Shown here: positions 1 to 32,000 of the stretch, piece after piece
Position numbering within the stretch: position 1 is the stretch's first letter
How the letters are laid out: each line of letters begins with the position of its first letter
Assembly: GCA_022646745.1 (NCBI GenBank)
Contig: CP060262.1
Span: forward strand, 30,001-62,000
DNA: 32,000 nt
Reading direction: 5' to 3'
DNA from: Planctomycetales bacterium
Lineage (GTDB): Bacteria > 4484-113 > JAFGCY01
The notes under the pieces: generated by a model
What the model saw: the letters and a program-made list of their open reading frames with translations, nothing else
Told to the model about the DNA's origin: nothing
The model's database searches: none
Position numbers and translations under genes: made by a program

Positions 1-1289
1 AGGAAGTCCTCTTCTTGCACGGACACATTGCAGATCCCTTGCAGGGCCTGGTCGAAATGCTGCTGGTACTTTAATTTCCCGGTGATGTCCCACATTACCA
101 ATGTATCCGATCTTTCTGAGCCTGGGTTTTCCATGGCGATGGCTGCCAGCATTCTTTCTCCTGCGTAGTCGAACTCACACATCCGGGAATTCCTGGTCCG
201 TGGAAAATCCATCGACAGCCAGCCCTCAGGCAATTGCCTTGCCGTTTCACTTCCCGTAGAAACATTGATAATCGCACGGTAAGTAACCACTTCAGCAATT
301 CCATCTTGCGCGAAGTCCACGGCATAAAACACCGAGCCACTGGAAGGTGAAGGTGAGACACCGTCGATCCAGGTCACATCCTGATCCATCCCATAAGCAC
401 GATACTGCCAGTTTCCCAGCTTCATGGCTTCCTTGTCTGAACTTGCAAGGAATTCCGCCCTGCCATCATTGTCTAGATCCATGAAGCAGTCCACTAGGTT
501 GCCGCGCACATCCTCCGTATAGAACAGCTCGACTCCGTTTAGTCCATAGATATGCACAGGGGCGGAATACCTATGTCCGAACTGCTCGCCCAGCAGCAGG
601 TCCACGAAGCCGTCGCCATCCCAGTCCGCTCTGTATTGTGGGAATCCGTTGTCCTGTCCAGTCAGGGTGCACATTAACTCACCCTTTGTCGTCAGCACCT
701 GCATTTCGTTTGTATGCCCCCAGTCATTGCCGGGGTCCGGAATGCTGCACAAGAGCTCCATCACGCCATCGCCGTCACAATCCCATGCAAGGTCCGGTGC
801 TGAAATGAATCCATCCAGCGGAAGCTCCCTGACTTCTCCTCCGGGAACTTGCAGTATCTGCATGCCTCCACTGTGGATGCTAAGCAGTTCCCATCCTGAA
901 TCATCGTCAAAGTTGCCAGCCAACACCGCACTGTCATCCTTCCTGCCATCAGGGTAAGCAAGGAGTCTCCTCCACTCAAGTGCGTTGCCAACGGTAGTTC
1001 CGGTTTCATGCCTGTCATTAACATTCTGTAGCTCAATCAATTTGCCGACTATGATGCTGAAAACCTCGTCCTCTGATTTTCCAACGGTAGACTCCTTGAA
1101 GTACAGCTCATCAAAGCCAGCCCTTTCCAGCAATGCTTTGTCCACCTCTGATTGACAGGCCCAGGCTTTTTCAAATGCAGAGCTGGATCCTTTTGCTTCT
1201 GCATCCTTCGAGGAGTTTTCCAGGCAGGAAATCAAGCCTCCCAAAACAAGGAGCAAGCCAAGCATTAACTTCAAGCCTCTGGCGAGCAT
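1..1289 (-). CDS. FG-GAP/VCBS-like beta-propeller lipoprotein, paralog A (3' end runs off the window)
   Basis: It is absent from the ORF track because there is no stop in the window. My own minus-strand translation from ATG 1289 gives MLARGLKLMLGLLLVLGGLISC (lipobox LISC). It then shows GNFDDDSGWELL, WDCDGDGVMELL, ADWDGDGFVDLL, MDLDNDGRAEFL and the family C-terminal motif SDTLVMWDITGKLKYQQHF. I saw no in-frame stop down to position 1. Confidence 0.75.
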   Translation of the reverse strand, partial: MLARGLKLMLGLLLVLGGLISCLENSSKDAEAKGSSSAFEKAWACQSEVDKALLERAGFDELYFKESTVGKSEDEVFSIIVGKLIELQNVNDRHETGTTVGNALEWRRLLAYPDGRKDDSAVLAGNFDDDSGWELLSIHSGGMQILQVPGGEVRELPLDGFISAPDLAWDCDGDGVMELLCSIPDPGNDWGHTNEMQVLTTKGELMCTLTGQDNGFPQYRADWDGDGFVDLLLGEQFGHRYSAPVHIYGLNGVELFYTEDVRGNLVDCFMDLDNDGRAEFLASSDKEAMKLGNWQYRAYGMDQDVTWIDGVSPSPSSGSVFYAVDFAQDGIAEVVTYRAIINVSTGSETARQLPEGWLSMDFPRTRNSRMCEFDYAGERMLAAIAMENPGSERSDTLVMWDITGKLKYQQHFDQALQGICNVSVQEEDF

Positions 1290-1312
1290 GCCTTGTGATT
1301 GACTGAGTTCCA

Positions 1313-2752
1313 TCACTCCCCCTCCACCCCCAGCAGCAGTTCCTGGGCCGTCAGCACAGCTACTCGCCGGCCGTCGGCGTCCAGCTCGAAGTCGTCAATG
1401 TCCACCCCGAAGCGTGTGTCAAACACAACCTTGCCTGTGCTGTCCCAGCCCACCAGTGCATCCCGTTCGAGGATGCCGACACGCTGCGGCCGCCCGAGCA
1501 CCATGCGCTGCCCGCCGAAACTGGCAATCCGCAGCTCCGGGGTCCGCAGCGGCTGGATCAGCCAGTCATCCCAGCCCTCCGGCGTATCAAGCCTGAGCGG
1601 CTCGCGTCCGACGCGCGCCAGCACCTTCTCGCAGAGCAGCTCGTCAATCCCGTCGCCATCAACGTCCACCGCGCAGGCCGGTGAATCCAGGCCCTCGATG
1701 CAGGGGATCGCCTCAAACAGCAGGAAGCCGTCCACCATCCTGAGCAGGCTCACTCCGTGCGGCTCCTCTGAGGCACGCATCACGATCCCCTCGCCTCCGC
1801 TGTCATCCAGCCGCGCACTGAAGGCGAAGCTGGTGATGCCGATCACGCCCATTTCCCGGACGACCGCGCCATCCTCATAGAGGTACAGCTTCGAATCAGC
1901 GCCCCTGTCATCCCAGCAGACCAGCTCCCGCTCGCCGTCGCCATCGAGGTCGGCCATGCAGTAGTTTCCATCTGCGATCTGGGGCGGCGCATCCTCCACC
2001 TGGGCTCCATCCATGTCCCGCAGGTTGTAGATGAAGTCGCCGGAATTACCGCTCCTTTCCATCTGCTTCCAGTCCAGCACCCGGAACTCCGGCTGACCGT
2101 CGGAGTTGTAGTCCAGCAACTCATAGGCTTCCAGTCCGGCCAGCCCGGGCAGCTCCCCGCTCCCGCCGCCGAACCCGTACCAATGCAGCTTGCCGGCCCC
2201 CATCGTCTCGTCGGCATTGGTATCCTGGTAGGTGAACTCCGGCCTGCCGTCGCCATCCATGTCGAATCGGTGCAGGCGGCCGCCCATCCACCAGCGTGAC
2301 GGCCGTTCATTCGCCAGCAGCAGTTGCCAGTCCAGCGTTGATCCCTCTTTTACCATGGGCGGTCTTTCCGCGAATGGCTTTGTCGCCAGCACCGCAGTAT
2401 GCATCGTCCGCTTCGCATGGCCGTAGTAACTCTCGGCATATCTGGAGGTCCACCACTCGAGGCCCTGCCCACGCGCCTCCAGCGCCTTGCGTTCCTCCTG
2501 CTTGAGGCGCAGCCACAGCTCGGTGATGTTGATGCGGTCGGCGGGGTCATGCTCTGCCGGGTCCGGGTCGAGGTTCTCCGGCGAGTCCGGCTCTGCCTTA
2601 GTGGCAAATGGCTCATTTTCGGCACTCTTCGTTGCATTGCCCTGTGTCCCGGACGAATCAGGCTGCTGGTCGCATGCCGCCAGCAGGCAGAGGATTGCCA
2701 ATGGAGCCAGCATGGCAATGCTCCACTTCGTAATCAGCCCCCTGCGGTTCAC
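1313..2752 (-). CDS. FG-GAP/VCBS-like beta-propeller lipoprotein, paralog B
   Basis: ORF track gives 479 aa. The GTG start overlaps the upstream stop (GTGA). The signal is MNRRGLITKWSIAMLAPLAILCLLAAC (lipobox LLAAC), followed by the helix ELWLRLKQEERKALE. Ca-loop-like repeats are FDMDGDGRPEF, LDYNSDGQPEF, ADLDGDGEREL and VDVDGDGIDELL. Confidence 0.85.
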   Translation of the reverse strand: MNRRGLITKWSIAMLAPLAILCLLAACDQQPDSSGTQGNATKSAENEPFATKAEPDSPENLDPDPAEHDPADRINITELWLRLKQEERKALEARGQGLEWWTSRYAESYYGHAKRTMHTAVLATKPFAERPPMVKEGSTLDWQLLLANERPSRWWMGGRLHRFDMDGDGRPEFTYQDTNADETMGAGKLHWYGFGGGSGELPGLAGLEAYELLDYNSDGQPEFRVLDWKQMERSGNSGDFIYNLRDMDGAQVEDAPPQIADGNYCMADLDGDGERELVCWDDRGADSKLYLYEDGAVVREMGVIGITSFAFSARLDDSGGEGIVMRASEEPHGVSLLRMVDGFLLFEAIPCIEGLDSPACAVDVDGDGIDELLCEKVLARVGREPLRLDTPEGWDDWLIQPLRTPELRIASFGGQRMVLGRPQRVGILERDALVGWDSTGKVVFDTRFGVDIDDFELDADGRRVAVLTAQELLLGVEGE

Positions 2753-4170
2753 TGCCCGTCCCTCACATCCGCCAGCACCATGATCGCATTGGCGGTACGC
2801 ATAACCAGCCTGTCCTGCTGTCCATCCCAGACGGCGTACAGCCTGTCAATCTCGGATTCGGAATATTCGTGGTAGATAAGCTTCCCTGCGCTGTCCCAGA
2901 TCAGCAGGGTGTCACTGCGCTTGCCCTCCGGCTTCTGATAGACCGCCGCCGCGAAGCAGTTGCCCTGTGGCAGGTGCAGCGGGATGGCAACACATGGGAA
3001 AGCCCCGTATTGAATTGCCGCCCAGCCTACCGGCAGCTGCAGCTCCACGGCACTGCCGCTCGCCGGGCTGACAATCTGCCGCTCCGTCAGCAGCTCCGCT
3101 ACCCCGTCGCCATCGAGGTCGGCCGCACAGACCGGCATGTCCTGCGGCACGCCGTCACCCAGTCCCGGCACAGGCAGCTGCTCCTGGTCGAGGCCATATG
3201 CCCGCAGCGCGGAGGCCTTTGTGACCGGGCCGCCGGAGGTGCCCTGTGAGATCGCCTCTGCACGGCCGTCGCCATCGATGTCCGCCAGCGACCAGATGAT
3301 CGCCGGCATGATCCCCTCGGTGGACCAGGTTTCCGCTCCACCGTGTGCCAGGGCGATGATGCGGCTGCTGGACAGGTCATCCACCAGCAGCTCCAGCAAG
3401 CCATCTCCGTCCATGTCGCCAAGGTACTGCGTCGCCATCGGCAGGCGGCCATTGATCGTATCCAGCAGCTCACCGGATATGCCCACGATTTCCAGCCCGT
3501 TGCCACTGCCGCCGCTGCGCGCCCCACCCTCCGGGGCATAAGCCGTGCAGACCAGCTCGTCAATCCCATCACTGTCCCAGTCCCAGGCTATCGAACTGCG
3601 GATCGCATCCCAGCCGAGGATCGGCAGCTCAGTCATGCTGCCGTCGAGCTCCAGCAGCTGGCAGGCGTACTGCTCGCAGTGCAGCATCTCCTGCGTTTCG
3701 TCCCCGTCAAAGTTGCCAACCACCAGCGTGGCGTAGTCCTCATACTCACCGTTGAATGTGTCGAGGAACTTCCAGTAATACTGCGGCATGTCTATCGGAC
3801 GGCCCGGTTCGTGCCAGTCCTGCCCACGCAGGTACTGCGCCCGGCTGGCCAGCATTTCCGCAAACCCATCCACTGGCTTGCCATCAAATTGGATGCCAAG
3901 GCGCTCCAGGCCCATCCCGTCGCGCTCCAGCAGCCGGTGGTCCTCATCTGTGAGCGATTGCCAGACTGACTCTATTGCAGCCGCGTCCAGGCTTTCACCG
4001 GACTCAGCCGCACAGGGTTGGACAGCGGATTCATCAGGAACTGCTTCCTGTTGTACCTGCGGAGTGGCAACATCTGACCCATCGCCAACTGTCCCGGCCT
4101 GCTCCTGCTTCGGGCAAGCGTTGCACAAGAGCAACACTGCCAGCAGCAACACCGTTGCCAGCAGCCTCAC
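2749..4170 (-). CDS. FG-GAP/VCBS-like beta-propeller protein, paralog C (signal peptide, atypical lipobox)
   Basis: ORF track gives 473 aa. The GTG start sits in a GTGA overlap with the paralog D stop. The signal is MRLLATVLLLAVLLLCNAC, followed by VWQSLTDEDHRLLE. Repeats are GNFDGDETQEML, WDWDSDGIDELV, GDMDGDGLLELL, ADIDGDGRAEAI and ADLDGDGVAELL. The C-terminus carries SDTLLIWDSAGKLIYHEY. Confidence 0.85.
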   Translation of the reverse strand: MRLLATVLLLAVLLLCNACPKQEQAGTVGDGSDVATPQVQQEAVPDESAVQPCAAESGESLDAAAIESVWQSLTDEDHRLLERDGMGLERLGIQFDGKPVDGFAEMLASRAQYLRGQDWHEPGRPIDMPQYYWKFLDTFNGEYEDYATLVVGNFDGDETQEMLHCEQYACQLLELDGSMTELPILGWDAIRSSIAWDWDSDGIDELVCTAYAPEGGARSGGSGNGLEIVGISGELLDTINGRLPMATQYLGDMDGDGLLELLVDDLSSSRIIALAHGGAETWSTEGIMPAIIWSLADIDGDGRAEAISQGTSGGPVTKASALRAYGLDQEQLPVPGLGDGVPQDMPVCAADLDGDGVAELLTERQIVSPASGSAVELQLPVGWAAIQYGAFPCVAIPLHLPQGNCFAAAVYQKPEGKRSDTLLIWDSAGKLIYHEYSESEIDRLYAVWDGQQDRLVMRTANAIMVLADVRDGQ

Positions 4171-5576
4171 TGGGAGACCTTCAGCCTGTCATTTGTCTGC
4201 AGCATGAGCTTCTGCCCATCCGCGCCATTGATCACCTTCAGGTCCTGCAGCTCCTCACCGAGGTATTCCAGGTAGACCAGCTCGCCGGCGCCGTTCCACA
4301 TCGCCACTGTGTCCGAGCGGTACTCCTCGCGGCCCTCGATCAGGCGTGCCACCAGCAGCTTGCGCCCGTCCAGCTCGATCACGCCAAGCCCCATGCCCAT
4401 CCCCCAGGAGAGCTGCATGTCATCCCAGCTCTCCGGTTTGGCAAGCCGCGTCTTCTCGCCAGTCTGCGGGTTCAGCAGCGACGAGCCGGTCAGGATCTCC
4501 GCAAAGCCGTCCCCGTTGAGGTCGGCACACAGTGAAGGCGGGCCGGCCAGCGAGTTGTCCGACAGCCCGGGCACTTCCACCGGCTCCTGCCCCATCCCGC
4601 AGGCCATCACGCGTCCGCCGTAGGGTACGTTAGGGTCGTACAGCGGGGCCAGCAGCTCATCCTTGCCATCGTTGTCAATGTCTCCGCTGGCCATCTCCAT
4701 CAGGCTGATCGCCTCCTTCGGCTGCCAGACCAGCTTGCCCTTGCGCCCATAGGCCAGGACTTCAGGGACGTACTGCGGCCCGTAGTTCATCAGGATCAGC
4801 TCAGTATGCCCGTCGCCATTGACGTCCGTGCCGGAAGCGTTGCCCATGTCAATGTTGCCATCCAGTTCCGCGATCCGCTCGCCGCTCGTGCTGAGCACCA
4901 GTGTCTTGTACTCCTCCGCGCCGCTTTCGTCCTGCGTGAAGTTGTTCCAGTCCGTGGCGAGGAACTCGCCTATGCCGTCCCCGTCGTAGTCCCAGATCGC
5001 GGTTGCCATCAGCTGCTGGTTCGGGTCGAGCTTCAGCTCCTGCTCGCTGCCATCGAGCTGCACCAGCCACTGCACATCCTGCGACACCAGCAGCTCATCC
5101 TCGGGGTCAGAATCGAGGTTGCCGGCGAGCACCATCGAGTACAGGCCGTCCACGCTCTCGAAGTTGACCACGTCCTTCCAGGCCAGCGCCTTGCCGACCG
5201 GCACACCCTTGTCATGCAGCTCCATCGGGCGCAGCATCTGCAGCTGCGACTCCAGCATCATCTCGATCGAGGCGATGTCCATCGAGCCGACCATTCCGTC
5301 GGCGAAGCCCTTGTCCATGCCGGACTCCTCCAGCAGCTGGCGGTCCTCGGCGCTGAGCTTCTGCCACATCGCGTCCACTTCCTGCTGCGTGGCCGGAGTG
5401 CCCATCCCCGGCGCGGCGGCCGGTTGCTGGTTCTGGGCCTGGTTCTGGTTGTTGCTGAAGCCGTTGCTCAGCCCCTTGCCCGCCTGGTCCAGCAGGTCGC
5501 AGGATCCAAGCAGGCCAATGGCCAGTACCGCGAGCGTGGCAATTGCCAGCCTGCCGATCACCTTGAGCGCCGGCAT
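4167..5576 (-). CDS. FG-GAP/VCBS-like beta-propeller lipoprotein, paralog D
   Basis: The ORF track extends to 5828, but the first 84 codons contain no signal peptide. ATG 5576 gives MPALKVIGRLAIATLAVLAIGLLGSC (lipobox). ATG 5648 is an alternative start. The protein shows MWQKLSAEDRQLLE, GNLDSDPEDELL, WDYDGDGIGEFL, TDVNGDGHTELI, GDIDNDGKDELL, ADLNGDGFAEIL and the C-terminal SDTVAMWNGAGELVYLEY. Confidence 0.8.
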   Translation of the reverse strand: MPALKVIGRLAIATLAVLAIGLLGSCDLLDQAGKGLSNGFSNNQNQAQNQQPAAAPGMGTPATQQEVDAMWQKLSAEDRQLLEESGMDKGFADGMVGSMDIASIEMMLESQLQMLRPMELHDKGVPVGKALAWKDVVNFESVDGLYSMVLAGNLDSDPEDELLVSQDVQWLVQLDGSEQELKLDPNQQLMATAIWDYDGDGIGEFLATDWNNFTQDESGAEEYKTLVLSTSGERIAELDGNIDMGNASGTDVNGDGHTELILMNYGPQYVPEVLAYGRKGKLVWQPKEAISLMEMASGDIDNDGKDELLAPLYDPNVPYGGRVMACGMGQEPVEVPGLSDNSLAGPPSLCADLNGDGFAEILTGSSLLNPQTGEKTRLAKPESWDDMQLSWGMGMGLGVIELDGRKLLVARLIEGREEYRSDTVAMWNGAGELVYLEYLGEELQDLKVINGADGQKLMLQTNDRLKVSQ

Positions 5577-5668
5577 GCCGGCCAGTCTTGCATCAGTCTT
5601 CAAGTCCCTGCCTCCCGTACCGCCCGCTATGCCCGGCGGCTGATCCATTCTAACCAATGGCGCAGATA

Positions 5669-7306
5669 TCAGGGCGAGATGAGCAGGCGCGACTGGGTCA
5701 GCACGGCGAGACGCTGGCGGCCGCCATCCCTGACCACCGCGATTGAATGGAGCTTCTCCCCAAAGCGCTCGCAATACAGAAGCCTGCCCTGCATGTCCCA
5801 TATCCCGAGTGAGTCCGACCACATGCATCGCTCATCCACCATTGCCACCAGCACCGGCCGACCCCCGAAGTTCCATGCCACTACCTTGCCTCCGAACAGG
5901 TTGTCAAGCACCATGTACCTGGCGTCCGGAATCAGCTCCAGTGGAACGCCCTCGCCACCATCCAGTTCACGGATGCTGTTGTCAATCAGCAGTTCATCGC
6001 GCCCATCGGCATCGAAATCCGCCAGCACGGGCCGATTGTTGTCGCTTAGCCATGCGTCGTTTTCAACGGGCAGTTTGACGGGCTGCCATTTCCCCAGCTC
6101 CAACACTTGCAGGTAGCTGTATTGTTGATCGTCTGCTTCTGGGTTCGTGCGGCAGATCAGCTCATCCGTACCATCGGCGTCAATGTCACTGACCCACTGG
6201 AAACCATTGCCGGGGCTGTCCCCGCTGTCCAGCAACTCACCGGCGGTGGACCAAATCCAGTACATGTAATGCAGCGGGTCGCTCAGTTGCAGCGAAGTAT
6301 TTGCTGTCCCCACAAGGTCCTGCACACCATCGCCGTTGAAATCACCGCTCTGGAAGAAAATGGCATGCATCTCCACGCATGGAATATCAGTACTGCTGCC
6401 ATCCAGCTCATACACCGCAAGCAGCGAACGTCCGGCACGCTCCTCCTCGCTCAGTCCGTGGATCAACCTGGCAACAAGCTCAAGCTGGCCATCCCCGTCG
6501 AAGTCATATGATGTACCCTGCAGGGAAAACAACCTTTGCGCACTTTCCGCCCAATCGAGTTTCCTGTTCGATCCATTCAGTCTGACAAGTGTGAGCTGCT
6601 GGAATCCATCATTCAGCAGCAGTTCGTCCTGGCGCGGTTCACCCTCAAAGTTTCCACTATCAACTGTCTTGCCGAAGTCATCCGATGACTTCATTTCATA
6701 CAGCGTTTTCCATGTGATGGCGCTGCCCCGGGTCACTGCCGCTGGCCGGACCAGCAGTTCCCGCTGGTCGCGCACCTTGCCCTCGATCTCACGGTAGATC
6801 AGTTCGTAGTCGTCAGAGTGCTCCTGCACCAGCTCGGATATGTAATCAACCACAGTGCGCGGGCTGTCAGCCCTGCGGTTCAGCTCCCGGGCGTAATTGA
6901 CAAGATCCTCAGATGAGAAGTCCGAAGTCAGCTGCTCCATCAGTTCCGGGTATTGTTGCCACAGCAGGTCCGCCTGGAATTCCATTGCCGCCTGCCTGCG
7001 CTCTTTCGCAGCTTCCTCCGGCCCGCCATTCATATACCACTGCTCCGTGGCACCCACTCCCAGATTCAGGCCGCTTCGCAGCTTCTCAGTGGCTATTGCC
7101 AGGCGCTGTGGCAGTTCCTCTGCCGTAAAGCGATGTGTCCGTTGCGCTGGGATTCCATCCCCATCCGGGCGGTCCCCGGTGTCTTCAGCAGTGGAACTGG
7201 TGTTGAGACGCTGGAGCATGAACATAGCAAGCAGCCCGACTGCCGCCGCAATCAGCAGCAGCTCAAGCCAGATCCGCCAGCGATTCTTTCCCGTCCCCAC
7301 GGCCAT
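5669..7306 (-). CDS. FG-GAP/VCBS-like beta-propeller protein, paralog E (N-terminal membrane anchor, longer helical N-domain)
   Basis: ORF track gives 545 aa with an ATG start. The TM anchor is WRIWLELLLIAAAVGLLAMFML. Repeats are GNFEGEPRQDELL, YDFDGDGQLELV, GDFNGDGVQDLV, SDIDADGTDELI and ADFDADGRDELL. The C-terminus carries SDSLGIWDMQGRLLYCERF. Confidence 0.85.
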   Translation of the reverse strand: MAVGTGKNRWRIWLELLLIAAAVGLLAMFMLQRLNTSSTAEDTGDRPDGDGIPAQRTHRFTAEELPQRLAIATEKLRSGLNLGVGATEQWYMNGGPEEAAKERRQAAMEFQADLLWQQYPELMEQLTSDFSSEDLVNYARELNRRADSPRTVVDYISELVQEHSDDYELIYREIEGKVRDQRELLVRPAAVTRGSAITWKTLYEMKSSDDFGKTVDSGNFEGEPRQDELLLNDGFQQLTLVRLNGSNRKLDWAESAQRLFSLQGTSYDFDGDGQLELVARLIHGLSEEERAGRSLLAVYELDGSSTDIPCVEMHAIFFQSGDFNGDGVQDLVGTANTSLQLSDPLHYMYWIWSTAGELLDSGDSPGNGFQWVSDIDADGTDELICRTNPEADDQQYSYLQVLELGKWQPVKLPVENDAWLSDNNRPVLADFDADGRDELLIDNSIRELDGGEGVPLELIPDARYMVLDNLFGGKVVAWNFGGRPVLVAMVDERCMWSDSLGIWDMQGRLLYCERFGEKLHSIAVVRDGGRQRLAVLTQSRLLISP

Positions 7307-7340
7307 ATATGTATCCTAGCGCAGTGCCCGGCCAGGCTGC

Positions 7341-8546
7341 TCAGTCCACCACGGGCAATTCCGCCCTGCGCAGCTGCCCATCCACCCCCTGCAGGATGAG
7401 CACGGGTTGACTGCCATCGCTGACAACAAACAGGTGTCGCATCGGCTGCTTAAAGGTCCTGCGATAGACAATCCTGCCCTGCGCGTCCCAGATGAGCACG
7501 GTATCCTTTTCCATGTCCGAGACCGACTCGCCGACCAGTGCTGCCAGCGCAAACTGCCCGTCAATTTCCAGTTCACTGTACTCACTGCCGATATCAAACA
7601 CTATGAACTGCGCGGTCCAGTCCGCTGGACGCTCCAGCTCCATCACCGGCCCTGCAAGTGACAGCACCTTCAACTGGTTCGTCAGGATCTCAGCCTTGCC
7701 ATCCCCGTCCATGTCCGCGCAGTAGACCGCGTTGCCCCAGTGCTCCGCATCCTGCAGCTCAGCTATCTGCACAGGATCCTGCTCCATTCCGAAAACCCTT
7801 GAGTTGGGAGCATTGGACGCCAGGGCCTGGCGCGAAATGCCGAGCACTTCCTCGCGACCATCGCCATCCACATCCCCGACCGCCGGTACCGAGATTGAAT
7901 GCAGGTCAGGCTCATTCCAGAGCGAATTGCCGCTGCCGTCAATTGCATTCACCGTGTTGCCAACTCCCTCTGCATCCGGGATCGCCACCAGCAATTCCCG
8001 GCTGCCATTTCCGTCTATATCAACCAGGTTGCGGCTGAGCAGGGGTTTGCCTTCGAATTCCATGATTGCATGTCCCGAGAGGTCCACTACAGACATTTCT
8101 GACAGCAGCCTGCCGCTTGCGGCATTTCTGATGAGTTCGTACCTGACAACGACGTACTCACTCACGCCATCTCCATCACTATCCCACAGGCAGTCGACGG
8201 CCTTGTTGTCATATCCGATCAGGTTGGAATTCACGTACACTCCATCCAGGTCGTAGATCCGGTAATGGTCCCACAACAGCAGCAACTCGTCTGCCGAATC
8301 AGAATCAAGGTTGCCCGGCAGGAATGTTACGAGGTCCAGCATGGGAGGTCCGGCGTCGATAGCCACCCCCATTTCCTGCCAGGCGAGTTTCTCCAGCCTG
8401 CCCGTCAGATTGCCAGCTGACTTTCCACCGGTGTTGCGTTCCGTGCTGTCCCCGCTGCCCCTGTTGCATGAAACGAGCAGCACGAGCAACAATGCTGTAA
8501 TCACGCTGAAGTTTCCTGTCCAGCACATTTGCAGAGAACCGTCCAT
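7341..8546 (-). CDS. FG-GAP/VCBS-like beta-propeller lipoprotein, paralog F (first gene of the tandem run)
   Basis: ORF track gives 401 aa. The signal is MDGSLQMCWTGNFSVITALLLVLLVSC (lipobox LVSC); ATG 8528 is an alternative start. Repeats are GNLDSDSADELL, WDSDGDGVSEYV, VDIDGNGSRELL, GDVDGDGREEVL and ADMDGDGKAEIL. The C-terminus carries KDTVLIWDAQGRIVYRRTF. Confidence 0.85.
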   Translation of the reverse strand: MDGSLQMCWTGNFSVITALLLVLLVSCNRGSGDSTERNTGGKSAGNLTGRLEKLAWQEMGVAIDAGPPMLDLVTFLPGNLDSDSADELLLLWDHYRIYDLDGVYVNSNLIGYDNKAVDCLWDSDGDGVSEYVVVRYELIRNAASGRLLSEMSVVDLSGHAIMEFEGKPLLSRNLVDIDGNGSRELLVAIPDAEGVGNTVNAIDGSGNSLWNEPDLHSISVPAVGDVDGDGREEVLGISRQALASNAPNSRVFGMEQDPVQIAELQDAEHWGNAVYCADMDGDGKAEILTNQLKVLSLAGPVMELERPADWTAQFIVFDIGSEYSELEIDGQFALAALVGESVSDMEKDTVLIWDAQGRIVYRRTFKQPMRHLFVVSDGSQPVLILQGVDGQLRRAELPVVD

Positions 8547-8575
8547 TCAGCAATGTTAGACTGCGGTTGAATCAA

Positions 8576-8670
8576 AGTCACCTGGTCAATGAAACATTGA
8601 GTCAACTGTCACTGCGGCGGCTAGTCAATATTGACTCCGTGACTCCTTGACTTCCTGACTCTTTGACTCT
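8576..8670. repeat. Inverted array of 8-bp word repeats: GTCA(A/C) units then (TGACTNNN)x5, around the palindrome AGTCAATATTGACT
   Basis: TGACT occurs at 8632, 8640, 8648, 8656 and 8664, an exact 8-bp period. GTCA occurs at 8577, 8585, 8601, 8608 and 8624. A perfect 14-bp palindrome spans 8623-8636. Confidence 0.85.
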
Positions 8671-9025
8671 CCCCACTCCAACCTCCAACGTGCAACCTGC
8701 CCCTGCAACCTGTTTAAACCATTTCTCCGCGCGGCATAATATGAATGACTGCGTTACAATACGCAGCCGAGGAAAGCGAGATGTACACACTGAAGTACAC
8801 ATCTGGATTCCGAAACCCGCCGGTGCCGGCCGGCACCACTGCGCGCGCCTGAGCACGCCGCGGACACTTCCGCATCCCCGCCAGACGCGCCCCCTGACCT
8901 CCCCTGCCCCTGCGTGCAGCCCCGGTCAGTGCTCCCCCGCCAGCCAGGCACCTTTCCCGCCGATACATATAAGGTAAAATCCTGCATTCGCGGGATCCGC
9001 ACTGATATTAGGAAATCCGACTGAC

Positions 9026-10558
9026 ATGAGTGAGACACAGACAATGAGTGAGGCAGCACCCCACGTACGCATCCGCGCCATCGGCCCCGGGCATCTCGGG
9101 CAGCGCGTGCAGATCCGCGGCTGGCTGGCCAACAAGCCCGGCGGCAAGGGCCGTTACTTCCTCTGGCTGCGCGACGGCAGCGGCATCATCCAGGCCGTCG
9201 CCGAGCAGGAGAAGTCCAGCCCCGAGGACTGGGAGGCCGTGGAGAGCATCGGGCTCGAAAGCAGCATCATCGTGGAGGGCATCGTCAAGGCGCACCCCAG
9301 GAACGAAGGTGAGTTCGAGCTGGACTTCGCCGGCATCAAGGTGCTGCAGGCCGTCAGCGACTACCCGATCACCAAGAAGGAGCATGGCACCGAGTTCCTG
9401 ATGAAGCACCGCCACCTCTGGCTGCGCGGCCGCCGCCAGAGCGCGATCCTGCGCATCCGTGCGGAGGTGCACAAGGCCTGGGCGGACTTCTTCTACGATC
9501 GCGGCTTCTTCCGGGTGGACACCCCGATCTTCACGCCCAACGCCTGCGAGGGCACCACGACGCTGTTCGAGGTGGACTACCACGGCGACACCGTCTACCT
9601 CTCGCAGTCCGGCCAGCTCTACAACGAGGCGGACATCGGCGCGCTCGGGCAGGTCTACTGCTTCGGGCCGACCTTCCGTGCGGAGAAGAGCAAGACCCGC
9701 CGCCACCTGCTGGAATTCTGGATGCTGGAGATGGAGGCCGCGTTCTACGACTTCGATGACAACATCCGCTTCCAGGAGGAGATGATCGCGTTCACGGTCA
9801 GCCGCATCCTCGAGCGTTGCAGTGCCGAGCTGAAGGAGCTCGGGCGCGACCCGGAGAAGCTGCGCCCGGCCACGCAGACGCCCTATCCGCGCCTGCGCTA
9901 CGGCGATGCGATCGAGCTGATCAACAAATCGCGGGTGGCGATCCTGATGGAACAGCGCGGCCTGTCCGAGGAGAAGGCGCTGGAACTGCTGTACAGCGGC
10001 AAGGCGACCTTCAGCGACGACACCTATGATGACGACGCGGAGAAGACCCGCAAGCTTGAGCCATTCCGCTGGGGCGACGACTTCGGCGCGCCGGACGAGG
10101 CCGCGATCAGTGCGCAGTACGACCGCCCGGTGTTCGTTTCCAACTTCCCGACGGAGATCAAGGGCTTCTACTTCAAGCAGGATGAGGAAGCGGACGGCAG
10201 CCTGCGTGTGGACCCGGTGTTTGCCGCGCTGCCAGACGACATGAAGCTGCCCGGCATGAGCGGGCATACCGTGCAGGGTGCGGACTGCATCGGGCCGGAG
10301 GGCGCAGGCGAGATGATCGGCGGCAGCCAGCGCGAGGACAACTTCGAGCGCCTGATGGAGAACATCGAGCACCACCAGCTGCCGCTGGACTTCTTCCAGT
10401 GGTACCTCGACACACGGCGTTATGGCAACGTGCCTCACAGCGGCTTCGGCATCGGCATGGAGCGCTTCGTGGCCTGGGTGGCGGGCGGCAGCGACACCCC
10501 GGTGCACATCCGCGAGGTGATCACATTCCCGCGCATGCTGCACCAGTTCGAGCCCTAG
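9026..10558 (+). CDS. asnS: Asparagine--tRNA ligase (class IIb), with two insertions
   Basis: ORF track gives 510 aa. AsnRS-type motif 2 is GPTFRAEKSKTRRHLLEFWMLEMEAAF. Also present are GEMIGGSQRE, RRYGNVPHSGFGIGMERFVAWV and IREVITFPR. Confidence 0.93.
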   Translation: MSETQTMSEAAPHVRIRAIGPGHLGQRVQIRGWLANKPGGKGRYFLWLRDGSGIIQAVAEQEKSSPEDWEAVESIGLESSIIVEGIVKAHPRNEGEFELDFAGIKVLQAVSDYPITKKEHGTEFLMKHRHLWLRGRRQSAILRIRAEVHKAWADFFYDRGFFRVDTPIFTPNACEGTTTLFEVDYHGDTVYLSQSGQLYNEADIGALGQVYCFGPTFRAEKSKTRRHLLEFWMLEMEAAFYDFDDNIRFQEEMIAFTVSRILERCSAELKELGRDPEKLRPATQTPYPRLRYGDAIELINKSRVAILMEQRGLSEEKALELLYSGKATFSDDTYDDDAEKTRKLEPFRWGDDFGAPDEAAISAQYDRPVFVSNFPTEIKGFYFKQDEEADGSLRVDPVFAALPDDMKLPGMSGHTVQGADCIGPEGAGEMIGGSQREDNFERLMENIEHHQLPLDFFQWYLDTRRYGNVPHSGFGIGMERFVAWVAGGSDTPVHIREVITFPRMLHQFEP

Positions 10559-10700
10559 GAGGTCTGGCGCAAGCCAGGCTTGGAGGTCGGACGCAAGCTC
10601 GGCTTGGAGGTCAGGCCCATGGCCTGACAGGAGGCCAAGCTGTAAGCTTGGCTTGGAGGTCAGGCCCATGGCCTGACAGGCGGCCAGTGCCATGCACTGG
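10559..10700. repeat. Cluster of REP-like GC hairpins prefixed by (TT)GGAGGTC
   Basis: The cluster begins directly after the asnS TAG. Hairpins are CTGGC-GCAA-GCCAG (10564-10577), GTCAGGCC-CAT-GGCCTGAC twice (10610-10628 and 10659-10677), GCCAAGCT-GTA-AGCTTGGC (10634-10652) and CCAGTGC-CAT-GCACTGG (10684-10700). Confidence 0.85.
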
Positions 10701-10722
10701 CACACATGAACTGACAACTGAA

Positions 10723-10757
10723 ATGGCGGCCGGGCACATGCCCGGTTGCCATTTATT
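10723..10757 (+). terminator. Candidate intrinsic terminator downstream of asnS
   Basis: A stem of about 13 bp is formed by ATGGCGGCCGGGC-ACAT-GCCCGGTTGCCAT, including two G-U pairs. It is followed by TTATT. Confidence 0.5.
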
Positions 10758-10760
10758 CCT

Positions 10761-10832
10761 CTCACTCCCCTACTTCTTCCACTTCCCCTACTTCCTCCAC
10801 TTCCCCTACTGCTTCCACTTCCCCCACTATTA
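10761..10832. repeat. 18-bp tandem repeat, about 4 copies (CCACTTCCCCTACTNCNT)
   Basis: The copies are ctcactcccctacttctt, ccacttcccctacttcct, ccacttcccctactgctt and ccacttcccccactatta. Confidence 0.85.
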
Positions 10833-10849
10833 AAACCATTCCCACTGTT

Positions 10850-10897
10850 GCCAGACTATCGTCTGGCCTCCCCGCCCGGCTTGTGCCGGACCTCCTA
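10850..10897 (-). repeat. REP-like unit in reverse orientation abutting the stop of paralog G
   Basis: The minus strand reads GTG TAG GAGGTCCGGCACAAGCCGGGC. A hairpin GCCAGAC-nnnn-GTCTGGC follows at 10850-10867. Confidence 0.8.
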
Positions 10898-12451
10898 CAC
10901 TCCTGCCAGCAGCCTCGTATCCGTCACCACATACAGCCGCCTGCCATCCTCCCCCGTGAGGATGTCATTCACCTGTTCACCGAAATGCTCCATGTACACC
11001 AGCTTGCCGCTGCTGTCCCACAGCCCGAGCGTATCCGAGCGGTTGTCATCGTAATCCTGCACCAGCAGGGCTGCCAGCAGGCGCTCCCCGTCGCGCTGCC
11101 AGAGCACGACCTGCGGGCGCGGCTGCCGGTGTGCCGTGGGCAGCATGTAGCCCTCCGGGAACTCCAGCTCCACCGTATCGCTGTTCCAGCTCAGGTAGAC
11201 ATGCCCGGAACTGACCAGGTCCACCCGGCCGTCGCCATTGATGTCAACGAGTGCCAGGATCGGGTCAACGTCGCGCTGCCCGCTGGCGGACAGCACATCC
11301 TGGTCCTCCTGATCGATGCCGACGAACAGCTGGTCAAAGGCATTGGTCTTCGTCTCCGATGGCCGCTTGATCAGCAGCTCATCCCTGCCGTCGCCATCCA
11401 CATCCCCCACCATGATGTCATCCATGTTGGAACACTGCGTATTGAAGATCTCGCCACCGGCCTGCTCTATTGCATAGAGCGTCTTTTCCATCAGGAATGC
11501 CGTGTTATTCCGGTCCGCTGTCTGGTTGAGCTTGTAGCACAGCAGCTCCGGTAGTCCATCGCCATCCATGTCCAGCTCCGGCAGGCGCATGCTCCAGGCA
11601 GTTCCCGGAGTATGGGCAAGAATCTCCCCATCCAGCCCGCGCAGCACTCCGCTGTCTCCCGTATATAAACGCCCACCTTCCTTTGCATTGGCGGGATCAT
11701 AATCCAGCAGTTCATCCACGCCATCACCATCGTAATCAAATGCTTCAAGCAACGCCACCAGATCAAGGCCGGGTGTCTGCAAAATGCTGCCGTCCTGATT
11801 TCGGAATTCAATTCCGCGGTACTGAATTGCCACTTCCTCCTCTGGGTCATCATCAAAGTTTCCGGGGAAGACAACGTATCGCCGGTAACCTGGTCCGGAC
11901 TGCTGTTTCTCATGCTCCTCTACTACCTGCCACTCCACCGCATCTCCACGATCCACATTCGCTTCTCCGGCCACCAGCGGCTTGTTGCGATTTAAAGCCT
12001 GCTGCATCGCATCAGCAACATATGCCTTGTCAAACAGTTGGCCCTGTGTACGGCGCTGAAGAATCCACTGCTCGCGTGTCAGGCCATTTTGCTTGGTGAT
12101 CTGCTTTCGCATCTTCTCATCCAGCTTCTCCCAGGCTCCCTCCGGGTCTGAGTATTCGCTGTAGCGATCCCATTCCCTCTTGCCATTCAGGTTCCTGGTC
12201 AGCAGCTCCCGGTCCTCCTCACTCAGCGCATTCCACAGCTCGTCAATCTCAGCCTGGGTGACCGGATGGCTACCGGCTTTGGCTGTCGCCATCCCTTCTC
12301 CGGCGATCACCGGCGCCCCACTTTCACTGACGCCTACCACCACCGGATCATCATCAGCCTGCTGGCAGGCAGCACACAGCAGGCAGGCCTGCATTGCCAG
12401 TGCCAGCATGGCCGCCAGCGCCAGCCGATCCAATCTCCCCGGATGTCCCAT
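10895..12451 (-). CDS. FG-GAP/VCBS-like beta-propeller protein, paralog G (separated from A-F by asnS)
   Basis: The ORF track starts at GTG 12502. ATG 12451 lies 9 nt downstream of a GGAGG and gives MGHPGRLDRLALAAMLALAMQACLLCAAC. The protein shows ELWNALSEEDRELL, GNFDDDPEEEV, FDYDGDGVDELL, LDMDGDGLPELL, GDVDGDGRDELL, VDINGDGRVDLV and the C-terminal SDTLGLWDSSGKLVYMEHF. Confidence 0.8.
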   Translation of the reverse strand: MGHPGRLDRLALAAMLALAMQACLLCAACQQADDDPVVVGVSESGAPVIAGEGMATAKAGSHPVTQAEIDELWNALSEEDRELLTRNLNGKREWDRYSEYSDPEGAWEKLDEKMRKQITKQNGLTREQWILQRRTQGQLFDKAYVADAMQQALNRNKPLVAGEANVDRGDAVEWQVVEEHEKQQSGPGYRRYVVFPGNFDDDPEEEVAIQYRGIEFRNQDGSILQTPGLDLVALLEAFDYDGDGVDELLDYDPANAKEGGRLYTGDSGVLRGLDGEILAHTPGTAWSMRLPELDMDGDGLPELLCYKLNQTADRNNTAFLMEKTLYAIEQAGGEIFNTQCSNMDDIMVGDVDGDGRDELLIKRPSETKTNAFDQLFVGIDQEDQDVLSASGQRDVDPILALVDINGDGRVDLVSSGHVYLSWNSDTVELEFPEGYMLPTAHRQPRPQVVLWQRDGERLLAALLVQDYDDNRSDTLGLWDSSGKLVYMEHFGEQVNDILTGEDGRRLYVVTDTRLLAGV

Positions 12452-12514
12452 TTGCCGCAGCCTCCGGCTTGCATATTTACTACACATCGTAGTATATACC
12501 ACAAATTGATGAGG

Positions 12515-12703
12515 AATGATGAATGAGCAATGAAGAGTGACTAATGAACAATGCCGGAGCTGCGTTGCGAAAACACGCCGCAGGCGTGATGCAGCTGCGC
12601 AGGACGGGAAACTGACATGCCAGTCGTGGCATAGCCTGCGAAGCTGCGCTTCGCGGCTCCGACCTCAACCTATTCTCATTGCTCACTTTTCATTGCTCAT
12701 TGC
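12515..12703. repeat. Inverted arrays of 7-bp units (AATGANN x6 ... NNTCATT x5) flanking a ~125-bp hairpin-rich segment
   Basis: IRL 12522-12548 (aatgagcaatgaagagtgactaatgaa) matches the reverse complement of IRR 12675-12701 (aatgagcaatgaaaagtgagcaatgag) at 23 of 27 positions. Internal perfect hairpins are ATGCCA-GTCG-TGGCAT and GCGAAGC-TGC-GCTTCGC. Confidence 0.85.
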
Positions 12704-12837
12704 TGCCCAGCGACTGGAAGTCGCCGCTACTGACTCCCCCCTCCTCCCCACTCCAACCCTCTTTCCGTTACTATCTTCCCGTGGATGGCTTATTCGGGAC
12801 AGGTGGGGACGCCGGCAACCGCAATGACGAATTCCGC

Positions 12838-13617
12838 ATGAGGCTCAGTGCCTTGTCCGCCGGCTTCGAGCGGGACGCCCTGTCCGGCCTGCGCGGTCCC
12901 GGGCAACCGGCGCAGTTCGTCTGGCTGGCACTGCTGGTGGCATTCATCAACGGACTCGTCTACCTCAACCTGTTCCCGGCCTATGGCCTGTACCTCTTAT
13001 TCACACCGCTGCTCTACTTCTGGTGGCTGGTGGAACTGATGCAACGCCCCCTCACCAGCCGCTTCCACTATGCCCGCCGCCACATGACGAACCAGCTGAT
13101 GTCAACGGAGCTGATGCTGCGCAGCATTGACGAACCCTACAGCCTGGCGCTGCGGGATGCCGCGCTGGAGGCCGGCCTGCCGAAGTGGATGCTGCCGCCG
13201 CAGCCGCAGGATGCCGAAGGCCTGCTGTCGCATGCCGGGGTGCTGGCACCGCTGCTGCTGGACTTCGACCGGCTCGGCCGTGGTGATCGTACAGTCGAGC
13301 TGCGCCGCGCATGGTGGAAGGTGTTCTGCGCCAGCCGCGCCGGCAGTTCCCTGTGCTGGCTGTTACTGGTGCTGGTTCCGCTCGGGGGCGGGATCCTGGC
13401 TTTCCCGGTGATGCAGCTCGTGCTGCACTGCCGCAGCCAGCGGGTTGACAGCCTGGCCCGCCAGGCCGCCCTGTGCGAGTTCCTCAGCAATGCCAACCAG
13501 GACTGGGCGCTGTTGATCCGCCAGCTCGGGCAACTCAGTGAGCAGGCTACTTCATCTCGATCACGGTCAGCGAAAACTCGCCACCCTGCTTCAGCATCTC
13601 CTGCATCGCAGGACTGA
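12838..13617 (+). CDS. Hypothetical integral membrane protein
   Basis: The ORF track begins at 12679, inside the repeat region. ATG 12838 starts a stretch of high third-position GC. Hydrophobic segments are FVWLALLVAFINGLVYLNLFPAYGLYLLFTPLLYFWWLV and LCWLLLVLVPLGGGILAFPVMQLVL. I recognise no family. Third-position GC collapses in the last ~70 nt, where it overlaps the convergent gene. Confidence 0.6.
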   Translation: MRLSALSAGFERDALSGLRGPGQPAQFVWLALLVAFINGLVYLNLFPAYGLYLLFTPLLYFWWLVELMQRPLTSRFHYARRHMTNQLMSTELMLRSIDEPYSLALRDAALEAGLPKWMLPPQPQDAEGLLSHAGVLAPLLLDFDRLGRGDRTVELRRAWWKVFCASRAGSSLCWLLLVLVPLGGGILAFPVMQLVLHCRSQRVDSLARQAALCEFLSNANQDWALLIRQLGQLSEQATSSRSRSAKTRHPASASPASQD

Positions 13618-14020
13618 GCGAGGCATCATCCATGCCGAGCGTTGCAATGCTGACCGAGATATCCGCACCATCCTTTTCGTAGAAGCGTCCGCTGGACATC
13701 AGCTGCTCCTCCTCCTTGCTGGAGAACTGCCCGCCGAAGGCGCTGTACTGCGTCTCGCGGTAGCCGAGCGCGCCTAGCTGCCTGTCAAAGTGCGCCACCA
13801 CACTGTCCCAGCCGTCCGGGTTGTTGAAGCGGATTGTCAGTGTTGACATCGAGCTGTACTGGTCGCCGGGCTGGCCGCTGAGCTGTGTCTCATCACGCTG
13901 TTCCGAGGTCTGCTGCGAGCCCTTCGGCAGGCTGAGTCCAGCCAGTCCGTACTTGCCACCGCCACCGCAGGCAGCCAGCAGCACAAGCATTGCCAGGATC
14001 ACGAAGCGCAGGCCTGCCAT
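13547..14020 (-). CDS. Small lipoprotein (last gene of the P-family operon)
   Basis: The ORF track extends to 14119. ATG 14020 gives MAGLRFVILAMLVLLAACGGGG (canonical lipobox LLAAC). This start overlaps the upstream stop by 1 nt (TGATG), and a GGAGG lies about 12 nt upstream. Confidence 0.75.
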   Translation of the reverse strand: MAGLRFVILAMLVLLAACGGGGKYGLAGLSLPKGSQQTSEQRDETQLSGQPGDQYSSMSTLTIRFNNPDGWDSVVAHFDRQLGALGYRETQYSAFGGQFSSKEEEQLMSSGRFYEKDGADISVSIATLGMDDASLSPAMQEMLKQGGEFSLTVIEMK

Positions 14021-14778
14021 CAGGGTTCCGGCCTCCAGTCCTGTCCCGGCCAGCGCACCAGCACTTCCCGCTCGCCATCCAGCAGCGGGATCATTGCCCC
14101 GAGGCTGCGCGGCTGCCACATCAGCACGCTGTTGCCATAACTGTCCCGCAGGCGCTCACTGGCAAAGATGAACAGTGCGCCGTCCGGGCTGCCGCCGCCA
14201 TCCAGGTCATGGCCGCTGTCCTGATCCGGCCCCCAGGCCACCAGCATGAAGCCATCGGTTTCGCCATCGCCGTTGCGCTGGGTCAGGTAGCTGAAGTTGC
14301 CAACCGCCTGCGCAGTCCATCCGAAGGGCACAACCTCCGCATCGAAATCTTTCCCTGATGTCGCCGTGTAGGGATTGGCATAGAAATGCGGCTCCTTCAG
14401 TGAAGCCCATTCACTCGCATAGCCCGGTCCGGCCTCCATTGGAAGGCTGGACGGATAGCGGGCATGCCGCGGGTCCGCCTGCTCCGCAGGAATCTCATAC
14501 CAGACGCAGCCATCCCAGCGCATCACCCCGTCCTGGTTGACAAGCTCCAGCGCGAGCAGCAATGTATCAGCATAGAGCTGCCACTTCTGGTCATTCGCCA
14601 GGCTGTCCGATGCCGTTTCGCCACGCTCGCGCTTCTCCCAGGAATTGGCCAGGAAGTCCCGCACCTCAGCCTCCAGCCACATGCCGTAGCTGCACAGCAG
14701 GTTGCCCGCCATGAGCAGCGGTATTGCCAGCAGGCTCAGTCCGAATGTTCGATAACTGTACTTATTGTCTTTCATCAT
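14020..14778 (-). CDS. P-family paralog 1: secreted/anchored protein with pseudopilin-like or FG-GAP-like C-terminal module
   Basis: ORF track gives 252 aa. The N-terminal hydrophobic segment is TFGLSLLAIPLLMAGNLL. The conserved block is HFYANPYT..VVPFGWTAQAVGNFSYLTQ..GFMLVAWGPDQDSGHDLDGGGSPDG. Confidence 0.8.
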   Translation of the reverse strand: MMKDNKYSYRTFGLSLLAIPLLMAGNLLCSYGMWLEAEVRDFLANSWEKRERGETASDSLANDQKWQLYADTLLLALELVNQDGVMRWDGCVWYEIPAEQADPRHARYPSSLPMEAGPGYASEWASLKEPHFYANPYTATSGKDFDAEVVPFGWTAQAVGNFSYLTQRNGDGETDGFMLVAWGPDQDSGHDLDGGGSPDGALFIFASERLRDSYGNSVLMWQPRSLGAMIPLLDGEREVLVRWPGQDWRPEP

Positions 14779-15493
14779 CCCAGGGACACAAATCGCCGTA
14801 CCATTTCAGTATCAGTTCCTGATCCCCGGCCATCACCGGAATCAACTCATAGTCACCTTCAAGATCATAGGCCTTGACGAACTCTCCTCCAGCATTGCGG
14901 ATATGCCAGCTGGCCATCATCACCCCTGCGCCATCCGCACTGCCATCGCCATCGATGTCCAGCCCGCCAAGCTCATCCGGACCCCAGCCGATCAGCATGA
15001 AACCGCAGACTCCACCATCCTCGGCATACTGCAGCAGGTAACTGAAATTGCCAACAGCATCGGTAGTCCAGCCGAAGGGAACAAGGCGGGCATTGTAGTC
15101 GTCAAACGCTTCTGCGGTGTACGGATTGGCGTAGAAGCGATCCAACTCATGTGAATATCCGTCAATGAATGAACGATTACTGATGAATGTTAAGTCTTCA
15201 GAATAACGAATTGACGCAGGCTTACCATACTCGCCTTCGTCATTGTAAGAATAATCCAGAGCCCAGGGATCACTGGGCCATAGCTGTAGTGCAATCATGG
15301 CAATGCTCGCCGACAAGGCTTTTTCATGTAGTCCGACTCGTTCTTCTTCAGCGATACTATCGTCAACTATGTAGTTCCAGCAATCGAGAATTACTGACCG
15401 GCAAACTTCTGGATAGATAAAAGTCGTGCTGCACAGCAGGCTGCCTGCCATGAGCAGGACAGGCACAATCAATGTGAAGCGGAGGTACTTCAT
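14762..15493 (-). CDS. P-family paralog 2
   Basis: ORF track gives 243 aa. The N-terminus is MKYLRFTLIVPVLLMAGSLL. The conserved block is RFYANPYT..LVPFGWTTDAVGNFSYLLQ..GFMLIGWGPDELGGLDIDGDGSADG. Its TAA stop lies 17 nt inside paralog 1. Confidence 0.8.
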   Translation of the reverse strand: MKYLRFTLIVPVLLMAGSLLCSTTFIYPEVCRSVILDCWNYIVDDSIAEEERVGLHEKALSASIAMIALQLWPSDPWALDYSYNDEGEYGKPASIRYSEDLTFISNRSFIDGYSHELDRFYANPYTAEAFDDYNARLVPFGWTTDAVGNFSYLLQYAEDGGVCGFMLIGWGPDELGGLDIDGDGSADGAGVMMASWHIRNAGGEFVKAYDLEGDYELIPVMAGDQELILKWYGDLCPWDDERQ

Positions 15494-15518
15494 CTCACCA
15501 ATGCAGCATACCGCAACT

Positions 15519-15553
15519 CACTGCCCACTGCCCTCTGCCTCCTGCCTTCTGCC
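15519..15553. repeat. 7-bp tandem repeat (NNCTGCC)x5 between P-family paralogs 3 and 2
   Basis: The units are cactgcc, cactgcc, ctctgcc, tcctgcc and ttctgcc. On the mRNA-sense minus strand they read GGCAGAA, GGCAGGA, GGCAGAG, GGCAGTG and GGCAGTG. Confidence 0.85.
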
Positions 15554-15556
15554 AAC

Positions 15557-16255
15557 TCACTTCGGCCAGTTCAGTTCCACCTGCCTCGCCGTGCCGCTGT
15601 CCCAGTAGTTCAGCTGCGCCTCAGCGCGCTGCTCGTCAGTCCACTGGCGGCGGTACATCCCATGCTGGTCCAGCGGCTCGCCGCCGGCCAGCATGATCAC
15701 CACGCCATCCGGGCTGCCGTCGCCATCGATGTCATGTCCCGTGTCAGCGCTGCTGGCATAGCCGATCAGCACATAGGCGCAGACATTGCCAAGCTCGTTG
15801 TACTGCGTGATGTAGCTGAAGTTGCCCACCGCCTCCGCGGTCCAGCCGAATGGCACGCAGCGCGCATCGTTGTTGCTGCCGTCACCGTCGCCAAACGGAT
15901 TCGGGTAGAAGCCCGGTTCGCCGTATCCCCCGTATCCCGGATGCTCGCTGCAGCAGGGATGCTGCATCAGCTGGCTCAGGGCTGCCGGGTAGTTGTTACC
16001 CCAGTGCCGGCCATCATCGCCATCCGCGACTTCGTGGTCCACCGCCCAGCGCTCCAGCCAGAGCTGGATGCTGTGCAATTCGGCCTTCAGTTGCTTCTGC
16101 GCCTCTTCCTCGCGCTGCGCGGCATCCCAGTTGCCATTGGCCACGCCTTCCCAGTAGGCACTGCGCGCCTCCTGCGGAACATCGACGGCGCTGGCCGGCG
16201 TCATTGCCATTGCCAGCAACAGCATGCCAGTCAGTAATGTCATTGTTCTTTTCAT
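15557..16255 (-). CDS. P-family paralog 3 (cleavable signal peptide)
   Basis: The ORF track starts at 16288. ATG 16255 lies 7 nt downstream of AAGGAGAA and gives MKRTMTLLTGMLLLAMAMTPASA. The conserved block is GFYPNPFG..CVPFGWTAEAVGNFSYITQ..AYVLIGYASSADTGHDIDGDGSPDG. Confidence 0.82.
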   Translation of the reverse strand: MKRTMTLLTGMLLLAMAMTPASAVDVPQEARSAYWEGVANGNWDAAQREEEAQKQLKAELHSIQLWLERWAVDHEVADGDDGRHWGNNYPAALSQLMQHPCCSEHPGYGGYGEPGFYPNPFGDGDGSNNDARCVPFGWTAEAVGNFSYITQYNELGNVCAYVLIGYASSADTGHDIDGDGSPDGVVIMLAGGEPLDQHGMYRRQWTDEQRAEAQLNYWDSGTARQVELNWPK

Positions 16256-16295
16256 CTGTCCGTTCTCCTTATCACCATCACTATCCACACGCCAG

Positions 16296-16985
16296 TCAGT
16301 CCCTGGCCTCCTGCCAGTGGATCATCAGCGGCCGGCCATGCTCCGTCACCGGCAGCCAGGCTTCATCGTGGTTCCCGCTCCACAGGTCCACCCAGTTGCC
16401 ATCGCGATCGAACAGCGCTTCCCCGCCGCTGACCAGCAGGTAGGCCACGCCGTCCGGCTGCCCGTCTCCGGTCACGTCCAGCCCACTGTAGCGGTCCGGC
16501 CCCCACAGCAGCAGCACATAGCCCGTGATGTTGCCATCCTTGTAGCGCTGCGGCAGGTAACTGAAATTGCCGACGGCCTCGGGGGTCCAACCAAAGGGCA
16601 CGGGCTTGGCGTCCAGCTCGCTTTCCGCTGAAGCCGAATACGGATTGGGATAGAAGCCCGGCTGCATGTATGGATCGCCGAAGTCGTGTTCCTCGCAGCA
16701 CTTCCCCGCCGTCAGCAGCATCGCGTCCTCCGGATAGCGCAGTTGCCAGCCTCGCTCTCCGACGGAGTGGTCCACGCTGAAGCGCTCACTCTGCAGCTGC
16801 AGGTTGAGCAGCTCGACCCTTGCCATGTCCAGCCTGTCCTTATCGGTGATGCTCTGGCCATCGGCTACGGCCTGCCAGTAGGCGTCGCGCAGCTCTTCAT
16901 AAGTCGGTCCTTCCGCTGCAGCTTGCCTGAAGCCTGCGATGGTCACGAAAACCAGGGCCAGTACGATCAATGTGTTTCGGTTCAT
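16296..16985 (-). CDS. P-family paralog 4 (cleavable signal peptide; first gene of operon)
   Basis: ORF track gives 229 aa. ATG 16985 lies 6 nt downstream of GGGAGGGA. The signal is MNRNTLIVLALVFVTIAGFRQAAA. The conserved block is GFYPNPYS..PVPFGWTPEAVGNFSYLPQ..GYVLLLWGPDRYSGLDVTGDGQPDG. Confidence 0.82.
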   Translation of the reverse strand: MNRNTLIVLALVFVTIAGFRQAAAEGPTYEELRDAYWQAVADGQSITDKDRLDMARVELLNLQLQSERFSVDHSVGERGWQLRYPEDAMLLTAGKCCEEHDFGDPYMQPGFYPNPYSASAESELDAKPVPFGWTPEAVGNFSYLPQRYKDGNITGYVLLLWGPDRYSGLDVTGDGQPDGVAYLLVSGGEALFDRDGNWVDLWSGNHDEAWLPVTEHGRPLMIHWQEARD

Positions 16986-17142
16986 TTGCCATCCCTCCCG
17001 TTGTGACTGTGCACGATATTGAAATGTATAACACAGCCTGCGCCTCCGGGCCCGCCCTTCATGTCAGCATGCTAATGTTAAACCCCAATGAAACCGGTGG
17101 AGCTGGGGCCGTCTTATCCCGCCGGTGCAGGAGAAGCCTGGC

Positions 17143-18114
17143 ATGCATGACATATTCAGCCTGCCCCCCGAGGGCTACCCGCAGGAACTGCTGTCCCTGC
17201 GCAGCGAGGTCATTTCGCGCACGCTTGCCGGCCATATCGACTCCGCCTATGAAATGTACCAGTTCGAGCTGGAGCGCCTGAAGGAGCTGAGCATCCGCGT
17301 GTTCGAGCTGCCGCGCGAGCACTTCGAGCTGGAGCACCGTCTCTCGCAGCTGGACTACGCGAAGGACAGCGCTGAGATGGAAAGCATCATGCAGCAGATG
17401 GAGCAGCTGAAGCTCGCCGCCGGCTTCCCGCAGGAGCGCATTGACGACCCGATGGGGGCCGGCAAGCCCGCCGAGCTGCGTGAGATCGAGGAACGGATGC
17501 AGCAGGCCGCCGAGCGCGCCGACATGGCGGAAAGCGTGCGCCTGTCCCAGCAGTGGCTGGAGCGGATGCGCTTCTACGGTTACCCGCAGCCCGGCATGGA
17601 GCGGCAGGAGCAGGCCTACCAGGCCTTCCTCGAACAGGAGGAGGAGCTCAACCGGCAGGTCCCGCCGGAGTACCTCGCCACCATGCGCTCGCTGGCCATG
17701 GCGCTGTACCGCGGCAACATGGATGAGGTGATGCGCCAGCACGAGCAGCAGATCGAGATCGCCCAGTGCCTCGGGATCAACGTGCAGCGCATGTCCCGGG
17801 AGTACTTTGAGCTGCAGCACCGCATCAGCAAGGCCGCCCGCCGCAACGACCAGGCCGAGCTGGCCCAGCTCCAGCAGGAGCTGGAGGAGCTGCAACCCGC
17901 CGACCAGCCCGTGATGGAGATGTTCGTCGACCCCTCAGGCGTGATGGGCCTGCCCCCGGAGTACGCCGAACTGGCCCGCGCCTGTGCCGAGGCCTTCGAG
18001 AACGGAGATGAGGCGGAGGCCCTGCGGCTCAGCCAGCAGATGCAGAAACTGCTGGAAAGCAGCGGCAATATCTACAACATCATGAACATCATTGAATCGG
18101 AGCCGGAAGGCTGA
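17143..18114 (+). CDS. Acidic all-helical cytoplasmic protein with internal repeats (unknown family)
   Basis: The ORF track starts at GTG 17125. ATG 17143 lies about 7 nt downstream of GGAGAAG. The sequence is Glu/Gln/Leu-rich. Internal duplication is seen in REHFELEHRLSQL versus REYFELQHRISKA, and three segments open with PPEGY / PPEY / PPEY. Confidence 0.7.
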   Translation: MHDIFSLPPEGYPQELLSLRSEVISRTLAGHIDSAYEMYQFELERLKELSIRVFELPREHFELEHRLSQLDYAKDSAEMESIMQQMEQLKLAAGFPQERIDDPMGAGKPAELREIEERMQQAAERADMAESVRLSQQWLERMRFYGYPQPGMERQEQAYQAFLEQEEELNRQVPPEYLATMRSLAMALYRGNMDEVMRQHEQQIEIAQCLGINVQRMSREYFELQHRISKAARRNDQAELAQLQQELEELQPADQPVMEMFVDPSGVMGLPPEYAELARACAEAFENGDEAEALRLSQQMQKLLESSGNIYNIMNIIESEPEG

Positions 18115-18173
18115 TGAGCCCTTGCGCGGGACTTATCCACGCGCTGTCCACGGCTCATCGCTATAATCTCTAG

Positions 18174-19964
18174 GTGGAACAGGACCAACAGCCGCGGGAG
18201 AACGGGGGCGAACAGCAGGCAGCCCCTTCCGCAGTGCAGGCACATTCCAAAGGCCAGGGCAACGGCAGGCACAACGGCCAGAAGGATGATCCTCGTGTGC
18301 GCCTGCTGCTGGCCAAGCTGCTGGCCACCCTGACCGGCATGATCATCGGCATGGCGATCACGGCAGTGGTCAGCTCAAATCTGCTGCCGGAGCAGCAGGA
18401 AAAGGTCAGCAGCGCGCAGGAAGAAATCAACGAGGCGAACAAGAGCATCGCCCAGATGAATCCGGAATGGCAGAAGGCATATGATGAACGGACTGCCGCC
18501 AAGGAATCATATGACGACCAGGTTGATGCTGACCTGCTTGAGCTGTTCACCAAGGGATTCAACAACCTCCGGTCAAGCACCGGCAGCAGTACCAAGGAGA
18601 TGCTGGATTCCCTTGAGTCCGATCCGGACCGGCTGATCCTTGAACTATACGGGATCCTGACGGAAGACCAGGCGAAACCCGCCGAGGACAGGACCATTGA
18701 CGATGCTGTCCGCAGCAAGTTCCTCAGCAAGTTCCATTTCGCGGGCGGCAGTCCTGCAGCGGCTGATGACCAGGCTGAGGCACAGGCCAGTGCGGTACCG
18801 GCGACATCCCTGGAGTTCGACCCGGACCTGAATACCAGCGCCCTGCTCTTCCTGGAACTGCGCCGCAAGGATTATGAGTACATCCAGGTTGACAACGAAT
18901 ACTCAAAGTTCCAGCTGTCCGTCACGCTGAACCAGGAAGTGATTTCGGTCACGGAGCGGTTCATCGGCCAGATTGACCTGATCAGCCTGGCGATCATCTT
19001 CATCTGTACGATCCTTGGCTACCTGACCCATCCCATAGCTGAGCGGCTGATCAAGCGCATCGCCCAGAACTGGCGCGAGTTTGATTTCGGGCCGGGACAG
19101 CGCAGCACGCCCGCCGCCATCGGCTTCTTCGCCGGCATGCTGCTGGCAATTGTCGTGCTGCTGCTGCTGTTCACCGTGATCCCGCTTGAGCAGTCGATCA
19201 TGGACCAGAGCTGGTTCAAGGTGCTGGTCGGCACGGTCATCGTGCTGATCATCAGCGGCATCGGGGCCATCACCGGCGCAACCTACTTCGGCCCGCGCGA
19301 GGACCCGGACCTCGTGGACGAATACATCGAATTCCGCCGCAATGCCGCGCCGAAGCTGCTCGACACATCAGTGATCATCGACGGGCGGATCTACGAGATT
19401 GCCCAGACCCGCTTCCTCGACGGCTACCTCGTGGTCACCGGCTCCGTGCTGCGTGAGCTGCAGACGCTGGCTGACAGCGCGGATGAGCGCAAGCGCATCA
19501 AGGGCCGCAGCGGGCTGGAGCTGGTGCAGAAGATGCAGGATGACAACCGCGTCGACCTGCGGATCTTCGATGACAGCCAGTTCGACAGCCAGGCCAATGG
19601 CGTTGACGACCAGCTGATGATCGTCTGCCGTGAGATGGGGGCACAGGTCGTCACCAATGACTACAACCTCAACCGCGTGGCGGCGATCCTCAACGTCAAG
19701 GTGCTCAACATCAATGCACTTGCCAACTCCGTCAAGACCCGGCACCTGCCGGGCGACGAGATCGTGATCAAGATCACCGACCGCGGCAAGCAGAAGGGAC
19801 AGGGCGTCGGCTACCTCGAGGACGGCACGATGGTCGTGATCGAGGACGGTGGCGGCTTCATCGGCCAGAACAAGCTGGTGCGCATCACGAGCGTCTCGCA
19901 GACCGCACAGGGCCGCCTGCTGTTCGCACGGGTGGACCTTGCCAACGGAGAGGGCGATGGCTGA
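18174..19964 (+). CDS. yacL: YacL-like PIN + TRAM domain integral membrane protein with a long N-terminal insertion
   Basis: ORF track gives 596 aa with a GTG start, which is uncertain. The PIN region is LLDTSVIIDGRIYEIAQTRFLDGYLVV..VDDQLMIVCREMGAQVVTNDYNLNRVA. The TRAM-like tail is GDEIVIKITDRGKQKGQGVGYLEDGTMVVIEDG..LVRITSVSQTAQGRLLFARV. It lies upstream of ispD, as in the known yacL-ispD-ispF synteny. Confidence 0.8.
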   Translation: MEQDQQPRENGGEQQAAPSAVQAHSKGQGNGRHNGQKDDPRVRLLLAKLLATLTGMIIGMAITAVVSSNLLPEQQEKVSSAQEEINEANKSIAQMNPEWQKAYDERTAAKESYDDQVDADLLELFTKGFNNLRSSTGSSTKEMLDSLESDPDRLILELYGILTEDQAKPAEDRTIDDAVRSKFLSKFHFAGGSPAAADDQAEAQASAVPATSLEFDPDLNTSALLFLELRRKDYEYIQVDNEYSKFQLSVTLNQEVISVTERFIGQIDLISLAIIFICTILGYLTHPIAERLIKRIAQNWREFDFGPGQRSTPAAIGFFAGMLLAIVVLLLLFTVIPLEQSIMDQSWFKVLVGTVIVLIISGIGAITGATYFGPREDPDLVDEYIEFRRNAAPKLLDTSVIIDGRIYEIAQTRFLDGYLVVTGSVLRELQTLADSADERKRIKGRSGLELVQKMQDDNRVDLRIFDDSQFDSQANGVDDQLMIVCREMGAQVVTNDYNLNRVAAILNVKVLNINALANSVKTRHLPGDEIVIKITDRGKQKGQGVGYLEDGTMVVIEDGGGFIGQNKLVRITSVSQTAQGRLLFARVDLANGEGDG

Positions 19965-20733
19965 GTTCAGCGCGATCGTACTCGCCGGTGGGAAGGCCTC
20001 GCGCTTCGGCGGCACTGATGTCTACAAGGAAAAGCTCGGCGGCAAGTCGATGCTGTCACATTCAATTGACCTCTGCGAGGCGCACGAGCACTGCCGCGAG
20101 GTGCTTGTCAGCGTCTCCCCGGCGATCCGCTCCTGGATCGAAGGCGATGTGCTGACCTTCTCCGGCTCCAAGATGAGACTCATGGATGCACAGGCAGACC
20201 GCCAGTCCTCCGCACTGGCAGCAGCCAGGCTTGCTAGCAGTGACCTGCTCGTGGTCCTCGATGGCAACCGCCCCTACAGCGGCGATGAGCTGCTGGAGCG
20301 CGTGCTGCGCGAGGCGGCCGAGGGCACGGGCTGCGCACCATGCCTGGACTGCACCGATCCGCCGGCCAGCCGCGGTGACAAGGTGGCCGGTGACGGTGGC
20401 GACACCGATTTCTTCGGTGCGAAGAAGACAGACTCATACGCCCGCAGCATGCTGCGGGGCAACCTGCCGGCGGCTGAGGCAGTGCTGCTGCAGCATCCGC
20501 AGGCCTTCCTGCGTGAGGACTACATCTCAAAGGCTGAAGCTGCCGGTGACCTTACGCGCTTCGCTGACGACAGCGAGGTGTTCATGGCCGGCGGTGGTGA
20601 CATTGTGCTCGTGCCCGGCCGCAGCGGCAACTTCCGCATTGTCAGCCATGATGACCTGCGCATCATGCAGAAGATCATGGGCGGCCCTTCAAAGAAGAAG
20701 CAGGACGGCAAGTACGGGGGCCTCGGTTGGTAG
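19957..20733 (+). CDS. ispD: IspD-like nucleotidyltransferase (2-C-methyl-D-erythritol 4-phosphate cytidylyltransferase family, divergent)
   Basis: The ORF track starts at 19849 inside yacL. ATG 19957 overlaps the yacL stop by 8 nt. The protein shows MAEFSAIVLAGGKASRFGG (P-loop), VLDGNRP (compare HDAARP), QHPQAF and GNFRIVSHDDLRIM (compare NIKVTRPEDL). Confidence 0.7.
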   Translation: MAEFSAIVLAGGKASRFGGTDVYKEKLGGKSMLSHSIDLCEAHEHCREVLVSVSPAIRSWIEGDVLTFSGSKMRLMDAQADRQSSALAAARLASSDLLVVLDGNRPYSGDELLERVLREAAEGTGCAPCLDCTDPPASRGDKVAGDGGDTDFFGAKKTDSYARSMLRGNLPAAEAVLLQHPQAFLREDYISKAEAAGDLTRFADDSEVFMAGGGDIVLVPGRSGNFRIVSHDDLRIMQKIMGGPSKKKQDGKYGGLGW

Positions 20734-21848
20734 CAGCGGGCAGGAATGACTCCGGCCTGCGCATCGGCCAGGGCGTAAGCTCACAGCGCATCTCCAGTGG
20801 CAAGGCGGCCGCACTGGCCGGCATGAGCGTGGAGCTGCAGGTCGGCGATGCCAGCAGCGACGGAGACGTTGCCAGCCAGGCGGTGCTCGCTGCCCTGATG
20901 ACGGCACTGTCCCTGCCGGGCATCGACACCCTGTTCCCCGCTGACGACACGGAGGCCCTGCGCGAAAACAGCCTGGTGCTGCTCAGCCAGACCGTCAGCG
21001 CCCTCAAGCGCCGCCAGCTGGACTCCGTCAGCAGCGCCAGCATCAGCCTGCACCTGGCGGACTGGCAGGCGATCTCCGCCTACTGGGAGGAGATGTGCGG
21101 CATGCTGGCCAGTGCGCTGCAGGTCGAGCGTGACTGCATCGGCCTCGGCATCGGTCCAGTACCGGATGGGATGGACGGCGACTGCATGTACGCCGTTGCC
21201 TCCGTGCTCTGCCAGCGCCGCAACCCATTTGCTACTGCACCGAAGGCTGCCGCCCCGAGCCGTGCCGAGCGCACCGCCGAGGCGGCCCGCAGCCTGTTTG
21301 ACAACCCACAGCCGGCCAGGGCATCAGAGCCTGAGCCGGACATCCTGGAGGACCCGACATTGCCAAGGAGAGCACGCGAGTTCGAACAGGCGGTGCGCAG
21401 CGGCCTGCCGCCCCTGCCCCGCGCCCAGGCACCTGAGCCAGGCAGCACGCTTTACGTCTACAGTGACGGCGCCAGCCGCGGCAACCCCGGCAAGGCGGCC
21501 ACCGGTTTCGTGGTGATGGACGGGGCCGGCCTGCTGGTGCATGAGGGCGGCACCCGGCTGGAAGACTGCACCAACAACCAGGCGGAGTACCGCGCGATCA
21601 TCGAGGCGCTGGAATGGGTTGAGCGCGAACTCGGGCACGACTTCCACCTGGAGTGCCGGCTGGACAGCGAACTTGTCGTCAAGCAGTTAAAGGGCGAGTA
21701 CAAGGTCAAGAAGGAAGAACTGAAGCCGCTGTCAATGAAGGCCATGAACCTGCTGATGTACTTCACGTCCTTCGAGCTCAGGCATGTGCCGCGCGCCGAG
21801 AACGCCCGCGCCGACGCAATGGCCAACGCGGTGCTTGACAACAGCTGA
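20727..21848 (+). CDS. Fusion protein: degenerate IspF-like domain (aa ~11-164) + linker + RNase HI domain (aa ~240-373)
   Basis: ORF track gives 373 aa. The TTG start overlaps the ispD TAG (TTGGTAG). The N-terminal domain aligns to IspF: LRIGQGVSSQ..ASSDGDVASQAVLAAL..GIDTLFPADD. The C-terminal domain shows YSDGASRGNPG, NNQAEYRAIIEAL, LDSELVVKQL and ENARADAMAN, which is the DEDD set of RNase H. Confidence 0.78.
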   Translation: MVAAGRNDSGLRIGQGVSSQRISSGKAAALAGMSVELQVGDASSDGDVASQAVLAALMTALSLPGIDTLFPADDTEALRENSLVLLSQTVSALKRRQLDSVSSASISLHLADWQAISAYWEEMCGMLASALQVERDCIGLGIGPVPDGMDGDCMYAVASVLCQRRNPFATAPKAAAPSRAERTAEAARSLFDNPQPARASEPEPDILEDPTLPRRAREFEQAVRSGLPPLPRAQAPEPGSTLYVYSDGASRGNPGKAATGFVVMDGAGLLVHEGGTRLEDCTNNQAEYRAIIEALEWVERELGHDFHLECRLDSELVVKQLKGEYKVKKEELKPLSMKAMNLLMYFTSFELRHVPRAENARADAMANAVLDNS

Positions 21849-23963
21849 TCAGGCCAGCACGGGCAGCGGCGGGCTGTACAGCGCGATCAGCGCTTCCTGT
21901 ACCGCGACCCGTTCCTCATCCTCGCCAGGCATACGCCTGATGTAGCTGCCGTCCGGCTGCATGTCCCATGCTGAGCTGTTGTCAACGAAGTAGACCTGCA
22001 GGATGCGCTCAAGCTCCGCTGTGCATTCCTCGTCACGCACGGGTGCCACTGTCTCCACGCGCTTGTCCAGGTTGCGCTTCATCCAGTCCGCGCTGCCGAT
22101 GAAGAATTCCGGCTCTCCGGCATTCTCGAAACGGTAGATCCGGCTGTGCTCCAGGAAGCGGCCCAGCACGCTGCAGACGTGGATGTTGTCAGACAGGCCC
22201 GGCACACCGGCGCGCAGGCAGCACAGTCCGCGCACCACGAGGTGGATCGGCACCCCATCCAGTCCGGCTGCATACAGCTCACGGATGATGTCGGTGTCCT
22301 GCAGCTGGTTCATCTTGGCAACGATCCCGCTCGGGCGGCCCTCCCGCGCATGCTCCGCCTCCCGGCGGATCAGCTCGATGAAGTGGTCACGCATGTAGCG
22401 CGGTGCCACGAACAGCTTCCTGTAGTCGGTATGCGGATGCGCCCCGGTCAGCTCATTGAACACATTCAGCGCATCCTGGCAGATCGACTTGTTGGCGGTC
22501 AGCAGTCCGAGGTCCTCGTAGATCCGCGCCGTGCTCGTATGGTAGTTGCCGGTGCCGATGTGCACGTAGTTGCGCAGCGTGTCACCTTCCTCGCGTACCA
22601 CGAGCGCCATCTTGGAATGCGTCTTCAGCGCTTCCACGCCGTAGCTCACATGTGCCCCGGCGGCTTCCAGCATCCGGCCCCACTCGATGTTCGGCATCTC
22701 GTCGAAGCGCGCCGTGATCTCCACGCAGACCGCCACCTGCTTGCCCTGGCGTGCGGCCTCGACCAGTGCGGAGATGATCGGCGACTTGCTCGATGTGCGG
22801 TAGATCGTCAGCTTGATCGCCAGGGTGTGCGGGTCATTGACGGCGGCGCGGATGAAGCGCAGCACGGTAGTGTCGAAGCTCTGGTAGGGATGGTGCAGCA
22901 GGATGTCTCCCCTGCGGATCTCCGCGAACACCTCCTCGGGATTGCCACTGTCCAGCATTGACAGCCGCGGGTGGTTGACCGCGACATGCTCCGGCAGTCG
23001 GTGGCCCTCGATCGAGTCCGTCGGCAGGTTCAGCAGGTCGCTCTTGCCAAGCAGGCTCTCGCAGACGTAGATGTCGTCATCCGCAGCACCGAGCTGCTCA
23101 GCCAGCCAGCTCACCAGCTTGTCCGGCATGCTGTTCTGCACCTGCAGCCTGACAACACCCGCGAAACGCCGTGCCCGCAGTTCGTTCGTGACCTGGTCGA
23201 TGATGCTGCCCGGGATCACATCCTCACTCACGAGGTGCTCGCCGCCCGCATCCTCATTGTCGTCGCCATCAGCGCCACGGGTCACGCGGAAGGTGTAGAC
23301 CTCGATCGAGGCAGTTCCCGGGAACAGCTGGTCCAGGTTCTCGGAGATGATTTCCTCGATCAGCACAAGTCCGCGGCCTTCGGGCAGCACCACCCAGCGC
23401 GGGCGGTTGCCCGGCACCTTGATGCGCACGAAGCGCTTGCGGTCCTTCTTCGTGTCACGCACGCGCACCGCCAGGTTCAGGCCCTGGTTGGAGATGAATG
23501 GGAAAGGATGTTCGGCATCGACAGCCAGTGGTGTAAGCAAGGGCTTGATCTGCTCGTTGAAGTATTCGCGGCAGTAGGCCTTGCTTTCCTCATCAAGCTC
23601 GGCCACGCGCTGGAAGGGCAGCCCGGCCTCCGCCAGCGCAGCGGTGATCTCTCCGGACAGCATTGACTCCAGCCGGCTGATCTGGTTCAGCACCTCCTCG
23701 CGGCACTGCATCATCACCTCGACCGGTGAGCGGCCTTCGCTGGTGGTGGTGTCCCGGCTGCTGCGGATCATGCGCTTCAGGCCGCCGACGCGCTTCATGA
23801 AGAACTCGTCGTGCAGCACGCCCATGATGCCGGCGAACTTGACCCGTTCAAGCAGCGGCAAGCGGGGATCCTCCACGAATGCCAGCACCCTGTCCGCGAA
23901 GGACAGCCAGCTCAGGTCGCGGTTGAGGAAGATATCCAGCCCTTCCCGGATGTCGTAGTCCAT
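21849..23963 (-). CDS. ppk: Polyphosphate kinase 1
   Basis: ORF track gives 704 aa. The N-terminus FLNRDLSWLSFADRVLAFVEDPRLPLLERVKFAGIMGVLHDEFFMKRV is typical of PPK1. The length and tandem PLD-like C-domains also fit (HIGTGNYH, HSRIYRFEN). Confidence 0.93.
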   Translation of the reverse strand: MDYDIREGLDIFLNRDLSWLSFADRVLAFVEDPRLPLLERVKFAGIMGVLHDEFFMKRVGGLKRMIRSSRDTTTSEGRSPVEVMMQCREEVLNQISRLESMLSGEITAALAEAGLPFQRVAELDEESKAYCREYFNEQIKPLLTPLAVDAEHPFPFISNQGLNLAVRVRDTKKDRKRFVRIKVPGNRPRWVVLPEGRGLVLIEEIISENLDQLFPGTASIEVYTFRVTRGADGDDNEDAGGEHLVSEDVIPGSIIDQVTNELRARRFAGVVRLQVQNSMPDKLVSWLAEQLGAADDDIYVCESLLGKSDLLNLPTDSIEGHRLPEHVAVNHPRLSMLDSGNPEEVFAEIRRGDILLHHPYQSFDTTVLRFIRAAVNDPHTLAIKLTIYRTSSKSPIISALVEAARQGKQVAVCVEITARFDEMPNIEWGRMLEAAGAHVSYGVEALKTHSKMALVVREEGDTLRNYVHIGTGNYHTSTARIYEDLGLLTANKSICQDALNVFNELTGAHPHTDYRKLFVAPRYMRDHFIELIRREAEHAREGRPSGIVAKMNQLQDTDIIRELYAAGLDGVPIHLVVRGLCCLRAGVPGLSDNIHVCSVLGRFLEHSRIYRFENAGEPEFFIGSADWMKRNLDKRVETVAPVRDEECTAELERILQVYFVDNSSAWDMQPDGSYIRRMPGEDEERVAVQEALIALYSPPLPVLA

Positions 23964-24029
23964 TGCCTTGTTTACCCCTAATATCCAGATCGGAGGAAAG
24001 CAATGGCAGTTTATATCCGCTATGTGTAT

Positions 24030-24872
24030 TTAGCGTGAAGAGATGCGGTTATCCCCGCGAATCGCCGCCAGCCAGCCTCCCCGCGGCTGCAGCGGCATCT
24101 CCGGCTCGTAGGCTTCAGCCCAGGGACTGGGCAGCAGTCCGTCCACCAGGCCATCCACGAAGCTCGTGCCGACCAGGTCATACAGGAAGCCGTCATGCGG
24201 GCGTACCAGGTTGTCCGGATTCACCTTGAACTCGCCGAAGCGGAAGTCACCCGCCACATTGATCCCCTCCAGCCATTCCAGTGCGCGGCGCTGGCTGTCC
24301 GGTCCAACGATCTCGTCGCGTGCAATGCGCCCGACCAGGATCCGGCTGCGGCCGCGCTCGCTGAAGTGCGCCAGCTGCTCCATCTGGCTGCGGGTGCGCT
24401 CCGTGTCAAACATCCGCTGCAGGTAGTCAACCTCGCTGCGGCTGAGCACGATGTCCTGCGGCCGGGTTGTGCCGGCGAAGCTGGAGCCGATCGTCACCAG
24501 GCAGAGGTACTCCGGCGCGGCCTGCGGCACCAGCTTGGAGAGTTCCGTGATCACGTCCAGCGCCACGATCCCGCCGAAGCTGAAGCCGATGATCACCACA
24601 TTGCTGATCTCCGGTGAGATGTTGCGCAGCACCGTGCGGCACAGCGAGCGCATGTATGAGGAGTAGTTCGCGCTCTGCCCGAGCAGGATCTCCACCATGT
24701 CCGCCGGCTGCGAGAGGTGCAGCACATGCAGGTCAGGGCGGCGCTGGCGCAGGTGCGAGACGTACCATTGCCAGGAAATGTCCGGCGTCATGCTGCGCCA
24801 GGTCGCGCTGAAGATGCCGTCAACACAGACGACGAGGTCAGTCCCGGCTTGCCACTCGCTTGCGGCTCGCAT
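24030..24872 (-). CDS. Alpha/beta-fold hydrolase (lipase/esterase-like)
   Basis: The ORF track extends to 25043, overlapping ndk. ATG 24872 follows a GGAG about 9 nt upstream. The nucleophile-elbow motif is VVIIGFSFGG (GxSxG). Confidence 0.68.
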   Translation of the reverse strand: MRAASEWQAGTDLVVCVDGIFSATWRSMTPDISWQWYVSHLRQRRPDLHVLHLSQPADMVEILLGQSANYSSYMRSLCRTVLRNISPEISNVVIIGFSFGGIVALDVITELSKLVPQAAPEYLCLVTIGSSFAGTTRPQDIVLSRSEVDYLQRMFDTERTRSQMEQLAHFSERGRSRILVGRIARDEIVGPDSQRRALEWLEGINVAGDFRFGEFKVNPDNLVRPHDGFLYDLVGTSFVDGLVDGLLPSPWAEAYEPEMPLQPRGGWLAAIRGDNRISSR

Positions 24873-24897
24873 CACGGCTCCACTGGCCGCAGGTTGA

Positions 24898-25353
24898 TCA
24901 GCCCACCAGCCACTTGTCGGAGTCGCGCTCGTAGCCCACGATCTCCGCATCAGTGAAGTATACGCCGATCTCGAAGGCGGCGTTCTCATTGCTGTCGGAG
25001 GCATGCACCAGGTTGTTGGAGATGTCGAGGCCGAAGTCGCCACGGATCGTGCCGGGTGCAGCCTCGTTCGGACGGGTCGCGCCGACGATGCTGCGCACCT
25101 GGGTGATCACGTCCGGACCTTCCAGCACCATCGCCACCACCGGGCTGGAGCGGATGTACTGCACGAGCCCCTCGTAGAAGGGCTTGCCCTCATGCACGGC
25201 GTAATGCCGGCTGGCCTGTTCCTGGCTGACGCTGATCAGCTTCATCGCAGCCACGCGGAAGCCCTTGCGCTCGAAGCGGGCCAGGATCTCGCCGGCCAGG
25301 CCGCGCTGGACGGTGTCAGGTTTGAGCATCACGAATGTACGTTCCCACGCCAT
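24898..25353 (-). CDS. ndk: Nucleoside diphosphate kinase
   Basis: ORF track gives 151 aa. The protein shows ERTFVMLKPDTVQRGLAGEILARFERKGF, GATRPNEAAPGTIRGDFG and NLVHASDS. ACGGAGAA lies 6 nt upstream of the ATG. Confidence 0.96.
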   Translation of the reverse strand: MAWERTFVMLKPDTVQRGLAGEILARFERKGFRVAAMKLISVSQEQASRHYAVHEGKPFYEGLVQYIRSSPVVAMVLEGPDVITQVRSIVGATRPNEAAPGTIRGDFGLDISNNLVHASDSNENAAFEIGVYFTDAEIVGYERDSDKWLVG

Positions 25354-25537
25354 GGTTGGTTCTCCGTTTCCCGCACGGCGGGATGTAGTGCTAGATGATT
25401 CGCGCGAATATTAGTATGCGCCGCCGCCCCGGTCAAGCCATGCGCCAGCGGCTGGCCCTGTGGTCCCAATTGCTATATTCAAAAACAAACCATACGGTCG
25501 AAGTGCTGAAAAATCGGCATAGTCCACCTCGTTTTTC

Positions 25538-25567
25538 CTGACACAAACGCGTGGATGCTGATAGAAT
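25538..25567 (+). promoter_or_regulatory. Candidate sigma70-type promoter for pyrG
   Basis: The layout is CTGACA (25538-25543), an 18-nt spacer, then TAGAAT (25562-25567). It lies about 67 nt upstream of the pyrG ATG. Confidence 0.35.
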
Positions 25568-25634
25568 GGTGTCCCGTGATGCAGAAAGCCCGCCAGGGCG
25601 TACGGTCGCAAGAGGAAAAAGGAAGGATAGTCCC

Positions 25635-27257
25635 ATGTCCAAGTATGTATTCATCACGGGTGGAAACGTGTCCAGCATCGGCAAGGGCATCATCTCCGCA
25701 TCGCTCGGCCTTCTCCTGAAGGGCCAGGGCTACCGGGTCAGCATCATGAAGTTTGACCCCTACCTCAATGTGGACGCAGGCACGATGAACCCGATCCAGC
25801 ACGGCGAGGTGTTCGTCACTGATGACGGCGCCGAGACCGACCTGGACCTCGGGCACTATGAGCGCTTCATCGACGAGGACCTCACACGCTACAACAACGT
25901 CACCACCGGCCAGGTCTACAGCGCGGTGATTGCCAAGGAGCGCGAGGGCGAGTACCTCGGCCGCTGCGTACAGGTGATCCCGCACATTACTGACGAGATC
26001 AACAACCGCCTGCGCCAGGTCGCCAGCAAGACCAAGAGCGAGATCCTGCTCTGCGAGGTAGGTGGCACCGTCGGCGACATCGAGAGCCAGCCCTACCTGG
26101 AGGCGATCCGCCAGTTCCGCCACAAGGTCGGTTTTGACAACTGCGTGCACATCCACGTCACGCTGATCCCGCACCTCGCCGCCGCCGGTGAGCTGAAGAC
26201 GAAGCTCACCCAGCACAGTGTCAGCGAACTGCGCGGGCTGGGTATCAAGCCGGACATCATCGTCTGCCGCACCACCCGCCCGCTGACGAAGGAAGCCCGC
26301 AGCAAGGTCTCGCTGTTCTGCGACGTGCCGATGGAGCAGGTGATCGAGGGCCTCGACGCCGAAAGCATCTACGACGTGCCGATCATGCTGCAGGGCCAGA
26401 ACTTCGGCCGCGTCTGCACGAACCTGCTCGGCCTGGAAAGCCGCAAGCCGGACCTCACCGAATGGGAGCGCATGCTGGAGAAGCTGCATTCCAGCAACAA
26501 GAGCGTGCGCATCGCCGTCGTCGGCAAGTACAACGCGCTGAAGGATGCCTACATCTCCATCCTCGAATGTGTCAACCACGCCGCGACGCACAACCGCTCG
26601 CTCGTGGAATTCGTCTGGATCGACGCCGAGCGCCTGACCCGCGAGACCGTGGAGCGCCGCCTGCGCAAGGTGGACGGCCTGCTCGTGCCCTACGGCTTCG
26701 GCTACCGCGGCATGGAGGGCAAGATCGAGGCAATCCGCTACGCCCGCGAGAACAAGCTGCCCTTCCTCGGGCTGTGCGTCGGTCTGCAGACCGCGGTGAT
26801 CGAGTTCGCGCGCAATGTCTGCGGCCTGGCCGGTGCCAACAGCACCGAGTTCGACCCGGACACCCCGCATCCCGTGATTGACATCATGGACGACCAGAAG
26901 GACATCGAGAATCTCGGCGGCACCATGCGGCTCGGAGCCTACCCCTGCAAGCTGGCCAAGGGCACGCTGGCGGCGGAGGCCTATGGCACCTCGCGCATCA
27001 GCGAGCGCCACCGCCACCGCTGGGAGGTCAACCCGAAGTACCACAAGCAGCTGGAGAAGGCCGGCCTGAAGTTCAGCGGCACTTCGCCGGATGGCAAGCT
27101 GGTGGAGATCGTCGAGCTGGAGGACCACCCCTTCTTCCTCGCCGTGCAGTACCACCCCGAGTACAAGGGCCGCCCGACCCGCCCGCACCCGCTGTTCGCG
27201 AAGTTCGTGGAGAAGATGCTGGCAACGCGTGCGAGTGAACTCGAGGAAGTGGCTTAA
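25635..27257 (+). CDS. pyrG: CTP synthase
   Basis: The ORF track starts at 25551. ATG 25635 follows AGGAAAAAGGAAGG and gives the canonical N-terminus MSKYVFITGGNVSSIGKGI. The GATase motif is LPFLGLCVGLQ, and YHPEYKGRPTRPHPLF is also present. Confidence 0.96.
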   Translation: MSKYVFITGGNVSSIGKGIISASLGLLLKGQGYRVSIMKFDPYLNVDAGTMNPIQHGEVFVTDDGAETDLDLGHYERFIDEDLTRYNNVTTGQVYSAVIAKEREGEYLGRCVQVIPHITDEINNRLRQVASKTKSEILLCEVGGTVGDIESQPYLEAIRQFRHKVGFDNCVHIHVTLIPHLAAAGELKTKLTQHSVSELRGLGIKPDIIVCRTTRPLTKEARSKVSLFCDVPMEQVIEGLDAESIYDVPIMLQGQNFGRVCTNLLGLESRKPDLTEWERMLEKLHSSNKSVRIAVVGKYNALKDAYISILECVNHAATHNRSLVEFVWIDAERLTRETVERRLRKVDGLLVPYGFGYRGMEGKIEAIRYARENKLPFLGLCVGLQTAVIEFARNVCGLAGANSTEFDPDTPHPVIDIMDDQKDIENLGGTMRLGAYPCKLAKGTLAAEAYGTSRISERHRHRWEVNPKYHKQLEKAGLKFSGTSPDGKLVEIVELEDHPFFLAVQYHPEYKGRPTRPHPLFAKFVEKMLATRASELEEVA

Positions 27258-27310
27258 GAGTCACAGAGTCAATAAGTCACTGAGTCAATTGACTTCTTGA
27301 CTGATTGACT
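27258..27310. repeat. Second copy of the 8-bp GTCA/TGACT inverted array, between convergent pyrG and the GT2 gene
   Basis: GTCA occurs at 27260, 27268, 27276 and 27284. TTGACT occurs at 27289, 27297 and 27305. The perfect palindrome AGTCAATTGACT spans 27283-27294. The element starts immediately after the pyrG TAA. Confidence 0.85.
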
Positions 27311-27320
27311 GCCTGGCTTC

Positions 27321-28262
27321 CTACACATCATCCCGGCCCATCGCCACATGCATGTAGGCCTCGCGCAGCAACTTGCTGCCGCCGAACTGCATCCGCAGGC
27401 CGCGCATCAGCCACCAGAAGCGTGCACCGCGCAGGCCGTGCAGCTGGTCGCGGTTGGCAAGCACGAACCTCAGCTGGTTGAGCAGCAGGTAGTCCAGCTT
27501 GGCAGCGCCGACCTTGCGGTCGATGCTCACGCTGTGGCGGTGCAGGCAGAGCGCTCGCGGTACTGCAGCGCATTGCCAGCCGCGCCGCTTCGCTTCATAG
27601 CCAAGCCCGACATCCTCCCAGTAGAAGGGCCGGTAGCGCGTATCGAAGCCGCCGAGATCGAGGAAACGCCTGCGGCTGCACACGAACAGCGCGCCGCAGA
27701 GGATCGACTGGACCGGTTCGCGCCCTTCCATCAGGTCCGCCAGGCGGAAGGCCGGATTGCCACTCTGCTCCAGCAGCTCGCGCACCAGCTGCGTGTACTC
27801 GAACTCCTGGGACATGTCGGCGTTCCAGGCCAGCCCGCGCCGCACCATCAGGTACTGCAGGTTCTCCACCTTCATGAAGTTCGTGTTCCAGATCAGTGGC
27901 ATCACCGCGAACAGTTCCGGGTTCGTGCGCAGCTCATCCAGCAGGATGCCGAAAGGGTCGGCCGGCAGCTCGATGTCCGTGTTGACAATCGCGATGTGCT
28001 CGCCGTCCGCCTCCTGCACACCGGCGTTGACATTCCCGCCGAAGCCGAGGTTGCGCCGGCCCTCGCGATAGCTGAACTGCGGGTAGCTCAGCCGCAGCTC
28101 CGGCACCGTGCCATCGGTGCTGGCGTCATCGGAAATGACAACCTGCATCCCGCCCGGGAAGTCCGGCTGGATCGCTGACAATGCGGTCAGCAGCGGCTCG
28201 ATGGTGCCCAGCGCGTTGTAGCTGGGGATCACCACGCTCAGCCTGTGGGCCGCTGTACTCAT
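27321..28262 (-). CDS. Family 2 glycosyltransferase
   Basis: ORF track gives 313 aa. VVIPSYN and VVISDDASTDGT are GT2 hallmarks. Its start overlaps the upstream stop by 4 nt. Confidence 0.85.
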   Translation of the reverse strand: MSTAAHRLSVVIPSYNALGTIEPLLTALSAIQPDFPGGMQVVISDDASTDGTVPELRLSYPQFSYREGRRNLGFGGNVNAGVQEADGEHIAIVNTDIELPADPFGILLDELRTNPELFAVMPLIWNTNFMKVENLQYLMVRRGLAWNADMSQEFEYTQLVRELLEQSGNPAFRLADLMEGREPVQSILCGALFVCSRRRFLDLGGFDTRYRPFYWEDVGLGYEAKRRGWQCAAVPRALCLHRHSVSIDRKVGAAKLDYLLLNQLRFVLANRDQLHGLRGARFWWLMRGLRMQFGGSKLLREAYMHVAMGRDDV

Positions 28263-29107
28263 CCCATTGCCTTGAACTTGACCTCGAGGCTGTCCCCGCC
28301 GAGCGTCAGCATCGCGGCGCGCCCGTCCACCAGTGCCCCCGGGTTGACGAACACCGTGCCGCCCTGCTGCTCCATGCCGTGTGCGTCATGCACATGCCCG
28401 CTGATCACGAGCATCGGCTTGTCATGCTGCTCGTCATACAGCTGCCGCAGGGAGCGGCTGCCGAGCCGCCGGCCGTCCGCCAGCTTGTCGAGGATCCCCT
28501 CCAGCGGGTTGTGCAGCACCCAGATGTCCGCGGGCAGCATGCTGGCCAGCGCGTCGGCAAAACCCTCATCCGGGAACTCGAATGGCGACGAGCCACTCGG
28601 GGTGGTGATGCTGGTGCCCAGCCCGGCGAAGCTGTAGCCGCCCACGAAGGCATTCGACTTGTGGATGCTCTTCAGGCCGTCGTAGCTCTCCTCCTCGAAG
28701 GTGATCAGCGACTGGCGCGGGTCATGGTTGCCGGGGATCACGAACACATGGCTCGCCAGCGTGCGCAGCGAGGCGCAGATCTCACGGATGTACTCCAGCG
28801 GCTCGCCGTTGACGAAGTCACCGAGGAAGACGATCAGGTCGGGCTGCTGCTGCTCCGCCAGTTTGTAGAACCAGCGCATCGCGCGCTGGTGGTTGTGCAG
28901 GTCGCCACCGACGAGCATCCGCAGGCTGCGGTTGCGGCGCAGGGCATGCATGTCGGCGAGGTAGCTCGGCTGGCGGCTGAGTTCCACCTCAAGCGGCTCA
29001 CCCTTGCGGCCGTTGCCATTCCCGTTTCCCTGTCCGTTGCCGTTGCCATTGCCGCCCTGCCCACCGGGCTCCTGCGGCTGGTCGTCGTGCTCGTCCTCAT
29101 TTCCCAT
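28259..29107 (-). CDS. Calcineurin-like metallophosphoesterase with N-terminal Gly/Asn low-complexity tail
   Basis: ORF track gives 282 aa. The protein shows LVGGDLHN, FLGDFVNG, VIPGNHD and ISGHVHDAHG. The N-terminal tract is GNGNGNGQGNGNGNG. The start is uncertain; an internal ATG at MHALRRN is possible. Confidence 0.78.
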   Translation of the reverse strand: MGNEDEHDDQPQEPGGQGGNGNGNGQGNGNGNGRKGEPLEVELSRQPSYLADMHALRRNRSLRMLVGGDLHNHQRAMRWFYKLAEQQQPDLIVFLGDFVNGEPLEYIREICASLRTLASHVFVIPGNHDPRQSLITFEEESYDGLKSIHKSNAFVGGYSFAGLGTSITTPSGSSPFEFPDEGFADALASMLPADIWVLHNPLEGILDKLADGRRLGSRSLRQLYDEQHDKPMLVISGHVHDAHGMEQQGGTVFVNPGALVDGRAAMLTLGGDSLEVKFKAMG

Positions 29108-29146
29108 CAGCGCTAGTGTAATGCAGGATCAGGCCTGCACGCCGGA

Positions 29147-30136
29147 TCAGGCCTTCAGTTTGCCCGTCGCCCAGTGGCGCAGTGCATCCTCGGAGGCGAA
29201 ACCCGACACATCGCGGCCGCTCTCCTTCAGGGCATCCAGCAGCGCGCGGCATACACTTCCCTCGTCCAGCTTCGATTCGGCCAGTGAGCCCTCCAGCCAC
29301 TTGCGCTGGTCGCGGTACAGCGACAGGCTGCTGCGGTCCAGCGAACGCGCCGGACCGGGGGCCGCCACCGGCACACCGGATGGGCTGGCCTCAAGGTCGC
29401 CACCGTGCTCTTTGCGCTGCTCCTTGCAGAGGTCCATCTGGTTGCGCGCATTGCGCAGGATCTCGGATGAACAGGCACGGTCGCTAACGAGGCGCATGAA
29501 CCACTGCAGTGACTCCTCAAAGCGGCCCTGCTCGCGCAGCAGTTCGGCGACGATCAGCGCCACGCCGTGGCTGCCAAGCTTGAGCTTCGAGACATCTTCC
29601 TTCTGGAAGGCGTGCATGTACTTCTCAAGTGCGATCCGCCTGAGCACCTTCGCCCGTGACAGTGCACTCGGGTTGGCCTCCAGCTCATGCCATTCGAGGT
29701 TCAACCACGAGCCGCGCAACGCCAGGCCGGCGATCTCATACTGCGGCACCCGCAGGCATTCATTTACCGCCACCGCCATCTCATAGCTGCGCGCCGCCTG
29801 CTGCACCGTGCGTAGCCCGCTGAAGTCCTCCCGCAGCCCGCCGCTGAGCTTGGCCGCCAGGCCCTCGCGGTCGCGGAACAGCACGGAGTGGTTGCGCTTG
29901 TACTGCGGCTCCTCCGCTGCGAAGCCGAAGGGGCTGACGATGATTGCGTAATGCAGCGGGTTGACACCCTTGTAGTGCGGGCGGAAATCCGGGTCGCGGC
30001 CCTCGAGGCTGTATGCGCGAGACTTCACCACCACGGCCTGGAACGGCAGTTCGCTGACCGGGCAGGTGTATTCCTTCACATAGTATTCAGACGGCAGCTT
30101 CAGTCTGCTGTCCGCCACGGTTGTGACTCGGTGCAA
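29147..30136 (-). CDS. DUF2225-like protein (Zn-ribbon cysteines largely lost)
   Basis: ORF track gives 329 aa. TTG start 30136 lies 6 nt downstream of AAGGAAGG. YTCPVSELPF..DPDFRPHYKGVNPLHYAIIVSPFGFA matches the DUF2225 N-terminal pattern (CPxC...Y.G.NP..Y...CPxCGYA, recalled from memory). The TPR-like tail is ALIVAELLREQGRFEESLQWFMRLV. Confidence 0.62.
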   Translation of the reverse strand: MHRVTTVADSRLKLPSEYYVKEYTCPVSELPFQAVVVKSRAYSLEGRDPDFRPHYKGVNPLHYAIIVSPFGFAAEEPQYKRNHSVLFRDREGLAAKLSGGLREDFSGLRTVQQAARSYEMAVAVNECLRVPQYEIAGLALRGSWLNLEWHELEANPSALSRAKVLRRIALEKYMHAFQKEDVSKLKLGSHGVALIVAELLREQGRFEESLQWFMRLVSDRACSSEILRNARNQMDLCKEQRKEHGGDLEASPSGVPVAAPGPARSLDRSSLSLYRDQRKWLEGSLAESKLDEGSVCRALLDALKESGRDVSGFASEDALRHWATGKLKA

Positions 30137-30174
30137 AGTGACCTTCCTTGCTCACCTCTGGGAAAAAGTATAAC

Positions 30175-30203
30175 GGGACAGCACAGCCCGCATGATTTAG
30201 AAT
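30175..30203 (+). promoter_or_regulatory. Candidate promoter placed so that the amidohydrolase mRNA would be leaderless or nearly so
   Basis: The layout is GGGACA (30175-30180), a 17-nt spacer, then TAGAAT (30198-30203). The -10 element ends 6 nt before ATG 30210, and there is no clear SD. Confidence 0.3.
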
Positions 30204-30209
30204 TGGTGA

Positions 30210-31487
30210 ATGCCAGTACATCTGATCAATGCTGAAGTCTACGTCGGCCGCGGGAAATTTGACAAGCGGTCCAATGTTGCCATTTCCGGCGGGAAGATCA
30301 AGTCCGTCGGCACGGCCGCCCCGCCGCGCGGGGGAAAGCGCGTCAGTTTCGGCGACCTGCACGAGCAGTACCTCGACTGGACCCAGGGCCCGCTGACCGA
30401 GGTCGGCAAGCGCCCGGTGCCGAAGGATGCCGGCAACCTCGTCGTCGACTGCAGCGGGCTGCGGATCTACCCTGGCATGATCGAGCCGCATTGCCACATC
30501 ACCTGCTTCGAGGATGGCGCCGGCCCCGTCGGCTCGCAGGGCAATGACACCTCCGACCCGAACACCGCGCACCTCGACATCAAGGACAGCATGTGGCCGG
30601 AGGACCTAGCGGTGCCGGATGCGCGCCAGGCGGGCATCACCACCGCCGCCGTGTTCCCGGGCAGTGCCAACCTGATCGGCGGCATGATCGTGGTTGCCAA
30701 GATGTACGGCCGCACCGTGGACGAGATGGTGATCGTCGAGAAGCAGGGCCTGAAGATGGCGCTCGGCGAGAACCCGATGCGGGTCTACGGCCAGGGCCAG
30801 AACCGCTTCCCGAAGACCCGCTTCGGCAACGCGGCCGGCATCCGCACAGCGCTTGATGAAGCGCTGCACTACGGTGCGACGCTGGATGCCTGGAAGAAGA
30901 AGAGCAAGGCCGAGCAGGCAAAGAGCCCGTTCAAGCGTGACCGCAAGCTGGAGAACATCCTCGGCGCGCTGCGCGGTGAGTACCCGGTGCGCTGCCATGC
31001 GCACCGCGTTGACGACATCTACACCGCGATCCGGCTGAGCAAGGAGTACGGCTTCGAGCTGGTGCTGGAGCACATGACCGAGGCCTACAAGATCGCCGAG
31101 TACATCGGCCGCGAGAAGATCAAGGGCACGCTCGGGCCCTACCTCACATCACGCGTGAAGTATGAGCTGCGCGAGCGCAGCACCAGGAGCGGCGGGATCC
31201 TCGATGACAACGGCATCCTTTTCGCCTTCCAGACGGACCATCCCGTGCTGCCGATCCAGACCCTGCCGCTGGCGGCCGCCTGGGCCGTGAAGGACGGGAT
31301 GGACGAGGCGGCGGCCGTTGACAGCATCACGATCAACGCGGCGAAGGTGCTCGGCATCGACAAGCGCACCGGCAGTATCGCCGCGCGCAAGGATGCCGAC
31401 CTGTTCATCACGGATGGCGACCTGCTGGACACGAGGCACCACGTGCTGGCCACCTTCATCGACGGCTTCTGCGTCCACGCTGTGTAG
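30210..31487 (+). CDS. Metal-dependent amidohydrolase family protein
   Basis: ORF track gives 425 aa. PGMIEPHCHI is the HxH metal motif. The C-terminus IAARKDADLFITDGD is typical of the amidohydrolase superfamily. Confidence 0.82.
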   Translation: MPVHLINAEVYVGRGKFDKRSNVAISGGKIKSVGTAAPPRGGKRVSFGDLHEQYLDWTQGPLTEVGKRPVPKDAGNLVVDCSGLRIYPGMIEPHCHITCFEDGAGPVGSQGNDTSDPNTAHLDIKDSMWPEDLAVPDARQAGITTAAVFPGSANLIGGMIVVAKMYGRTVDEMVIVEKQGLKMALGENPMRVYGQGQNRFPKTRFGNAAGIRTALDEALHYGATLDAWKKKSKAEQAKSPFKRDRKLENILGALRGEYPVRCHAHRVDDIYTAIRLSKEYGFELVLEHMTEAYKIAEYIGREKIKGTLGPYLTSRVKYELRERSTRSGGILDDNGILFAFQTDHPVLPIQTLPLAAAWAVKDGMDEAAAVDSITINAAKVLGIDKRTGSIAARKDADLFITDGDLLDTRHHVLATFIDGFCVHAV

Positions 31488-31740
31488 GAGGTCCGGCGAA
31501 GCTGTGTTACGGAGGCCAGGCTGTAAGCCTGGCTCGGGGGTCCGGCGCAAGCCGGGCTAGCAAGTGATGAGCAAGTAAGAATGAGCAATGAGCCTGACAA
31601 AGGTCCTTGATTACCACGACCTGCGACACGCTCATTGCTCATTGCTCCTCGCTCAGTCTTCATTGCTGAGCGAAGCTGTGCTACGGAGGCCAAGCTGTAA
31701 GCTTGGCGACTGCCAGGCAAACTGCCTGGCCTCCTGCACG
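31485..31740. repeat. Composite repeat region: REP-like units, 38-bp direct repeats, and an inverted AATGAGC/GCTCATT 7-bp array
   Basis: It starts with TAG GAGGTCCGGCG at the amidohydrolase stop. DR1 is 31496-31533 and DR2 is 31670-31707. The 7-mer arms are 31559-31593 and 31630-31671, with a 14-bp perfect core aatgagcaatgagc / gctcattgctcatt. A hairpin GCCAGGCA-AAC-TGCCTGGC lies at about 31712-31730. Confidence 0.85.
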
Positions 31741-31748
31741 TCACGCCT

Positions 31749-32000
31749 CTAATGCGTGCGGCTCAGGCGTGCCGGCAGGCTCAGCTTCAGCACCGCCATC
31801 ACCATAAGCAGGATCACTCCCAGCACCAGCAGGTTGCCAAGCCAGGACAGCATGATCGCGCTGCCTGTGCAGGGGAACAGCACGAGGCTCGAGTCGCTGT
31901 ACAGCACGAGGTGCTCGCGGAAGCGCAGTGCTTGCTCACCTTCGATCATGGAGGCCTTGACCTGGAACACCGGCCCGGCGATGCCGTAGTACATGTAGCG
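31749..32000 (-). CDS. C-terminal part of a membrane protein (5' end outside window)
   Basis: The ORF track lists 81 aa from ATG 31994, but the frame stays open to position 32000. The hydrophobic tail is IMLSWLGNLLVLGVILLMVMAVL. I recognise no family. Confidence 0.4.
   Translation of the reverse strand, partial: RYMYYGIAGPVFQVKASMIEGEQALRFREHLVLYSDSSLVLFPCTGSAIMLSWLGNLLVLGVILLMVMAVLKLSLPARLSRTH

Follow-up and report, generated by a model that had tools for sequence, protein, structure and literature searches.

A Strain-Variable Array of Predicted Envelope β-Propeller Paralogs Around asnS in an Uncultured Wastewater Bacterium

Organization of the Propeller Array

The window analyzed here, a stretch of 32,000 nucleotides from an uncultured wastewater bacterium, carries seven divergent propeller paralogs (A–G), all on the minus strand, around asnS within positions 1–12502 (Table 1). 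This is the arrangement that the original prediction had described, with asnS between G and the F–A run, and an open reading frame was found at each of the coordinates that it gave. The asnS product scores 471.7 bits with the NCBIfam model NF003037, above its cut-off of 414, and an Rfam scan of the whole window returned no match. A small-protein family adjoins the array, and its structure model reached a pLDDT of 50.7.

Table 1. Features of the propeller locus, numbered from the first nucleotide of the window.
Feature	Position	Strand	Description
Paralog A (P0012)	1..1313	-	437 of 451 aa inside the window, the last 14 codons lying beyond the window start
Paralog B	1313..2752	-	479 aa; LAAC lipobox; most divergent of the seven
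Paralog C	2749..4170	-	473 aa; core orthogroup, directly after D in 5/5 related genomes
Paralog D	4167..5648	-	469-493 aa; core orthogroup; LGSC lipobox
D-E intergenic site	5649..5668		place of the extra paralog X in strain HKST-UBA01
Paralog E	5669..7306	-	545 aa; TM anchor without Cys; helical N-domain enlarged
E variable block 2	5858..6307	-	residues 334-483
E variable block 1	6512..6709	-	residues 200-265, first blade
Paralog F	7341..8546	-	387-401 aa; LVSC lipobox; without N-terminal helical domain
asnS (asparagine-tRNA ligase)	9026..10558	+	510 aa; outside the propeller family; between G and F
Paralog G	10895..12451/12502	-	518-535 aa; CAAC lipobox-like site; helical N-domain extended
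G variable block	11438..12205	-	residues 100-355, i.e., rest of the helical domain and blades 1-3

The genes from F to A are tightly packed. A and B overlap by 1 nt, B/C and C/D by 4 nt each (GTGA), E and F are 34 nt apart, and the D/E gap is 20–92 nt depending on which of the three possible starts of D is chosen (5576, 5603, or 5648). The overlapping stop and start codons at D/C, C/B, and B/A are operon-like and suggest co-transcription of this run, of which F is probably the first gene.

All seven are complete open reading frames, each with its own predicted export signal. With the lipobox taken as a signal peptide ending in [LVI][ASTVI][GAS]C and judged by regular expression, a lipobox-like cysteine was found in six of the seven proteins, canonical-like in A (LISC), B, D, and F and atypical in C (CNAC) and G. 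The original prediction had a signal peptide or lipobox in every member; E appears to carry an N-terminal transmembrane anchor instead. From these N-termini, export and lipidation of the propellers appear probable. The helix of the form W..L..ED..LLE had been attributed to all members. It can be recognized clearly in five of them (A, B, C, D, and G), whereas E has a divergent version and F has none.

Family Membership and Predicted Fold

Gathering scores for FG-GAP_3 and/or FG-GAP in Pfam were reached by all seven genes, at 31.7–50.4 bits for FG-GAP_3 (PF13517; cut-off 26.9) and up to 47.7 bits for FG-GAP (PF01839; cut-off 22.1). Pairwise BLASTP among the paralogs gave 22–33% identity with E-values from 1e-4 to 1e-43, so that their similarity lies far above chance. 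An NCBIfam scan of the seven proteins yielded nothing above noise, and a PADLOC scan for anti-phage defense systems had no match among the seven propellers. A metagenome scan with an alignment of the D clade, which used generic FG-GAP patterns, recovered only unrelated large FG-GAP proteins according to the family HMM. These propellers represent an expansion, specific to their lineage, of a repeat fold that is very common.

Paralog D was modeled with AlphaFold (AF2) at a pLDDT of 85.7 and a pTM of 0.82. The predicted order is an anchor, a disordered linker, a small four-helix domain (pLDDT about 97), and a roughly seven-bladed propeller; about 28–30 strands follow residue 124, the blade count and closure being read from the DSSP string of this single model. 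The Pfam matches and the model bear out the earlier description of FG-GAP-type propeller (lipo)proteins with an N-terminal helical domain and C-terminal blades of their own. The top Foldseek matches of D were seven-bladed propellers of the FG-GAP class (BBS1/2/7, ITFG2, integrin alpha, Bap1, and UmbA4), which are binding scaffolds or lectins, the similarity being generic at TM 0.4–0.57; a Foldseek search against viral structures likewise gave generic propellers only. Since NCBIfam and PADLOC returned nothing and the PDB and Foldseek only generic propellers, the view that the array is not assignable to a described system stands. Moreover, no curated family matched and the paralogs are co-conserved in relatives, so neither of the two outcomes that had been named in advance as refuting, membership of a characterized family and a lack of co-conservation, was found.

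Each protein holds three to four strict D-x-[DN]-x-D-G-x-x-[DE] loops after a first blade with a degenerate loop, GNFD[DG]D, fewer than the four to five DxDGDG loops first counted. Paralog A, for instance, has three strict loops and one degenerate loop, and paralog B is canonical in the first blade. The SDTLxxWDxxGKL element is present in all seven genes as predicted, 47–55 residues before the C-terminus; in the model of D it forms a strand-turn-strand, an internal hairpin trailed by three more strands, and is therefore not the terminal strand it was taken for. The final ~90 residues, corresponding to two blades, contain no Ca-loop/FG-GAP-like motif, which is limited to the first five blades.

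Within the family, no columns are more conserved than those of the calcium loops, and the only invariant ones are the D and G of the loop and one W. The A-B (calcium) and C-D loops are conserved, at 1.1–2.4 bits and 37–47% identity between paralogs. Variability is highest in the B-C and D-A loops, which hold the indels, at 3.2–3.4 bits, with 13–15% identity between paralogs and 26–39% within orthogroups. In integrin-type propellers, the A-B loop carries a Ca2+-binding DxDxDG motif (PMC8023676). The DxDxDG loops of the array would by their sequence bind Ca2+ as well. It is the B-C/D-A side that forms the ligand face of integrin-type propellers, and the variable B-C/D-A face of the array proteins may, by analogy, bind ligands; relaxed constraint alone could also yield such loop variability, which counts against this reading.

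Profile matches also bear on the idea that the propellers are enzymes, such as PL11-type polysaccharide lyases or esterases, with the paralogs covering different polymers. Among the profile matches of the proteins were PL11 lyases (YesW/YesX/4cag), with E-values near 1e-8 to 1e-9, and the "secreted esterase" chain 9oee (E 2e-13), and Pfam gave weak hints of RGL11_C and of the lambda-carrageenase propeller. However, these profile matches span repeat stretches of only 80–140 residues (about 80 for YesW/YesX), RGL11_C and Beta-prop_CGLA both stay below threshold (12.9 of the required 27 bits and at most 19.4 of 26.8 bits, respectively), PL11 propellers have eight blades and about 600 aa, and no conserved candidate catalytic residues emerged besides the calcium loops. 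An enzymatic role is in our judgment very improbable.

Conservation in Related Genomes

The order G, asnS, array, and S8 protease is kept in four related genomes, with G lost in one of them. Each of the four, like the window strain, has asnS between G and F, and orthologs of G occur in three of the four, the gene being deleted in HKST-UBA03. As to whether the array size varies in relatives, a question posed with the original prediction, we observed four to seven copies per related genome, and the content differs too. The paralogs form deep orthogroups, and ortholog dN/dS values of 0.13–0.37 indicate purifying selection; judged from their sequences, the paralogs are ancient and retained. D and C are found in all five genomes including the window strain, always adjacent and with overlapping stop and start codons. 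The pattern of variation seen between the window strain and HKST-UBA01 (see below) is repeated in a second genome pair: G is deleted, two extra paralogs are present, and an E-like gene is at 80% and D/C at 92.5%.

One alternative explanation of the locus is that the paralogs are subunits of a single hetero-oligomeric envelope complex, with D-C as the obligatory core and translational coupling setting the stoichiometry. The D/C adjacency and overlap in every genome, together with the antiquity of the paralogs and the purifying selection on them, speak for such a complex, as does the precedent of the paralogous propellers BBS1/2/7/9, which assemble in the BBSome; the best Foldseek matches belong to the multi-propeller complexes BBSome and KICSTOR, and the very confidently modeled helical N-domain could be an interaction module. 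Yet the copy number spans 4 to 7, the Foldseek likeness is at the level of the fold only, and F has no helical domain. Furthermore, genomes that are 92–95% identical differ in whether they have A, X, F, G, and other members, which is unexpected of obligate subunits. We consider such a complex unlikely.

A second alternative draws on the neighboring Peptidase_S8 gene, the product of which has 617–626 aa and begins with a hydrophobic signal or anchor. In the window strain the gene lies just past the window start. There and in each of the four related genomes, it follows the array 90–320 nt downstream in the same orientation. The propellers might serve a secreted or anchored protease system built on this subtilase, whether as its substrates, as maturation partners, or as adaptors that recruit substrates. 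The neighborhood as a whole, with CDGSH, transaldolase, and CrcB genes, is syntenic too, however, so that synteny with the protease is weak evidence. In addition, a HicAB pair sits between the array and the protease gene in one genome, neither a fused FG-GAP/S8 architecture nor a known system was found, and the protease itself has only a weak mycosin-like match of 61 bits against a cut-off of 279. We regard a functional link to the downstream protease as improbable. In the PADLOC scan, the adjoining S8 gene gave a weak generic subtilase match.

Variation Between Strains

The window strain and HKST-UBA01 are ~95% identical at baseline. Notably, at this locus entire genes as well as exchanged segments of genes distinguish close strains. 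Paralog A is absent from HKST-UBA01, and this strain has an extra gene of ~1.5 kb, paralog X (497–504 aa), between E and D. Mosaic alleles were observed in G and E. Against the HKST-UBA01 allele, the variable block of G is 48% identical in amino acids and ~54% in nucleotides with saturated synonymous sites (pS 0.76), between flanks that are 96% identical. Variable block 1 of E is 47% identical in amino acids between the strains, again with saturation at synonymous sites (pS 0.77), and block 2 reaches 63% with a dS of about 1.0, between flanks that are 97–100% identical. The saturated dS of the variable blocks points to old imports rather than to fast point evolution, and Nei-Gojobori dN/dS estimates, gene-wide and block-wise, detected no positive selection, all values being below 0.5.

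Assembly chimerism was considered as a cause of the mosaic and rejected, since the alleles recur in independent assemblies. For the window strain, the A-D, E-F, and G alleles were each met again at 100% identity in several of these, and the HKST-UBA01 sequence has identical matches in three assemblies (A-F in three of three, G in two of three).

The sharply bounded divergent blocks in G and E speak for a gene-conversion or antigenic-variation reservoir, in which neighboring paralogs would donate segments to an expressed copy; a gene-conversion reservoir was one of the options in the original prediction. In BLAST searches against all paralogs, however, the variable blocks matched their orthologous gene only, at 46–58%, and never a neighboring paralog; to the other paralogs they showed ~30% in long alignments and at most ~46% over ~50 residues. 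A repeat search found no near-identical tracts between paralogs, which are merely 22–33% identical overall: the longest shared stretches, 37–52 nt at 60–80%, correspond to the calcium-loop motif. Each copy, moreover, is complete with its own start and export signal, and the orthologs are under purifying selection. By sequence comparison the recombination tracts are allelic, that is, between strains and not between paralogs, and the reservoir idea appears largely refuted, leaving it a negligible probability in our estimation.

asnS has a strain-variable insertion. Both this gene and the intergenic DNA likewise show unusual divergence from strain to strain, so that the mosaic may stem from a recombination hotspot in the region and not from selection on the propellers.

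Comparison With Known Systems

First, the array proteins resemble the FG-GAP/VCBS propellers of integrin alpha chains in their Pfam matches, predicted ~7 blades, A-B DxDxDG loops, and variable opposite face. In contrast to the integrin type, the motif occupies just 4–5 of the ~7 blades, blades 6-7 bear the SDTL..WD..GKL hairpin, and a predicted lipid anchor, tether, and helical domain precede the propeller; the array has neither a beta-subunit partner nor thigh/calf domains or any further part of an integrin. In the integrin-like propellers that Chouhan et al. (2011; PMC3192720) described from bacteria, each blade of seven consecutive repeats has one site. A motif in each of seven repeats is not present in the array proteins, as judged by the Ca-loop/FG-GAP-like motif rather than by the structure-derived motif of that paper.

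Second, the Vibrio cholerae biofilm matrix protein Bap1 (PDB 6mlt; E 5.6e-16) and UmbA4, the lectin subunit of the Streptomyces umbrella toxin (PDB 9oee; E 2.3e-13), were the best profile matches among solved structures. Both are extracellular bacterial FG-GAP propellers and provide functional precedents for glycan or matrix binding, and the PDB title of 9oee describes it as bound to a cell-wall polymer (TUA). These matches are at the level of the repeat only, over ~100-residue stretches, with Foldseek TMq of 0.17 for 6mlt and 0.31 for 9oee. Unlike the array proteins, Bap1 and UmbA4 are secreted proteins of 600–700 aa with extra domains, and they do not have the lipid anchor, helical N-domain, and C-terminal blades.

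Third, BamB-type envelope lipoproteins share with the array a lipobox (predicted in the array) followed by a single β-propeller and a similar size. BamB is a protein-protein scaffold. Its propeller is eight-bladed and PQQ-like, unlike those of the array, and the PQQ/BamB models of Pfam and NCBIfam matched none of the seven genes.

Finally, strain-variable multigene families of surface lipoproteins or receptors include loci under phage- or host-driven diversifying selection. As a general class they would resemble the array in their tandem paralogs bearing export signals, gene presence/absence at ~95% identity, and mosaic alleles with ancient blocks. The array differs from them in that phase variation and silent cassettes are not in evidence there, nor are invertible promoters or mobile elements, that its paralogs are ancient (22–33% identity) and not recent duplicates, and that a housekeeping gene, asnS, lies inside the locus with likewise elevated divergence.

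Proposed Role of the Array

We favor, with slightly less than even confidence, a reading of the whole locus as a set of envelope-tethered, ligand-diversified propeller binding modules, in which D–C is the stable core and the periphery recombines. The encoded proteins would form a subfamily of integrin-type (FG-GAP/VCBS) β-propellers, specific to this lineage, that are exported and tethered to the membrane. In each protein, an N-terminal lipid anchor (a transmembrane helix in E) would lead into a disordered tether rich in Q/N/P/E, then into a compact helical domain and a propeller of ~7 blades; in blades 1-5, DxDxDG loops of the Ca2+ type would lie on one face, and blades 6-7 would be specific to the family. 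The paralogs would most likely be non-redundant binding modules at the cell envelope, i.e., receptors or adhesins recognizing glycans or proteins, and their binding specificity may be set by the variable face of B-C and D-A loops. D and C would form the stable core and are probably co-translated, and the peripheral genes (A, B, E, F, G, and X) may be gained, lost, and segmentally exchanged between strains through homologous recombination.

The same strain differences would fit a population-level diversity locus, a bolder reading that we hold to be decidedly unlikely. Here D-C would be a fixed core receptor, and co-existing strains would swap the propellers of the periphery (G, E, A, X, and others) as whole genes or blade-level cassettes under negative frequency-dependent selection by phage, predator, prey, or kin recognition, which would make the array a new integrin-like class of variable surface receptor.

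No long-standing open question is addressed by this locus. Since FG-GAP/VCBS expansions are common, demonstration of a ligand or a complex would be needed to raise its wider importance above a modest level. If the favored reading of tethered binding modules is correct, the array would offer a compact natural experiment on the diversification of propeller binding faces, in a conserved locus that combines a stable core and a recombining periphery with the succession of lipid anchor, tether, helical domain, five Ca-loop blades, and two blades of its own. With it as a marker locus, strain dynamics could also be followed in the nine-year Hong Kong series of saline activated sludge (PMC8495973), in which both allele sets occur. 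The proteins would then represent an undescribed integrin-like propeller subfamily confined to a poorly known uncultured lineage. The subfamily is small, with ~30 clusters among 1.84 billion representatives, and its distant members P0134 and P0083 are apparently single-copy, on contigs of only 2–3 kb.

Gene Layout and Family Assignment

The array predicted on the minus strand, seven paralogs (A to G) split by asnS, is real and far beyond chance: Pfam placed seven of seven genes above the gathering score for FG-GAP_3 and/or FG-GAP, the proteins were alignable over their full length, and paralog pairs showed 22–33% identity with BLASTP E-values of 1e-4 to 1e-43. Stop and start codons overlap by 1–4 nt at A/B, B/C and C/D, and the remaining intergenic gaps in the array are 20–92 nt.

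Features of the window (genes A to G and asnS from ORF listing, propellers also from translation)
Feature	Coordinates	Strand	Remarks
A	1..1313	-	truncated at window start; full protein 451 aa (P0012)
B	1313..2752	-	
C	2749..4170	-	
D	4167..5576/5603/5648	-	start ambiguous
E	5669..7306	-	
F	7341..8546	-	
asnS	9026..10558	+	between F and G; bona fide, NF003037 471.7 bits vs cut-off 414
G	10895..12502	-	start probably 12451
312-aa protein	12679-13617	+	multi-pass membrane protein
190-aa protein	13547-14119	-	predicted lipoprotein (LLAAC-GGGGK)
Second tandem paralog array (four genes)	14020-16985: 14020-14778, 14762-15493, 15557-16288, 16296-16985	-	
329-aa protein	17125-18114	+	Glu/Gln-rich
Intergenic short tandem repeats	8631-8669; 10558-10665; 10756-10828		

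Long ORFs antisense to or overlapping real genes are numerous in the window, including a 585-aa ORF opposite asnS (9008-10765, minus strand) and a 436-aa ORF (4806-6116, plus strand) antisense to propeller genes; these long antisense ORFs are high-GC artefacts, not genes.

The original prediction gave every member the same architecture, which needs amendment. The W..L..ED..LLE helix is clear in five of the seven proteins but divergent in E and absent from F, and the lipobox does not extend to E, which is anchored by a Cys-less transmembrane segment. Instead of 4–5 calcium-loop repeats, the proteins have a degenerate first blade and 3–4 strict DxDxDGxx[DE] loops, and the SDTL..WD..GKL motif, described as the ending strand, sits 47–55 residues before the C-terminus. 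An AlphaFold2 model of D, built from a 34-sequence family alignment (mean pLDDT 85.7, pTM 0.82), begins at the N-terminus with a hydrophobic helix, continues through a disordered segment (34–51) and a four-helix domain (64–115, pLDDT about 97), and ends in about 30 β-strands, which would fit seven four-stranded blades. The model places SDTVAMW-NGAG-ELVYLEY in a strand-turn-strand followed by three further strands, so the motif belongs to the two motif-less C-terminal blades and does not form the final strand.

Foldseek against PDB matched the D model only to generic seven-bladed FG-GAP-class propellers (TM 0.4–0.57), namely BBS1/2/7, ITFG2 of KICSTOR, integrin alpha, Bap1 and UmbA4. Profile comparison with PDB sequences gave repeat-level matches to Bap1 (6mlt, 5.6e-16), 9oee, PL11 lyases, CRTAC1 and integrins. 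That the propellers are enzymes, as sub-threshold, repeat-level matches could hint, is very improbable. NCBIfam, PADLOC and Rfam returned no match for the array, which bears out the claim that it is not assignable to a described system; taken with the Pfam and PDB results, these negatives place A to G in the FG-GAP/VCBS propeller superfamily, outside curated or characterised families.

When 1.84 billion representatives were searched exhaustively with the profile, 293 proteins reached E≤1e-30; of the 150 top-scoring ones, only about 30 were full-length single-stretch matches (380–545 aa) including the family-specific C-terminal blades, and the others were giant multi-repeat FG-GAP proteins. Word-indexed searches found only 3–4 close relatives, annotated as 'VCBS repeat-containing' or 'hypothetical'. 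The superfamily is very common; within it, the array of this uncultured lineage represents an undescribed subfamily and architecture. Tandem FG-GAP paralogs are known elsewhere too, for example two adjacent genes of ~820 aa at another locus (L018); the population-level variability of the locus is of interest, and nothing in it is categorically new. Contigs from saline activated-sludge metagenomes were 100% identical to the window, E corresponds to NCBI H7A35_00160 on a contig labelled 'Planctomycetales bacterium', and related MAGs carry the depositors' label 'UBP7'.

Conservation and Copy Number

Four related genomes share the order G, asnS (opposite strand), tandem array, Peptidase_S8, zf-CDGSH and transaldolase, with G deleted in HKST-UBA03. 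Array size varies across the five genomes including the window strain: 1+6 copies in the window strain, 1+6 of different content in HKST-UBA01, 1+4 with HicAB inserted in the JGI contig, 1+3 in AC1.30 and 0+5 in HKST-UBA03. D and C occur in all five genomes and are adjacent every time, G occurs in four, B and E in some, and A, F and X (an additional paralog of HKST-UBA01) are lineage-specific. A neighbor-joining tree resolved deep orthogroups, so the paralogs are ancient and retained rather than recent duplicates; dN/dS between the window and HKST-UBA01 was 0.13–0.37.

We tentatively favor, at somewhat short of even odds, envelope-tethered, Ca2+-stabilised propeller modules for binding, in which D and C would form a stable, probably translationally coupled core and the peripheral members would vary by strain, shaped through recombination. 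We infer that the proteins are exported and lipidated and bind metal and a ligand, and that their genes are co-transcribed. A hetero-oligomeric complex of the paralogs would agree with the conserved adjacency and coupling of D and C; it is unlikely, as copy number varies and genes come and go between genomes. The secreted S8 protease always lies downstream, and a functional link between it and the array, suggested by this synteny, is improbable.

The syntenic locus in relatives gathers small insertions. In the JGI contig (L002 946-1113 and 11266-11708) a HicA/HicB toxin-antitoxin pair separates the array from S8, and a HicB gene without a partner lies upstream of G; a 164-aa ORF after zf-CDGSH in the window strain (L011 8078-8572) is not in HKST-UBA01.

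Tests for Recombination Within the Array and Between Strains

No near-identical tracts between paralogs were found in the window, shared stretches being 37–52 nt of calcium-loop motif similarity (60–80%), which gives no support to recent gene conversion inside the array. Recombination tracts appeared between strains instead, as sharply divergent blocks in G and E. Against a baseline of about 95% nucleotide identity to HKST-UBA01 (S8/CDGSH/TAL and B, C, D, F), G residues 100–355, covering the rest of the helical domain and blades 1–3, showed 48% identity with saturated synonymous sites (pS 0.76), between flanks of 96% identity (dS 0.13–0.21). E showed 47% at residues 200–265 (pS 0.77) and 63% at 334–483 (dS about 1.0). 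Gene A is missing from HKST-UBA01 as well, and X is inserted there precisely at the E–D junction, after the stop of E and before the start of D.

Identity of the divergent G block to its strain counterpart (46.6%) is no higher than to its ortholog in AC1.30, a distant genome (48.4%), and falls to about 30% against other paralogs. Fast point evolution was rejected on the saturated synonymous sites; paralog-to-paralog conversion was rejected on the low identity to other paralogs, which together with the lack of near-identical tracts largely refutes the proposed gene-conversion reservoir and leaves it hardly credible. The variable blocks are old alleles swapped by homologous recombination. An assembly artefact as the source of the mosaic is excluded by independent assemblies in which each of the two allele sets is found again. 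AC1.30 and HKST-UBA03 (baseline 91–96%) behaved the same way, with G deleted, two extra paralogs, and identities of 80% for an E-like gene, 74–88% for asnS and 92.5% for D/C.

Paralog Differences on Propeller Faces

The usual ligand face of integrin-type propellers is formed by the B-C and D-A loops, opposite the Ca2+ side. Alignment entropy projected onto the strand order of the D model was lowest in the A-B (Ca) and C-D loops (1.1–2.4 bits, 37–47% identity between paralogs) and highest in the B-C and D-A loops, the site of indels (3.2–3.4 bits; 13–15% between paralogs, 26–39% within orthogroups). The Ca2+ motif of integrin-type propellers is located in A-B loops (PMC8023676). The pattern is compatible with binding-face diversification, and relaxed loop constraint would give a similar picture. 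It is doubtful, with a low probability, that the array is a variable locus for integrin-like surface recognition on which frequency-dependent selection acts.

asnS and Neighboring Genes

The asnS region is 71–88% identical between the window and HKST-UBA01, with a variable insertion. This insertion (~9850-10090, residues ~275–355) is lineage-specific relative to the 451-aa NCBIfam model and differs in length and sequence between ~95%-identical strains (510 vs 556 aa); the whole gene stands at 73% amino acid and 78% nucleotide identity (dS 0.44), far below its flanks, and is likewise divergent between AC1.30 and HKST-UBA03. The convergent asnS-G spacer holds two of the intergenic repeats, with units of 24 nt (x4.5) and of 18 nt, CT-rich (x3.5), and the divergent F-asnS promoter region has TTGACTCC x4.9; none of them matched Rfam.

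Upstream of G, the second array encodes four secreted proteins of ~230–250 aa, mutually 31–37% identical, with the motifs PGFYPNP, VPFGWTxEAVGNFSY and a single G-x-D-[IV]-[DT]-G-D-G-x-P-DG loop. They had no match in Pfam or NCBIfam, the AF2 model for this family was poor (pLDDT 50.7), and homologs formed only 8 clusters in 5.8 billion proteins, all of one clade. The Glu/Gln-rich protein, without a Pfam match, shows by eye an internal duplication (…REHFELEHRLSQL… / …REYFELQHRISKA…). The predicted lipoprotein and the membrane protein, both without a family match, lie between the two paralog arrays and are syntenic with them; in AC1.30, the lipoprotein ortholog is at L001 2427-2888, and two syntenic second-array copies (L001 179-1604) lie upstream of the G ortholog.

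What the first reader, a model, noticed from the sequence alone, without database searches (positions are those of the whole stretch)
13547..16985. Operon of four small paralogs with a pseudopilin-like / single-FG-GAP-like module but no prepilin signal, plus a lipoprotein
Four tandem genes of 229-252 aa share the block (F/Y)YxNPY..(V/P)PFGWTxxAVGNFSY(L/I)xQ..G(Y/F)xLxxWGPD..G.D(I/L/V)xGDGxPDG. The pattern GN.(S)Y..Q....G.Y.L..(W/S).G.D..G.D.DGDG resembles the C-terminal beta-sheet and Ca-site of GspG-type pseudopilins (DPWGNPYxY..G.yDLxSLGaDG..GG..D.D). The preceding helix (e.g. AELHSIQLWLERWAVDH...YPAALSQL) resembles the pilin alpha1-C/alpha-beta loop. The N-termini, however, are not class-III signals. 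MKYLRFTLIVPVLLMAG looks like a decayed GFTLIE, and two members have ordinary AxA signal peptides. An alternative reading is that PFGW..AVGNFSY plus DIDGDGSPDG is a lone FG-GAP-type repeat related to the neighbouring propeller family. Either way this is an uncharacterised secreted family, sitting next to the propeller array and sharing its DxDGDG loop.
Basis: partly seen in the sequence, partly recalled or inferred. Interest (0 to 1): 0.75.

Follow-up and report, generated by a model that had tools for sequence, protein, structure and literature searches.

The report
Secreted pilin-like paralogs lacking pilin signal
Four neighbouring genes and a lipoprotein gene in an uncultured (candidate phylum UBP7) bacterium encode secreted proteins whose domain descends from the subunits of type IV pili / type II secretion pseudopili. 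They have swapped the pilin-specific membrane helix and signal for an ordinary secretion signal, so this is an uncharacterised offshoot of a well-known protein class.

Summary
Four paralogous genes (229, 232, 243 and 252 aa; 32-38% identical) and a 157-aa lipoprotein gene form one tightly packed minus-strand operon at 13547-16985. They are under purifying selection (dN/dS 0.12-0.20).

No Pfam, NCBIfam or PDB sequence match exists. An exhaustive HMM search finds only about 105 cluster representatives among 1.84 billion proteins.

Profile searches link both halves of the domain to proteins that carry a true prepilin (N_methyl) signal:
- The long helix 'LHxLQLxxERWSVDH..YP' aligns with pilin alpha1-C, directly after alpha1-N (hhalign 91-99.5%).
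- The 'GNFSY...GYxLxGYG...DGxxDGVIxxLxSG' half aligns with their C-terminal sheet (97.4%).

The window proteins carry Sec-type signals instead (AxA sites in P1 and P2) and a DxDxDG calcium loop between strands 2 and 3.

A confident AlphaFold model (pLDDT 89.7) shows a helix followed by five strands, but Foldseek finds no PDB match. Direct similarity to canonical GspG is weak. The FG-GAP resemblance is confined to the calcium loop.

Best reading: a Sec-exported, calcium-binding, pilin-derived domain family that cannot polymerise through alpha1-N. It probably forms a lipoprotein-anchored hetero-oligomer in the cell envelope. Function is unknown. Interest is moderate: a new variant of a known kind.

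The parts
16296..16985 (-). P1, 229 aa. It has a Sec signal peptide (aa 1-24, cleavage AAA|E), the alpha1-C-like helix 'LLNLQLQSERFSVD' (nt 16770-16811), a CCEEH motif (nt 16686-16700), FYPNPY, VPFGWTPEAVGNFSY (nt 16557-16601) and the calcium loop DVTGDGQPDG (nt 16449-16478).
   Evidence: (GGGAGGG ribosome-binding site 8 nt before the ATG)
15557..16255 (-). P2, 232 aa. The listed ORF starts at GTG 16288, but an AAGGAG ribosome-binding site and the ortholog gene call support ATG 16255. It has signal peptide MKRT..PASA|VD, helix 'LHSIQLWLERWAVD' (nt 16037-16078), CCSEH, and calcium loop DIDGDGSPDG (nt 15704-15733). This paralog keeps the strongest similarity to the prepilin-type relatives.
   Evidence: (E = 8.8e-8 with the prepilin-group HMM)
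14762..15493 (-). P3, 243 aa. Its N-terminal hydrophobic segment MKYLRFTLIVPVLLMAGSLLCS has no AxA site and no lipobox, so it may be a signal anchor. Calcium loop DIDGDGSADG (nt 14930-14959).
14020..14778 (-). P4, 252 aa. Its start overlaps the end of P3 by about 17 nt. It has an N-terminal hydrophobic segment ..LLMAGNLLCS and a degenerate calcium loop DLDGGGSPDG (nt 14179-14208).
13547..14020 (-). Lipoprotein, 157 aa (lipobox LLAAC|GGGG). Its ATG shares one base with the P4 stop codon (TGATG), with a TGGAGG ribosome-binding site upstream. It belongs to a small lineage-restricted family whose members share the motif 'GLxLPxG' and include a non-lipidated secreted paralog 'X' in related contigs.
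16986..17124 (.). 139-bp divergent intergenic region between P1 and the plus-strand 329-aa gene. It is the presumed promoter region of the operon. No sigma-70 consensus was found.

Best explanation
The operon encodes four paralogous, Sec-exported proteins built on a calcium-binding globular domain that descends from type IV pilin-like (pseudopilin-type) proteins. The class III signal and the hydrophobic alpha1-N helix have been replaced by an ordinary signal peptide (P1, P2) or an N-terminal hydrophobic anchor (P3, P4).

Shown here:
- Homology of the long helix to pilin alpha1-C, and of the C-terminal half to the sheet region of N_methyl-bearing proteins.
- Absence of the prepilin motif.
- A DxDxDG loop placed between predicted strands 2 and 3.
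- Tight operon packing, with stop/start overlap for P3-P4-lipoprotein.
- Purifying selection.

Inferred:
- The loop binds Ca2+ and stabilises the fold, as the C-terminal calcium site does in GspG-type endopilins.
[quoted passage not shown] They would instead act as soluble or anchored periplasmic/surface modules.
- Homologs elsewhere fuse two or three of these domains in one chain, and the genes here are translationally coupled. The four paralogs therefore probably assemble side by side into a hetero-oligomer tethered by the co-translated lipoprotein.
- This complex would contribute to a calcium-dependent envelope or adhesion layer, together with neighbouring secreted Ca-binding proteins (the FG-GAP propellers here).
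For: Paralogs and operon anatomy.

No known family.

Small family: 105 representatives among 1.84e9 proteins. Of these, 57 have a single N-terminal hydrophobic segment, 23 are multi-TM anchored, and none has a prepilin motif.

Link to prepilin-type proteins:
- three collinear segments.
- probability 99.5%, E = 1.6e-22.
- C-terminal half, probability 97.4%, E = 1e-11.
- the link holds without intermediates, 91% and 97.9%.
- the reciprocal HMM ranks the four paralogs as the top 4 of 298 window ORFs.
- Members such as P0103, P0068 and P0088 still carry the remnant '..AAIALPNYIKARDKAMEAEVK..' of pilin alpha1 in front of the same compact domain.

AlphaFold model: pLDDT 89.7. Helix 48-73, then strands 141-147, 153-161, 180-185, 208-215 and 218-225, with the calcium loop at 162-179.

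Fusion proteins with two or three domains: P0004, P0007, P0008, P0009 and locus L011.

Selection: dN/dS 0.12-0.20.

The role of alpha1-N as assembly interface and the definition of the class III signal come from PMC4471445. The calcium site of major endopilins comes from PMC13081927.
Against: - Foldseek of the confident model finds no pilin or pseudopilin, nor anything else, in PDB (best E = 0.39) or BFVD. The pilin-like fold therefore rests on the order of secondary-structure elements plus sequence homology, not on a 3D match.
- Canonical GspG similarity is marginal, and Pfam T2SSG is only touched at E = 0.05-0.1.
- The globular part of the prepilin-type relatives is itself unlike any solved pilin by sequence.
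- Nothing here tests calcium binding, oligomerisation, localisation or partnership with the lipoprotein or the FG-GAP proteins.
- Outside the UBP7-like synteny the neighbours differ.
- P4's calcium loop lacks one acidic ligand.
Confidence: 0.6

Rival explanations
1. The proteins are still filament subunits. P3 and P4 keep an uncleaved N-terminal hydrophobic helix that substitutes for alpha1-N. A type IV pilus or T2SS-like machine encoded elsewhere in the genome assembles them, possibly with P1 and P2 as accessory subunits, into a non-canonical pilus or pseudopilus.
For: - P3, P4 and their orthologs have a roughly 20-residue hydrophobic N-terminus with no AxA site.
- The domain is homologous to prepilin-type proteins.
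- Those relatives also occur as tandem arrays of 2-3 paralogs far from any machinery genes. Absence of machinery in the window therefore says little.
Against: - There is no Gly-1/Glu5 class III motif and no N_methyl hit.
- P1 and P2 have cleavable AxA signal peptides, which would remove any anchor.
- No pilB/C/D or gspD/E/F genes lie within the 32 kb.
- The 'FTLI' in P3 is not conserved in its orthologs.
Confidence: 0.1
2. The conserved block is a lone FG-GAP-type blade derived from the neighbouring propeller family. It acts as a detached blade or as a partner that complements the propellers.
For: - It shares the D-x-D-G-D-G-x-x-D/E loop flanked by hydrophobic strands.
- hhalign of the C-terminal half against 24 blades from the window's six FG-GAP paralogs gives probability 69.6%, E = 4e-5.
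- Two of 48 members touch Pfam FG-GAP at E = 0.022.
- One FG-GAP-like protein (P0095) appears at the tail of the family search.
- An FG-GAP gene lies downstream in every UBP7-like locus.
Against: - The match covers essentially only the DxDxDG loop, a motif that recurs in unrelated folds.
- The same two strands in the prepilin-type relatives align at 97.4%.
- The AlphaFold model is a helix plus a five-stranded sheet, not a four-stranded blade.
- There is no FG-GAP Pfam hit for the window proteins.
- Members outside this lineage have no FG-GAP neighbours.
Confidence: 0.05
3. They are soluble periplasmic pilin mimics that regulate or cap a type IV filament made elsewhere, for example by binding pilins, minor-pilin complexes or chaperone-like partners. 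This has been proposed for the Sec-exported protein Bd0109 of Bdellovibrio, which has a putative pilin-like fold.
For: - A pilin-derived globular domain lacking the polymerisation helix is what a decoy or cap would look like.
- There is a precedent in PMC3818213.
Against: - No pilus genes lie nearby.
- Four ancient paralogs plus a lipoprotein (and multi-domain fusions elsewhere) look more like a structural assembly than a regulator.
- No sequence relation to Bd0109 was tested.
Confidence: 0.1
4. They are calcium-dependent ligand-binding (lectin- or adhesin-like) secreted proteins that act individually. The paralogs would diversify specificity for host or substrate surfaces.
For: - The locus content varies between close relatives: P3 loss by P3/P4 recombination, and presence or absence of gene X.
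- Neighbours are adhesin-type proteins: FG-GAP, dockerin, Big_6 and CarboxypepD_reg domains.
- Genomes of the UBP7 phylum are reported as small, 0.83-1.39 Mb (PMC11382960). That would fit a host- or particle-attached lifestyle.
Against: - The most conserved residues are core and loop residues (YP, NP, GNFSY, GYG, DxDGDG) rather than a variable binding face.
- dN/dS is low.
- No carbohydrate-binding family is hit.
Confidence: 0.15

Closest known systems
Uncharacterised prepilin-type proteins of 323-403 aa from uncultured bacteria (P0115-P0129; PF07963 N_methyl; labelled 'type II secretion system protein G' or 'prepilin-type N-terminal cleavage/methylation domain-containing protein')
   Same: - Homologous alpha1-C helix (EAEVKxNLHxIQIALERYAxDHxGxYP versus LHxLQLxxERWSVDH..YP).
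- Homologous YPxNPF, GNF(F/S)Y, GYxLxGYGxxxxxGxDV and DGxxDGVIxVLxSG segments, in the same order.
- They also occur as tandem arrays of 2-3 paralogs away from machinery genes.
   Different: - They carry the class III signal and alpha1-N (RGFTLIELLVV...).
- They are 100-170 aa longer, through insertions in the alpha-beta loop and inside the loop that forms the compact DxDGDG calcium site in the window family.
- The window proteins use Sec-type N-termini and have an extra amphipathic helix (aa 29-41 of P1) before alpha1-C.
Major pseudopilin/endopilin of type II secretion (GspG/PulG/XcpT/EpsG; Pfam T2SSG PF08334)
   Same: - Order of elements: alpha1-C, a 'YP' turn with a short helix, a long loop, antiparallel strands, and an acidic calcium loop near the C-terminus that stabilises the subunit (PMC13081927).
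- The helix aligns at hhalign probability 57%, E = 1e-4.
- The pattern GN.Y.YL...G..DL..LG.DG..G...D.D parallels GNFSYL...G..GYVLL.WGPD..G.D..GDG..DG.
   Different: - No class III signal or alpha1-N.
- The C-terminal half similarity is not significant (E = 0.17).
- Pfam T2SSG is not reached, and Foldseek finds no hit to any GspG structure.
- The calcium loop is a DxDxDG type.
- Two extra C-terminal strands and an inserted 'VPFGW' segment are present.
- There is no T2SS operon.
FG-GAP / integrin-alpha-type beta-propeller repeat (PF01839, PF13517), as in the six neighbouring paralogs
   Same: A DxDGDGxx(D/E) calcium loop between two hydrophobic strands. Both are secreted, and both sit in the same locus in UBP7-like genomes.
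   Different: There is one loop per domain rather than a multi-blade propeller. The model shows a helix-plus-sheet architecture. The resemblance is local only, and the FG-GAP Pfam threshold is not met.
Bd0109 of Bdellovibrio bacteriovorus, a Sec-exported periplasmic protein with a putative N-terminal pilin-like fold (PMC3818213)
   Same: It is a precedent for a pilin-like fold exported with an ordinary signal peptide and acting outside a filament.
   Different: It is a different, much larger protein (about 550 aa with YD repeats). No sequence relation was tested here. It is not arranged as a paralog operon.

Membership tests
Type IV pilin / T2SS pseudopilin (type IV filament subunits) | Class III signal peptide: a hydrophilic leader ending in Gly-1, cleaved by prepilin peptidase (definition from PMC4471445) | tested here: not met
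   No G|F-T-L-I-E motif in any of the four N-termini. No Pfam N_methyl hit. P1 and P2 have AxA signal-peptidase-I sites. None of the 105 family representatives matches the motif.
Type IV pilin / T2SS pseudopilin (type IV filament subunits) | A roughly 21-residue hydrophobic alpha1-N with Glu5, the main assembly interface in the filament | tested here: not met
   P1 and P2 lose their only hydrophobic segment on signal-peptide cleavage. P3 and P4 have a hydrophobic N-terminus but no Glu5 or Gly-1. In alignments, the family helix starts where alpha1-C starts in the prepilins.
Type IV pilin / T2SS pseudopilin (type IV filament subunits) | Globular head: alpha1-C packed on an antiparallel beta-sheet (3D fold) | tested here: inconclusive
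   The AlphaFold model (pLDDT 89.7) has helix 48-73 followed by five strands, which fits the pilin order of elements. Foldseek retrieved no pilin from PDB (best E = 0.39), and the coordinates could not be inspected.
Type IV pilin / T2SS pseudopilin (type IV filament subunits) | Sequence homology of the head domain to proteins that carry a genuine prepilin signal | tested here: met
- three collinear segments.
- hhalign 99.5% and 97.4%.
- 91% and 97.9% without intermediates.
- Reciprocal ranking.
Type IV pilin / T2SS pseudopilin (type IV filament subunits) | Match to the GspG family model (Pfam T2SSG PF08334) or to solved GspG sequences | tested here: not met
   - No hit for the window proteins.
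- One of 48 family members reaches E = 0.051.
- The PDB profile search is empty.
Type IV pilin / T2SS pseudopilin (type IV filament subunits) | Genomic presence of assembly machinery (prepilin peptidase, traffic ATPase, platform protein, secretin) | tested here: not met
   None lies in the 32-kb window or in the syntenic loci. The rest of the genome could not be searched.
Type IV pilin / T2SS pseudopilin (type IV filament subunits) | Calcium site in the C-terminal loop (a feature of GspG-type major endopilins) | not testable with these tools
   A DxDxDG-type loop (D-[VIL]-[DT]-G-D-G-x-x-D-G) lies between predicted strands 2 and 3 in P1-P3 and is degenerate in P4. Metal binding needs an experiment.
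FG-GAP beta-propeller repeat (PF01839 / PF13517) | Pfam model matched above threshold | tested here: not met
   No hit in P1-P4. Two of 48 family members reach E = 0.022. The neighbouring 535-aa protein hits at 3.5e-13 in the same search.
FG-GAP beta-propeller repeat (PF01839 / PF13517) | Several tandem blades forming a propeller | tested here: not met
   There is one calcium loop per domain. The model is helix plus sheet. hhalign against the window's blades is local to the loop (69.6%).
Bacterial lipoprotein (gene 13547-14020) | Signal peptide ending in the lipobox [LVI][ASTVI][GAS]C | tested here: met
   The N-terminus is MAGLRFVILAMLVLLAAC|GGGG. Orthologs have LLLAGC and LLAAC. Lipidation itself was not tested.

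The most novel reading that the evidence does not exclude
The four paralogs and the lipoprotein build a previously unknown kind of surface appendage or envelope lattice. Pilin-fold subunits would be exported by Sec and polymerise without alpha1-N and without a type IV machine, for example head-to-tail through the calcium loop and the extra C-terminal hairpin, as the natural two- and three-domain fusions hint. The structure would be anchored by the lipoprotein and would display the adjacent FG-GAP propellers for attachment by these small-genome UBP7 bacteria.
Probability: 0.1. Interest if true: 0.8.

Novelty: new variant of a known kind. Interest (0 to 1): 0.45.

Why it matters
Type IV pilin-like proteins are defined by their class III signal and alpha1-N helix, and searches for them rely on that motif.

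This family shows that the pilin head domain can be detached from that system, rerouted through Sec and kept under selection. It persists as multi-paralog operons, multi-domain fusions and multi-TM-anchored forms. Motif-based surveys miss such descendants.

The family gives a concrete set of sequences for asking what a pilin head does when it cannot polymerise. It also flags a candidate envelope or adhesion module in an uncultured, small-genome phylum. The family, about 105 clusters, has no Pfam or NCBIfam model and could be defined as a new domain family within the pilin clan.

Tried and rejected
1. Pfam, NCBIfam and PDB sequence searches with single proteins and with profiles gave no meaningful hit.
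2. The first AlphaFold run with 6 sequences was unusable (pLDDT 52). It was redone with 48 sequences.
3. Foldseek of the good model against PDB and BFVD found nothing at E < 0.2. The pilin fold could therefore not be confirmed in 3D, and no third library (AFDB) was available.
I do not claim GspG membership.
5. A transitive link through PDB failed. The prepilin-type relatives without alpha1-N have no PDB sequence match either.
6. The extra N-terminal domain of seven two-domain homologs (A9) looked pilin-like by eye. It matched neither PDB nor the family profile, so the idea was dropped.
7. 'Decayed GFTLIE' in P3 was rejected because FTLI is not conserved in the orthologs.
8. The FG-GAP single-blade reading was rejected as the main explanation.
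9. Genome and metagenome scans with broad alignments failed for lack of a conserved 7-10-mer. Narrower scans gave only 6 + 4 loci.
10. The lipoprotein family search gave only 4 lineage-restricted hits, with no names.
11. The promoter/terminator scan, Rfam and tRNA scans found nothing informative.
12. A literature search found no description of this family.

Full report
**What is there**

On the minus strand between 13547 and 16985 lie five consecutive genes:
- P1: 16296-16985, 229 aa.
- P2: 15557-16255, 232 aa. The mechanical ORF begins at GTG 16288, but an AAGGAG ribosome-binding site and the gene call in a 94%-identical contig put the start at ATG 16255.
- P3: 14762-15493, 243 aa.
- P4: 14020-14778, 252 aa.
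- A lipoprotein: 13547-14020, 157 aa, MAGLRFVILAMLVLLAAC|GGGG.

The gaps between genes are 40 and 63 nt. P3/P4 then overlap by about 17 nt, and the P4 stop and the lipoprotein start share one base (TGATG). P1 is preceded by GGGAGGG and a 139-bp divergent intergenic region.

The four P proteins align end to end at 33-38% identity to P1. There are 37 invariant columns, including FYxNP, VPFGWTxxAVGNFSY and the loop G.D..G.G..DG. A family HMM hits only these four ORFs in the window. Against a 94%-identical metagenomic contig, dN/dS is 0.20 (P1), 0.12 (P2) and 0.14 (P4).

**Where it comes from**

The closest genomic matches are MAGs labelled 'UBP7' from Hong Kong saline activated sludge: 98% identity to JAGRNR010000056, and 59-60% to two other MAGs (source study PMC8495973). 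The phylum has been reported with small genomes of 0.83-1.39 Mb (PMC11382960).

The surroundings are chromosomal housekeeping genes: AspRS, IspD, IspF, PPK, NDK and CTP synthase. There are also six FG-GAP paralogs. No type IV pilus or T2SS gene is in the window.

**No known family by direct search**

Pfam, NCBIfam and PDB sequence searches return nothing for P1-P4, whether as single sequences or as profiles. The word-indexed search of 5.8 billion proteins finds only two orthologs. The exhaustive HMM search of 1.84 billion cluster representatives finds 105 at E <= 1e-3, of which 14 are at <= 1e-30.

Of these 105 representatives:
- 57 have a single N-terminal hydrophobic segment (signal peptide or anchor).
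- 23 are anchored by several TM helices.
- 15 are fragments.
- None has a prepilin motif.
- Several carry two or three copies of the domain in one chain (P0004, P0007, P0008, P0009).

**The link to pilins**

A 48-sequence profile (A3), searched against the 5.8-billion set, recovers 15 proteins of 323-403 aa in addition to family members. Their E-values are 1e-5 to 9e-4. Most of them begin with a textbook class III signal (..RGFTLIELLVVITIIGILAAIALPNY..; Pfam N_methyl). Their sources call them 'type II secretion system protein G' or 'prepilin-type N-terminal cleavage/methylation domain-containing protein'.

The match consists of three collinear segments:
1. The helix right after alpha1-N: 'KAKEAEVKSNLHTIQIALERYATDHSGSYP' against the family's 'LHxLQLAxERWSVDH....YP'.
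2. 'GYxLGGYGSPRTDGMDV' against 'GYVLVGYGPxxxSGLDV'.
3. 'DGYRDGVILVLTSGSD' against 'DGxPDGVIxxLxSG'.

Profile-profile comparison gives:
- 99.5% (E = 1.6e-22) for the helix.
- 97.4% (E = 1e-11, 69 columns) for the C-terminal half.
- 91% when only the window paralogs and two orthologs are used.
- 97.9% with 17 Sec-type members against the prepilin group stripped of alpha1-N. The link therefore does not depend on intermediate sequences.

In the reverse direction, the stripped prepilin-group HMM ranks P2 (E = 8.8e-8), P4, P1 and P3 as the top four of 298 window ORFs.

Some multi-TM members (P0103, P0068, P0088) still show the tail of pilin alpha1 ('..CLAAIALPNYIKARDKAMEAEVKANAHTIQIALERY..') in front of the same compact domain with the DVDGDGxPDHVI loop. 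They look like transitional forms.

I conclude that the family's long helix is homologous to pilin alpha1-C, and that the whole domain descends from a clade of type IV pilin-like proteins.

**Structure**

With 6 sequences AlphaFold failed (pLDDT 52). With 48 sequences it gave pLDDT 89.7 and pTM 0.83. The model contains:
- The signal peptide.
- A short amphipathic helix, residues 29-41.
- A 26-residue helix, 48-73.
- A short helix at the 'YP' turn, 88-92.
- A long loop.
- Strands 141-147, 153-161, 180-185, 208-215 and 218-225.

The D-x-D/T-G-D-G-x-x-D-G loop (residues 162-179 of P1) sits between strands 2 and 3. This order of elements is that of a pilin head. The acidic loop occupies the place of the calcium site that stabilises GspG-type major endopilins (PMC13081927).

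However, Foldseek found no significant neighbour in PDB (best E = 0.39, a PDZ domain) or in BFVD. The head of the prepilin-type relatives also has no PDB sequence match. The 3D claim therefore remains unconfirmed. This is the main weakness of the interpretation.

**Canonical GspG and FG-GAP**

Against 24 blades taken from the six neighbouring FG-GAP paralogs, the C-terminal half gives 69.6% (E = 4e-5). The match is essentially the DxDGDGxx(D/E) loop. This DxDxDG-type loop is a recurrent calcium motif. The same strands align far better with the prepilin-type proteins, and the model is not a blade. I therefore treat the FG-GAP resemblance as a shared or convergent calcium loop, not as membership.

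**Context and co-occurrence**

Within the UBP7-like lineage the order P genes - lipoprotein(s) - FG-GAP - AspRS is conserved, but the gene content varies:
- The 60%-identical genomes have P1, P2, a secreted protein X, the lipoprotein and FG-GAP.
- A 'Planctomycetales'-labelled MAG has a P2-like gene, two lipoproteins and FG-GAP.
- The 94%-identical contig L001 has P1, P2, X, a P3'/P4 hybrid, the lipoprotein and an extra dioxygenase-like gene.

X is a non-lipidated paralog of the lipoprotein, sharing the motif W-x-x-G-L-x-L-P-P. That family is restricted to this lineage, with 4 hits.

Elsewhere, family members stand alone. They sit next to a dockerin lipoprotein and a Big_6 lipoprotein, next to a CarboxypepD_reg protein, or next to mevalonate-pathway genes. 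The FG-GAP link is therefore lineage synteny, not a family-wide rule. The general theme of the neighbours is secreted, often calcium-binding, surface proteins.

The prepilin-type relatives also occur as tandem arrays of two or three paralogs away from any machinery. Some of them lie near PMT_2-type glycosyltransferases.

**How it most likely works**

Shown:
- Sec-type N-termini: AxA sites in P1 and P2, and a canonical lipobox in the fifth gene.
- No class III signal.
- A pilin-derived head with a DxDxDG loop.
- Translational coupling.
- Natural fusions of 2-3 domains.

Inferred:
- The proteins are exported by Sec.
- P1 and P2 are released into the periplasm or beyond.
- P3 and P4 may stay anchored by their uncleaved hydrophobic N-terminus.
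- The lipoprotein is lipid-anchored.
- Calcium stabilises each head.
- The hydrophobic alpha1-N is the main subunit interface of type IV filaments (PMC4471445). Since it is missing here, the proteins cannot be polymerised in the canonical way. The paralogs probably associate laterally into a hetero-oligomer tethered by the lipoprotein, as part of an envelope or adhesion layer.

I put about 0.8 on the identity claim (a Sec-exported pilin-derived calcium-loop domain). I put about 0.3 on the specific hetero-oligomer/anchor mechanism. Overall confidence is 0.6.

The rivals are a non-canonical pilus subunit, a pilus regulator or decoy in the manner of Bd0109 (PMC3818213), independent calcium-dependent adhesins, and a detached FG-GAP blade. 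They are listed with their tests.

**Novelty and score**

No paper in the searchable library describes this family, and no Pfam or NCBIfam model covers it. It is not a new kind of system. It is a new variant of the pilin-like superfamily that has left the class III pathway. That is interesting for pilin evolution and for annotating candidate phyla, but there is no demonstrated function. Interest is 0.45.

Noticed in passing
window 14685-15516 versus L001 12166-12258: There is a gene-content polymorphism between the window and a 94%-identical contig. L001 carries one hybrid gene made of the P3 5' end and signal peptide joined to the P4 body. The junction lies in a shared ~34-nt stretch encoding 'LLMAGxLLC'. 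This points to homologous recombination between the tandem paralogs. L001 also has an extra secreted gene X between P2 and the hybrid, and a 412-aa Dioxygenase_C-like gene after the lipoprotein, both absent from the window.
   Followed up: partly
window 16686-16700 (P1) and 15941-15955 (P2): P1, P2 and their orthologs share a 'CC-x-E-H' motif in the alpha-beta loop. In P1 these are the only two cysteines, so the motif could be a vicinal disulfide or a metal site. P3 and P4 lack it.
   Followed up: no
window 14179-14208: The calcium loop of P4 is DLDGGGSPDG, with the third acidic position replaced by Gly. The same is true in L001, whereas the more distant ortholog P0010 has DLDGDG. The calcium site in this paralog may be weakened.
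   Followed up: no
window 1313-8546 and 10895-12502 (-): Six FG-GAP paralogs (401-553 aa) flank an AspRS gene (9026-10558, +). Each has exactly four D-x-D/N-x-D/N-G loops.
   Followed up: partly
window 20727-21848 (+): An IspF (YgbB) domain is fused to a C-terminal RNase H / RVT_3 domain in one 373-aa ORF, directly after IspD. The fusion is conserved in the related contigs.
   Followed up: no
window 18174-19964 (+): A 596-aa protein has a long N-terminal region, several hydrophobic segments and C-terminal PIN + TRAM domains. It is conserved next to the operon in all related loci.
   Followed up: no
window 17125-18114 (+): A 329-aa Glu/Gln-rich, apparently helical protein with no family lies divergently next to P1. 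It is conserved in L001 and L008.
   Followed up: no
window 12679-13617 (+): A 312-aa predicted membrane protein with no family lies on the opposite strand between the lipoprotein gene and the FG-GAP gene. It is present in L001 but absent from L008, where the FG-GAP gene follows the lipoprotein directly.
   Followed up: no
L010 1520-8618: In the same MAG as L006 (UBP7 HKST-UBA03), a lone family member lies beside apparent mevalonate-pathway genes: an IDI-2-like gene, a 773-aa HMG-CoA reductase/kinase-like fusion and a diphosphomevalonate decarboxylase-like gene. These identifications are by eye from the translations. The lineage's syntenic locus (L008, L001, window) carries the MEP-pathway genes IspD and IspF.
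   Followed up: no
L012 8929-12102; JGI contig of P0118; L014 7690-14005: The prepilin-type relatives occur as tandem arrays of 2-3 N_methyl paralogs among housekeeping genes. Two of the three contexts examined have PMT_2-type (GT-C) glycosyltransferase genes adjacent, and one has a PQQ_2 beta-propeller protein directly downstream.
   Followed up: partly
proteins P0035, P0036, P0049, P0051, P0056, P0080, P0092: Seven family members carry an extra ~100-aa N-terminal domain after a Sec signal. Its consensus is ..L(Q/R)T.AA.EFA.W...GRYGS.EEL.. followed by strands. It looks pilin-like by eye but matches neither PDB nor the family profile.
   Followed up: yes

Follow-up and report, generated by a model that had tools for sequence, protein, structure and literature searches.

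Results

The three-gene unit and the fusion gene

The window (the whole stretch of 32,000 nucleotides analysed here, from a contig of 4.1 Mb with about 62% GC) contains a unit of three genes, in which a gene for a putative PIN-TRAM RNase is followed by an IspD-like gene and then by an ORF that encodes an IspF-like domain, a linker and an RNase HI domain (Table 1). The first-pass annotation had placed this last ORF in a yacL-ispD-ispF position; its boundaries stand as given there, and profile matches identify the genes upstream as IspD-like and, before that, PIN-TRAM (YacL-like). The gene order is conserved across the loci compared (L002-L006, L003, L008, L017-L019, plus the outgroups L009 and L011), and in the window's family the stop and start codons overlap. 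In the window the start of the fusion overlaps the stop of the IspD-like gene by 7 nt (TTGGTAG), and the start is confirmed by the orthologues, which begin with ATG or TTG at the identical position and have the N-terminus "MV.." in common.

Table 1. Features of the three-gene unit and of the fusion protein, with positions in the window, and the ligand-intact relatives.
Feature	Residues	Position	Strand	Basis or remark
PIN-TRAM (YacL-like) putative RNase, first conserved gene of the unit		18174..19964	+	Pfam PIN and TRAM
IspD-like gene		19954..20733	+	Probable ATG 19954; listed ORF from 19849; TIGR00453, alignment
Whole fusion ORF (pseudo-IspF, linker, RNase HI)		20727..21848	+	373 aa, TTG start
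Pseudo-IspF (YgbB-fold) domain	11-160	20757..21206	+	Pfam, TIGR00151, alignments, Foldseek
Replaced Zn ligand	S18	20778-20780	+	Alignment with E. coli IspF
Replaced Zn ligand	Q20	20784-20786	+	Alignment with E. coli IspF
Replaced Zn ligand	Q51	20877-20879	+	Alignment with E. coli IspF
Variable Pro/Ala-rich linker	161-208	21207..21350	+	pLDDT, low identity
Family-specific conserved motif, D..LP.RAR.FE.AV.S.LPPLP.A..P..G	209-240	21351..21446	+	Predicted helix 214-225
RNase HI domain (archaeal/Halobacterium type)	241-372	21447..21842	+	PDB 4e19 match, Foldseek
DEDD residue	D247	21465-21467	+	Conserved DG motif position
DEDD residue	E287	21585-21587	+	Conserved AEY motif position
DEDD residue	D313	21663-21665	+	Conserved DS motif position
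DEDD residue	D363	21813-21815	+	Conserved AD motif position
Ligand-intact IspF::RNase HI fusions				P0135, P0137-P0149, P0153, P0168, P0210; loci L009, L011

An IspF fold with its functional residues replaced

Both profile and predicted structure identify the N-terminal domain as IspF-like, as had been proposed from the sequence. Pfam YgbB matches residues 11-139 with 59 bits (cut-off 26.7), and the N-terminal domain of an AF2 model superposes in Foldseek on more than 40 IspF chains with a TM-score of about 0.80. The score with the NCBIfam ispF profile TIGR00151, 47.7 bits, is far under the equivalog cut-off of 116.45. Alignment with E. coli IspF, the reference for numbering (its sequence was verified as identical to PDB 1jy8), does not restore any of the Asp or His ligands and gives the same substitutions that the first-pass annotation had read: the three Zn ligands D8, H10 and H42 are replaced by S18, Q20 and Q51, and H34 by S43. 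Among the substrate and second-metal sites, D56-G58 reads G-I-D and K104 is replaced by Ala; phosphate-binding T132/T133/E135 have become G/P/P, the loop at E. coli positions 136-141 is shortened, and neither of the cavity residues R142 and E144 is kept. The DGD motif (D45-G46-D47) is kept. Overall, 5 of the 22 functional positions are retained, against 12-22 of 22 in the outgroup fusions described below. On the strength of these replacements, the domain is predicted to be catalytically dead and no longer to bind either the catalytic zinc or CDP-ME2P.

The RNase HI domain and the linker

At residues 242-368 the C-terminal half scores 61 bits with Pfam RVT_3 and 37 bits with RNase_H, in each case over the cut-off. 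It matches Halobacterium RNase HI (4e19) in sequence (E=1e-30, 47% identity) and, in the AF2 model, superposes on it with a TM-score of 0.95 and an rmsd of 1.1 A. D247, E287, D313 and D363, which we take to be the catalytic DEDD tetrad, align with the DG, AEY, DS and AD positions of solved RNase HI structures and do not vary among the 39 fusions examined, in agreement with the earlier reading of an intact RNase HI domain. Type-1 RNases H cut the RNA strand of RNA/DNA hybrids, and the C-terminal half is probably a functional enzyme of this type, so the gene would join a pseudo-IspF to an apparently working RNase HI.

The linker between the domains has pLDDT values below 50 at residues 170-178 and 187-203 and is 25-37% identical between distant family members. 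The motif that follows it (dN/dS 0.05-0.09) is invariant at R215, F219, L227, P229-L230-P231, A233, P236 and G239 in the family alignment, and is absent from the outgroup fusions and stand-alone RNase HI relatives whose sequences were read. Inheritance of the motif from stand-alone RNase HI was considered and rejected, as those relatives are proteins of about 210 aa whose N-terminal extensions are unrelated. The AF2 monomer has a mean pLDDT of 81 and a pTM of 0.45, with the mutual arrangement of the domains undefined.

A divergent IspD-like neighbour

The IspD-like protein of the window is also divergent, scoring 72 bits with TIGR00453 (cut-off 181) and 35.7 bits with the best PDB IspD. K213 is replaced by R, and the protein carries an extra conserved C-terminal tail, ...KKKQDGKYGGLGW. 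This KYGGLGW tail belongs to the IspD-like proteins of the window's family and is not present on the IspD of the two outgroup loci examined. Those outgroup IspDs are near-canonical, and the TIGR00453 score falls from them (166 and 140 bits) through 104 to the 72 bits of the window. K213 becomes R or S within the family, and the P-loop is deleted in locus L008. Despite this degeneration, which runs parallel to that of the IspF half, the gene is under purifying selection (dN/dS 0.16-0.22).

Distribution of the fusion and order of events

The same domain fusion was found in database searches. About 20 protein clusters of uncultured bacteria have the architecture of the window's family together with the order PIN-TRAM, IspD-like, fusion; the fusion is represented by 17 clusters when sequences are grouped at 90% identity and by 9 core clusters at 50%, and 7 species-representative genomes carry it. 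Genomes were scanned with a hand-made 58-bit DNA signature, no stretch of the N-domain alignment being conserved enough for the purpose. Beyond the family, D8, H10, H42 and E135 are retained in a more distant set of at least 14 IspF::RNase HI fusions, also of uncultured bacteria (Table 1). The first-pass annotation knew of IspDF fusions but of no fusion between a pseudo-IspF and RNase H; the IspF::RNase HI fusion as such is not peculiar to this locus, as these distant ligand-intact clusters have it as well. They share the architecture and the intact DEDD tetrad of the window's protein, and differ from it in keeping the ligands and in lacking the LPERAR..LPPLP motif in the sequences read. The two outgroup contigs examined (P0168 and P0138) have the fusion in the same operon position, in a clpC-(carD)-yacL-ispD-ispF context, with polA next in one of them.

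Two members of the window's own family, P0017 and P0125, are also ligand-intact and branch basally; it is not certain that they are active, since T132 and some of the GFxGRGEG loop have been lost. The dead forms make up one derived clade in a neighbour-joining tree of the RNase H domain, drawn without bootstrap support. Since both the outgroup fusions and these two basal members are ligand-intact, the fusion predates the catalytic loss, which is a derived state; the IspD C-tail and the linker motif were gained in the window's family before that loss. The peculiarity lies in the death of the IspF half within one derived clade.

No unfused or truncated natural form of the family was found, the short matches being cut at contig edges. 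Of two candidates for an unfused form, P0129 is a contig-edge fragment with its first residues within the N-domain; P0128, too, is probably truncated.

Selection on the dead domain

The dead IspF domain is still kept by purifying selection. Its dN/dS within the family is 0.20-0.24, compared with 0.04-0.07 for the RNase H domain and 0.13 for a ppk1 control; constraint on it is thus 3-5 times weaker than on the RNase H domain, so that it may play only a modest role. Members that are only about 40% identical share the length and the predicted fold of the domain, and the active-site substitutions differ between sub-lineages. In the family alignments the invariant or near-invariant residues of the domain are Gly, Ala or Leu, except for D47 and R12. 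With only these two polar residues conserved, there is no new polar constellation of the kind that would suggest a new active site. A role as a nucleic-acid-binding module was considered and rejected because the domain is acidic, with a pI of 4.2 in the window and 4.2-5.5 in nearly all dead and partial members.

Discussion

Comparison with known enzymes and fusions

The pseudo-IspF domain shares its fold, and its position after ispD, with IspF (E. coli 1jy8, T. thermophilus 1iv1), and the ligand-intact fusions make the common descent clear. Unlike IspF, it has neither the Zn ligands nor the residues that bind phosphate and cytidine, and it is fused to an RNase HI. The closest relatives of the C-terminal half are the archaeal-type bacterial RNases HI (4e19, LC11-RNase H1 3u3g, Sulfolobus tokodaii 3aly), whose DEDD tetrad is conserved in the window; the stand-alone enzymes differ in lacking the N-terminal extension of about 240 residues that consists of the pseudo-IspF and the conserved LPPLP-containing motif. 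In the searchable literature neither an IspF pseudoenzyme nor an IspF-RNase H fusion turned up, and the ligand-intact family of uncultured bacteria likewise seems to be undescribed in it.

M. tuberculosis Rv2228c (3hst), in which an RNase HI of the same subfamily (E=1.7e-16) is joined to a CobC-type acid phosphatase, is a precedent for fusions of metabolic enzymes with RNase HI, with a partner of unrelated metabolism that has been reported to be active. There, however, the RNase H is N-terminal and the partner a different domain, while in the window's protein the RNase H is C-terminal. The Rv2228c-type profile NF005567 matches the latter only at model positions 4-133 of 378 (110.9 bits, cut-off 326), and the C-terminal CobC/histidine-phosphatase domain is absent. 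Members of this RNase HI subfamily are also fused elsewhere to HAD, NIF3, GNAT and PTPS domains.

IspF also serves as one module of a fusion in the bifunctional IspDF (Campylobacter jejuni 1w55). In the window, by contrast, the IspD-like protein has a gene of its own, which overlaps that of the fusion in a different reading frame, the IspF is dead and its partner is a nuclease. In IspDF, trimers of IspF and dimers of IspD build a higher-order assembly, a possible model, by analogy, for a complex of the IspD-like protein with the pseudo-IspF.

Why has the IspF fold outlived its chemistry?

Taken as a whole, the observations are best explained, in what we regard as a slightly better than even judgement, by a working RNase HI carried on a non-catalytic, probably trimerising pseudo-IspF scaffold that descends from a bifunctional ancestor. 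A bifunctional IspF::RNase HI fusion would have arisen in a classical yacL-ispD-ispF operon, with ligand-intact descendants persisting among the basal members of the family and in further uncultured lineages. In the window's clade the MEcPP synthase activity would then have been lost and the upstream IspD have decayed alongside, the IspF fold being retained because the RNase H half needs it. That half would most likely depend on it for oligomerisation, with the obligate IspF homotrimer acting as a scaffold that makes the RNase H trivalent; the pseudo-IspF may also dock with the IspD-like partner. Purifying selection on a fold without a conserved polar site fits the trimeric scaffold.

The fate of the isoprenoid pathway bears on this reading. 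One dead-fusion genome (L018) encodes a mevalonate-type phosphomevalonate kinase, whose 55-59% identical homologues sit in full MVA operons. In the sequence viewed beyond the ends of the window, and within 10 kb on either side of four other family members, there are no MEP genes except the IspD-like gene, and no second ispF or ispD was found at the loci viewed, about 20 kb per genome. Another route may have replaced the MEP pathway. If instead a second canonical ispD/ispF pair (or ispDF) lies elsewhere, the MEP pathway would be intact and the operon copy would have become, together with the PIN-TRAM gene, an RNA/DNA-processing module. We consider such neofunctionalisation of a paralogue rather unlikely. 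It would account for the lasting linkage of three genes whose stop and start codons overlap, all under purifying selection, and for an IspD C-tail and a linker motif acquired ahead of catalytic loss; moreover, no MVA gene of the window's genome was found among the best 120 matches to the phosphomevalonate kinase of L018 or to an HMGR::kinase, where unfused enzymes would rank lower. Against it stand the lack of a second ispF or ispD at the loci viewed and the L018 kinase, which suggests that the pathway was replaced and not duplicated.

Conservation of the fold could also reflect a regulatory sensor, in which the pseudo-IspF still binds a small molecule (for example CMP/CDP, MEcPP or, in the trimer cavity, an isoprenoid diphosphate) and controls the RNase H allosterically. 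Most contacts of IspF with cytidine nucleotides are made by main-chain atoms, and the E. coli enzyme binds isoprenoid diphosphates in its central cavity; these properties, purifying selection and the retained DGD motif speak for such a sensor. Nevertheless, we think it unlikely: not one of D56, K104, T132, T133, E135 and the two cavity residues, R142 and E144, has been kept, the loop at 136-141 is shorter, no conserved polar cluster is left, and the sub-lineage-specific substitutions look like drift, not re-tuning.

Less probable still is that the N-domain is a functionless relic, persisting because its deletion would upset expression or folding of the RNase H. Its faster evolution and the free drift of its active-site positions speak for this, but a dN/dS of about 0.2 across 150 codons, near that of ppk1, the maintenance of length and fold at such low identity, and the lack of a natural unfused or truncated form beyond matches that end at contig edges all argue otherwise. 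That a frameshift or an assembly chimera has joined separate ispF and rnhA genes, a concern of the first-pass annotation, can practically be dismissed, as the same continuous ORF is conserved in independent NCBI, JGI, ENA and Logan assemblies and in the 7 species-representative genomes.

Implications

Source databases label these proteins "2-C-methyl-D-erythritol 2,4-cyclodiphosphate synthase", a label by which metabolic reconstructions would wrongly assign a step of the MEP pathway to these MAGs.

The scaffold reading can be taken further if the coupling is itself functional, the trimeric IspF body being integral to a multivalent machine that processes hybrids and may also include the IspD-like protein and the PIN-TRAM RNase. 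We put this forward tentatively, as a possibility rather than an expectation. Such a machine would explain the survival of the fold in a lineage that had abandoned the MEP pathway. IspF is regarded as a dedicated, essential enzyme of that pathway and is a target for antibacterial and antimalarial drugs; if the proposal is true, this would be the first case of an MEP-pathway enzyme whose fold has been exapted for nucleic-acid metabolism as a pseudoenzyme scaffold, and it would imply that IspF moonlights in the ligand-intact fusions too. The ligand-intact, partly decayed and dead fusions form a natural series, in which one can test why an enzyme fold outlives its chemistry and whether oligomerisation alters the function of RNase HI.

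Architecture and genomic setting of the fusion

The IspF-RNase HI fusion recognized in the first-pass annotation is matched elsewhere in the databases. The two-domain architecture is shared by 17 clusters (lowest identity 39%) in a homology search, and a profile run exhaustively against 1.84 billion representatives recovered nine core clusters and at least 14 more distant proteins (299–360 aa), with IspF N-terminal and RNase HI C-terminal. A family-specific DNA signature, made from the invariant P-L-P ... G..L..Y.DGASRGNPG stretch, matches the window once (0 expected by chance) and is found in seven species-representative genomes, every one an uncultured MAG labelled 'bacterium', 'UBP7' or 'Planctomycetales bacterium'. 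With the architecture and signature so distributed, a frameshift joining two separate genes, the reading that the first-pass annotation had set against its own, is untenable. Across the fusion region, one of these seven, HKST-UBA01 (locus L004), from saline activated sludge (PMC8495973), is 97–99% identical to the window.

The proposed conservation of the yacL-ispD-ispF position also holds, as PIN-TRAM, IspD-like and fusion genes follow one another in every locus long enough to display the order. Neighbours in this unit overlap by a few bases (TTGGTAG at the window's IspD-like/fusion junction), which points to translational coupling. PIN-TRAM is larger than its L009 counterpart because of a long extension at its N-terminus, which includes membrane-like segments. 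The Glu/Gln-rich protein is probably a coiled-coil, and is 84–85% identical to its L002 and L006 counterparts. There are no intergenic bases between the fusion and ppk1, and thus no room for a terminator; ppk1 is also the neighbour in L002, L004, L005, L006 and L017.

Elsewhere in the window, six paralogous FG-GAP/VCBS-repeat proteins (about 400–550 aa) comprise a head-to-tail array of five and a sixth beyond a class II aminoacyl-tRNA synthetase gene; FG-GAP proteins likewise flank the fusion locus in L017 and L018. The alpha/beta-hydrolase-like ORF, taken from its first GTG, overlaps ndk by 146 nt, and its true start probably lies further downstream, since the L017 orthologue is called at 281 aa.

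Features of the fusion locus, the rest of the window and related loci
Feature	Sequence	Position	Strand	Remarks
FG-GAP array	window	1313-8546	-	five paralogues
Class II aminoacyl-tRNA synthetase	window	9026-10558	+	
Sixth FG-GAP paralogue	window	10895-12502	-	
Glu/Gln-rich protein	window	17125-18114	+	329 aa; precedes PIN-TRAM; no Pfam family
PIN-TRAM gene	window	18174-19964	+	596 aa versus 356 aa in outgroup L009
IspD-like C-terminal tail	window	20682-20733		also loci L001-L008
Fusion ORF	window	20727-21848	+	373 aa; TTG start
Adjacent stop codons, fusion/ppk1	window	21846-21851		
ppk1	window	21849-23963	-	convergent with fusion
Alpha/beta-hydrolase-like ORF	window	24030-25043	-	from first GTG
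ndk	window	24898-25353	-	
polA	L009	11447-14086		directly 3' of ispF::rnh
HMG-CoA reductase::GHMP (mevalonate) kinase	L020	6705-9002		about 765 aa
HMG-CoA reductase::GHMP (mevalonate) kinase	L021	6670-8835		about 765 aa

A non-catalytic IspF fold joined to an intact RNase HI

Profiles bear out the IspF-like nature of the N-domain: Pfam places YgbB/IspF at residues 11–139 (59 bits) and RVT_3/RNase_H at 242–368, while the protein scores only 47.7 bits on the NCBIfam ispF equivalog model (cut-off 116); in NCBIfam, nearest to its C-terminal half are RNase HI of the Halobacterium type and the RNase H portion of Rv2228c. The top PDB sequence matches are RNase HI 4e19 (E=1e-30) and IspF 1iv1 (E=1e-8). 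In alignment with E. coli IspF (sequence identical to 1jy8), S18, Q20, S43 and Q51 stand in place of D8, H10, H34 and H42, exactly as first read; D56, K104, T132, T133 and E135 are also substituted, and the 136–141 loop (E. coli numbering) is shorter. The RNase H carboxylates that had been reported are all there (D247, E287, D313, D363), and DEDD is unchanged in 39 of 39 fusions examined. An AlphaFold2 model from the family alignment of 17 sequences (mean pLDDT 81) has two confident domains and a disordered linker (170–203); in Foldseek, the C-domain fits 4e19 (TM 0.95, rmsd 1.1 Å) and the N-domain dozens of IspF chains (TM about 0.80).

For unsaturated pairs (window versus L002 and L006, dS about 0.6), Nei-Gojobori dN/dS is 0.20–0.24 in the pseudo-IspF domain, about 0.14 in the variable linker, 0.05–0.09 in the conserved linker motif and 0.04–0.07 in the RNase H domain, with 0.13 for ppk1 as control. 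The dead domain is maintained by selection. With the exception of D47 and R12, every site that is invariant or nearly so across the family alignments holds Gly, Ala or Leu; the fold is conserved, without a conserved new active site. A hybrid-binding role was rejected because the domain is acidic (pI 4.2).

Order of events

Read against E. coli IspF, the distant fusions retain 12–22 of 22 functional positions, with D8, H10, H42 and E135 present in 14/14. Within the core family, P0017 and P0125 keep 15–16 of the 22, all ligands included, P0007 and P0126 keep nine, and the window and remaining members two to six; substitutions in this last group differ among sub-lineages, which marks relaxed selection at those sites. 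A neighbour-joining tree built on the RNase H domain, where the lack of bootstrap makes branching order suggestive only, shows a monophyletic core family. P0126 and the P0017/P0125 pair with intact ligands branch off basally, and the dead forms fall into one derived clade. The simplest history from these sequences has a bifunctional fusion arising in the ispDF operon, the IspF half then dying a single time, on the stem leading to the window's clade.

For two ligand-intact fusions, long contigs show the classical context mcsB-clpC-carD-[PIN-TRAM]-ispD-[ispF::rnh], with IspDs of 140–166 bits (TIGR00453). In outgroup L009, polA follows the fusion directly, which suggests that rnh was recruited from a DNA-replication/repair neighbourhood beside the ispDF operon.

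Against a TIGR00453 cut-off of 181 bits, the window's IspD-like protein reaches 72; its match to the top PDB IspD gives 35.7 bits. Compared with E. coli IspD (verified against 1i52), it still has the P-loop Arg, K27 and the DxxRP motif but carries K213R; K213 is retained in L001 (partner of intact P0017) and L003, and in L008 the P-loop is deleted and K213 is Ser. The gene (dN/dS 0.16–0.22) is under purifying selection, and IspD decays in parallel with the IspF half. All core-family IspD-likes have an extra C-terminal tail, KKxKDxKYGGLGW, absent from the two outgroup IspDs examined (L009, L011). Its last codons overlap the fusion start (TTGGTAG/ATGGTAG), and its conservation may be partly due to this overlap and the ribosome-binding site.

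Isoprenoid supply

In the dead-fusion genome L018, a 305-aa GHMP kinase 3 kb downstream of the fusion matches phosphomevalonate and mevalonate kinase models, with no IspE match. Its homologues on long contigs (55–59% identical) are the final gene of mevalonate-type operons, after an FMN_dh-family protein (type-2 IPP isomerase belongs to this family), HMG-CoA reductase::GHMP kinase and MVD. From this kinase and the operon position of its homologues, isoprenoids are probably made via mevalonate in at least one lineage with a dead fusion, a hint of pathway replacement alongside IspD/IspF decay. The window's own genome is not among the matches listed for the L018 phosphomevalonate-kinase or HMGR::kinase queries, and no isoprenoid gene other than the IspD-like was found in the window and its flanks.

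The HMGR::kinase fusion, set in L020 and L021 in the order FMN_dh - HMGR::kinase - MVD - PMK, forms at least 100 clusters from Zixibacteria, Calditrichota, Cloacimonadota-like and unclassified MAGs.

Possible role and significance

The RNase HI catalytic domain, intact and strongly constrained, is permanently coupled with an IspF fold that is non-catalytic and moderately constrained. The fusion belongs to a tight unit of three genes, the others coding for a putative RNase of PIN-TRAM type and a divergent IspD-like protein. IspF itself is an obligate homotrimer with active sites between subunits, so quaternary structure would be the most economical reason for keeping the fold after its chemistry was lost. 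A pseudo-IspF trimer would make RNase H trivalent and, by analogy with IspDF assemblies, might dock with IspD-like dimers. Two features, the LPERAR.FE.AV..KLPPLP motif of the linker and the tail of the IspD-like protein, are family-specific and older than the catalytic loss, and are candidates for the docking interface.

Among the alternatives, the pseudo-IspF domain could be a ligand sensor. It could also be a neofunctionalised paralogue beside an intact MEP pathway, a reading to be set against the probable mevalonate route of L018. A neutral relic sits poorly with the dN/dS of the domain.

The window's RNase HI subfamily is commonly fused to metabolic enzymes, Rv2228c being the studied case, with HAD, NIF3, GNAT and PTPS as other partners in the homology search; IspF is already known as a fusion module from IspDF. 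Neither a fusion of IspF with RNase H nor a pseudoenzyme form of IspF was found described in the literature searched. Many of the proteins P0130-P0136, P0140, P0150-P0157 and P0166-P0170 have this archaeal-type RNase HI domain in two to four tandem copies, some with low-complexity eukaryote-like linkers and some with repeats whose catalytic residues look degenerate.

Source databases label the fusions 'MEcPP synthase' or 'ribonuclease HI', and the dead forms would be wrongly counted towards the MEP pathway when MAGs are annotated. As a set, the fusions offer a clean natural series for the study of pseudoenzyme evolution.
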